Shown here in pieces: positions 1 through 64,000 of a stretch of DNA of 64,000 nucleotides. The translations under genes were made by a program, and so were the position numbers. Position 1 is the stretch's first letter; every line of letters starts with the position of its first letter. The stretch is from NCBI RefSeq assembly GCF_032062105.1, contig NW_026923709.1, positions 124,001-188,000 on the forward strand. Direction: 5' to 3'. The notes below the pieces were generated by a model. That model had not been told where the DNA came from. It did not search any database and saw only the letters and a list, made by a program, of their open reading frames with translations. This DNA is from Saccostrea cucullata. Its lineage: Eukaryota.

Positions 1-13770: not shown

Positions 13771-14837
13771 TACTTGTCAAAATTTCTAAGTCCCCACTTT
13801 TATTTTTTCAAAAAGTTCGAAACCTTAACATCAATGTATTAGTTACTTACGATTTTGCCTTTAATTTGCAATACTTACCTGTCAAGGCCAAAATAAATAG
13901 TAATCGAATGTGTAATTACTCGACCGTGACCGTTTTTGTTAAAAAGCATGAATTAATTAAGTTCGAGTTCCATATGTTTTTCGGGTGTACTCTTCATATT
14001 TTTTACTTCCATGTGTTCTCCGTCTTTAATTGATATCGAAAAACAGAAAAAAGTTTGATTAAAATGTGTAGTTTGTCCACACAACAATGTGAAAGTGAAG
14101 TTGAAATGACCAAAGCTGGTCGTAGTTAAGAATTCAGTTTCCTTTCACTATATGACTTTATTTTACTTAAAACCTTTATAATTATCGCCCGAAAAACCTA
14201 CAAAGCATACCTGAATTCCTTCTTATCATTAGAAATCGCTAGATTTTCAACAAACACAACAAAATCATCCTAGAGTTTACCCGGAAAAATCAATTGAACC
14301 GGAACCGGAAGTGCCCTCCCCTCAATGTCAAACTGGAGGAGTGGGGTACACATGTAATAAGACATTATATAACTTTTGTTAGCAAGGCCCGATCATTTTC
14401 GGTAAGCCCCCTTGTCATCCTAATCTCAACCCTAATTAACATGAATTGTATGGAAGAAGGAAGAAACCGGAATTTGAGACAGCATCAGAATCTAGCGGAA
14501 CTAGAGGACGACCTTGTCTCCTCATGGGAAAACATTCAATAAAAGATTTTTTCTTAGATAGTGTGAACTCTAGATCTTTGAGGAACGGCTGTCTTGCTGT
14601 GAATTCGTTTGAATGGAGGATAATGCAGTTTTCAATGTTGTGAATTTTTAATTCTGGGGTGCCTTAACATTTCTGCATATTGTGTTAAAGTGCTTCAATA
14701 AAATAAATTAAGTGAGAAAAAATTGTATTGCTACTTTTTTATTCTGTAAACTTATTAAATTATACTGTTAAGATAATTCAATATAAAACCGGAGTAAAGC
14801 AAAAACTTGCCTGGGGACTTAGAAATTTTGACTAGTA
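13771..14837 (+). mobile_element. Tc1/mariner deletion derivative with transposase C-terminal remnant
   Basis: 26-bp TIRs TACT(T/A)GTCAAAATTTCTAAGTCCCCA with TA flanks. Region ~14405-14620 gives frameshifted NLNP...QNLAELEDDLVSSWENIQ...CLAV, matching the Tc1 SPDLNPIE...L..EW..I...C.AV tail. Confidence 0.8.
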
Positions 14838-14845
14838 TACAGTTT

Positions 14846-14896
14846 GTATAAAGAAGAGAGGCAGCATATAAACTGTAGGTACTATCTGAGGTAAGT
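14846..14896 (+). promoter_or_regulatory. Putative TATA box, short non-coding exon 1 and donor of the EF-hand pseudogene
   Basis: GTATAAAG at ~14846 and a strong donor GAG|GTAAGT at 14891. The next clear + strand acceptor outside the inserted element is TTTCAG at 24814, 1 nt before the ATG. Confidence 0.4.
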
Positions 14897-15424
14897 AATT
14901 AGTAGTTATTGAAATACATGATATATTTAAGCTGGTTGTATAAAGAAAAAATTTTAAAAGTAAATATATTTATTCTTAGTGTATTTATTCCATTTTCCGA
15001 ATTTAATTTATAAAACTGTTTTAATCAACTTGGAATTTGACTATTATATCAGATATTTGATCTTATCAAAGCTCAAGCTATAATGTCCTAGTCTTTTCGT
15101 ACACATTTGAATTAAAAAAATAAACATAGGACATTATATCGTACATTATATGGATTTAACGTCTATGTCATAACGTTTTAATTTTTAATTATAAAAGAAT
15201 AAAATAATTTGAAAATAAATTTTCGTTGTACAATTTTGCCTCGTAATTTTAGTAAAAAAAAGATAATTGTGTGTTTATATGAATTTTTTTAAAAGTAACT
15301 CCTGTAGATTCTTTTGGCTTTAGGAAGTTCTTTTACTTAACACGGGTTGTGTCACATATTCTATACTATATGTATGGCAAGCCCTTTTACTATTTATTCG
15401 TAAAATATTTTTTTCTTTCAAAAT

Positions 15425-15783
15425 GAGAGATATCTCTCTAGCATAGAGAGATATCTCTTTGGCTTATGGAGATATCTCTTAAGCTTATAGAGATATCTCT
15501 TTGACTAATAGAGATATCTTTAAAATTTAGAGAGATATCTCTTTCATTAAAAGAGATATCTCTTTAAACAAAAGAGATATCTCTTTTCGAAAGAGAGATA
15601 TCTTCATAAGCTAGAGAGATATCTCTTTAAGCGAGAGAGATATCTCTAAAAGTTAGAGAGATATCTCTTTTACAAGTTGAAAAGAGATATCTCTCTTAAT
15701 TAGAGAGATATCTCTTTAGATTTTCAAAAAGAGATATCTTTCTAAGCTAAAGACATATCTCTTTTAATGAAAGAGATATCTCT
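15425..15783. repeat. Left subterminal array: ~17 palindromic AGAGATATCTCT motifs at ~21-bp period
   Basis: Direct reading; 12-bp palindrome separated by variable ~9-bp spacers. Confidence 0.95.
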
Positions 15784-16334
15784 TTTCCAATCACCCTGAA
15801 AATAAAATAATTAATTCTCCCGTTAAAAACGAAAGCGAAACAGGAAGTAATGTCTGTTAAGTCGTTCGTTTTCTGATTATTAAAAAGAAGAGGATAAAGT
15901 TGACTGATTGATACAGGTAAACAACGTTAATTGCTTTTAATTATTGTTTTCAGCGGAAGTAATAGAATTTCAAACCAAAACGTTCCCCAAAGATTGGTAC
16001 CATATTATATTTATTTCATTTATTTAGCTCACAGGACAGCTGAGGTGGGGATATAGAATGCAAAGTCAATAACAACAAATCGGAAATACATGTACCCCAT
16101 ATTTCATCGATCACGGGAATACAGGGTTGATTACTACGTCGATTAAACATAATCCTGATAGAATTAATGTTCTTTTTTAATTAATTAATAATCCAAAAAT
16201 AAAAACGTCCAACATTACTTCTTTCATGTACACGGGGATGTATATATTCAATTTCAATATTAACTGTAGGACGTTAAACAACATACATGTACGATCAATA
16301 TACTAACTGTAAAGCCTTATGACCCCCTTCCCAA

Positions 16335-16433
16335 ACACAGGCACCTGAAGTATGGATAATACACCCCCCCTTTTTTTTTAAATTTTTTTTTAAAAAGGTG
16401 GGGGGTATTATCCATACTTCAGGTGCATGTGTT
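16335..16433. repeat. ~100-bp palindromic mini-MITE
   Basis: AACACAGGCACCTGAAGTATGGATAATAC / GTATTATCCATACTTCAGGTGCATGTGTT. Confidence 0.7.
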
Positions 16434-17940
16434 CCCTTATACTCTAACATTATGAGAAAGACATTTTATTTTCTTAAAATAGGCATTAGAAATAGGAATT
16501 TTCTTATTTGTCATAGCTAGAACAATCCCCAATTTATCCAATGGCGTCACCCAACAGGTCCGCACTGGGTCCATAGGACATTCATCATTCAATGGTAGAG
16601 CATTTTATCTACATTTGTCATTATATTTAACAGAGATCCAGGAGGTACTGAAAAAGGGACAATGCTTTGACTGAATGTGTCATCCATGTACCAGTATAGA
16701 CCTGTTAATGAGGCATATCCAGTAATTCTTATACTCATGAAGAGTGTGGCAACTTCCAAGTAGTTTAATGATGGCACTCATTTTAAATCAGGTACAGGAT
16801 AAATTTTAGGGCTGCACTTTTCTTTACTTCAATATTTCAAACTTACTAGTTCAGTTTCAAGTCCACAAAAGCTCAAACACCATGGTAAATCAATGGACCA
16901 TAATGCTAGTTAAATTTGTCATATGCTTTCTTATTAAATTTATCAATTTGAAATTTGATTGGTAAAAAACATTTATTAACAAGTACAATTCTTCTGTGTG
17001 TCTGTCATTAAATCCCAATGATTGTAAATGCACATTGATAGGTTCTCCATAAAAATTGCTAACTGTGCAGAATGTTTGCACATTTTTTTTTCAATGAACG
17101 ACATTTTCTTAACACTGAATCCTTCAGTATAATAAAACAAATATTGCATGCTTATTTTAATACACTATAAATAATCTTTAAGAACAAATTTAAGAAAGTT
17201 TAATTTGTGTATTTGGTAGTTACATGCGTAATTAGTTTTATATATACGTACACAAGCATTTTATAACATTGAAAATATTCAAGAAAGTATTCACTTAATT
17301 TCTTGTAGATGCTCACTTCTAGGATGTTTTCCATGTTCTTGTGAAAAGTGTTTTACATGGCACCATTCAGCTACAAATACTTTGCCGGTGGAACTGTGAC
17401 ATCAATCAACTGCTCATGCCACTGCTAATTGGCAGAATTTCCTTTGGGACAAGCAAACTGTTTCAAATATTTTACACCTGCAAGTTAGTACTTATGAAAT
17501 TTTGTTTAAAGGAAGCTAAAAGCTAATGAGTACTGAAAATACGAGCCAGATGAAGTACAAAAGTGTTGATACAAGTCATTTAGAATTTTTAATTCTTTGC
17601 AGGTAGTGATGAGTGTACTGGAAGTTTTTTCGGGATCTTGTCCGACATCATAGGAACAACTGGTCACTGTGCTTTCTTGGTTATATAAGCAGGCATATTG
17701 TTAAAGTGGTGACATATGTAGCTTCAAATGATGCTTGACTGTTAAAGTGTTTTTCTTCGATTTATAAGTAAACCTGGATTGATCTCTGATGCAGTAATAT
17801 AGAGCCATGTCCATTCTTGAATATTCCATCATCCCACTGTCACAAAGAACTGAAATAAAAATGATTTTGATTTTAAAAATATTTTTGTTGTTTATATGTA
17901 ACATAAAATTCTACAGAAATTCAAATATTAAAACTACTTC

Positions 17941-18444
17941 AAAACAAAATGTGTTTGTGAAACACTCTGCACCAGGCGGCAACAAATTCAATTAAGTTTT
18001 TTTTTAGCATATAGGTCACAGTCAAGGTCACAAGGTCATTGGCTTTGGTGTCATTTGAAAGAGATTAATTAGTGGAGTATGCAAATCAAATATGAAGTCT
18101 ATATCTTTAATGGTTTAAAGGTATGGCGAAAGTTCAAAATGGTATTTATAGCATTAAAGTCACAGTGAAGGTCACAAGTTCACTGGCCTTGGTGTCATTT
18201 GAAAGAGCTTAATTAGTGAATATGATTTCTCTATCTTTCATGATTCAAAAGTTATGGCGAAAGTTAAAAAAAAGAGCTATTTTTAGCATATAGGTCACAG
18301 TCAAGGTCACAAGGTAATTGACCTTGGTGTCCTTTGAAAGAATTTATTTAGTGGAGTAGGCATATTAAATATGAAGTCTGTATCTCTCAAAAGTTATGGT
18401 GGACATTAAAGTTGACAATAGACAAACAAACAAAGAAACAGGAT

Positions 18445-18447
<3 letters not shown>
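17941..18447 (+). mobile_element. Helentron-associated non-autonomous element (HINE) with ~145-bp GGTCACAGTCAAGGTCACAAGG tandem units
   Basis: About 3 tandem units followed by a GACA/AACA microsatellite; same family as 27655-28405 (opposite strand); interrupted by the element at 18448. Confidence 0.7.
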
Positions 18448-18484
<37 letters not shown>

Positions 18485-18942
18485 GCTTTGACCATTCTGT
18501 TCTTTACCAGATTTCCCCCTTGTAATACATAATGCATCTCCACCCTACCCCACTGATCATAATTTAGACATTTTGAAATCTACACTACCCCACGATCCTT
18601 CCATGTGCACATAAGTTTCTGCTTTTCTGGCCCAGTGGTTCTTGAGAAGAAGATTTTCAACCTTATATTTCTATGTACATGTAAAACTTTGATTCCCCAT
18701 TGTGGCCCTGCCCTTCCCCCGGGGGTCATGATTTGAACAATTTAGAATCTACACTACCCTAGGAAGCTTCCACATAAGTTTCAGCTTTTCTGGCCCAGTG
18801 GTTCTTGAGAAGAAGATTTTTTAATGACCCCACCCTATTTTTGTCTTTTCTTGATTATCACCCCTTGTGAGGGGACTTGGCCCTTTATTTTAACAATTTA
18901 AATTCCCCTTCACCCAAGAATGCTTTGTACCAAGTTTGGTCA

Positions 18943-18979
<37 letters not shown>

Positions 18980-18983
18980 GTGA

Positions 18984-19016
<33 letters not shown>

Positions 19017-19053
19017 GGACAGACAGACAGACAGACGGATGACGGACAAAATG

Positions 19054-19093
<40 letters not shown>

Positions 19094-19096
19094 CAA
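18448..19096 (+). mobile_element. CvA/Cg170-type HINE
   Basis: AACAAGAGGCCCATGGGCCACATCGCTCACCTGAG start, ~165-bp units, (GACA/GACG)n, and terminal hairpin GCTCACTTGAGCCTTCGGCTCAGGTGAGC. Confidence 0.85.
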
Positions 19097-19556
19097 CAAT
19101 AGACAATAATTCACTTATTTTATGATTGTGTATATTAATGTGACTGAATTTTGGAATCAATTTGTACAATGGTTTAGTGTCATTGAAAAAGATTAAAAAA
19201 TATCCAAAAGAACTGTTTTACTTGGTAATATAGAAGGAAGTTGTTTAGAAAATTTCTTTTATTAGTTGCAAAAAAAATTATTCTATTTAAGATCACAAGA
19301 TTGTAAGCCATTATTTATTGATGCAGTAAAGTTCTTTAAGTATTACAGAAACATAGAAAATTGTTGTGAAAAAGTTTTTCAATGTATAAGGACAAAATAC
19401 TCAGTAAATGGGTCCTGTATGATAATGTGTACAACAAGTGATGAAAAAATCAAAATTGTATTTTTTTGTTAATTTATATCTACACATTTTGGTACACCTG
19501 TTTTGTTTTTAGATAAATTGTATGTTTAACTGTCATATGTTTGCATATATGTACAT

Positions 19557-19983
19557 TTATTATGCCCCCCTTTGAAGAAAGGAGGGCATATTGCTTTGCT
19601 GCTGTCTGTCAGTCCATTTAGTTTCGATTCATTTTCTTCACAACCATTGCACTGAAATGAAATTTGGTATACAGGTATATCAGATGAATATCTAGGTCAA
19701 GTTCTGTTTTGGGTACCATCATCGTGCCATTTTTGACAAAGTTATGCCCCTTGGATTTAGAAAAATTCCAATTAGTTGCAGTTTCCGTTCATTTCCTTTG
19801 CAGAGGTTGTACATACTGAAGTGAAATTTAGTATACAGATTTATCAGATGAATATCTAGGTCTATTTCTGTTTTAGGTATGATCGCACCATTTTTGACAG
19901 AGTTATGCCCTTTTGGACTTCGAGAAATTCCAATTTGGGGGGGGGGGGGGAGGGGGGCATAAGTGTTTAACAAACATTTCGTT
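19557..19983 (-). mobile_element. HINE (third family), ~2 internal tandem units
   Basis: Terminal hairpin ATGCCCCCCTTTGAAGAAAGGAGGGCAT, TGTC microsatellite, duplicated ATGAATATCTAGGTC...GTTATGCCC unit. Confidence 0.65.
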
Positions 19984-21635
19984 ATTTTTAAGTTTAGAAA
20001 GTGCACTGTGTGAGTGTGTGCAATTGTGGTGGTGAGTGGGTGAAAATTGTCTTGTGTTTGTACAGTGTATAGTGTATATATGGATATGGAAAAAGCTTCA
20101 AAATAAAGCATTAAAAAAAAAGTTTTCGAAAGTATGGCAATTATATACCAGTACTCAGAAATGCTAAATAAAAGGCTTCGTAGAAGAAAAAAATAATTAA
20201 AACTACCAATCAAATAAGTATTAAATGTAAATCTTTTCAGATGAAGGTTTTGCTTTGTCAGATTCTTTGCTTATAGGGACACTTGCCTTTAATAATGTCA
20301 TGACAGGTGAGGCACATGGCTGGTCTTCATGCTTGATCAGTTCTTAATTAAAACCATCCAGTATTGTCCTAAGATTGCCAGATGTACAGACAAAACCTGT
20401 AATTTAGCAAGCTTCTGTAACATGTCATTTGAATTTATAACATAGGCCATAGTTGTATGTGCAACTGATAATAATGTAGGAGTAAGGACAGTAAGGTGCC
20501 TGACAAATAATGAGTTATAAATGAGTTATAAATCAAATATCCATTCCTTTGATACAAATTTTAACCTTCTTCATTAAATTTTATCAATGATTGTACAAGA
20601 AAATCAGAATAAAAATTTATACACAAAAAATATTTTCATTTAAAATTTTTTAAAAATATTTATTGCATTTTCATATTTAGGGTACCCTTCCAAGGCCAAC
20701 AATAAAAAAAATTATTTGTTTGATGTACTCTGACTGACCTTTTAAAATAGCCCCTACCCATTTGCAATCAATTTTATCATTTTTTGGGGGCACTTAAAAA
20801 AATTTTTAATTTCCCCCCCTTAATTTTCATAGATGTTTTAAAGATAAGGTATCATATTTTTTTTAGGATGCTTTAATTTATAAATACAAATAAAGTCTTT
20901 CTAACTAAATGAAAACATCAACAGATTTCTGAGTCTGTGGTTTTAAATTATTTAAATATGACAGTTATCAATTTATTCAATACTGTAAGGTATAAAAAAA
21001 ACTAGAAATATGTCCACAGGACAGGAATGCCCGTCAAGGGTATTTTAGTAATGCAACATGAAAATTCGTATGAAATTTGATCAGAATATCTTGAAAAGTG
21101 ATACAGTTGAATTGCTTACATCAGTATGTATCAGCATATGAAGTTTGACACTAATTTCAGAGATGTGAGGTCAAGGTCAAATGAAAGGTCAAGGTCATGT
21201 TGATGCAGTTGAATTGCTTACATCAGAATGTATCACCATATTAAGTTTGACACTAATTTAGGAAAATTGAGGTCGGTATACCTACCGACCTACCTACCAA
21301 CCTTGATAAAAGTGGGTAGGAGTACATCAAACAAATATATTTTTAAAGATGGCCAATGTTGACTAGTATATTAGTCATTTGATATGCTGTCTAATAAAAA
21401 TAAATTTTATATTTGTCTTAGAACTTATTTTGTTGAATCAATTTCATACCTGTTTTTGATTTGCATTGTTTTGGATGCTGATAATTCAAAGTCAGTTTAG
21501 TCTTAGGTGCTGCTGACTTTGGATCTCTTAGGAACTGCATCTTTTATCTGTGTCACTGGTTCTCTTGTACCTCTGTTATAAAATAAGTTTTAGTGTATAC
21601 AGTTGTGTAATATCAGTGAATAAATTGAACAGACA

Positions 21636-21948
21636 GATTGATTGATTGTATATTGTTTATCGTTCCTCTCAAGAATTTTTCACTCATATGGAAACACCAG
21701 TGGAAAGCTGCAAATTTTGTCTTATACTCGGCACTCAGGGCCATTGACTGATTGAGCAGAAAGGGATCTTTTTTAGTGCCAACACCTGACCTACTGCAAC
21801 AAGGGGCCACGGTTATACTGTATCATCCCAAGGACAGGTCTCCACATCCCACAGTGGGATTCAAACTCATGATGTAAAAATGATGTAAAACTCCTTATTT
21901 CGCGACTCTAAAGCACTTAGCAGACATAACCACTGTGCCATGCAGGCG
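21636..21948 (-). mobile_element. tRNA-derived SINE
   Basis: Minus strand reads GCCTGCATGGCACAGTGGTT (A box), then GAGTTTGAATCCC (B box), and ends in a (CAAT)n tail. Confidence 0.7.
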
Positions 21949-22198
21949 AATTTGAACAGACAGAAAAATTGACCAAAATCCATAAACCATGTTCTATAAA
22001 CAGGGAACATACTCTCTAAAGTGAGAAATATGGTCATCTGAATTTTATTTTATGCAGAGAGATGGCAAAATATATTAACATCTTATCCTTGTGAAATAGA
22101 TCTAAATTGCTACAATCATTTAATGCTCAAAAAATAATCCACAGATACAAAGCAGGTTAAAATTTAATGAAAAAAAGTATATTAAAAAAAAGAATGCT

Positions 22199-22669
22199 GG
22201 TGGTTTCGCTCTGATTATGTGTTCGCGCTGAGTGGTTTCGCACCGATCACTTGTTCGCGCCCAGTGGATTCGCCCTGCATGTACATTATATATTTAGCTT
22301 TAAAGTTTTAAAGAATTTCTATCTATATGAGTGCTTATAGTGAAGAATATATTATTCTTTTTTCTACTTACTGATGTGTCTGTATGCAAAGATTGATTGA
22401 CTTTGAAGTTTCCGTGTTCTACATAATTTAATATTGTAAATCAACTGAAAAACAATGAAAGCCTTCATTGAAAAATCAATGAGATTTGTGAAATAAATAT
22501 TTTAAAATATCCAGTCCTAAGTTATTCCAAATTATACGATCAAATCTGTTCAAATAGTCATAATTTGGGTAAAAATGGCCTCACTAAAATTATTAATACA
22601 AGATGGGATCCCACATGTCACGACATTAATGCTTGGGGTTGATTTATTACAAGCTACCTGACAGGTAAT

Positions 22670-22701
<32 letters not shown>

Positions 22702-23660
22702 GCCAGTCTGTAAACTACCCATATCTTACCATACTTGCCAACCTCCAGCATGTAAAAATCTGGTCATGACCAGATTTGGAAAGTAAAAAATCTGGTCATA
22801 ACGCGTAACGACATTCACGACATATTTACCATGATTAAATTTTATAATACATGTATACAAAGTATTTGTGTATTGAGAATTCTTTTATTGAAAAAGGATT
22901 TAATTTACTATGACAAAAAAATTTATACATAATTTGCTTTAATTTACATGTTAAAAATGAAAATTGAAGGTTTCATATTTCAGATTTGACCTGAAGTAAA
23001 TGTACATTTTTTTAAAAGGCCTTTTCAGTTTCTGCTAAATTTGAAAGCATACCAATTTCAGTTTTGAAGTTGTTTTTCCTCTCTCTTAATTAATTAATTA
23101 CTGCAACATGTTTTAAATTTGAAGTTAGGCCTACACTGTCTTTGATCACTTTATTTTATCTAGAATGAAAGTTTTTTCCCCCAAGATTCCTTGATATGTA
23201 CATAAATATCGTTTCTCTTTTTCTTGGTTCAATCAGAGACATGTGTTTGGTTCAATTTGTTCCTGTTGGCCCTGATAACGATCTAGTTCTATGGGAAGCC
23301 ATTTTAATTAACTTCAAACATTGATTTGTCAAAACAACACCCAGTTAATTGTTTACACCTGCACAGATAATTAATCCATCGGCATTGTTTACGTAGATCT
23401 AAGCTTGGGTTGTAACTGGAAATTAAAAGTGCAACCTAATTTACGAACCAAATCCGGAAATCGGGATATTTTCGGGTTGTTCGGCAAAAATCGGGTGATA
23501 AGCATGACCCGCCGGGTCATAAAAAATAATCGGGTTATGGGTTGAAAAATCGGGTGTGACCCGACGAAATCGGGTGAGTTGGCAACTATGTATCTTACCT
23601 GTAGATAAAGGGGGCGAAACCACTCGGCGCGAACACGTTATCGGCGCGCGAAACCACCCT
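22199..23660. mobile_element. TIR element with GGTGGTTTCGC termini (Harbinger/ISL2EU-like), nested in the IS3EU-like element
   Basis: GGTGGTTTCGCTCTGATTATGTGTTCGCGCTGAGTGGTTTCGC / GCGAAACCACTCGGCGCGAACACGTTATCGGCGCGCGAAACCACC; related end fragment at ~48390-48450. Confidence 0.65.
22730..23590. mobile_element. hAT-type non-autonomous element, 8-bp TSD
   Basis: TIRs CATACTTGCCAAC / GTTGGCAACTATG; TSD TATCTTAC at 22722-22729 and 23591-23598. Confidence 0.85.
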
Positions 23661-24240
23661 ACTCCAAAAAAAAATTACCCAAACAAAAGTGATGCAGCCA
23701 CAATATCATAAATATGAGGTTGGTACCCATCCACGACAAAACTCCTCTATAATCAGCTGATAATAACATCTCGGATTCAAGAGAAATCTGTTAAAAAAAA
23801 TAATGCAAAAGATAATTTCGAACTATTTCATTCGGTTAAGAATAAAACACTTCATTTTCTCTCAAAATAAACAAGAAACGGATGACAGTATTGACACTCT
23901 CTGATTTGTAAAGTTTACCTGTATTTCGAGCGAAATATTCCTGGTGGACGCTCGCACCCAATTTTTTATGACATGAAATTCATCCATCGTAAGTCGGAAA
24001 ACCCTTCGGCTTTGTAAAACTATTTAATTTCCCCCACAAGCTTTGTGTAAATCAGAAACATGCTGAACTCAATACACAACACCACCCGGAAGTGAAAGTT
24101 ATCGTAAAATCTCGCGAATCACGTGATGAGACTTACATCCTCTGGACCGAATTTTCTCAGCTTTTGAAATAATGAATAAAAAGATTACTTCCGGTAAAGG
24201 GAGAAGTCATTTCAAATGGAATTTAAATAAACATAATGAA

Positions 24241-24719
24241 GAGAGATATCTCTTTGCAATAAAGAGATATCTCTTTTTGCTTCAGAGATATCTCTTTTCG
24301 ACCCTTTTGAAAGATATCTCTTTCACTTTCAGAGATATCTTTTAAGATAAACTTAGAGAGATATCTCTTTTACTTTAAGAGATATCTCTTTAACTTGGAA
24401 AGATATCTCTCTAAGTGAAAGAGATATCTCTCTAGGTGAAAGAGATATCTCTCTAGTTGAAAGAGATATCTCTTTAACGATCAGAGATATCTCTTTAACG
24501 TTCAGAGATATCTCTTATCACGAAAGAGATATCTCTCAAGGGCAAAGAGATATCTCTCAAAGAAAAAGAGATATCTCTCTCAGTAAAAGAGATATCTCTC
24601 TAACTTTAAGAGATATCTCTTTCTTATAGAGATATCTCTTAAGAATAAGAGATATCTCTTAAATTTGAGAGATATCTCTATTTTTTAAGAGATATCTCTC
24701 TAAAATGAGAGATATCTCT
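24241..24719. repeat. Right subterminal array: ~23 palindromic AGAGATATCTCT motifs at ~21-bp period
   Basis: Direct reading; counterpart of the 15425-15783 array. Confidence 0.95.
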
Positions 24720-24815
24720 GTAATTTTAAAATAAAATTTATTTTCCGAATAAATAGTAAAAGGGCTTAATTGCCATATATATGTTAAGAGTAAAGACACA
24801 TTTCAACCTTTCAGG

Positions 24816-26148
24816 ATGAAGACTGTCATCTGTCTTACTTTCTTATCGGTGCTAGTGTGTACTCTGGCGGAGGAAAGATGGTGTGTAGGATGGGATAGGA
24901 AGGGAGGAAAGGTCAGTATAAATTAAAATTTCCGAAGTATAGTCCTTCATAAAAAGAAATTACCAGTTCTTAATGTACGTCAAGGGTATATTATATTGTA
25001 TCTAAATGTTTCATTTGCTGATCATTGTTTCTAAATTTTGGCTTACAAAACACTATCTAATCAAAATCAGACTTCTTATATCCGCGCCGTATACACTCTG
25101 CGTAAAAAGATCTTACACAGAGTGTATACGAGGCGGATCTAAGAAGTGTAGTTTTAATTAAATTATTAGAAAACATTACATGCAACATGAGTTATGGTAC
25201 ATACAGTGTCATTACATTGCTTTAGATACAAATAAAGATGGTAAAATGACTAAGCTAGAGTTCCAGAAAGTCGCTGCCACTTATGGATGAGAAGGATCTC
25301 CTGTCGTCTTTTCCATCTCGGACACCAGCGGTTTCCTTTATTTCTTTACATTATTACATCTTTTATTTATATATTTTTTTATTTCTACATTGCTAGTAAA
25401 AATTTTGTTTTACGTGTGCTTTGAATAAAAGTTCAATCAGGTTTTCTTCACATTTCAATTTTCTCACTTTGGTGCCTGAATGAAATATAATGATTTGTTT
25501 CCAGGTAGATTCTTTTTTAAAATTCAAAAATATAAATTGTTTTTTAAATTTAAAAAAAAATGTGGACTTACTCTGGTACAAGACCCAAAAGATCGAAATA
25601 ATGTAGAGCCTTTCGAAAAGATCTTTTAACATTAATATGTAGTATTTGAGTGAGTGCCAGTGTACAATCAAATTTAGCTCGAGGTGCTCGATAAAACACT
25701 ATCACAAAGTTCATGATGCTAATCAATTAATTATATATATCAAGTTTTTTCCGTATTCGTGCAGGTACAAAGGATTAAAATAATTTTTGCATATTTTATT
25801 ATTACCAGTATGTCAATGTCTTACAAATAAGTACATTACTAATTAGCTCTTGCTTAATTATTCATAGATTTTGAAAGAAGATAATCCTGTGAATTGCCGC
25901 ATGAAAGAATATTAAAATATATACATGATTTTGTAAACATTCAATTTTTTAGTGTTTCATCGTTAATAAAGACACTGTAATACGGTTGGTTTTATATTTA
26001 TATATAGTGTGCTGAATATATTTCAGACGATGATGTAATCCAGGAAAAGTAATTTTACCAAAACGCTAAACGTCTTGTGAAAATTCATTTAATGGCCGAT
26101 TGTCAGCAAGATAGAGCAATGGCTGGGTGGAATTGGGGCTGGGGCTAA
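24816..26148 (+). pseudogene. Secreted two-EF-hand calcium-binding protein pseudogene
   Basis: Exons 24816-24911, 25207-25330 and 26027-26148 (GT-AG, phases 0 and 1): MKTVICLTFLSVLVCTLAEERWCVGWDRKGGK|CHYIALDTNKDGKMTKLEFQKVAATYG*EGSPVVFSISDTS|DDDVIQEK*FYQNAKRLVKIHLMADCQQDRAMAGWNWGWG*. Signal peptide; EF loops DTNKDGKMTKLE and DTSDDDVIQEK*; in-frame stops at 25288-25290 (TGA) and 26050-26052 (TAA). Confidence 0.75.
25058..25160. repeat. ~100-bp palindromic element in intron
   Basis: ACTTCTTATATCCGCGCCGTATACACTCTG / CAGAGTGTATACGAGGCGGATCTAAGAAGT. Confidence 0.65.
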
Positions 26149-27078
26149 ATGTGAGTAGTTTTTGAATGTGTGAAATGGACCATATCGTTGAAAAAATGAT
26201 TTTACGTGATCAGAGTTAAATGTAGATATCAATGTCAAAATGTATCATTTGTTTACAGTGAACGGAGGATGCAGTTTTTCCACTACAGGAACGGTTTTTA
26301 CCTTGAAAACATCTTTCCCTCTATCAATTAAAGATTTTTAGAACAATATAATTATGTGTGTGGTTTTTGTTTGTTTTTTTTTATTCGAAGTTTAGTACAT
26401 GTACCTCAAATGTAATATACAACTATTTTAATACGAACACGGATATTGCGAATTCACTGATAAAGCGAAGTTATCTTGGGTCCCCATCTATGAAAGTTTA
26501 ATGAATTCCTTATACGGATATAACGAATTACGGTTATAGCGAAGTAATTTCATAGGTCCCATTGACTTCGCTATAACTGAGTTTTACTGTAATCGTTAAA
26601 TTGTATACTTATTTTGTTATTAGACTTAAAGACTCTATTCAGACTGTTTTCAAATACATATAGTTATTTGATTGAGGCGTTTTTATACAATCTGTCAACA
26701 TTTATCACGTCAAGTCATGAGAATTACTGGTTTCGTCGAGATACACAAGATCTTATCTCTCTAGTCTGAAAATTATGATAACTATCTCGAACATAACGAA
26801 TGAAGAAATAATTTATATCGTATAACTGAATTAGTTGCGATGACAAGAACTGCCTCTTCACAAGCGCAAACACAATAATTTCCAATGCTTTATTTTTATA
26901 ACGTACATGTATAAGTAGAAATTTAGCGATTTGTCCTAAAAATTGGTATTTTATTTTTAGCGAGATGCAATATTAGCGATTTTAAAAATACTTAATCAAG
27001 AATCTATTACTAATAAAACACAATAAATATTAAGTGATATTCAATTTTAGCGATCTCAGCACCCTTGCTAATAATATA

Positions 27079-29049
27079 CGAGGGCTGTTCAATAAATAAT
27101 GTCCTCGGTGCTCAGAAAGAAGCTTTTCAATGATTTAGTCTTTATGATTTCACTTATATATAAATCTCTTTTAATTCAAACACATGCCCCTGACATTTTA
27201 TACAATTTCTGCTTGTTCTTAGAACTCAGTTTTGGGTATGACCCTTAGTATACTGGAAAATAGCAGATCCAATGATTTCCTGGAATTGTTTTTTCCTTCT
27301 GATAGGTGTTTTTTTTTCAAGTAAAAAGGTCAAAGATCTAGCAAATATTGTTAATGTGAAAAAACATTAACTTTCTGTTTATCCCGAAAACCCCTTTACT
27401 CTTCAGGTCATGCGGGTTTGGACGCTGTCATTAAGAAATTCAACTAGTTGATTCCTAATTCTGGGTCCTTCCTCTAATAAACCTTTGGATTTTTTTTGCA
27501 AACACATTGTTTTCTAGACTCAAATACTCAGATACTAGATTCTAGTCTCCTCGAATACGAATTTGAACAACAGTACCACTAATATTCAAGAAAATTGCAT
27601 ATAAATCTGTCTTTGTGCTCTTGCAAACATTTGCTTTTGTCAAACATTCGCAATTTTTATGCGCCCGGATCGAAAGATCCGAGGCGTATATTGTTTTTGT
27701 CCTGTCTGTCTGTCTGTCTGTTTGTCTGTTTGTCTGCAAACTTTAACCTTGGCCATAACTTTTGAACCATGAATTATAGAAACTTCATATTTGGTATGCC
27801 TTCTCCACTACTAAAGTTCTTTCAAATGACACCAAGATCAATGACCTTGTGACCTTGACTGTGACCTATATGCTAAAAATAGAGTTTTTTTTTGCACACT
27901 TTAACCTTGGCCATAACTTTTGAACCATGAATGATAGAAACTTCATATTTGGTATGCCTACTCCACTACAAAAGCTCTTTCAATTGACACCATGGTCAAT
28001 GACCTTGTGACCTTGATTGTGGCCTTTACGCTAAATATAGCTTTTTTGACGGCAATCTATAACCTTCGCCATATTTTTTGAATGAAGAAAGATAGAGACC
28101 TAATATTTGGCATGCATACTCCACCATTGAAGCCCTTTCACACGACAGCATGGTCAATGACCTTGTGACCTTGAATGTGTCTTACAGTATATGCTAAAAA
28201 TAGCTTTTTTTAAAAACCGTCACCATAACTTTTGAACCATTGAAGATAGAGACTTCATATTTGGCATGCATACTTCACTGATCAAGATCTTTCAAATGAC
28301 ACCATGATCAATGACCTTGTGACCTTCATTGTGACCTTTATGCTTAAAATATTTTTTTAAATTAGTTGACGCCGGGCGCATAGTGTTTTACAAACACATC
28401 TTGTTATCAAGTACATTTTATGGTAAATTTTGTTTTGATGAATTTAAGCAATAGATTCATGTTCCAATATCTGTTTGAATATAAAACAAACGTGGATAAC
28501 TACAATTACTGATTTTTAAAAATGTGTTAAGACTTTAGTACGCGCTGTCATTTCACTCTTTTTTTTTTTAAATATAGGGTGAACTTTGAGTACCAAGCTT
28601 TTATATTATTTGTTGAAATTTGGCGAACAGTACATAAGTTGTTATAATTTTTGTTGGCAAGGAGGTAACCCAGTTTTGACGCCCATTATATAATTTTTTT
28701 CATTGAAATCCACCTGCTCATTGTTTATAAATCAGGCATCGGTTGCTGTAAATGACACATATTTCAGTGAATATTTGTTTGGGATTTTTAACAAGTTTTA
28801 AAGCAGCTTTAATGTAGCCTTTATTTTCACTCTAGTTTACTGATTCTTTGCCATTCATTTATAATGCAGTGTCTCCAAAAGCCCTCGTTTCCCAGCTTTT
28901 CACGATGAAACTATGTGATGAAAAGTGGTCACATAAACTGTTATAAATTAAGTAAAGATTCAATAATGAGAGAAAGTCAAGTTTAATGTCATATCATATC
29001 TGTATTGTATGTCATACAGTTCAGGACATAATTTATTGAACAGCCCTCG
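27079..29049. mobile_element. mariner-type non-autonomous element (TA TSD), nested inside an older MITE (~26908-29092)
   Basis: TA|CGAGGGCTGTTCAATAAATAATGTCC ... GGACATAATTTATTGAACAGCCCTCG|TA; the flanks rejoin into a MITE with GTATAAGTAGAA / TTCTGCTTATAC ends. Confidence 0.8.
27655..28405 (-). mobile_element. HINE with 4 tandem ~140-150-bp units
   Basis: Terminal hairpin ATGCGCCCGGATCGAAAGATCCGAGGCGTAT, (TGTC)n, repeated AATGACCTTGTGACCTT unit, ends CACATCTTGTT. Confidence 0.8.
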
Positions 29050-29254
29050 TATGCCAAAATTAAATCCTCGCTAAGAATTCTGCTTATACAGCATTAGAGA
29101 GAAGTAAAATTTAACATTTCTTTAATATATCATGACATAGGGAGATTTTATCAATATAAAATTTATCAAAGGCTTTCAACAAAAAATATAGATGTAAAAA
29201 ACATGTATATAAATGTACATGTATAAAGTATTAAATTCTGTTGTATATGGTTAA

Positions 29255-30114
29255 GGACATTGGCAAGTCACGGTTATCCGGAGAAAAAAGGTTTATATCA
29301 TGGGTTTATTCACTTATAAAACTGTGATTGAGAGTGATCTCCCGTGTAGAATTCTCTATGAAATGAAAACCAACAAAGCGTATTTTACAAAGGTAAACAA
29401 AAGCACATGTGCTTCCTTCAACGGGTAGAATCATCTCTACAGCAAGAAAGAAAAACGATGATTGTTTTGTTGTACATTGTGTTCAGGGACAGACAGTAAA
29501 CATTGGTCAACAGACCGTTATTTACCGTATACCCATGCTGGGAAGGACAATCAAGATATGACAAATGCTGAGAACCTGTAACTAAATGAGGTCGTGCATT
29601 TGGCACCATTTAACATGTAGTAATTGTAAACAAATATAAAAGAAATCTATGCCAATATTTTTATGAAAATTTGTTTCCAATATGGTAAATTACTTAGCAT
29701 AAACAGTCAAACAGTCTTTACCATAATGAATACGTTTTAGATTCTAAGGTAAGTAACTCTAAAATAATGAACAGTGTTGGTAGATCTGTGTCATGTTTCT
29801 AAATTTGTGTTTTCAGTCATGATATCTAGATATGATTGGAAATTAGGATACAATAATGTATATAATATATACACTTTCTGAAATGACTGGATTTTGGAAA
29901 ATTTTTGTGGTAAAAAATTTAGTAGGTCCTTTTTATCAACATTTTACATAGGAAATGCATTGAGAATTGTAAAAACATTGATTTGAAAAAATCTAATAAG
30001 GAAGGGTGGCTTGGTGGGTTAAATGTACCAGAATATAACATGTTTATTATCATTACACCTGTTCAAGAGTTCTTGAAAAAATCTATACAAAAGCCAGGAA
30101 CCTTGCCAATGTCC
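29255..30114. mobile_element. Kolobok-type non-autonomous element (TTAA TSD)
   Basis: TTAA|GGACATTGGCAAG ... CTTGCCAATGTCC|TTAA. Confidence 0.8.
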
Positions 30115-30661
30115 TTAAAGAGAAAAAAAACATATTAAAGGAGGATGTGGGAGGGAGGTGATAAGTTTGATTGTCCCTATTGAAGCAAACATCAATTCTA
30201 ATTAATTTATTCGAATTAATATTAAATTAAATCTACTATTATATGCAAGTCTAGTAATAATTAAACATTTTTTCTTACTAATATATAAATAAAAAAAATA
30301 TCACTATTTTTGAAATAAAAAATGTACTATCAAAGTTTACATTGACGGTGAGTATATAAGCCTTATAGTTTCTTGGTGATAGACCTGCACCCATAACTTT
30401 TACCTGGTCAATTATCTGAAAAATGTATGACGAATTCAGCAATCGAAGCAAGTCCATTAGTGTGCATCCTTATATGTATTATCAATGCAAAGTTTGCTCA
30501 ACATAGGGTATTGTTATATCTTTAAAAAATTGTTCCTATATAAATCTATACAAAAAAAAGTCATTTTCATTCGTTGGTGTTAAGCAGTGACGGTCCTGAT
30601 GTTACATCACGGAATATAGTACAAAATTCATGTATGTCAAAAAATAAAATAAAATGTAAGG

Positions 30662-30821
30662 TATAACAAAACAATTATTGACAGAGTTCTCAGGCAAAAT
30701 GCGTTTTGTCGGACCCTCGACCCAAACTGTCTGCCTTCAGCCTAACAGCCTCAGGCAGACAGTTTGGTTCTTGGGTCCGACAAAACGCATGTTGCCCTCG
30801 AACTCAGTAAATAAATGTATA
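30662..30821. repeat. ~160-bp hairpin element
   Basis: ATGCGTTTTGTCGGACCC...AAACTGTCTGCCT / AGGCAGACAGTTT...GGGTCCGACAAAACGCAT; same outer frame as the 9156-9311 hairpin. Confidence 0.75.
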
Positions 30822-31073
30822 CAGTTACTTGGAAATGAAACCTGCACAAAAACTTTAACCTGTTTACTCATCCGGAAATGTAGGTCAGATTCAGCATCCG
30901 AAGCAAGCCTGGTAGTGTGCATCCTTAGATGTATCATCCATGCCAGTTTGGTCATAATAGTGCTCATAGTTACTTGGATATGAAACCTGCACCAAAAACT
31001 TTAATCTTTAAAATGTAGGTCAAATCCAGCATCCGAATCAAATTTGGTAGTGTGCATCCTTAGATGTATTATC

Positions 31074-32393
31074 CACAGGTACTTGTGGACAGGACCCCCC
31101 CCCCCCCCGATATTCAACCCCGGGGCTTATTGGACATTTTTTAAAAAAGATTATATTTATTACACTTATTCATCATGTGTACAATATGAAAACAAGAGGC
31201 CCAGGGGCCACAGCGCTCACCTGAGCACATCGGGCTTGAATTTATCCCCCCCTCCAGGCATTCATCATTTGAACAAACTAGAATCTACACTACCTGAGGA
31301 TGATTCCTTATAAATATCACTAATCATAGCTTTGAAGTACTTGAAAAGAAGATTTTAAAAGGTTTCCCTTTATATCCCTATGTAAATCTCTGGTCGGCCA
31401 TTTTGGCCTCATCCTAGCCCCAGGGGTCATGATTTGAACAAATTTGAATCTACACTACCTGAGGATGATTCCACATGAGTTTCATCTTTCCTGGCCCAGT
31501 GATTCGTGAGAAGAAGATTTTTAAAGATTTTTCCTATATATTCCTATGTAAAACTCGGGTCAGCCATTTTGGCCCCACCCTTGCCCTGGGGGTCATCATT
31601 TGAATAAACTTGAATCCAACTACTCTTATTCCACAAGAGTTTCATCTTTCTTAGCCCAGTGGTTCTTGAGAAGAAGATTTTTAAAGATTTTTCCAATATA
31701 TTCCTATGTAAAACTTGGGTCGGCCATTTTGGCACCACCCTTGCCCCGGGGGTCATGATTTGAACAAACTTGAATCTACACTACCTGAGGATGATTCCAC
31801 ATGAGTTTAATCTTTCCTGGCCCAGTGGTTCTGGAGAAAAAGATTTTTCCTATATATTCCTATATAAAAATTGGGTCGGCCATTTTGGCCCCACCCTTGC
31901 CCCGGGGGTCATCATTTGAACAAACTTGAATCTACACTACCTGAGGATGATTCCACAAGAGTTTCATCTTTCCTGGCCAAGTGGTTCTAGAGAAGAAGAT
32001 TTTTAAAGATTTTTCCTATATATTCCTATGTAAAATTTGGGTCAGCCATTTTGGCCCCACCCTTGCCCCGGGGGTCATGATTTGAACAAACTTGATTCTA
32101 CACTACCTGAGGATGATTCCATATGAGTTTCATCTTTCCTGGCCAAGTGGTTCTTGAGAAGAAGATTTTTAAAGATTTTTCCTATACATTCCTATGTAAA
32201 ACTTGGGTCGGCCATTTTGGCCCCACCCTTGCCCCGGGGGTCATGATTTGAACAAACTTAAATCTACACTACCTGACGATGCTTTCACATGAGTTTCATC
32301 TTTCCTGGCCTAGTGGTTCTTGAGGAGAAGATTTTTTAAAACTGCCATTAATTTTTAACAAATTCATGATTATCTCCCCTTGGAAAAGGGCAT

Positions 32394-32436
<43 letters not shown>

Positions 32437-32437
32437 A

Positions 32438-32508
<71 letters not shown>

Positions 32509-32550
32509 ACGACAACGCCAACGACGACGACAACGACAACAACGCCGACA

Positions 32551-32612
<62 letters not shown>

Positions 32613-32857
32613 TCGTCAAAACCCCAAAACAATCGCTCCACAAAAAGAAATACCCCACTATACATTATAAGGGACCTTATAATGTATAGTGGGGTATTTT
32701 TTTCTGGAGCGATTGTATGGGGTTTTGACGATTTTTTCATATTGTACACATGATGAATAAGTGTAATAAATATAATTTTTGAAAAAAAATGTCCAATAAG
32801 CCCCGGGGTTGAATATCGGGGGGGGGGGGGGGGGGGTCCTGTCCACAAGTACCTGTG
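31074..32857. mobile_element. Fully palindromic foldback MITE, CACAGG...CCTGTG termini, 8-bp TSD (P/hAT-like), split by a HINE
   Basis: TSD GTATTATC at 31066-31073 and 32858-32865; arms 31074-31190 plus 32611-32670 versus 32675-32857 are reverse complements. Related half copy at ~40227-40431. Confidence 0.85.
31191..32610 (+). mobile_element. CvA/Cg170-type HINE with ~7 tandem ~166-bp satellite units
   Basis: Same termini as 18448-19096; unit TCATGATTTGAACAAACTTGAATCTACACTACCTGAGG...; (ACG/ACA)n microsatellite; inserted in an A-run. Confidence 0.9.
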
Positions 32858-33817
32858 GTATTATCCATGCAAGTTTGTTCAATATAGGACTTGGAAATGA
32901 GACCTACGCCAAAAATGTTAACCGCTCCAAAACATTAACCTGTCATTCCTTTGCTGAAATTGCAGCATCTGTAACTTTGACCGATACAATGAAACACACA
33001 AGAAGCATCCTCCATGCATGTCTAATCAATATAGGGCATATGAGTTCTTAAAAAGAAAACTTTCTGCTCCAAAAAAAATTTAAAGAAAAAACATTAACCT
33101 GGGACGCCGACACCGACGGTATCTCATAAGCTCCCCCAACTTCGTTGATGCGAGCTACAAATGACTTTTAACATAAGAAATGTTGTTCTTTTTTCACTGC
33201 ACATGTTATATTTCAATCTGCATACTTAGTCACAGGTTATATTCAAACTATTTTTGTTCAATAAAAGCATTCTGGCTTTATAAACAACTACATGACTGTA
33301 TATTCCAAATCCATGATAATATAAAAAAAAAGATGGTTTGGTAACTCCTCGTTTAGAATATTGCATTTATATAATTTTTTTGAAAATCCCGTCTTCTAAC
33401 ATGTGTTGGAAGTCTATTGGACTATTTCTGTCCTATTATCTGTATTCTTATAGAGCAGTTTTAAAAATCTTCAACATAAAAATGAAGTATCGATCCTGCC
33501 GATCGAGACATTCAGATATTTTTACAGTCACATGCAGACATTTATCAATAGAAAATGTTGAAAACATTGGTTGCAAATGACTAATTTACTTTATATATAT
33601 TAATTTTGCATGTAATCATGGCTTCCTTTGGTCAAACTTGACGTTTGGGTTACACAACTCAAACAAATTGTTTTGCATGTGTACAAATTTATACATTTTA
33701 CCTACTTTATTATGTTTATCTTCTTTAAAATATACTGTATATATATTCTTGTAACACTGGAAGTATAAAAATCTATGTTATAAAAATGAGAAAGCACTTT
33801 TTATTATTATTAAGACT

Positions 33818-36800
33818 TCATTTCCTGGTTCTGTCTATTTCCTCAATTTTATCCCGTAATATCTGCAGCCAGTCTTCGCCTTTATTCATGTCTTTGTATT
33901 TTTGTTTGCTTTCAAAAATCTTTGCAACTCGTGGATCACGTGTATATGGAATGGAGGCTGATTGAAGCGCCTCTTCGAACTTGATGACAGAGGCTGTTGC
34001 TATAACAACGCGGATTTTCTTATCCTCTGGATTTCTGTTCATCAAGGAAAGAACAGAGATAACTTTTTGAATTACTGTAGTTTATGATTCATATAGGATT
34101 TTTTTTTAACATTTGAATTTCTTTGACAATTACAATTAACTTTTTGACATAAAGCACAAGTCATGCTTAATACTTTAAAACATTGTCTTTAATGTATGCT
34201 TGCAAATGACTTTATGAAACCTGAGTACCTTTGCATTTGGTAATAGTGATATCCTACTCCTACAGCTGTATGGGGGCACAAAAGATACTCATGCGAATCC
34301 CAAGTTTTTTTCATCGTCTGTCGGACAACGTCGTCAGATGCTACAAATGTGTCCACTATAACGTTTCGTACAGCTTCTGAAATTTCTTCGGGAACCGTGA
34401 CACTTCCAGTATCCTCAAACTCTTTCATGAGTTTCTTAATCAATGCACAATCCCCACCAGACATTACATACCATATCCTCTCCATGTTATATGGGATCTA
34501 TTGTATTAAATTTATCAGTCTTAGATTAATACTAGTCGTGAGCCAGCTTGAAACGCTGATCATTTTAATCATCAAATTGGTTGGTAGTGCATTAATCTTT
34601 GAAAACTTGGTGCATCACCGCAACAAAACAAACATGCATTATTGCGTTCAGAACTGTTTGATTCTATATGTCTTTCTTCTTTTTTCATTGTTTCCTACTT
34701 TTATAGTTTATTTTGAAAACTATGCATTACGAATTTAAAAATTATTTCACCTGTATATCCATAGCAGGAGCTAATGTTGGGATCACGTGATCAGCTATTA
34801 CGTAATCTCCGGTTTTAACCGTTCGTGCGACTATGTCATTTTCTGTTACTGCGCAAACAAACTCTAATGGCACTCCCATCTCTCTTGCAATAATTCCAGC
34901 TATAATAATCAAAAGCTAAAATTATTAATCACATAGAATGAAGAATGAAATCATGCCTTATATACATGTATTTATTAAATTTCAACCGTCCTCCACTTTG
35001 AAAATGTTGATATTACTTTTTTAATACAGCATGTTAAAAATATCTTTAACAAAAGAACCTTTTATATTCCAGGGTATAATTGAATTTTACAATTTGTACA
35101 TTATAAGCAGTAACGTGACAAAGCTTTTCTAGTTATAATTTTCTTCAAATCTCATATGAGATCGGAGACCCGAAAGGAAGCTACTAAGGAAGATTGAGTT
35201 TCGTGAAATGCTTCTGGCTTGGCCAATGTGATAATGAATACGAATTTAACTCACACGTGACGTTCCCACAAGCACCTGTTGGTACAACTATTTGTACAAC
35301 GTCATCGCAGGAAGGACACATCTGAATGTACAATTGAACATGCATGATTGAATTAATCCTATTTCCTGGGCACAAGGATCGATGATTGGTGTTCTAGAAT
35401 TAACTATATTGGACTCAAAGAAAAAAAATGTTCTTAAAAATGTTAGCATATGCAACCGTTTTTCATAGCTAAGAAAAGTGAATTTATCCTGCCAAAAAAT
35501 TGACAAGACAAGAAAATAATTGGTCTTCACTTGTTAAAATGTATCATGTATCCACAGAATACTGTATAAACATACAACTGACCTGGAGGTAGGCGTATAT
35601 GTAGTGGACAGTCTGAACCATGATCCGCGCCCAGTTGATGGAATTTATTGATGACAAATTGTGTTGCTTTGTAAATGCATGGTCTTGGAAGCACAGCTTA
35701 ATTGGAATGTCTAAGTCATCTGAGGTTCCGTCCACTGTATCCAAATAGCACAAATCACGTTAAAGGTTTGCCAACCAGTAGTCTCTTCCAAGACTGCTGA
35801 GAGCGCTATTGGTTTGTACTTTGATTTGAAGCATTGCAATAGCAATGAATAGAATAATCATGATCCTTGATTTAGTCTCTTTTTGCAGCAAGATTTATTG
35901 CAATCAGAATAAAGTGACGAAGATTAGTAGTCTTTTTTTTTTTTAACAAAATCGATTTTTATAACCATGACTAATTCATTCATCAATTTTCACATTAATT
36001 TTGCAAATATTTTTCATAGATGAACCTATGTTTAATTCTGTATGAACTTATTTAGGGGTCAGATTTCAATGTGTAGTGAACATCCATCCTGTGTATGTTG
36101 CGTTACAGTTCAGTAAGTTGTCCTTAAGGAGTTTGTAAGAATATATTTACATTTCCAATGTCTTTGTCCGAGATAAAATTACCAGTTGTAAATGTAATTG
36201 ATTTCCTCATGAATGTTTTGGCGCGGTTCCAAAAAAAAACCACGTGCAGGGCGGGACAACACCTAGAGAGAAGCAGGCTTTGAGCCCGTGGATTGGCGGA
36301 ATCAAAGCATGTAAATATAAGGAATAACTGTCAGATTTTTCGAATTCATGAAGATGATCAATGGATTGGCTTGTGTGATAATTTTATGCATAAACGCCTT
36401 CGGCGTTTATGCAAATTATCACACAAGCCAATCCATTGATCACTTCATGAATTCGAAAAATAAGACAGTTATTCCTTAAATAAAGCGGATATACCTCTGT
36501 ACACATGTACGTTGTCATCCAATACCGTCGTCATTTGGAGCTCTTGTATCTGAGAACAGCGCCCTCTGGGAAGAAGTACCACAATGTCAACCCATTGCTG
36601 ACCTCTGACGGCTTCAATGGCTGCACTTCCGGTATCGCCAGATGTTCCTGGATAAAAGTATGACAGGATCTTAAATGCACGAATTGGAATTAGACTGCGA
36701 TATGATAGTCTCTGTATCGAAAAAGAATGTGCTTGACAAATACCAATAGCAATAAAGAAATATTTCATAGTGGATTTTTATCCGCCAAGTACTCAAATAC

Positions 36801-37462
36801 TGATCTTTATATTCGATACTCTAGTCTTTCGATGGGTACCGAGTACTCGAGTTCAATAACTGATTATTAATTGACTTATTTATTTTTAAAGATTGTAGTC
36901 TCGTCATACCAACAAGAATATTAAGATGCTTCTTCCTTTTGGATAAAAAGTATTGAAGAAATTGGCCAACACAAGACAAAGCCAAGTCCTTGAATGCCCA
37001 GGTGGGTCCATGAAACAGCTCCATAACATTCAAACCATCCGGAAGTCGCTTTATTGGCGTAATTTCCGGAACAGAAAACCGAGAAAATGCACTGTCAATG
37101 AGATCTAATTGAAAAAAATATCAGTTTAAGTCCATATATTACATAAATGGATTTCATTTCATTTAAAAAAGTATAAAATAATAAATTAATGTACCTTTTG
37201 TAAAAATAAATAAATATATGAGGAATTTTGAAAACTTGCCATTTAGCATGGAGGACGGGATTTCATCTTCGCTTACATAGAGAGGGATGATTTTTTTCGC
37301 CAACTGTACGTACGAAAGGCTGGCCCAAGATTTCAAAACCTTTGAATCTATTTTCGGAATTGTCTCTGGAAGAAGAATTCCTCCATCTTCTGCATAACCT
37401 GTGTACAAAGCCTCTTCAAATGTAAGGTTTGTGACGTCACCACGAGTACTCTTGTACTTCAT
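33818..37462 (-). CDS. THNSL2: Threonine synthase-like 2 (PLP-dependent phospho-lyase)
   Basis: Coding exons 37462-37240, 37104-36910, 36647-36495, 35734-35583, 35321-35255, 34899-34751, 34497-34229 and 34034-33818, phases compatible. Motifs [23 protein letters not shown] (PLP lysine), [44 protein letters not shown]. Short N-terminus without a kinase-like domain favours THNSL2 over THNSL1. Confidence 0.95.
36318..36478. repeat. ~160-bp near-perfect hairpin in THNSL2 coding intron 3
   Basis: TAAGGAATAACTGTC...CATAAACGCC-TTC-GGCGTTTATG...GACAGTTATTCCTTA. Confidence 0.85.
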
Positions 37463-40400
37463 GACTTCGACAGGATCTGTGAAATTCAAGGATCAGGTCA
37501 TGAAAAAAAAAAGGATATTGGAGTAAAAAAAATAATAAAACGTTTCAAAGATAATATGCTAACAGGGTTTACTGAAATATAACTCGCATACTAGTACTCC
37601 TATTTTATGACAACGTATTTGTATTGAGATTTGGAAGAAATAACTTTTATTTGTCTGTCTGTCTGTTCATTGATTTTAAATGCCTTCTAAATGGTTGTGG
37701 CTAGGACCTCTATGTATAAATTTGTTAAACTTTGCACAAATCACTGAGCACGGACTGTGACAATACTGGTGAGTTGGTTTTGCTTTCTCGCATTTCTACC
37801 CTGAATTTTCTGAATTACAGTTTTTCATTAATACACAACAAATGCTGTAGGAACATTGATAAAAGTCATGATTTTACATCTAGGTTATGTTACTGTAATA
37901 TAGACTGTCGTTTCTTTGGCAACATTTTTCATGGAGGTGCACATGTACATTTAAAATTCAGCAGAATTAATGAGTAATATAAGTTATTGACCGCCATACT
38001 TTGTTACTCAAATACTTCATGTAAAAGTTATTTAAAAATGTAGGCACATTAAACCTTCTAGCTGTAAATTTTTCAAACATGACATTCCCAAACGACATAA
38101 TAAATTTATACCAAAACTATAATATTCTCAAACATGTCAAATGCATGATTGTATAATAATCTTGAATATAATATGAATATTGTGTCATATTTTGTCATTT
38201 ACTAAAATTTAGAAAATAAAATTGTATTAGATTGACATCAGATGAGCAGAATTTTTACATTAAAATCATCAATCGTCGTGCGTTGGACAACCTGTAAAAA
38301 TGATATTACTCCGGGATTAACTTTGTTAATGCATTACAGGTCAATGGATTATTCGATGATCAATACGAGTCAAAAAATGCCCCGACCATGGAATATTTGT
38401 GCAATTAACATGATTAATGTAACTTTAGATATTTTTGAAAAAAATGTTCAACATATTCAAGATTAAAAAGTTTTCATGAAAATTATCACAAAATAGCCTC
38501 ACAATAAAAAAAAAACAATAATTAGTACTCAAGCATTATAATTGAAATGAGTGTGGAAAGTTAGTCATGGAATTGCGTGTACATTGTACATAATGAAGAA
38601 TTTCTTTATTTACAGTACGTAACAGCTGAGTATATCGATCATGTACGTGTAATATATAGTCGTGTATCTCTGTATGTGCATCGGTTCATCTTGAAGAATG
38701 CACATTTTGCGAGGCAGATCGATCTACATTACTATATTATTCAGTAAAATATGATTATTAACTTACGATTTCCCTGACACGTAGAGTTTAACGTCGAAAA
38801 GTATAACACAGATTTCTTATCTCCATGTCCAATACATTGCTAGAAGCCTACGGTAACCAGTTGTGTACAAAATTCAGCATTTAAAATTAACAATTAAGAA
38901 AACTTTAAATAATTTAAGTTCATTCGTTTATAAATACGCGATGGGTTTCCTTTTTTCCGTCTATCCATTGGCGTGTCGGAAGCAAATTAAATTAAAATGG
39001 AGGGGGGGGGCTAATTGAACTAAAAACAATTTAATTTTCAGACCTGAAAAAACTTGACAAGCAAAATAAAAAAAAAAGGAAAATTGTTCTTTCATCAAAC
39101 ACGAAAATCCTTTTTCGTGGTGGTGGTGGTTCCTTCACTACAATAAAATCGTGCCTGTAAAAAGTGGGGGTTATAGACCTACGCCCGATTGCTCGATGCC
39201 TTTATATTATGTCTACCTTTGCAAAAAAAGGGGGGCTTAATCCACCTATATACTCACCCCCACCCCGGCCGGTTCCAACGCCTTTGCTAGCTATGTTACA
39301 TGTAGGTCTACTTATATTGACGTTGACCTTCGAGTTTAATTTGAATTTAAGGTAGGATTCTTCTCATATTTCTTGTATTTAAAAATTAATGAAATGTTCA
39401 CAGACTCAGATCAAGAGGACAATATCACTAAGTGTTGATATCAGTGAGATTAAATTTTACCGTTAAATATATTAGAGGCAAGGTCAAGTCAAGGTCATTA
39501 CCCTTTTCCTGGCATTGGGAATAAAAAAAATACTAGAAAAGTACTGTTTCCAATCATGCGATCCCTACTTGTTATTCAAAAGATTGAATGTTTTTTTCTC
39601 TTTGCATAAAAAGATACTGCCATAAAGGGCCTTTAAGACGATATATACCAAATTAACATAGATAATTTAAATAAAATGGAAATATGCTAATCCGAATTTC
39701 CTCTACTTTTGTTAATTTTTTTGGATATATTAGTTATTTTTATATCCTTCCTATATTTAACTTTTTTCTCATTTTCACATATAGTAAAGTCGTCACATAA
39801 AGGTACAAAATGATACATACGATTCATTTGCTGGCAAGTGTTTTGTGGTTTTTGTGGAAAAAAAATTTACTTGGCATTGGTCGCCATTTTACTTTCAGTA
39901 TGAATCCGCTTTTTAGATTTTATCTCTGGGGATATATTCTACATAAACATTAATTAGGAAACAGCCTTCTATAGGTAAAGCAAAAAAAAAAAATTCTTGC
40001 TTCAAATAAATTCAAAGGAAGCTTCCAAATTTTAATGAAAATCGATATTTATTCGTTCATGCAATGTACAATGTATACAAAGAAAAAATAAACACAATTT
40101 ATTTGCATGTATAATATATGCAAGTAATAAAATGTAAACAAAGGCACAGAAGTATATTTTCAGTACGTGTTTCATACTTAAAGATCTTTCGAGTTCGCGT
40201 CTTATAAAACTGTATTGAAAATATATCACAGGTTGTTTTGGACAAGACCCCCCCCCCCTTCGATATTCAACCTGGGGATATTGACATTTTATATCACAAG
40301 CTATGATATTAATTATATTTATCTATCGTGTGTATCATATTGTAAATCGGAGAAAAAAATTGCAAAATTTAATTATTCACCCCCCCCCCCCAACATCAAA

Positions 40401-42378
40401 AACCACCCTGGTGTAGACTATACATTATAAGAGATACACATAATTTTCGCAGTTTTTTTTCCTCGTCCAAAAAAAATGAAGGCCCATGGGTAGCCATAAC
40501 AGGTTGGGGGCAAGGCCAAACAAAAAATATATCCGTTTTATTGAGCCCCGGGGGGGGGGGGGAAGCATTGACATATTTGAATGTATTTCATAATATTCTG
40601 TATTTCAGCAAAATTATTTGGGAGACACCCGCCCCCGGGTTCCTAATAAGGCTATGATCAGGTTAAAATCGGAACAAAAGATCCTTTTTCAATTTTGTTC
40701 AAAGATTATGTAGAAATTTATAACAGATCAGAGGATTAAATAAACAGTGGAGTCTCATTTATCCGGACGCTTTGATTCCTAGTCAATTTGTCCGGATATG
40801 TGAAGCGTTCGGATATATATCTGAATTATACCAGTTGATAAAAAAAAATCCGTTCCGATGAAAAATTGTCCGGATACTGAATCATCCGGATATCTGGTGT
40901 CCGGATATCTGAAGGCCCACTTTTTTCGCATTATACATCTGCGGATAATGGAGCCATCAAAGTATAGTTATGGAAGTCATGAGTCATATGTAATAGATAT
41001 ATTATACATGTATGTACATGTACAAAGCATATTTTAAACCTGTTTTATATGGTTTGTAATTCATATACCATGGTTTGACTTTTACGACCCCGGAGATAAT
41101 TCTTCAAGGTGAAGTCAACTGAGGATACCCGGGGTTATGAAATCCAATCTGTTATATAATTTATGCAACAACAATTACAATAAAATTGAAAAAATATATA
41201 ATATGTGGACCAAATAGCAATAAGACGTCACGAAGATTTTAATGTTGTATTTTTATATATTATTGATCAATTCCTCAAGTAAATGTTGGCTGCATAAAAT
41301 ACAAATTTAAGTTAGGCACGCGCATCACCTATATTTAAAAAAAAATGTATCAATTTTCAATTTTAGAATAAAACACGAACTGTGCAGAGTACGTTTTAAT
41401 CCGAGAAGCAAAATTCGGTGTTCTAAAAAAAGGGACCTGTTGTTTTTTCGATAGTAAATGATAAGCAACTTTATATATTAAATATGAAAAACATATATTT
41501 TTACAGATTCAATTTATGGAAGTAAATATATTATGTATCTCATAATTTATAAATTTATAAACGGAAAGAACATTCTGATTAACAATCTTTTCAATGTTTA
41601 GAAAACCTTTAATTCTAAATAACTACTCCCACCCCAATCCCCATACACCAACACTTAAACTTAATTATATGTATAGAGCAGCCCGGTCCTCCGGGCTGCA
41701 ATAATCCTCAATGCGCCTCATGCACAATATTGTATTGCACTGGCTAGGTGCTTGTATGCCGAGAGGAAATTTACAAAAAGGCCCATGGGCCACATCACTC
41801 AACTGAACACTATAAATGAATAACAGAAAAACAGAAATCAGTTCAATATATCATATGAAATACTAGTACTAGCTGCAGAACTGTAGCTCTCCCCAAAATA
41901 TATTGACACTCCGGTCTGTCAAATTATTTTTTCGGAGAGCTACGGATCTGCAACTAATGAAATACATGTATGTAGTTAAAATATGCGTGGTTTCACCAAA
42001 GCCCGTGCAGTATAGGACCAGGACAGGAAAAACTTGAATCTATATCAGTTACTGAATTTAAAAGATGCTACACCAGAATCATTTAAATGAATGATTTTTA
42101 CAGATTTACAGAGTTTGATGGCCCGTGAAACACTCTCTGCGTCTCATTTAAAATCAGTCAAGGGGAATGAAAGTCATATTACAGTTTAGATTGCAGTATG
42201 AAATTTTTTTTCCGACCGCGTGGTCAAGTAGCGCACCTTGTTTTTGCATGGACAATACAACGTGCAAAAGAGAACTCCATGACTCAATTCTAAGTTGTTT
42301 TTTACAGTCGATTCTGACCCAATATGGAAAGGTCCTCAAAGATGGAGGGTCTTACAATGTGTCTGTTTTGGGGAAGTG

Positions 42379-42524
42379 NNNNNNNNNNNNNNNNNNNNNN
42401 NNNNNNNNNNNNNNNNNNNNNNNNNNNNNNNNNNNNNNNNNNNNNNNNNNNNNNNNNNNNNNNNNNNNNNNNNNNNNNNNNNNNNNNNNNNNNNNNNNNN
42501 NNNNNNNNNNNNNNNNNNNNNNNN
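42379..42524. other. Assembly gap (146 N)
   Basis: Run of n characters. Confidence 1.
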
Positions 42525-42936
42525 TGACTTTGTAAAATAATAAGTAATCAAAGTGAATTGAAAAAAAAATGACCACTGGATCCACTCTTGGGCACATTTT
42601 ACAGTGTTGCTTTCATTTTGATCTTGAGTTGAAGATGATGAGCTGAGGCAATTTTAAATTTAGTTAAATTGCCTTACATATTATTTTTAATATGTTCCTC
42701 TACATCAATTTCCATTTCTTTCTTATGGTCATCAGATATCATCAGACGAATGAAATCTATGTTAGATCTTATATATATATCATTTAAAAAAAGGAGGGGG
42801 GGGGATTCAACGCATATCAGGTTGTCTAATTATTTGATCGGGATCGGTATTCCAGTAAACTATTATTTCCGGTAAAATGGAGCAGCACGTTTGAGAATGT
42901 TGACAATGTTTTCATTCTTGTTTTAGGAGTTAAACA

Positions 42937-45900
42937 ATGGGTTCGAATAAAAAACAACTTAAAGAAGTTAATAAACAAAAGAAAGGAAAAGGAAAAAGAT
43001 GGAAGAAAGGCCAAAGCAGCAGTAGTAACCCCGAAACTAAAACATTTAGGGAGGCTGCCAAAAACAGATTTTTCCAAACATCGTCATCGAAAGGTTGTTA
43101 GCTCATACGTTTTTTTTTTGTTTTTTTTTGTTTTTTTTTTTACATTAATTTGATTCCTTTTTAGATTGCTTTTAATTTTTTTTCTTACCCGAGGAATAGA
43201 AAGCGTTATTTTCTGCCTCTCGGTCTGATCTTACATGTATTTATTAAAATTTATAAGTTTGCTACACAGGTACTTAGGTCTTCGTTAGTAAATACCTTAT
43301 TTGTTATGATTTGGTTAAGCTGATATTGTTATCCGGAATTATATAATCTTTTGTTGGTTCTGTGTTTTGTAATACTGTAACAGTTGCGTAATGATACAAT
43401 AAAATAGTTCCAAAATGGCATCCTTCTGTGGAGCACATGTGTTTTGACTGTGCACGAACCCATTGTCTAAAAAGACATAACATTGGCGACGAGGATCGTT
43501 CAGGATGGCAAAATTCGCAGCCATTGGTCGTATCGACATCTTCGACAACAATGTCGAAACCTGGAACTCGTACAGTGAGCGCCTTGACCAGTATTTTGTG
43601 TGCAATGACGTCAAGGAGGAAAAGAAAGTTCCCGCATTGCTAAGCCTCATAGGGGGTAAGACTTACCAGTTATTGAGAGGTTTGACAGCACCGACTAAAC
43701 CGGCAGACGTGGAATATGCCGCACTCGTGAAAATCCTTGGTGATCACTTGAACCCCCCTCCTGTAGTAATCTCCGAGAGATTTCGGTTTTACAAAAGGGA
43801 CCAGCGGGAAGGTGAGTCTATTAGAGACTATATAGCGGATCTTAGAAGATTGTCAGAACATTGTGCATTTAAAGACAGTCTGAACGAATCGCTGCGTGAC
43901 AGATTAGTTTGTGGCCTTCGGAGCGAGGCAATTCAGAATAAACTCTTAGCAGAAAAAGACTTGACATTAGAGAAGGCGACGCAGATAGCACAGGCTATGG
44001 AGACCGCATTCAAGGATGCAACCGAGCTGCAGTCCAAACACGTTGGAATGGTAAACAAGCTAGGGGTGAGACAGAAAAAGGGATATCACTCTGCTGGAAC
44101 TGGAGTAAGGTCGCCACAACCCAACATGCCTAAGGTGAAACGAGGTACGAATTCAAAGAAATGTTTCCGTTGTAACAGTACAGCTCATGATCAAAGTCAG
44201 TGTTATTACAAAGACAAACAGTGCTATAATTGTTCAAAAATTGGACATTGTAAAAAGGCATGTAGGAAAACAAAGGAGGTACACAATGTGGACTGGAGTG
44301 AGAATCTCATTGGATCATTAGATGTGAATTCAGTTGAAAAGACTCATTCTGGAGCAATCGTAGTCAACACAAACATTGACGGTGTAGATGTTGATATGGA
44401 ACTCGACACGGGCGCAGCAGTCTCCGTGATGTCAAAGAAAAAGTTCTGTGAGTATTTTCCAGGAAGGATTAAGAACTTACCTGAATCAAATATGTGTTTA
44501 AAGACATATACTGGTGAAATCTTGAAGCCTTGTGGAGTGGCACGTGTAAATGTGAGTCACAACAACCAGAAAAAGGATCTAGACTTGTACGTGATGCAGA
44601 AGGCAGGACCAACGCTCTTCGGAAGAGAGTGGCTTCAGCAGATTTCACTCGATTGGCCGTCCATCAAGTCCATGTCGTGTGTGACAGACAAGATTTCAGA
44701 CACTTGTTCTGATAATGTGAAAGCGGACTTAAAACACATGTTGGAAAAACATCGTTCAGTTTTCCAGAGTGACATAGGTACGGTTAAGGGTATTGAAGCT
44801 ACACTCAACTTAAAGCCGGACGCTAAACCAAAGTTCTGTAAAGCCCGCTCAGTACCGTATGCTCTCAAGCCTAAGGTCGAGGCTGAACTGGACAAACTAG
44901 TCAGAGATGGTATCATAACCAAGGTGGACTACAGCGAATGGGCAACGCCTATTGTCCCTGTCATCAAGTCTGATAAAAATGTGCGCATATGTGGTGATTT
45001 CAAGGTGACACTGAACCCTGTTCTTGAAATCGATCAGTATCCGCTGCCCCGCATTGAAGACATTTTTGCAGCACTCGCAGGTGGTAAGCGATTCACCAAG
45101 TTAGATTTACGACATGCATATCTACAAATGAGAGTAAATGAGGAGTCGCGCAACTTATTGACAATAAATACAGAGAAAGGACTCTACCGCTACAACCGTT
45201 TAGTTTATGGTGTGGCCTCAGCTCCTGCAATCTGGCAAAGGACCATCGACACAGTCTTACAGGGTCTCACAGGCGTCAAATGTATCATTGATGATATGAT
45301 AATAACGGGCTCATCTGAGGAAGAACACCTGAAGAATTTGGAAGCTGTATTAACGCGCCTGGATGAATACAACTTGCGTGTGAACTTGAATAAGTGTGAA
45401 TTCTTCAGAGAACGTGTTTCTTATTGTGGACATGAAATAGACTGTGAGGGTCTGCACAAAACGCAATCCAAGATTGAAGCAGTTGTCAGTGCGCCGAAGC
45501 CGAAGAATGTTTCAGAGTTGCGATCATTTCTGGGCATTGTTAACTATTATGCCAGATTTTTGCCTAACCTTTCAAGTCTTTTGTACCCGCTACACCAGTT
45601 ACTGTCAAAGAGCCGAAAGTGGTCCTGGTCTAGCGAATGTGACAAGGCATTTTCTGAAGTCAAACAGCTTATTACCTCTGATGAGATTTTGACTCATTAC
45701 GACCCACAGCGAGAGGTGCGATTAGCATGTGATGCTTCACCTTATGGTTTAGGGTGTGTATTATCCCATGTCATGGATGACGGATCAGAACGACCGATAG
45801 CATATGCATCTCGATCATTGTCGTCAGCAGAGCGGAACTATTCACAGATAGATCGTGAGGCTCTGGGGATAGTATGGGGTGTGAAACGTTTTCATACATA

Positions 45901-48900
45901 CCTCTATGGAAGACACTTCACTTTATTGACGGATCATCGCCCTCTTGTGTCCATCTTCAGCCCCAGCAAAGGTGTATCAGTCACCACAGCAGCACGCATG
46001 CAGAGATATGCTCTGTTTTTATCAGGGTATGATTATGACATTATGTACAAAAACACCAAAGCGCATGGAAATGCAGATAGCTTATCGAGGCTACCACTGT
46101 CTGACTGTGAATCTGATGATGATTATCAAGATATTGACTTGATGTACCTACCACAATTTGAAACATTACCAATCACCAGTGACCGTATTAGACAGGAAAC
46201 TGGACGTGATCCTGTCACTGTGAAGGTATATGGTTATACCATGAATGGATGGAGCTTTTCGGTCAAAGCAGATGATAAGGACTTGTATCCCTACTTTACG
46301 CGTAAGGACGAGTTAACAATTCACAATGGATGTTTGTTGTGGGGAATGAGAGTTGTTGTTCCAACAAAGCTTAGGGATCACATACTTAAGGAGCTTCATT
46401 TAGGTCACATTGGAGTAGTGAAGATGAAGGCATTAGCTCGAAGTGTGGTATGGTGGCCCGGGATCGATCTTGATATAGAGAGGATCACGAAAGCATGCTC
46501 AGGATGTCAGGAGTTCAAGCGTGCACCTCCAGCAGCCCCCATTCATCCGTGGGAGTGGCCCACTAAACCTTGGGAACGTATCCATATAGACTTCGCTGGG
46601 CCTTTTATGAACTGGATGTTCCTGGTAGCAGTAGATGCACATTCTAAATGGCCTGAGGTCATAATGATGCGCGAGACGACATCCCACAAGACTATTGAGG
46701 TCTTGAGAAGTATCTTTGCTAGAAATGGTGTTCCTACAGTGTTGGTCAGTGATAACGGACCTCAGTTTATGTCAGACGAGTTTGGAAACTTCATTCGTAC
46801 CAATGGAATAAAGCATGTGACTTCTGCTCCATATCATCCTAGCTCAAATGGATTAGCGGAACGTTTTGTACAATCATTCAAGTCCGCAATGAAGTCAAGC
46901 AAGAAAGATGGAGGTTCTGTGGAAACGAAGTTATCTAACTTTTTACTAGCCTATCGCAACGCAGCACATTCAACTACTGGAGAGTCACCCGCAAAGCTAT
47001 TCATTGGTCGTTCATTGCAGTCACGACTAGATTTGATAAAACCAGACATTGAACAAAATGTTAAAAACAAACAGTTTCACATCGCATCTAAGAGATCAAG
47101 TTCATTGCGTGTGTTTGAACCTGGGCACAGTATAATTGTTAGGGACTACCGTCACAGTTCAAAGTCGGACTGGGTACCAGGAACCGTTCAAGAGCAGACA
47201 GGACCTGTTTCTTACAGAGTGCAAGTTGGGGACAATACTTGGAGAAGACACGTAGATCAGATATATGATTCTTCACTAAAGAATCAGGGAGTTGTACCCA
47301 GTGATCTTGAGAAGTTTGTGCCACAGGTACATGTACCAACTCCTACAGTTAGTGCTAAGCAGTCTAGTCCAGAAGTCTTTCCGCAAGGTACGAAAGTCAG
47401 GCAGTCAACTCCAGAGGTCTTCAACAGGAAGAAAGCTAATAGTCCTATCCAGGAACAGAAATCTCAGCCAGAAGTTAGGACCGAGCCTACCATACTAGCC
47501 AGACAAAATCCAAGACGAAATGTTGGACCGCCCAAACGTTTCAGTGACTATGTTACTTTCAAATGAATTGTGCATTTTGTTTTGTGTATTATGGCACAGT
47601 ATTGGGGCACAATAATCCCCGTGCCTTTGTGTTGACCAAGAGGTCATTTTCACTTTGTATACTGTATTGTGTTGAATGTATTGGCCTGGTAAAACATGTC
47701 TGTGAAGTTTAATATTTGAAATGTGTATATTGCCCAAAATTTCATTCAATTTAAGTTCTGATTTTAATTCTTGTGGAAGTCAAAATTTAGTGGGGAGGAA
47801 TGTTATGATTTGGTTAAGCTGATATTGTTATCCGGAATTATATAATCTTTTGTTGGTTCTGTGTTTTGTAATACTGTAACAGTTGCGTAATGATACAATA
47901 AAATAGTTCCAAAATGGCATCCTTCTGTGGAGCACATGTGTTTTGACTGTGCACGAACCCATTGTCTAAAAAGACATAACATTATTGATCAATGTTCACT
48001 TTTACCTTTTTTTATCATATCAATAAGGTACATAAATATTTATAAACCAAGACTCATGTGCATGTGGGTTGCCCCTGCCCGATTAAAACATTTTATTGGC
48101 AGTACAATAGTTGGGGCGAGCACAGTTTTGTATAATAGAATTACTGTAAACCAACTTTTATTCGTGTGTGAGAAATTTTCACGAGGTTCGCGAGAGCCTT
48201 GTCATGGAGAATATTTCTCACCGCGAACCGGTCCTTAAATTCCCTGTTGCTATGAACAACAACCTCAAAAAAGGCTTGATCGCGAAAATTTATCGTCGCA
48301 AACTACTTTTTAAGGAGTAAATCGCGAAATAAAGTTGTCACGAATAAAAGTTGGTTTACCGTATTCTACGTTATTTGTAAGGTTACGGATGGGTTCGCTC
48401 TGATAAGGTGTTCATGCTGAGTTGTATCTCGCTGAGTGGTTTCGCCCCATTTAACTACAGGGTATACAATGTCATGTAAATGTTCTTCTATTAAGTGATA
48501 ATTTATATTACACACATGATGTATGCAACAGTAATTAGATAATTGAATAACATTTTATATCTGATATAGAGTGAGTTTTTTTTATAAATTGAAAAGACAT
48601 GTGAAAGGTCTAGACTGTGATGGTGTTTTAGTTCCATAATTCAGTTTGAAATGTGCCATTTTTACACTAATTTTCTACATGGGACATACCGTATAATGGG
48701 TATTTTTTACGTGCTGCTAATTTTTACAAGTTTTATAAATCCGTAAAATTTAAACGTGTAAAATTTCACATGATTTATAAAACGACTCGTGTAAAATTTC
48801 AACATCATTTGTGTAAAAATAATGCTAATTACCATTAAGCTCACTCCCTGGAGGCTAAATGATTAGTGTAGTGTTGATATTTTGAGCACTTTTAAGTCAA

Positions 48901-51900
48901 TCATCAATTGGGATCATATAGGTAAATCTCAATTAACTTGTATGAATTATACAAACATCGTATATTAATTAATCAATTAAACCCACCTGGTCACTTTTTT
49001 TTTAGTATTTTTACGAGAAACTAACTTCCGACAATGCCTTTATGATTACAGGTCTTCCAATTATACCCGTGTTTTCAATCTTTGACCCTTTCTTCTGTTT
49101 CATGTTCTTTGAATAAAACTTTGACTTCCTAATAGACTGTCATACTTGTACTTCAATTATGATAGTTTGAGTTGTCTCTCTTTGTATTCGGTAAAAATGG
49201 TGTGCCTAGCTTTGTGTTTTATAGAATTTGAATTTATAAATGAAGGGCACCTTGTTCGTGTACATAAAGGTAAATGATAAAAACATTATACAATGTGTAA
49301 TTTGTTGCATTGTTTATATTGTTAAAATTTAATAAATCTCTCTCTCTTGCCTCTCTCTCTTGCATCGGACACATTATATTTACTGTCAGAAACGCATTCA
49401 AAGTGCTGACAATCACTGATCTGGAATTTTACATCTGATGATTTTAATTTTTAAGGACATGAAAATGATGTTCAATTTGTAAAATATTAACGCGTAAAAA
49501 TTTAAATCACCCTCTTTTGACCAAAATTCGTAAAAATTTACAGCAGTAAAAATAACCCGTTATACGGTATACACAGTATTACACTGTATGTTCTAAAAAC
49601 CTGATATACTGTAGATCTAGCCATGACCTGATGAAAAAATGTCCTTTAAAATTAATTTATCTCCATGTATCTGCACAATCCTTTATCTGACATTTTTATT
49701 TCAAAGTTTTTCATTTGTAAACTTTGGTTCATTGACATATCATGCATTATATGTATGTTGTTTATGGAGGAATATCAATGACTATTGGTAATGAGTTTAC
49801 TACATTTTGCATGCCAATCAAATTTTTATTTAAGCTGATTATTATAATAGTCTGATAGTAATTATGCACATCTAAATGCAGGCTTATGTTTTACACAAAG
49901 ACAATTTTGTCTATTTTTTTTAAATTCTTTTGAAACAGGAGAAAGTAGTCTTACTGTTGATGCTTTGGCTAAACATAATGAAGAACAGTTAGATAAAGAT
50001 GGTGATGTTAGTCTACGAGCGGAGTCAGATGTTGTCAGCGCTGCCGGAAAGACGTTTAATACCTGGGCGACAAACTGGACAGAGTGTACCAACACAACAT
50101 TTAGTCGAGTACATAGGTACTGGGCATCAAATTCGGCTTTTCATAAAGAGGTAAGTGAAATTATTTTAGAGGATGTTTTCATCATTTGTTTAAGTAAGCA
50201 ACACAAGTGTTCACAAATTTTGGAGGGGAAAATCTTTTTATTTCGAAATCTGAGTGTGGTTTACAATTACATGTAGCTGGTAATTGTGCAGTTGAGGATT
50301 CTGATTCAAATACTGGAGATTCCTTATTTTTTGAGAGCTTAAATTTTCATGAAATGTCTCTTTCACATTTAGTGGGGGTACAATAATTAATAATGATAGT
50401 AGACAGTTTATCGCGAGATTTTACTTTGATTTCAGCACCGAGAAAATAAAAGCGAGTAATTTTATTTTGCGAGAGGTGCTTGTCACTCATGATCATAAGG
50501 CATTCTTTTTGTAGGTGTTAGCTGTGTTAGCGGCAGTTACAGAGGTGATAAAAACCCAGGGAGGCTCTGAATCAGAAACAGAATACTTCGCTGCTTTGGT
50601 GGGTGTTTTACTTCAGCTTTCTGATTCATGATTATCATGTATAAAGTACATTTATCTTAAATTGTTAAAAAAAGACCCAGAAAATGATGTATAATGATTA
50701 ATGAAATATCTCTTTAGAAGACTTTGTCTGTTTTTTTTTTGTCATACTAAACAAGTTTTACATGTACTTTATAATGTAAGAACAGTATCAGATAATTATT
50801 TGAACAGATGACAGCACTGGAGACAACAGAGGGAGAAGACTCTGTATCAGCCGTGGCCTACCTCCTCAGCTTAGTCATGAAGAGGTCAGTCACCTTGTAC
50901 ACATATATAACTGTATAATTAGTAATTTTAGTGAGATGCAAATTTGATTGTTTTATGGAAATACTTCTAGAATCAATGATGTAAATGCTGTGAAAATTAT
51001 CCACATTGCTAAACCTGTAACATGATATTAAGTCTCCTCCAAAGAGAAAATTTGTTTGGAGCATATGTCCTAAAATGTTAATAGATATTTTTTGCATGAG
51101 AACTGTTTCTTATTATTTACAGAGTTCCTGCCCCAGTCCTAAAGAGAAGGTTTTCAGAAATTTCCAAAGAATTTCTGGATGTCCTTGTGAAGTACAGCGA
51201 GGGGCATTCTCCTGCTCTCCTCAAGTCTGTAAGTACTTAGATTTCCATCAGTGTTACACCGTACGCTCTACAGAAAACCAGTCTCTTAAATGCTTTGTTA
51301 CTGCCGCAGCTATTATTTGCAAATAAGTCTGACACTTTGAAATCCATCCAAGTCTTGACATTTTTCAGACTGATGCACAATTTTTAATAAAAAATTTTGA
51401 CCAGAAATATGTTTAAAAAGAGAAGGTCACAAAACCTGTGGATTTTTCATTGAGTTAATATTTGATTTGCAGGTGCTTGATATTGTTCGTAAATTTTTAA
51501 CTACTGTTAATTTCTTTTAAAATTTTTAATTTGTAGTTGTTGCTGTGTCTGGCGTTGCTGCTTAGAGTTCAGGACCAGGCTACTTGGAGTAACTCCTCCA
51601 CACAGCGAGTGTATCAAAGTATGCTGGCCTTCACAGTCAACAAAAAGCCTAAGGTATCATCTGTATCATATTACTGACAACAAAAAACCCAATGTATAAT
51701 CATAGACAACAAAAAAACCCAAGGTATAATCATAGACAACAAAAAACCAAAATTAGATATTATCACTGACAACAAAAAAAAAAAAAAACAAAGGTATTTT
51801 TACTGACAACAAAAACCCAAGGTATCACTGACAGCAAAAAAAAAAAACCAAGGCACTATTACAATGAACAAAAAACCCAAGGTATTATCACTGACAACAA

Positions 51901-54900
51901 AAACCCACAACTTTATCACCGACAACAAAAAAAACCCCCAAGATTTTATCACTGACAGCAAAAAAAAACCCAAAGGTATTTTCACAATCAACCAAACACG
52001 TAAGGTTTTATCACTCACAACAAAAAAAAAAATTAAGGTAGTACTATCATAGTCAACAAAAAACCAGGGATATATCGTATCACTTACAGAATATTAAATT
52101 TATATGTGTATACACATGTATATATATTCATTGTTTTGAAAGTTCAGAATGCAGAATCATGTATCTGACAGTCATCATTCTGATAATAATCTGTTTGGTA
52201 TTTCTTTTGGCAGGTGAGAAAGGCAGCACAACAAGGGGTGAATATTGTCCTGAGGGGTAGTGTCTTTATGAACCCACCAGAGACGGCCCCTCCCCACCAC
52301 CCCGCCAGCTCCCTGACCGCCAAGTTCTGTATCCAGGTCATCGAGCAAAGCGGAGGTTAGAGCTACTGTGAACTCAGTTATTTTCGTGGGGGTTTCATTT
52401 TTGTGGTTTTTTAAGGTATGAAGGGACCCAAGAATTCATGTCCACCATGAAATGTACTTTTTTTTAAGATATCATTCCTCAACAATTCTTCATCCTCGAA
52501 ATTAAATCCCCATGAACCCACATTTCTTCCTCAAACCGCGAAAATTTGATCCCACGAAAATATGCGATTTTACAGTAAACACTGAGTGCAAAATTCATTC
52601 TTGATTAATTTTTCTTAACATATTTAAAAAGGACTATTCTTTTACCTTTTGTTTGAATGTGTAAAATTCTTGTTTAATTGTAAATGACAAGTATTTTTAT
52701 ACACATTTGGTGGGAAAAAAATCCAGAAAAAATAACATCTGTAAATTGATAGTATTAAGATCTACAAAAAACAAAGGAAAGCTTGTGACCAACTCCTTGA
52801 GGTTAAAATTGTGAAAGATTCTCACATGTGGATACTAAAAGGTATTCAATAGGGTCTGTAACTAAGGTATATTTCAGTATTAAGATCTATTTAAAAAAAA
52901 AAAACAATGCATCAAAGTTTTTTTCTTTTTTCTACAGGTTCTACAGAGTCTTCAGACACACTATACATTCTAACCTTATTGAAGGACATCATGTGTACAT
53001 TCTCTCAGAGTAGTCTGAAATCAGTGTGTGAGACCATACTGAGAGTGATGACACTAAGTAATGTGGTGAGTATACTGATAGAAATCAGTGTGTGAGACCG
53101 TACTGAGAGTGATGACACTGAGTAATGTGGTGAGTACTGATAGAAATCAGTGTGTGAGACTATACTGAGAGTGATGACAGTAATGTGGTGAGTACTGATA
53201 GAAATCAGTGTGTGAGACCATACTGAGAGTGATGACACTTAGTAATGTGGTGAGTACTGATAGAAATCAGTGTGTGAGACTATACTGAGAGTGATGACAC
53301 TTAGTAATGTGGTGAGTACTGATAGAAGTCAGTGTGTGAGACCATACTGAGAGTGATGACACTTAGTAATGTGGTGAGTACTGATAGAAATCAGTGTGTG
53401 AGACCATACTGAGAGTGATGACACTTAGTAATGTGGTGAGTACTGATAGAAATCAGTGTGTGAGACCATACTGAGAGTGATGACACTTAGTAATGTGGTG
53501 AGTATACTGATAGAAATCAGTGTGTGAGACCATACTGAGAGTGATGACACTTAGTAATGTGGTGAGTACTGATAGAAATCAGTGTGTGAGACCATACTGA
53601 GAGTGATGACACTTAGTAATGTGGTGAGTACTGATAGAAATCAGTGTGTGAGACCATACTGAGAGTGATGACACTGAGTAATGTGGTGAGTATACTGATA
53701 GAAATCAGTGTGTGAGACTATACTGAGAGTGATGACAGTAATGTGGTGAGTACTGATAGAAATCAGTGTGTGAGACCGTACTGAGAGTGATGACACTAAG
53801 TAATGTGGTAAGTATACTGATAGAAATCAGTGTGTGAGACCATGAGACCGTACTGAGAGTGATGACACTTAGTAATGTGGTGAGTACTGATAGAAGTCAG
53901 TGTGTGAGACCATACTGAGAGTGATGACACTTAGTAATGTGGTGAGTACTGATAGAAATCAGTGTGTGAGACCATACTGAGAGTGATGACACTTAGTAAT
54001 GTGGTGAGTACTGATAGAAATCAGTGTGTGAGACCATACTGAGAGTGATGACACTTAGTAATGTGGTGAGTATACTGATAGAAATCAGTGTGTGAGACCA
54101 TACTGAGAGTGATGACACTTAGTAATGTGGTGAGTACTGATAGAAATCAGTGTGTGAGACCATACTGAGAGTGATGACACTTAGTAATGTGGTGAGTACT
54201 GATAGAAATCAGTGTGTGAGACCATACTGAGAGTGATGACACTTAGTAATGTGGTGAGTATACTGATAGAAATCAGTGTGTGAGACCATACTGAGAGTGA
54301 TGACACTTAGTAATGTGGTGAGTATACTGATAGAAATCAGTGTGTGAGACCATACTGAGAGTGATGACACTTAGTAATGTGGTGAGTACTGATAGAAATC
54401 AGTGTGTGAGACCATACTGAGAGTGATGACACTTAGTAATGTGGTGAGTACTGATAGAAATCAGTGTGTGAGACCATACTGAGAGTGATGACACTTAGTA
54501 ATGTGGTGAGTATACTGATAGAAATCAGTGTGTGAGACCGTACTGAGAGTGATGACACTTAGTAATGTGGTGAGTACTGATAGAAATCAGTGTGTGAGAC
54601 CATACTGAGAGTGATGACACTTAGTAATGTGGTGAGTACTGATAGAAATCAGTGTGTGAGACCATACTGAGAGTGATGACACTGAGTAATGTGGTGAGTA
54701 TACTGATAGAAATCAGTGTGTGAGACCGTACTGAGAGTGATGACACTGTAGTAAGTGTGGTGAGAGTGATACAGTGTGTGAGAGTAATGACACTTAGTAA
54801 TGTGGTGATACTGATAGAAATCAGTGTGTGAGACCATACTGAGAGTGATGACACTTAGTAATGTGGTGAGTACTGATAGAAATCAGTGTGTGAGACCATA

Positions 54901-57900
54901 CTGAGAGTGATGACACTTAGTAATGTGGTGAGTACTGATAGAAATCAGTGTGTGAGACCATACTGAGAGTGATGACACTTAGTAATGTGGTGAGTATACT
55001 GATAGAAATCAGTGTGTGAGACCGTACTGAGAGTGATGACACTTAGTAATGTGGTGAGTACTGATAGAAATCAGTGTGTGAGACCGTACTGAGAGTGATG
55101 ACACTTAGTAATGTGGTGAGTACTGATAGAAATCAGTGTGTGAGACCATACTGAGAGTGATGACACTTAGTAATGTGGTGAGTACTGATAGAAATCAGTG
55201 TGTGAGACCATACTGAGAGTGATGACACTTAGTACTGTGGTGAGTACTGATAGAAGTCAGTGTGTGTGTCTACTGATAGAAGTCAGTGTGTGAGACCGTA
55301 CTGAGAGTGATGACACTTAGTAATGTGGTGAGTACTGATAGAAATCAGTGTGTGAGACCATACTGAGAGTGATGACACTTAGTAATGTGGTGAGTACTGA
55401 TAGAAGTCAGTGTGTGAGACCGTACTGAGAGTGATGACACTTAGTAATGTGGTGAGTATACTGATAGAAATCAGTGTGTGAGACCATACTGAGAGTGATG
55501 ACACTTAGTAATGTGGTGAGTACTGATAGAAATCAGTGTGTGAGACCGTACTGAGAGTGATGACACTTAGTAATGTGGTGAGTACTGATAGAAATCAGTG
55601 TGTGAGACCGTACTGAGAGTGATGACACTTAGTAATGTGGTGAGTACTGATAGAAATCAGTGTGTGAGACCATACTGAGAGTGATGACACTTAGTAATGT
55701 GGTGAGTACTGATAGAAATCAGTGTGTGAGACCATACTGAGAGTGATGACACTTAGTAATGTGGTGAGTACTGATAGAAATCAGTGTGTGAGACCGTACT
55801 GAGAGTGATGACACTTAGTAATGTGGTGAGTACTGATAGAAATCAGTGTGTGAGACCGTACTGAGAGTGATGACACTTAGTAATGTGGTGAGTACTGATA
55901 GAAATCAGTGTGTGTGTGAGTACTGATAGAAATCAGTGTGTACTGAGAGTGATGACACTTAGTAATGTGGTGAGTACTGATAGAAATCAGTGTGTGAGAC
56001 CATACTGAGAGTGATGACACTTAGTAATGTGGTGAGTACTGATAGAAATCAGTGTGTGAGACCATACTGAGAGTGATGACACTTAGTAATGTGGTGAGTA
56101 CTGATAGAAATCAGTGTGTGAGACCATACTGAGAGTGATGACACTTAGTAATGTGGTGAGTACTGATAGAAATCAGTGTGTACTGAGAGTGATGACACTT
56201 AGTAATGTGTTGTGTACTGATAGTACTGAGTGTGAGAGACCATACTGAGAGTGATGACACTTAGTAATGTGGTGAGTACTGATAGAAATCAGTGTGTGAG
56301 ACCGTACTGAGAGTGATGACACTTAGTAATGTGGTGAGTACTGATAGAAATCTGTGTGTGAGACCGTACTGAGAGTGATGACACTTAGTAATGTGGTGAG
56401 TATACTGATAGAAATCAGTGTGTGAGACCATACTGAGAGTGATGACACTTAGTAATGTGGTGAGTATACTGATAGAAATCAGTGTGTGAGACCATACTGA
56501 GAGTGATGACACTTAGTAATGTGGTGAGTAGTGATAGAAATCAGTGTGTGAGACCATACTGAGAGTGATGACACTCAGTAATGTGGTGAGTACTGATAGA
56601 AATCAGTGTGTGTGAGAGTGATGACACTTAGTAATGTGGTGAGTACTGATAGAAGTCAGTGTGTGAGACCATACTGAGAGTGATGACACTTAGTAATGTG
56701 GTGGGTACTGATAGAAATCAGTGTGTGAGACCGTACTGAGAGTGATGACACTCAGTAATGTGGTGAGTACTGATAGAAATCAGTGTGTGAGACCATACTG
56801 AGAGTGATGACACTTAGTAATGTGGTGAGTACTGATAGAAATCAGTGTGTGAGACCATACTGAGAGTGATGACACTTAGTAATGTGGTGAGTACTGATAG
56901 AAATCAGTGTGTGAGACCATACTGAGAGTGATGACACTTAGTAATGTGGTGAGTATACTGATAGAAATCAGTGTGTGAGACGGTACTGAGAGTGATGACA
57001 CTTAGTAATGTGGTGAGTACTGATAGAAATCAGTGTGTGAGACCATACTGAGAGTGATGACACTTAGTAATGTGGTGAGTATACTGATAGAAATCAGTGT
57101 GTGAGACCGTACTGAGAGTGATGACACTTAGTAATGTGGTGAGTACTGATAGAAATCAGTGTGTGAGTGTGTAATCAGTGTGTGAGAGTGATGTAGTAAT
57201 GTGGTGAGTACTGATAGAAATCAGTGTGTGAGACCGTACTGAGAGTGATGACACTTAGTAATGTGGTGAGTACTGATAGAAATCAGTGTGTGAGACCATA
57301 CTGAGAGTGATGACACTTAGTAATGTGGTGAGTATACTGATAGAAATCAGTGTGTGAGACCATACTGAGAGTGATGACACTTAGTAATGTGGTGAGTACT
57401 GATAGAAATCAGTGTGTGAGACCATACTGAGAGTGATGACACTTAGTAATGTGGTGAGTATACTGATAGAAATCAGTGTGTGAGACCATACTGAGAGTGA
57501 TGACACTGAGTAATGTGGTGAGTATACTGATAGAAATCAGTGTGTGACCATACTGAGAGTGATGACACTTAGTAATGTGGTGAGTACTGATAGAAATCAG
57601 TGTGTGAGACCATACTGAGAGTGATGACACTTAGTAATGTGGTGAGTACTGATAGAAATCAGTGTGTGAGACCATACTGAGAGTGATGACACTTAGTAAT
57701 GTGGTGAGTACTGATAGAAATCAGTGTGTGAGACCATACTGAGAGTGATGACACTTAGTAATGTGGTGAGTATACTGATAGAAATCAGTGTGTGAGACCA
57801 TACTGAGAGTGATGACACTTAGTAATGTGGTGAGTACTGATAGAAATCAGTGTGTGAGACCATACTGAGAGTGATGACACTTAGTAATGTGGTGAGTACT

Positions 57901-60900
57901 GATAGAAATCAGTGTGTGAGACCATACTGAGAGTGATGACACTTAGTAATGTGGTGAGTACTGATAGAAATCAGTGTGTGAGACCATACTGAGAGTGATG
58001 ACACTTAGTAATGTGGTGAGTACTGATAGAAATCAGTGTGTGAGACCATACTGAGAGTGATGACACTTAGTAATGTGGTGAGTACTGATAGAAATCAGTG
58101 TGTGAGACCATACTGAGAGTGAGTGTGTGACACTTAGTAATGTGGTGAGTATACTGATAGAAATCAGTGTGTGAGACCGTACTGAGAGTGATGACACTTA
58201 GTAATGTGGTGAGTACTGATAGAAATCAGTGTGTGAGACCATACTGAGAGTGATGACACTTAGTAATGTGGTGAATGATGAAATCACTGAGAGTGATGTG
58301 ATGTGGTGAGTATACTGAGAGTGATGACACTTGATAAATCAGTGTGTGAGACCATACTGAGAGTGATGACACTTAGTAATGTGGTGAGTAAACTGATAGA
58401 AATCAGTGTGTGAGACAGTAGTGAGAGATATGACACTTAGTAATGTGGTGAGTGTACTGATAGAAATCAGTGTGTGAGACCATACTGAGAGTGATGACAC
58501 TTAGTAATGTGGTGATAGAAGAAATCAGTGTGTGAGACCGTACTGAGAGTGATGACACTTAGTAATGTGGTGAGTACTGATAGAAATCAGTGTGTGAGAC
58601 CGTACTGAGAGTGATGACACTTAGTAATGTGGTGAGTACTGATAGAAATCAGTGTGTGTGTGATGACACTTAGTAATGTGGTGAGTACTGATAGAAATCA
58701 GTGTGTGAGACCGTACTGAGAGTGATGACACTTAGTAATGTGGTGAGTACTGATAGAAATCAGTGTGTGAGACCGTACTGAGAGTGATGACACTTAGTAA
58801 TGTGGTGAGTACTGATAGAAATCAGTGTGTGAGACCATACTGAGAGTGATGACACTTAGTAATGTGGTGAGTATACTGATAGAAATCGTACTGAGAGTGT
58901 GTGTGAGTACTGATAGAAATCAGTGTGTGAGACCATACTGAGAGTGATGACACTAGTAATGTGGTAGTACTGATAGAAATCAGTGTGTGAGACCATACTG
59001 AGAGTGATGACACTTAGTAATGTGGTAAGTACTGATAGAAATCAGTGTGTGAGACCATACTGAGAGTGATGACACTTAGTAATGTGGTGAGTACTGATAG
59101 AAATCAGTGTGTGAGACCGTACTGAGAGTGATGACACTTAGTAATGTGGTGAGTACTGATAGAAATCAGTGTGTGAGACCATACTGAGAGTGATGACACT
59201 TAGTAATGTGGTGAGTACTGATAGAAATCAGTGTGTGAGACCATACTGAGAGTGATGACACTTAGTAATGTGGTGAGTATACTGATAGAAATCAGTGTGT
59301 GAGACCATACTGAGAGTGATGACACTTAGTAATGTGGTGAGTACTGATAGAAATCAGTGTGTGAGACCATACTGAGAGTGATGACACTTAGTAATGTGGT
59401 GAGACCATACTACTGATAGAAATCAGTGTGTGAGACCATACTGAGAGTGATGACACTTAGTAATGTGGTGAGTACTGATAGAAATCAGTGTGTGAGACCA
59501 TACTGAGAGTGATGACACTGAGTAATGTGGTGAGTACTGATAGAAATCAGTGTGTGAGACCGTACTGAGAGTGATGACACTTAGTAATGTGGTGAGTACT
59601 GATAGAAATCAGTGTGTGATACCATACTGAGAGTGATGACACTTAGTAATGTGGTGAGTACTGATAGAAATCAGTGTGTGAGACCGTACTGAGAGTGATG
59701 ACACTTAGTAATGTGGTGAGTACTGATAGAAATCAGTGTGTGAGACCGTACTGAGAGTGATGACAGTAATGTGGTGAGTACTGATAGAAATCAGTGTGTG
59801 AGACCATACTGAGAGTGATGACACTTAGTAATGTGGTGAGTAGTGATAGAAATCAGTGTGTGAGACCGTACTGAGAGTGATGACACTTAGTAATGTGGTG
59901 AGTACTGATAGAAATCAGTGTGTGAGACCGTACTGAGAGTGATGACACTTAGTAATGTGGTGAGTACTGATAGAAATCAGTGTGTGAGACCATACTGAGA
60001 GTGATGACACTTAGTAATGTGGTGAGTACTGAGAGAAATCAGTGTGTGAGACCATACTGAGAGTGATGACACTTAGTAATGTGGTGAGTACTGATAGAAA
60101 TCAGTGTGTGAGACCATACTGAGAGTGATGACACTTAGTAATGTGGTGAGTACTGATAGAAATCAGTGTGTGAGACCATACTGAGAGTGATGACACTTAG
60201 TATTGTGGTGAGTACTGATTGAAATCAGTGTGTGAGACCATACTGAGAGTGATGACACTTAGTAATGTGGTGAGTATACTGATAGAAATCAGTGTGTGAG
60301 ACCATACTGAGAGTGATGACACTTAGTAATGTGGTGAGTACTGATAGAAATCAGTGTGTGAGACCATACTGAGAGTGATGACACTTAGTAATGTGGTGAG
60401 TACTGATAGAAATCAGTGTGTGAGACCGTACTGAGAGTGATGACACTTAGTAATGTGGTGAGTATACTGATAGAAATCAGTGTGTGAGACCATACTGAGA
60501 GTGATGACACTTAGTAATGTGGTGAGTACTGATAGAAATCAGTGTGTGAGACCATACTGAGAGTGATGACACTTAGTAATGTGGTGAGTACTGATAGAAA
60601 TCAGTGTGTGAGACCATACTGAGAGTGATGACACTTAGTAATGTGGTGAGTACTGATAGAAATCAGTGTGTGAGACCATACTGAGAGTGATGACACTTAG
60701 TAATGTGGTGAGTACTGATAGAAATCAGTGTGTGAGACCATACTGAGAGTGATGACACTTAGTAATGTGGTGAGTACTGATAGAAATCAGTGTGTGAGAC
60801 CATACTGAGAGTGATGACACTTAGTAATGTGGTGAGTACTGATAGAAATCAGTGTGTGAGACCGTACTGAGAGTGATGACACTTAGTATGTGGTGAGTAC

Positions 60901-63900
60901 TGATAGAAATCAGTGTGTGAGACCGTACTGAGAGTGATGACACTTAGTAATGTGGTGAGTACTGATAGAAATCAGTGTGTGAGACCATACTGAGAGTGAT
61001 GACACTTAGTAATGTGGTGAGTATACTGATAGAAATCAGTGTGTGAGACCGTACTGAGAGTGATGACACTTAGTAATGTGGTGAGTACTGATAGAAATCA
61101 GTGTGTGAGACCATACTGAGAGTGATGACACTTAGTAATGTGGTGAGTACTGATAGAAGTCAGTGTGTGAGACCGTACTGAGAGTGATGACACTTAGTAA
61201 TGTGGTGAGTACTGATAGAAATCAGTGTGTGAGACCATACTGAGAGTGATGACACTTAGTAATGTGGTGAGTACTGATAGAAATCAGTGTGTGAGACCAT
61301 ACTGAGAGTGATGACACTTAGTAATGTGGTGAGTACTGATAGAAGTCAGTGTGTGAGACCGTACTGAGAGTGATGTACTGAGAGTGATGAACTTAGTAAT
61401 GTGGTGAGTACTGATAGAAATCAGTGTGTGAGACCGTACTGAGAGTGATGACACTTAGTAATGTGGTGAGTACTGATAGAAATCAGTGTGTGAGACCATA
61501 CTGAGAGTGATGACACTTAGTAATGTGGTGAGTACTGATAGAAATCAGTGTGTGAGACCGTACTGAGAGTGATGACACTTAGTAATGTGGTGAGTACTGA
61601 TAGAAATCAGTGTGTGAGACCATACTGAGAGTGATGACACTTAGTAATGTGGTGAGTACTGATAGAAATCAGTGTGTGAGACCATACTGAGAGTGATGAC
61701 ACTTAGTAATGTGGTGAGTACTGATAGAAATCAGTGTGTGAGACCATACTGAGAGTGATGACACTTAGTAATGTGGTGAGTACTGATAGAAATCAGTGTG
61801 TGAGACCATACTGAGAGTGATGACACTTAGTAATGTGGTGAGTACTGATAGAAATCAGTGTGTGAGACCATACTGAGAGTGATGACACTTAGTAATGTGG
61901 TGAGTATACTGATATAAATCAGTGTGTGAGACCGTACTGAGAGTGATGACACTTAGTAATGTGGTGAGTACTGATAGAAATCAGTGTGTGAGACCGTACT
62001 GAGAGTGATGACACTTAGTAATGTGGTAAGTACTGATAGAAATCAGTGTGTGAGACCATACTGAGAGTGATGACACTTAGTAATGTGGTGAGTACTGATA
62101 GAAATCAGTGTGTGAGACCATACTGAGAGTGATGACACTTAGTAATGTGGTGAGTACTGATAGAAATCAGTGTGTGAGACCGTACTGAGAGTGATGACAC
62201 TTAGTAATGTGGTGAGTACTGATAGAAATCAGTGTGTGAGACCGTACTGAGAGTGATGACACTTAGTAATGTGGTGAGTACTGATAGAAATCAGTGTGTG
62301 AGACCGTACTGAGAGTGATGACACTTAGTAATGTGGTGAGTACTGATAGAAATCAGTGTGTGAGACCATACTGAGAGTGATGACTTAGTAATGTGGAAGT
62401 ATCAGTGTGTGAGACCATACTGAGAGTGATGACACTTAGTAATGTGGTGAGTATACTGATAGAAATCAGTGTGTGAGACCGTACTGAGAGTGATGACACT
62501 TAGTAATGTGGTGAGTATACTGATAGAAATCAGTGTGTGAGACCGTACTGAGAGTGATGACACTGAGTAACGTGGTGAGTACTGATAGAAATCAGTGTGT
62601 GAGACCGTACTGAGAGTGATGACACTTAGTAATGTGGTGAGTATACTGATAGAAATCAGTGTGTGAGACCGTACTGAGAGTGATGACACTTAGTAATGTG
62701 GTGAGTACTGATAGAAATCATAGAAATCAGTGTGTGAGACCGTACTGAGAGTGATGACACTTAGTAATGTGGTGAGTACCAATAAAACACAGAGTTTGAT
62801 AATATAATTGGTAATGTGGTTAATACCAATACAAATACAGAGTTTGAGACTATCCTTAGTAATATGGTGAATGCCAATACCAATGTAAAATATTTGTGTA
62901 TTGACAATTATTTTTTTTTGCAGATGGTGACATCTTGTGGAATGAAGGCTTTATATAGCCTCTTTAATGGAAATCCCAGGGTTACTACTCTGAATGCAGA
63001 ACTGAATGCACAAATGATCAAAGTAGGTTTAGAAACCCATGTACATGTTTTATAACCACGCAATACATTGATGTACGGTCCATAAGGCCGTCAATCAGCT
63101 GTCAATTATGTCTGTATTTGTATTTTGTAGGCTTTGTATGAATACCAACCTTCAAATAATGATGTACAACCAATGAAGGCGTGGCTAGCAGTAATGGAGG
63201 CAGCACATAAAAATCTGACAAGGTAAACAGTCATTAGTGTTCCCATGAGACAAATCAGGTTTAAGGCCTAAAGAAAATAAATAACTTGATTCTCAGGCCA
63301 GTTTTGTCACGAACAAATAGGGGAAGCAGGTTTTTTTCTTTATACTTCATAAACACAGGCACCAGCTTTTAGATTTTTTTTATAATTTCAAAAATTATAA
63401 ATTTTTGTAAATGCTTCAATATTGAGTGTAGAAATGGGAATAAAAAGGTATTTACAGTATTACAGAAAAAAAAAATTCTTTTTGGTCGCTGATTATTTTG
63501 TGGTGAATTTCAGACTGGATGAGAAGCTCTGTCTTGGACACCTCCCCCGTTTCTTCTCGGTGTGTATGATGTGTCTTCTGTCTGAGAAAGCCGAGGTCAA
63601 CTCTAGTGCCGCAAAAACCATGAAGGTCTGTATATCTGATCTGTCTATTGTAGTACTCTATACAGGGTTATTCTTGCCCCCATGTTATTTTCGCCCTTTC
63701 ACACTTGTAAACAAATTTGCCCCATTTTGAATTTGTTTTAGAATTATAATACTGTATTCTTTGAATTCGTCCTGTTTTTAATTCCCCCAAATAAGGGTTG
63801 GGAGGAGAAGGGGCAAAATAAAATGGAGGTGAAAATTGGATAGTTTGCATCCCGGGAAGAATGATCAAGAAATCAAATAAACTAATTTTCAGAGTTGTCG

Positions 63901-64000
63901 CAGAGAAATGAAATGAAAATGAAAAATAAAACATTATTAATCAATGTTACAGGAGCTGCTGAGGGCCTGTCTGGCCTCTGCTGTAGAGGGCGCTAAACAA
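42937..64000 (+). CDS. RRP12: RRP12-like ribosomal RNA processing protein (5' part; continues beyond window)
   Basis: Coding exons 42937-43093, 49939-50150, 50515-50598, 50808-50884, 51123-51228, 51537-51653, 52214-52355, 52938-53065, 62924-63022, 63131-63222, 63514-63625 and 63953-edge; all GT-AG and in phase. Recognisable RRP12 segments: [112 protein letters not shown]. Confidence 0.95.
43302..47981 (+). mobile_element. Full-length Ty3/Gypsy (Mag-like) LTR retrotransposon in RRP12 coding intron 1
   Basis: Identical 181-bp LTRs 43302-43482 and 47801-47981 (TGTTATG...CATAACA); TSD TTATT at 43297-43301 and 47982-47986; PBS TGGCGACGAGGAT (43484-43496, complementary to tRNA-Ser(GCU) 3' end); PPT AGTGGGGAGGAA 47789-47800. 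Confidence 0.98.
43505..47566 (+). CDS. Gag-Pol polyprotein, single ORF, 1353 aa
   Basis: Two CCHC knuckles ([28 protein letters not shown]), protease LDTGA, RT ([16 protein letters not shown]), RNase H (DAS, DH, NADSLSR), integrase HHCC plus DDE (HIDFAGP, SDNG, ER); PR-RT-RH-IN order. Confidence 0.97.
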   Translation: MAKFAAIGRIDIFDNNVETWNSYSERLDQYFVCNDVKEEKKVPALLSLIGGKTYQLLRGLTAPTKPADVEYAALVKILGDHLNPPPVVISERFRFYKRDQREGESIRDYIADLRRLSEHCAFKDSLNESLRDRLVCGLRSEAIQNKLLAEKDLTLEKATQIAQAMETAFKDATELQSKHVGMVNKLGVRQKKGYHSAGTGVRSPQPNMPKVKRGTNSKKCFRCNSTAHDQSQCYYKDKQCYNCSKIGHCKKACRKTKEVHNVDWSENLIGSLDVNSVEKTHSGAIVVNTNIDGVDVDMELDTGAAVSVMSKKKFCEYFPGRIKNLPESNMCLKTYTGEILKPCGVARVNVSHNNQKKDLDLYVMQKAGPTLFGREWLQQISLDWPSIKSMSCVTDKISDTCSDNVKADLKHMLEKHRSVFQSDIGTVKGIEATLNLKPDAKPKFCKARSVPYALKPKVEAELDKLVRDGIITKVDYSEWATPIVPVIKSDKNVRICGDFKVTLNPVLEIDQYPLPRIEDIFAALAGGKRFTKLDLRHAYLQMRVNEESRNLLTINTEKGLYRYNRLVYGVASAPAIWQRTIDTVLQGLTGVKCIIDDMIITGSSEEEHLKNLEAVLTRLDEYNLRVNLNKCEFFRERVSYCGHEIDCEGLHKTQSKIEAVVSAPKPKNVSELRSFLGIVNYYARFLPNLSSLLYPLHQLLSKSRKWSWSSECDKAFSEVKQLITSDEILTHYDPQREVRLACDASPYGLGCVLSHVMDDGSERPIAYASRSLSSAERNYSQIDREALGIVWGVKRFHTYLYGRHFTLLTDHRPLVSIFSPSKGVSVTTAARMQRYALFLSGYDYDIMYKNTKAHGNADSLSRLPLSDCESDDDYQDIDLMYLPQFETLPITSDRIRQETGRDPVTVKVYGYTMNGWSFSVKADDKDLYPYFTRKDELTIHNGCLLWGMRVVVPTKLRDHILKELHLGHIGVVKMKALARSVVWWPGIDLDIERITKACSGCQEFKRAPPAAPIHPWEWPTKPWERIHIDFAGPFMNWMFLVAVDAHSKWPEVIMMRETTSHKTIEVLRSIFARNGVPTVLVSDNGPQFMSDEFGNFIRTNGIKHVTSAPYHPSSNGLAERFVQSFKSAMKSSKKDGGSVETKLSNFLLAYRNAAHSTTGESPAKLFIGRSLQSRLDLIKPDIEQNVKNKQFHIASKRSSSLRVFEPGHSIIVRDYRHSSKSDWVPGTVQEQTGPVSYRVQVGDNTWRRHVDQIYDSSLKNQGVVPSDLEKFVPQVHVPTPTVSAKQSSPEVFPQGTKVRQSTPEVFNRKKANSPIQEQKSQPEVRTEPTILARQNPRRNVGPPKRFSDYVTFK
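48144..48361. mobile_element. TA-flanked MITE (Tc1/mariner-pogo type)
   Basis: TA|CTGTAAACCAACTTTTATTCGTG ... CACGAATAAAAGTTGGTTTACCG|TA. Confidence 0.8.
48689..49567. mobile_element. TA-flanked pogo/Tigger-type non-autonomous element
   Basis: TA|CCGTATAATGGGTATTTTTTAC ... GTAAAAATAACCCGTTATACGG|TA. Confidence 0.75.
51631..52075 (+). repeat. Degenerate ~30-bp tandem array derived from the RRP12 exon 6 end plus donor site (~13 copies)
   Basis: Seed TCACAGTCAACAAAAAGCCTAAG|GTATCA; consensus of copies TCACTGACAACAAAAAACCCAAGGTATTA. Confidence 0.85.
52367..52575. mobile_element. TA-flanked MITE in RRP12 intron 7
   Basis: TACTGTGAACTCAGTTATTTTCGTGGG ... CCCACGAAAATATGCGATTTTACAGTA imperfect TIRs. 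Confidence 0.6.
53017..62779 (+). repeat. ~9.8-kb minisatellite, ~155 copies of a 62/64-bp unit = RRP12 exon 8 3' end plus 5' splice site
   Basis: Unit GAAATCAGTGTGTGAGACCATACTGAGAGTGATGACACTTAGTAATGTG|GTGAGT(AT)ACTGATA; the first copy is the coding exon end (53017-53065). Copy number is array length divided by unit length. Confidence 0.98.

Follow-up and report, generated by a model that had tools for sequence, protein, structure and literature searches.

How does a 5' splice site come to stand at the head of a tandem array built from copies of its own exon end and donor, and are donors special in this respect? The question is raised by intron 6 of the RRP12 gene of the rock oyster Saccostrea cucullata, which lies in the 64,000-nucleotide stretch of DNA analyzed here (the window; contig NW_026923709.1, positions 124,001 to 188,000). 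An earlier note on this DNA had described the array, together with another behind exon 8, and had taken both as signs of a recurrent mechanism that seeds tandem repeats at 5' splice sites, with a selective filter as the alternative.

The intron 6 array and its origin

RRP12 is a housekeeping gene that occupies positions 42937-64000 of the window and continues in a region beyond it (L006), with 11 introns visible in the window. The gene has 32 exons and a frame open over 1289 residues, 1208 of which are identical to a 1288-residue homolog (P0002) that was mapped onto the window plus the next 32 kb; for exon 2, the nearest named homologs are Saccostrea proteins (96-97%). Exon 6 (51537-51653, 117 nt) and intron 6 (51654-52213), both on the forward strand like the other features of the gene located below, were placed by homolog mapping and RNA joints. 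Exon 7 follows at 52214-52355, with RNA contigs joining exon 6 to it at the first donor.

The founding unit of the array (51631-51670) straddles the exon 6/intron 6 junction, with 23 exon bases and 17 intron bases that include the authentic donor, AAG/GTATCAT, at 51654. Behind it, much as the earlier note had described, come 13 degenerate units of 25-37 nt each (51671-52078), the length of which differs mostly within a run of A; about half of them (7 of 13) contain AAGGT. These intronic units have a mean mutual identity of 69% and are 59-80% identical to the end of exon 6. A 36-nt probe from the exon 6 donor scored 33 against its own intron, the highest score among 930 cross-paired probe/intron controls being 28, that is, the unit matches the exon end with a probability below 1 of 930 controls. 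The last 23 nt of exon 6, which are the exonic share of the founding unit, code for the end of a conserved motif (...TVNKKPK), and of 19 homologs where the pattern was found, 11, of mollusc type, conserve this exon-end peptide, which indicates that the repeat came from the exon. The likely birth of the array would be a random short tandem duplication across the junction, followed by growth and turnover through unequal exchange or slippage. Growth would have proceeded into the intron only, since an expansion on the exon side would disrupt the protein.

The array is a locus-specific repeat, unique in the genome. A pattern search of 1.17 Gb with the 27-nt unit (up to 1 mismatch, gaps excluded) returned a single match, in intron 6 of a second RRP12 copy, and a DNA search, which skips common words, gave matches limited to the window contig and to the contig that carries this second copy (C23479). 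A unit consensus dispersed away from RRP12 would, according to the earlier note, have told against its reading; the unit was found only in intron 6 of both copies, and this confinement rules out a dispersed repeat, a transposon or a satellite as its origin. An assembly artefact is ruled out as well, since the other haplotype (see below) carries the same array with common tail units.

An in-frame TGA (51675-51677), located by translation, lies upstream of all the downstream donor copies, so that splicing from any copy would add a premature stop. Mis-spliced RNA with a premature stop is degraded by nonsense-mediated decay, and the position of the TGA before each copy makes this the expected fate of mis-spliced intron 6 RNA. 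Five downstream GT sites have matrix scores of 4.3-5.2, versus 4.1 for the authentic donor. All 4 of 4 runs, taken from 3 studies, show a sole joint across intron 6, which uses the first donor; they are contigs of a related oyster that leave the intron itself uncovered, and this relative may lack the array. No joint from a downstream donor copy appeared in the RNA contigs of these four runs, whose records are mostly 90-95% alike or less and in three runs only guessed to be RNA, and which as assembled contigs lose rare forms. The duplication was likely tolerated through the choice of the first donor by the splicing machinery.

Turnover in the second RRP12 copy

The second copy of the gene has exons 1-6 on contig C23479 and exons 9-32 on contig C3286. 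In exons 1-6, 40 of 753 bases distinguish the two copies (out of 251 codons, 35 are changed synonymously and 5 non-synonymously), introns 2-5 are 84-90% alike and exons 16-32 are almost identical. From this pattern we read the second copy as the other haplotype, the alternative being a local paralog. The divergence, 5.3% in exons 1-6, declines along the gene until it is near zero in exons 16-32. Another difference is the length of intron 1, 6845 nt in the window versus 2034 nt in the other haplotype; the window version holds an LTR retrotransposon (43302-47983) whose 183-nt LTRs are identical and which contains a single open frame of 1353 residues. The identity of the LTRs, together with the length gap between haplotypes, suggests that this insertion is likely very recent.

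The intron 6 array of C23479 has about 33 units versus 14 in the window, a 2.5-fold gap in copy number. Its last three units align with the last three of the window array, which places the origin of the array before the haplotype split. Within it lies an inner block of 29-nt units that is young and homogenised, 13 pattern-matched units being 91% alike; here TCA or ACA replaces the exon-side AAG while the GT is retained. If C23479 is taken as the other haplotype, the two arrays show length polymorphism and a concerted evolution that leaves the edges unhomogenised; the array is thus old yet still turning over. The earlier note had taken it for a decayed end state, and this part of its reading is contradicted by a young, re-expanded inner block joined to a shared old tail.

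If the donor copies were kept by selection, they could serve as back-up donors, as U1 sites protecting the transcript or as a switch from splicing to decay. The array has indeed persisted since a deep split between haplotypes, which differ synonymously in 35 of 251 codons, and five copies score as high as the real donor. However, AAG/GT is kept in just 7 of the 13 units, the expanded block of the other haplotype has lost the exon-side AAG to TCA or ACA, the copy number differs 2.5-fold between haplotypes and the RNA contigs contain no joint from any copy, all of which makes selection for the copies very improbable.

Intron 6 is one of three introns of RRP12 (6, 8 and 20) with a copy of the donor junction, found thus at 3 of 31 donors versus 0 of 31 acceptors. 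The exon 8 donor-junction array (53017-62884; about 157 units of 62 bp, 89% matches) is separate from the exon 6 array and has the same geometry, in agreement with the earlier note; it is younger and ends in a short degenerate tail. This array is also present in the other haplotype (L040 1-3837 of G000:C3286), where it is interrupted by the contig start, and it closes there with the 46-48 bp degenerate tail also present at window positions 62759-62884. In intron 20 (L006, about 3975-4258) both haplotypes repeat the exon 20 end with its donor once, over about 105 nt, which represents a two-copy stage of the structure seen at exon 6.

Donor junctions in a genome sample

The earlier note had proposed a comparison of donors, acceptors and random positions over all introns. 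We have made this comparison in a sample of 1.77 Mb (0.15% of the genome), non-random, drawn among the matches listed and covering five gene families. A first sample of 1.37 Mb was taken around kinase, myosin and SNF-transporter exons, and a second of 0.40 Mb around kinesin and P450 exons, the latter with model and thresholds fixed beforehand. Exons were predicted with a small model, the splice matrices of which were started from the RRP12 junctions; on RRP12 itself, a test not fully held out, 26 of its 27 calls overlap one of 30 exons, with 22 donors and 25 acceptors exact. Dispersed-flagged and low-complexity probes were excluded.

Junction-spanning first copies were found at 22 of 1087 donors in the first sample and at 7 of 295 in the second (pooled 29/1382, 2.10%), versus 7 of 1072 and 3 of 289 acceptors (pooled 10/1361, 0.73%). 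Intron probes gave about 1%: 65/7730 near donors (0.84%) and 227/20511 deeper (1.11%), and on the acceptor side 87/7616 near and 261/20544 deeper. Donors differ from acceptors (Fisher P 0.003) and from near (0.0001) and deep (0.003) intron probes, and a bootstrap over contigs in the first sample gave ratios of 1.6-8.1 for donor to acceptor and of 1.1-2.9 for donor to deep intron. Acceptors, at 0.73% versus a background of 1.1-1.3%, show no significant difference from it (Fisher P 0.1-0.2). Doubtful events are a donor match with 3 exon bases, a near whole-exon copy and an acceptor in a likely false exon. With a looser first control, which counted every local duplicate outside exons (2.3%) and took in dispersed repeats, low-complexity probes and matches not spanning the junction, the donor excess was absent. 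It emerged once one strict rule governed junctions and controls alike, so that its magnitude varies with the control chosen.

A dissection by copy number locates the excess. One extra copy was present at 7 of 1382 donors (0.51%) and at 153 of 28241 first-copy intron probes (0.54%, in a background range of 0.52-0.54%; odds 0.93), and for two or three extra copies the difference (0.58% versus a background of 0.32-0.33%) was not significant. With four or more extra copies, donors stood at 14/1382 (1.01%) versus 50/28241 intron probes (background range 0.18-0.28%), with P from 1e-6 to 8e-5 against background, and acceptors at 1/1361 (0.07%). This split carries a bias: at the degenerate edges of intron arrays, units match fewer copies, so that the long-array background is depressed and the single-copy one inflated; a test centred on arrays does not have that bias.

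For the latter, we considered arrays with a period of 15 or more and 3.5 or more copies, 71 of them in gene bodies, of which 55 were left after removing 15 dispersed and 1 exonic. Seventeen of the 55 start at most one unit before a donor (3.4 expected), and three end at most one unit after an acceptor (3.4 expected). The two sub-samples agree (10/38 donor-anchored versus 2.6 expected, and 7/17 versus 0.8), and the figures hold when look-alike contigs are excluded (15-16 of 44-52 versus 2.7-3.2) or dispersed arrays retained (15-17 of 56-67 versus 4.4-5.0). Donor-anchored arrays exceed expectation about 5-fold, with a 95% interval of about 2.6-8 and P 0.001-0.003 when set against 2-fold, and they form a sharp peak at the donor, with no broad rise. 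Left uncounted were five arrays that start 1-25 nt past a donor and by eye seem to derive from it, as well as one or two further arrays that look acceptor-derived. The GC content is 40% in donor-anchored arrays versus 34% in the others, and most exons anchoring the former read as recognisable family peptides. Further donor-anchored arrays, with 7 to >80 probe matches, are found in kinesin (L223, L224, L228, L236, L239, L240) and myosin (L134, L132, L177) regions, and the look-alike kinesin contigs L228 and L240 have an approximately 6-fold difference in copy number.

Since single duplications are at background and the excess is found in long arrays, donors look favoured in repeat expansion or persistence and not in seeding. 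The recurrent process postulated by the earlier note is thus borne out as to its recurrence, with 3 of 31 donors in RRP12, and as to the enrichment of donors over intron background in the sample, and lacks support as to strict seeding. A pure selective filter, by which random duplications would be neutral across donors and purged across acceptors and the donor excess would be a sampling artefact, accords with some of these data: the single-copy donor rate equals background, acceptors lie at or below it (not significantly), and the sample comprises 0.15% of the genome, five families and predicted exons. Such a filter accounts for donors exceeding acceptors but cannot raise donors above neutral intron sequence, and donor arrays do exceed the intron background under both alternative counts of contigs and arrays, most of the anchoring exons being recognisable as coding for family peptides. 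The filter offered by the earlier note as an alternative therefore seems improbable.

The intron 6 array is a minisatellite of the exon 6 end that, in our view, probably arose by ordinary duplication and was tolerated thanks to the first donor, donors being favoured in the growth or persistence of arrays. From the sample, donor-spanning duplications would be born at about the rate of intron duplications in general and would more readily become, or survive as, long arrays. Their advantage would most likely come from an exon copy held by selection, from the harmlessness of extra donors and from GC-richer units; acceptor-spanning duplications would have no excess, likely as their decoys precede the true site. 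This explanation has its difficulties. By reasoning, a constant exon copy predicts at most an approximately 2-fold excess, and passive causes may not suffice for one of about 5-fold. Rates also differ strongly among families (myosin 14/294, kinesin 6/188, kinase 8/544, P450 1/107, SNF 0/249), unlike what a uniform passive model would give.

An excess above 2-fold leaves room for a germline process coupled to transcription or splicing that actively seeds or expands repeats at 5' splice sites, through polymerase pausing, R-loops, breaks or crossovers. The array excess above the passive ceiling, the sharpness of the peak at the donor and the three affected donors within one housekeeping gene are consistent with it, as are the difference between myosin plus kinesin (20/482) and SNF plus P450 (1/356; P 0.0002, in a grouping that is partly post hoc) and the slightly greater strength of event donors compared to other donors (median 6.3 versus 5.1, P 0.026). 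Against it, single duplications are without excess, the planned contrast of kinesin and P450 alone is not significant (6/188 versus 1/107, P 0.43), nor is the link between exon CpG depletion and donor events (P 0.17-0.2), and we consider the coupled process possible but rather unlikely. Carried further, it leads to the tentative and quite doubtful proposal that, in oysters, more of the long locus-specific minisatellites come from 5' splice sites in broadly expressed genes than from any other single source, via such expansion of donor-containing repeats; if true, donor-born arrays would make up a third or more of those found in gene bodies.

Mirage minisatellites and related systems

By its sequence-level features, the intron 6 array is a 'mirage' (exon-intron boundary) minisatellite, a kind already described. 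Its unit spans an exon-intron boundary, the terminal unit holds the true splice site, the array is locus-specific and the splice signal is kept in many, not all, units. Mirages are known from amphioxus, in Adh3, the globins BflGb6 and BflGb9, troponin C and PGBD5; they are described as single loci, at both boundary types and with a mechanism called unclear, somatic length instability being reported for Adh3 (PMC3087553, PMC3902484), and their origin is called unclear as well (PMC3087553). The present case differs in coming from a bivalve instead of a cephalochordate and in being accompanied by a counted sample with an excess at donors and none at acceptors. In a literature search that reached few subscription journals, we found neither a bivalve mirage nor a genome-scale count of mirages.

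The 37-bp VNTR in intron 7 of human F7 offers a functional parallel. It has 5-9 identical copies, shown to be functional by mutation, and experiments showed that the most upstream of the identical donors alone is used (PMC1557585). As in F7, the first unit of RRP12 spans the exon/intron junction, and the silence of the downstream donors in F7 may have its counterpart in the first-donor joints of the relative's contigs. Unlike the F7 copies, those of RRP12 are 69% alike, half of them without AAG/GT, and five of their GT sites are putative donors by score. The raw material is also that of the Rogers model, in which, as cited in another work, introns are gained by duplicating sequence that contains a splice site (PMC3087553). 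In contrast to what that account describes, RRP12 gains no intron or exon, the 32-exon gene keeping its open frame of 1289 residues.

As a single locus the array is ordinary; the useful part is the count, in which long arrays showed a donor excess that was replicated. The confinement of this excess to long arrays turns into a testable question whether splicing signals shape the sites at which minisatellites grow, and donor-anchored arrays would provide an invertebrate setting in which the choice of the first donor is put to the test naturally, hundreds of times over. Repeats of another sort are also present in the window, where two arrays (15425-15786 and 24242-24744) have a 21-bp unit with a palindromic core and are possibly transposon-borne.

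What the first reader, a model, noticed from the sequence alone, without database searches (positions are those of the whole stretch)
53017..62779. A satellite made of a splice junction: ~155 tandem copies of the RRP12 exon 8 end with its 5' splice site
Seen: the unit is 48 nt of coding sequence (AAA TCA GTG TGT GAG ACC ATA CTG AGA GTG ATG ACA CTT AGT AAT GTG = [16 protein letters not shown]) plus a 14/16-nt linker GTGAGT(AT)ACTGATAG that starts with GT and ends with AG. It makes up nearly all of a ~9.9-kb intron in a conserved ribosome-biogenesis gene. The pre-mRNA therefore carries ~155 near-consensus donors in the same upstream context as the real one. Reading through the first donor hits TGA at 53093-53095, so simple use of any downstream donor gives a premature stop. 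Established: U1 snRNP binds such sites, and PTC isoforms are NMD substrates. Inference: the array could be a U1 decoy/telescripting platform, a copy-number-dependent NMD rheostat, a pool of in-frame 48-nt phase-0 pseudo-exons (weak: no polypyrimidine tract, linkers too short to be introns), or a neutral product of a process that amplifies exon-intron junctions.
Basis: partly seen in the sequence, partly recalled or inferred. Interest (0 to 1): 0.9.

Follow-up and report, generated by a model that had tools for sequence, protein, structure and literature searches.

The report
Oyster RRP12 splice-donor minisatellite ("mirage")
In a rock oyster, the end of one exon of the ribosome-assembly gene RRP12, with its splice signal, has been copied about 158 times into the next intron; this is a very large example of a known and probably harmless repeat type, and comparison with a sister species shows the copies keep tracking the real exon as it evolves.

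Summary
The array is real: 159 units of 62/64 bp (147 exact donor 9-mers), starting in RRP12 exon 8 of Saccostrea cucullata and filling 98.5% of the 9,858-nt intron. A second haplotype carries it with another unit order. It belongs to a known class: exon-intron-boundary minisatellites (amphioxus 'mirages'; human F7, CBS, ABCA7), where the first donor normally wins. This scan has reported the class many times in this genome. What this locus adds: S. echinata has the orthologous array (about 11 copies), and each species' array matches its own exon (0-1 differences) although fourfold sites differ by 28.5%, so the array is homogenised with the coding exon. In RRP12 of eight bivalves, junction echoes occur at 16 of 254 donors and 0 of 254 acceptors, in all stages from two copies to decayed. 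Best reading: a tolerated, mostly neutral expansion re-seeded from the exon. The pseudo-exon and U1-decoy ideas are poorly supported; leaky nonsense isoforms remain possible.

The parts
52938..53065 (+). RRP12 coding exon 8 (phase 1 start, phase 0 end)
   Evidence: P0184 maps without mismatch; PDB match to RRP12-like protein 7wts_K residues 299-339, E 5.6e-7
53018..53065 (+). Exon tail (16 codons) that is the first, coding copy of the repeat unit
53066..53071 (+). Authentic 5' splice site GTGAGT; same position in all eight bivalve orthologues
53066..62779 (+). Intronic array, 158 units of 62/64 bp (14/16-nt linker plus copy of exon tail), 146 further exact donor 9-mers
53093..53095 (+). In-frame TGA met if any downstream donor is used
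62785..62880 (+). Two decayed 46-48-bp relic units at the distal end; they keep the longer AAA(T/C)ACAG junction seen in S. echinata units
62924..63022 (+). RRP12 exon 9, first exon after the array
51631..52060 (+). Second, decayed donor array (about 29-30-bp unit) at the exon 6 donor (53 = 51653|51654); better kept in S. echinata

Best explanation
A donor-spanning minisatellite ('mirage', F7 type). A tandem duplication of 48 nt of exon tail plus 14 nt of intron arose before S. cucullata and S. echinata split (shown by orthology and relic units). It left the mRNA unchanged because the most upstream donor is chosen (shown for human F7; inferred here). With no cost, slippage and unequal crossing-over expanded it to about 159 units in this lineage. 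Turnover includes the first unit, which is the exon itself, so the array consensus tracks the coding sequence (pattern shown; direction of transfer inferred, mainly exon to array, with selection removing harmful array-to-exon transfers). The unit folds as one stem-loop closed by its two ends, which may have fixed the break points and helped expansion (inferred). Any transcript using a later donor carries a stop at about codon 351 and should go to NMD. The array most likely has no selected function.
For: Orthologous array in S. echinata with the same linker and left end, about 11 copies; none in C. virginica, intron 222 nt. Fourfold-site divergence 28.5%, yet the two arrays differ in their exon part at only two synonymous sites, and at codon position 24 each array carries its own exon's base (G in the exon and in all 154+58 scored units of S. 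cucullata, C in S. echinata and C. virginica); chance of no change at about 34 replacement sites under free drift is 4e-3 to 6e-5. Donor echoes at 16 of 254 donors, 0 of 254 acceptors, null about 0.1; about 12 independent events, binomial p 0.0005. All life stages are seen in one gene: two copies (intron 21), expanded (8), decayed (6, 17). Same structure in myosin and aldehyde dehydrogenase genes of this genome. An Ostrea-like contig has an unrelated 28-bp array at the same donor. Literature: first-donor preference (PMC1557585); mirages do not disturb splicing (PMC3087553). Full-length 1,289-aa product annotated on this contig.
Against: ABCA7 shows that such arrays can leak one unit and change splicing with length (PMC5954066). 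N-truncated RefSeq isoforms starting in exon 7 exist in three species that have exon-6 arrays, compatible with leakage but not proof. The donor/acceptor count comes from one gene chosen because it has an array. The fold excess is modest (p 0.013-0.027) and not general among arrays (p 0.053).
Confidence: 0.75

Rival explanations
1. Copy-number-dependent NMD rheostat: more donors divert more transcripts to stop-containing isoforms and tune RRP12 dose.
For: Every downstream donor gives a premature stop; downstream donors match U1 almost as well as the real one (7.5 against 8.5 on a simple count); ABCA7 precedent (PMC5954066); truncated RefSeq isoforms in species with exon-6 arrays.
Against: In F7, CBS and 6-16 only the first one to three sites are used whatever the copy number (PMC1557585), so 159 copies would act like 3. 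Copy number is 0, 11, 159 across oysters and arrays come and go at many donors. No listed isoform of S. echinata or of this contig starts as expected from intron-8 leakage (weak).
Confidence: 0.12
2. U1 decoy or telescripting platform.
For: 147 near-consensus sites on the sense strand.
Against: No poly(A) signal within the array; one AATAAA at 62781. A few nascent transcripts of one gene cannot titrate U1, which is among the most abundant snRNPs (own knowledge). Donor positions are not better conserved than other positions, and predicted structure covers much of each site.
Confidence: 0.04
3. Pool of in-frame 48-nt pseudo-exons.
For: Linker starts with GT and ends with AG; 88 of 158 units encode the same peptide.
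Against: No pyrimidine tract (8/20 against 10-18), 14-nt linkers far below intron size, frame not kept in S. echinata; within-array variants are not significantly synonymous (8 of 21, expected 24%, p 0.11).
Confidence: 0.02
4. The two Saccostrea arrays arose independently at the same break points, so the match to each exon needs no concerted evolution.
For: The stem closing the unit could favour the same end points; exon 6 arrays of Crassostrea and Mytilus both start at about -66 with unrelated linkers.
Against: Identical 14-nt linker, and relic units in S. cucullata keep the S. echinata-type junction that is absent from the exon.
Confidence: 0.12
5. Length is inflated or collapsed by assembly.
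For: The second haplotype contig begins inside the array; no spanning reads were seen.
Against: 55 unit types, no N, one 1-nt deletion, haplotype-specific variants, longest shared run of unit types only 3.
Confidence: 0.05

Closest known systems
Amphioxus 'mirages' (Adh3, globins BflGb6/BflGb9, PGBD5; PMC3087553, PMC3902484)
   Same: Tandem copies of an exon-intron boundary running into the intron, haplotype differences, homogenised interior with diverged end units, host gene apparently intact.
   Different: Described mirages have few units (3-6 in BflGb6) and occur at both boundaries; here 159 units, and in bivalve RRP12 only donors. Tracking of the exon across species was not found in the papers I could search.
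Human F7 intron 7 VNTR, and CBS intron 13, 6-16 intron 2, LMNB2, PDGF (PMC1557585)
   Same: First unit spans the donor; identical pseudo-donors follow; the upstream-most site dominates.
   Different: 5-26 copies and, in F7, only 4 exonic bases; here 48 exonic bases and 159 copies.
ABCA7 intron 18 VNTR (PMC5954066)
   Same: Donor-containing unit, alleles up to 10.7 kb (about 427 units), retention of one unit gives a premature stop.
   Different: Unit begins at the GT and has almost no exon sequence; length-dependent splicing was shown there and is untested here.
Internal tandem repeats at exon-intron boundaries in human segmental duplications (PMC2812944)
   Same: Repeats at boundaries can alter splicing.
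   Different: Those create introns or extend exons in young paralogues; here a single-copy conserved gene keeps its structure.

Membership tests
Mirage / F7-type boundary minisatellite | Head-to-tail tandem array with minisatellite-size unit | tested here: met
   62/64-bp unit, 159 units
Mirage / F7-type boundary minisatellite | First unit spans an authentic exon-intron boundary | tested here: met
   Donor 53065|53066 fixed by exact mapping of P0184 and conserved in eight bivalves
Mirage / F7-type boundary minisatellite | Downstream units repeat the splice signal | tested here: met
   147 exact sites
Mirage / F7-type boundary minisatellite | Single-locus and variable between alleles | tested here: met
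   Only two contigs match; unit order and variants differ between haplotypes; length of haplotype 2 unknown because its contig starts in the array
Mirage / F7-type boundary minisatellite | Interior homogenised, boundary units diverged | tested here: met
   Relic units at 62785-62880 in both haplotypes
Mirage / F7-type boundary minisatellite | Normal splicing at the first donor | not testable with these tools
ABCA7-type splicing-modulating VNTR | Isoform ratios change with allele length | not testable with these tools
   No RNA or population data
Multi-locus satellite DNA family | Arrays at several loci | tested here: not met
   Matches only at this locus and its haplotype; the tool warns that its counts are lower bounds

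The most novel reading that the evidence does not exclude
In bivalves a transcription- or splicing-coupled mutational process duplicates 5' splice junctions at several percent of introns, and the resulting arrays exchange sequence with the coding exon in both directions, so that an intronic repeat can write variants (here Ile to Val in 43 of 158 units, and indels in 23) into an essential gene and raise the mutation load on exon 3' ends.
Probability: 0.25. Interest if true: 0.7.

Novelty: new member of a known kind. Interest (0 to 1): 0.38.

Why it matters
The class is known and this scan has met it often in this genome, so the array itself is not a surprise. It is useful as a natural experiment: 147 equal donors behind one real one, with unit variants that mark each site, test the first-come rule of 5' splice-site choice far beyond the F7 case and outside mammals. 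The cross-species result shows a coding exon taking part in repeat homogenisation, which makes a testable prediction about exon-end polymorphism. The donor-only pattern in eight bivalves asks whether mutation or selection makes the asymmetry. Practically, such arrays break contigs and mislead annotation: the second haplotype's RefSeq model (P0182, 955 aa) starts in an array unit.

Tried and rejected
O. edulis gene too long to fetch. The original mirage paper (PMC117041) is not held; cited through PMC3087553. Rejected: repetitive top hits P0001, P0005, P0006 (unrelated repeats, saposins); coding-like selection on variants within the array (p 0.11); special accessibility of the real donor (mean unpaired 0.44, array sites 0.25-0.70); hairpin units as a general rule (p 0.053); the z-score of -6, inflated because shuffles are not tandem (proper null z -2.3). 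Literature searches for a bivalve or genome-wide description found none, but most subscription papers are not searched.

Full report
Observation. Tandem Repeats Finder gives period 62 from 53017 to 62779. A wraparound alignment resolves 159 units, counting the copy inside the exon and partial units; 140 have the whole 48-nt exon part and 147 have an exact GTG|GT(G/A)AGT site. Thirty of the 158 intronic units have the 16-nt linker. The sense strand is strongly G-skewed (0.46).

Gene and organism. The exon matches a solved RRP12-like protein. The window lies on contig C5846 of 220,430 bases, the contig length given for the RefSeq protein XP_062602976.1 of Saccostrea cucullata (P0184). That protein maps as 33 exons without a mismatch; exon 8 is 52938-53065, intron 8 is 9,858 nt and the array is 98.5% of it. 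Reading through the first donor meets TGA at 53093; the 14-nt linker and the S. echinata linker also lead to stops. So any later donor gives a premature stop with 24 junctions downstream, an NMD substrate by established rules.

Is it real? The unit matches only this contig and C3286. C3286 is a second haplotype, about 96.4% identical in the flank. It starts inside the array and holds at least 62 units with its own variants; the two haplotypes share 8 unit types and no run longer than 3. The array has no N and only one unit with a 1-nt deletion. An artefact is unlikely; the exact length needs spanning reads.

Other oysters. S. echinata has an array at the same donor: 64-bp unit, about 11 copies, same 14-nt linker, same left end. 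C. virginica has none there. An Ostrea-like metagenome contig has an unrelated 28-bp array of about four copies at this donor. Two decayed units at the far end of the S. cucullata array keep the longer junction of the S. echinata units, which the exon lacks. The array therefore most likely predates the species split.

The array tracks the exon. Fourfold sites of RRP12 differ by 28.5% between the two Saccostrea species. The exon parts of their arrays differ at only two sites, both synonymous. At unit position 24 the S. cucullata exon and all scored units of both haplotypes have G, while S. echinata (exon and array) and C. virginica have C. A freely drifting intronic array would show changes at replacement sites; none among about 34 has probability 4e-3 to 6e-5 for divergence 0.15-0.25. 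Turnover must include the exon copy. The direction is not shown. Position 39 has all four bases among exon and units, as expected if successive exon alleles were copied in. Variants inside the array are not significantly synonymous (8 of 21 types, p 0.11), so the constraint acts on the consensus, not on each unit. The reverse flow is a hazard: of 158 units, 43 encode Ile to Val, 23 have indels in the exon part, 3 other missense changes and 1 a stop.

It is one of many. With exact junctions from RRP12 of eight bivalves, a probe of 15 exon and 6 intron bases finds an echo in the adjacent intron at 16 of 254 donors and 0 of 254 acceptors, against about 0.1 expected for each. These are about 12 independent events (p 0.0005); the gene was chosen for having one. 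Saccostrea RRP12 alone shows a two-copy stage (intron 21), expansion (8) and decay (6, 17). Myosin and aldehyde dehydrogenase loci of this genome show the same. Earlier notes of this scan report the class in many genes of this genome; I checked the pattern only on the samples above.

Mechanism. Shown: a duplication of exon tail plus intron head, older than the species split, expanded and homogenised with the exon. From literature: in human F7 the most upstream of identical donors is used and the others do not compete (PMC1557585), and amphioxus mirages do not disturb splicing (PMC3087553). Inferred: the same rule makes donor duplications nearly free, and may make acceptor duplications costly, since there the last site must be chosen; a mutational bias at donors is the alternative. 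The unit folds as one stem-loop closed by its ends (p 0.013), which could set break points during slippage, but this is not general among the arrays (p 0.053). The G skew could favour R-loops; this is speculation.

Pseudo-exons: 8 of 20 pyrimidines before the internal AG against 10-18 at real acceptors, and the frame is not kept in S. echinata. Telescripting: no poly(A) signal in the array. U1 decoy: too few sites against the U1 pool (own knowledge). NMD rheostat: possible, with ABCA7 as precedent (PMC5954066), and three species with exon-6 arrays have RefSeq isoforms starting in exon 7, but similar truncated models occur without arrays, and known cases use only the first few sites.

Limits. 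Masked N at 42380-42525 were left alone.

Verdict. A real, unusually large new member of the mirage / F7 class, probably without selected function. The cross-species tie to the exon and the donor-only pattern are worth a follow-up. Interest 0.38.

Noticed in passing
window 43302-47981 (+), RRP12 intron 1: Ty3/Gypsy-type LTR retrotransposon: 1,353-aa open frame with RT, RNase H and integrase, two identical 181-bp LTRs, TTATT target duplication; a very recent insertion in the sense of the gene. Observed only.
   Followed up: partly
window 51654-52060: Decayed donor array at exon 6; exon 6 donors also carry arrays in S. echinata (29 bp), C. virginica (76 bp x19) and two Mytilus species (103-106 bp). 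The Crassostrea and Mytilus units both begin 66-68 nt inside the exon, with unrelated linkers: a hotspot or a very old array.
   Followed up: partly
L009, RRP12 intron 21 (window-continued 67897-68101) and intron 17: Two-copy 105-bp donor duplication in both haplotypes; decayed remains of the 52-bp intron 17 array that is intact in S. echinata.
   Followed up: partly
G000:C3286, protein P0182: RefSeq model of the second haplotype starts with the last six codons of an array unit because its real exon 8 lies off the contig: an annotation artefact.
   Followed up: yes
L019 1715-1914, L039 2061-2429, L040 about 450-582, L060 1898-2171: Donor-spanning arrays in three myosin genes and after the stop-codon exon of an aldehyde dehydrogenase gene; the L039 unit holds a perfect 8-bp complement of its own donor.
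   Followed up: partly
P0181, P0185, P0193: N-truncated RefSeq RRP12 isoforms of S. echinata, C. virginica and M. edulis all start in exon 7, just after an exon-6 donor array; may reflect use of a downstream donor.
   Followed up: no
window 15425-15786 and 24235-24744: Two 21-bp arrays built on the palindrome AGAGATATCTCT.
   Followed up: no
window 27729-28358 and 31262-32419: 156-158-bp and 166-bp tandem arrays of the kind common in oyster Helentron-like elements (resemblance from memory, not tested).
   Followed up: no
window 42380-42525: 146 N, left untouched.
   Followed up: no

What the first reader, a model, noticed from the sequence alone, without database searches (positions are those of the whole stretch)
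53081..62779. Intronic array variants look like coding-sequence evolution: mostly synonymous and donor-preserving
Seen, reading units in the RRP12 frame. Synonymous variants: AAA>AAG (e.g. ~53327, 53895, 55405, 61159), TCA>TCT (~56353), ACC>ACT (~53161, 53281, 53719), ACC>ACG (~56982), CTT>CTG/CTA/CTC (~53120, 53798, 56576, 56753), AAT>AAC (~62571). The commonest variant is conservative, ATA>GTA (I>V). In clean units I found few other replacements (GAG>GAT ~59620, AAT>ATT ~60203, AAT>ACT ~55235), each a singleton. Donor variants GTAAGT (~53808, 59025, 62026) and GTGGGT (56701) remain valid donors. Only about a quarter of random substitutions are expected to be silent. Inference: units exchange sequence with the functional exon by conversion or unequal crossover, so the array either archives historical exon alleles or is selected because any unit can become the exon end. 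Caveat: counts are by eye, the sample is small, and frameshifting indels and scrambled units also occur.
Basis: partly seen in the sequence, partly recalled or inferred. Interest (0 to 1): 0.8.

Follow-up and report, generated by a model that had tools for sequence, protein, structure and literature searches.

The report
Exon-tethered splice-donor minisatellite in RRP12
An oyster gene carries about 158 tandem copies of one exon's end and splice donor in its intron; new changes in the copies are unselected, but the copies have stayed matched to the working exon across two species, most likely because they keep swapping sequence with it.

Summary
All listed variants are real. The array is a known kind (a donor-junction minisatellite or "mirage") in intron 8 of Saccostrea cucullata RRP12, and the scan has noted such arrays on other DNA. 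"Mostly synonymous" holds only by type and only in this allele (8/12, P 0.001-0.008). By copy it is 31%. A second allele adds five new types, all replacements (pooled 8/17, P 0.02-0.09). "Donor-preserving" is uninformative. In 14 other donor arrays, variants private to the units look neutral (29/88 synonymous, 25 expected), so selection on units is not supported. Exchange with the exon is supported by other evidence. S. echinata has the same array with the same boundaries. Each species' array follows its own exon at a diagnostic site. The two array consensuses differ by two synonymous changes and no replacement, where 4-14 replacements are expected without exchange. In the 14 arrays, exon-linked differences are 73% synonymous (P about 1e-5). 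Best reading: a neutral, fast-turnover array that exchanges with a selected exon, which acts as a one-way filter. CTC units look like a relic of the ancestral exon. No reads or population alleles were available.

The parts
52938..53065 (+). RRP12 exon 8 (128 nt; ends in phase 0). Its last 48 nt (53018-53065, 16 codons) are unit 0 of the array
   Evidence: frame, AG/GT; human RRP12, 7wts_K 299-339, E 5.6e-7; RefSeq model XP_062602976.1 joins it to exon 9
53066..53081 (+). authentic splice donor and intron head (16-nt form) of unit 0
   Evidence: reading on to the next donor meets TGA after 9 codons
53082..62779 (+). 157 intronic units of 62/64 bp: 48-nt exon-tail copy + 14/16-nt donor and intron head; 23 units scrambled or with other indels
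53798..53798 (+). unit 12 carries the exon's own allele CTA at unit position 39 (the only intronic unit that does)
56576..56753 (+). units 57 and 60 carry CTC at position 39, the exon state in S. echinata and the other oysters; also in 2 units of the second allele
62780..62884 (+). two older, degenerate 48-bp copies of the same donor junction 3' of the array
62924..63022 (+). RRP12 exon 9
51631..52075 (+). older degenerate donor-junction array on exon 6 (about 28-33 bp units), also in the second allele and in S. echinata; its units keep codon states that the S. cucullata exon has lost

Best explanation
The array is a splice-donor-junction minisatellite that arose once, before S. cucullata and S. 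echinata split, by tandem duplication of the last 48 nt of exon 8 plus 14-16 nt of intron (shown: same boundaries in both species). It is non-coding and turns over quickly by unequal exchange or conversion (inferred from interspersed variants and higher-order patterns). New mutations in the units are not selected (shown for private variants). The exon is unit 0 of the same homogenising pool and the only copy under purifying selection. It can pass its sequence into the array, while replacements that reach it are removed with the chromosome (inferred). This one-way filter keeps the array consensus protein-compatible over long times and loads older, exon-derived variation with synonymous states, helped by very divergent exon alleles in this species (inferred). 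The 8/12 in this one allele is that older component plus small-sample luck.
For: S. echinata has the orthologous array. Exon and units both read CTC at position 24 there, while exon and units both read CTG in S. cucullata; the outgroups read CTC. Array consensuses differ by 2 synonymous substitutions and 0 replacements, whereas exons differ at 39% of synonymous sites and introns at about 27%. Expected replacements without exchange: 10-14 (P<=1e-5), or 3.7 (P 0.02) if only the local rate is used. Simulation: P(no amino-acid difference) <=0.01 per species if the array is isolated from the exon, 0.3-0.6 with exchange. Fourteen other arrays: private types 29/88 synonymous (25.4 expected, P 0.21); types shared with the exon 11/15 (P 2e-5); exon vs consensus 19/26 (P about 1e-5); the signal vanishes in the two wrong frames and survives removal of CpG sites. 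In RRP12 the 4 types shared by both alleles are all exon-compatible (P about 0.02); allele-private types are 4/12 synonymous. Allelic synonymous divergence in this gene is about 0.1-0.2 (my estimate from the codon counts).
Against: The species comparison rests on one clean diagnostic site, one partial one and an absence. The repeat region is also slow at neutral sites (2 changes, about 6-7 expected), which introgression could explain. The simple exchange model predicts only 39-49% synonymous exon-vs-consensus differences against 73% observed (P 0.0004-0.011), so something more is needed: allele swapping, weak load or assembly mosaics. There is no gradient towards the exon. The commonest variant (I>V, about a third of units) is a replacement absent from both Saccostrea exons seen. 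CTG and T35 could be templated by the unit's internal 15-nt-offset repeat. The two allele contigs look mosaic.
Confidence: 0.62

Rival explanations
1. Units are themselves under purifying selection, because any unit can become the exon end by crossover or can be spliced in.
For: 8/12 synonymous types in this allele; no replacement in either species' consensus; exon-vs-consensus differences are more synonymous than the simple exchange model predicts. A 48-nt unit would be in frame if included.
Against: Private variants are neutral in 14 arrays. The second allele has recurrent C>S, V>M, T>I and N>D at residues that are near-invariant in 48 homologues. 17 units are frameshifted and the 4-nt deletion recurs in both alleles. 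All S. echinata units carry a 1-nt insertion. Use of a later donor meets a stop codon, and the units have no pyrimidine tract.
Confidence: 0.1
2. There is no lasting exchange. The arrays are young copies of the exon (independent duplications at the same breakpoints, or a recently introgressed patch), and the synonymous excess in this allele is chance plus local mutation bias.
For: The excess did not replicate in the second allele. A P of 0.003 is likely somewhere among 100-300 arrays (26-59%). Three types sit at one site. The internal repeat can template CTG. A more distant oyster has an independent 28-bp array on the same donor. The repeat region is slow at neutral sites too.
Against: Both unit boundaries and the intron head are shared between species whose introns differ by about 27%. 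The 5' part of exon 8 is normally diverged. Exon alleles sit deep in other arrays, linked to non-exon variants and to higher-order duplications. The 14-array signal is out of sample.
Confidence: 0.2
3. Assembly artefact: haplotype mixing or polishing put alleles of the other exon copy into exons and units.
For: Downstream of the array the two contigs differ in exons but hardly in four introns (4/980). 23 units look scrambled. Both second-allele contigs break at arrays. No reads could be checked.
Against: Shared variants occur in both contigs in repeated patterns. The species comparison uses two separate assemblies. Exon alleles in units travel with non-exon changes, which polishing would not produce. 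It could still inflate the exon-vs-consensus count and explain the singletons.
Confidence: 0.08

Closest known systems
Amphioxus 'mirage' minisatellites (globin BflGb6/BflGb9, Adh3; PMC3087553, PMC3902484)
   Same: Tandem duplication of an exon-intron boundary, splice signals in most units, concerted evolution among units, copy number that differs between lineages.
   Different: Far longer here (158 units against 3-6 in BflGb6). Shared by two species. The passages read describe homogenisation among units and exclusion of boundary units, not a tether to the coding exon or a synonymous signature.
Human donor-spanning VNTRs: F7 intron 7, CBS intron 13, 6-16 intron 2, LMNB2, PDGF (PMC1557585)
   Same: The first unit spans the exon-intron boundary and repeats the donor; only the first or the nearest donors are used.
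   Different: F7 copies just 4 exon bases, so there is no codon signal to read. Here 16 codons are copied. Donor choice was not measured here.
Concerted evolution of duplicates by gene conversion, including gene-pseudogene pairs (Fawcett and Innan, PMC3924837)
   Same: Copies older than a species split stay alike within each species; a non-functional copy exchanges with a functional one.
   Different: The partners are a 48-nt exon tail and its own intronic tandem copies, one selected copy against many neutral ones, not whole genes.
Coding minisatellites under selection (e.g. the Prdm9 zinc-finger array; PMC3890296, title and abstract only)
   Same: Tandem units that can be read as codons and turn over by unequal exchange.
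   Different: These units are not translated (62/64 nt, early stop), and their private variation is neutral.

Membership tests
Donor-junction minisatellite ('mirage', F7 type) | First unit spans a true exon-intron boundary | tested here: met
   Unit 0 = last 48 nt of RRP12 exon 8 + donor
Donor-junction minisatellite ('mirage', F7 type) | Head-to-tail units that repeat the donor in the intron | tested here: met
   157 further units; all but 3 keep the GT
Donor-junction minisatellite ('mirage', F7 type) | Copy number and unit order vary between alleles or lineages | tested here: met
   Unit order and variant content differ between alleles; about 13 full and partial units in S. echinata against 158. 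The second allele's length is unknown (contig break).
Donor-junction minisatellite ('mirage', F7 type) | Normal splicing at the first donor | not testable with these tools
   No RNA run was listed. The RefSeq model uses the first donor, which is annotation, not a test.
Donor-junction minisatellite ('mirage', F7 type) | Somatic length instability (Adh3 mirages) | not tested
   Needs reads
Concerted evolution by gene conversion or unequal exchange | The duplication is older than the species split | tested here: met
   Same 5' and 3' unit boundaries and intron head in S. echinata; independent origin or introgression not fully excluded
Concerted evolution by gene conversion or unequal exchange | Copies within a species share species-specific states | tested here: met
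   Position 24: G in exon and units of S. cucullata, C in exon and units of S. echinata; one clean site
Concerted evolution by gene conversion or unequal exchange | Exchange events or tracts observed directly | not testable with these tools
   Needs pedigree, sperm or population long reads
Coding minisatellite under purifying selection | Units translated in frame | tested here: not met
   62/64-nt period; stop after 9 intron codons; 17 frameshifted units
Coding minisatellite under purifying selection | Replacements depleted among new unit variants | tested here: not met
   RRP12 allele-private types 4/12 synonymous; 14 other arrays 29/88 against 25.4 expected

The most novel reading that the evidence does not exclude
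Oyster donor-junction arrays form a genome-wide class in which an exon tail and its intronic copies exchange sequence in both directions over millions of years. The arrays store past and divergent exon alleles, act as targets for recombination between deep haplotypes, and impose a measurable conversion load on conserved genes. Exchange rates and their direction could then be measured at very many loci.
Probability: 0.3. Interest if true: 0.65.

Novelty: new variant of a known kind. Interest (0 to 1): 0.45.

Why it matters
Donor-spanning repeats are known as curiosities of splice-site choice. Here the copied part holds 16 codons, so the codon pattern reports where a variant has been: changes that passed through the exon are synonymous, and changes born in the intron are not. 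That gives a natural read-out of exchange between one selected and many neutral copies, repeated at many loci in one genome. It also warns that such arrays break assemblies (both second-allele contigs end in one) and mislead annotation (one RefSeq model starts at the last unit).

Tried and rejected
RNA and DNA reads: the one run search listed none, so read laying was not used and no population exon alleles were seen. The second allele's exons 7-8 are not in the assembly. Word searches with exon-sized queries reached only other oyster genera, and their third positions are too diverged to test allele sharing. I therefore used the large protein search once to get a full-length query, which led to S. 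echinata. The Ostrea edulis gene was not on record. The Adh3 mirage paper is not held. Rejected: donor preservation as evidence (two types only); a gradient towards the exon; CpG decay as the cause of the synonymous signal; in-frame use of later donors. Left out of the panel: L036, L050 and L055 (same repeat family as L039), L040 (almost no exon in the unit), L045 and L047 (no clear exon). Reading frames were confirmed by homology for 5 of the 14 arrays. The rest rest on the open frame back to an acceptor. L041 is ambiguous; with its other frame the private class becomes 33/88, P 0.044.

Full report
What is there. The window lies on a 220,430-bp contig of a 1.17-Gb assembly. Exon 8 (52938-53065) matches human RRP12 residues 299-339. 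Its last 48 nt and the first 14 or 16 nt of the intron are repeated 158 times, the exon itself being unit 0. The period is not a multiple of three, and reading on to the second donor meets a stop after nine codons, so the intronic units are not coding.

The observation. Among clean units there are 12 coding substitution types, 8 synonymous, against a neutral share of 24-29% (P 0.002-0.008; 0.0007 conditional on base change; 1/12 and 0/12 in the other frames). The excess depends on how one counts: 5/8 by site (P 0.02-0.05), 21/67 by copy, 12/37 with scrambled units. Donor preservation rests on two types, three units have lost the GT, and 17 units are frameshifted in the exon part. There is no gradient of similarity to the exon (rho 0.11, P 0.21).

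First out-of-sample test: the second allele. Contig C3286 begins with the last 60 units of the other allele, followed by exons 9 onward. It shares the consensus, AAG, GTA, CTG, CTC, the TA insertion and the 4-nt deletion, so these are real. Its five new coding types are all replacements, four of them recurrent. They hit Cys, Thr, Asn and Val positions; among 48 homologues these changes are absent or rare, except I>L, which is common. Pooled, 8/17 types are synonymous (P 0.02-0.09). Types private to one allele, leaving out the exon's own CTA, are 4/12 synonymous, as neutral (P 0.3-0.5). The four shared types are three synonymous changes and I>V, a residue seen in 4 of 48 homologues (P about 0.02 for all four being exon-compatible). 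Young variation is therefore neutral; only the older part leans synonymous.

Second test: other arrays. Donor-junction arrays are common here: 598 pattern matches against 41 for the reversed control, with several matches per array. I analysed 14 with an identifiable exon, choosing the frame from the open frame back to an acceptor before looking at variants; five frames were confirmed by homology. Variant types private to the units are 29/88 synonymous, with 25.4 expected (P 0.21). Types that a minority of units share with the real exon are 11/15 synonymous (P 2e-5). Differences between exon and array consensus are 19/26 synonymous (P about 1e-5). The last two results hold without CpG sites and without ambiguous loci, and vanish in the wrong frames. 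In several arrays the exon's allele travels with non-exon changes or sits in duplicated blocks of units, so it is not a polishing slip.

Third test: a sister species. The S. echinata gene (L060) has an array on the same donor with the same unit start and the same intron head. Across exons 2-11 the species differ at 39% of synonymous sites (corrected 0.55) and at about 27% of alignable intron sites. Yet the two array consensuses differ by only two substitutions in the 48 nt, both synonymous, plus small insertions at the unit edge in S. echinata. At position 24 exon and array both read C in S. echinata, as do the outgroups, and both read G in S. cucullata. At position 39 S. echinata has CTC throughout, and S. 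cucullata keeps CTC in two units of each allele. A neutral array cut off from its exon should show 10-14 replacements (P<=1e-5), or about 4 if only the locally slower rate is allowed (P 0.02). In a simple simulation an isolated array keeps the exon's peptide in at most 1% of runs; an array that exchanges with a selected exon does so in 30-57%, with neutral private variants.

Mechanism. Shown: common boundaries in two species, a shared species-specific change in exon and array, a protein-compatible consensus, and neutral private variation. Inferred: unequal exchange or conversion with the exon as unit 0, and purifying selection on that unit alone, which filters flow in one direction. The simple model gives 39-49% synonymous exon-vs-consensus differences, below the 73% seen (P 0.0004-0.011). 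The likeliest addition is recombination between very divergent alleles: the two alleles of exons 2-6 differ at 31 synonymous and 4 replacement codons in 596 nt. Weak selection on common variants, or haplotype mosaics in the assembly, could also contribute. Local mutation may explain single variants: positions 19-27 and 34-42 of the unit resemble each other, and copying between them would give CTG and T35; I>V lies at a CpG.

Comparison with what is known. The structure is that of amphioxus mirages (PMC3087553, PMC3902484) and of the human F7, CBS and 6-16 repeats, where only the first or nearest donors are used (PMC1557585). The dynamics are those of concerted evolution between functional and non-functional duplicates (PMC3924837). 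In seven searches of the held library I found no paper that describes an exon tail and its intronic copies co-evolving, or that reads the codon pattern in such arrays; the library is incomplete. Earlier notes of this scan gave the mirage lead and reported such arrays at other genes; I checked the papers and the abundance myself.

Limits. No sequencing run was listed, so splicing, population alleles and singleton variants are unchecked. The second allele's exon 8 is missing from the assembly. The species test rests on one clean site and on an absence. The panel is 14 arrays chosen by a donor pattern. The spliced model was searched exon by exon and never joined, and the N stretch was left as it is.

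Verdict. The underlying idea of exchange with the functional exon, with some old exon states kept in the array, is supported by independent evidence. This is a new variant of a known kind; interest 0.45.

Noticed in passing
window 43302-47981: Full-length Ty3/Gypsy-type LTR retrotransposon in RRP12 intron 1: identical 181-bp LTRs (TG...CA), 5-bp target duplication, one 1353-codon gag-pol frame; a very recent insertion. The S. echinata intron 1 is only about 1.4 kb and cannot hold it.
   Followed up: partly
window 51631-52075; L023; L060 6104-6469 and 7125-7487: The exon-6 donor array exists in both alleles and in S. echinata. S. cucullata units keep ACT and CCC, the S. echinata exon states, while the S. 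cucullata exon has ACA and CCT: an older array that has stopped following its exon.
   Followed up: partly
L026 1421-1521: A more distant oyster has an independent 28-bp x 3.6 array on the same exon-8 donor; Crassostrea-like contigs have none.
   Followed up: partly
L060 48255-48988; C5846 downstream of the window (L013): A third donor array in S. echinata RRP12 (52 bp x 14) has only one or two degenerate copies in S. cucullata; S. echinata also has a 36-bp x 6 array just before the exon-5 acceptor.
   Followed up: no
window 62924-64000 and beyond vs L011 3741-5667: The two allele contigs differ in exons 9-14 (17 synonymous, 5 replacement codons in 653 nt) but hardly in four introns (4/980), while intron 12 differs at 17/155: a haplotype mosaic, from assembly or from exon-restricted conversion.
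   Followed up: partly
L011 units 47, 56, 58 and 48, 54, 55, 57; L060 8767-8894: The replacements T>I (linked to CTC) and V>M occur both in the second allele and in the S. echinata array: relics or recurrent C>T changes.
   Followed up: no
L023 (G000:C23479): The allele of exons 2-6 is very deep: about half the synonymous distance to S. echinata and 10-14% in introns, which hints at a hybrid or cryptic-lineage animal.
   Followed up: partly
P0097 (XP_062597874.1): The RefSeq model on the second-allele contig starts at the Met in the last array unit, because exons 1-8 are missing there: an annotation artefact of the array.
   Followed up: yes
window 15425-15786 and 24235-24744: Two arrays of 21-bp units built on a palindromic core, about 9 kb apart; already noted by the scan as the ends of a large element.
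   Followed up: no
window 52359-52580: A 215-bp dispersed repeat with thousands of candidate copies sits in intron 7 right after the donor.
   Followed up: no
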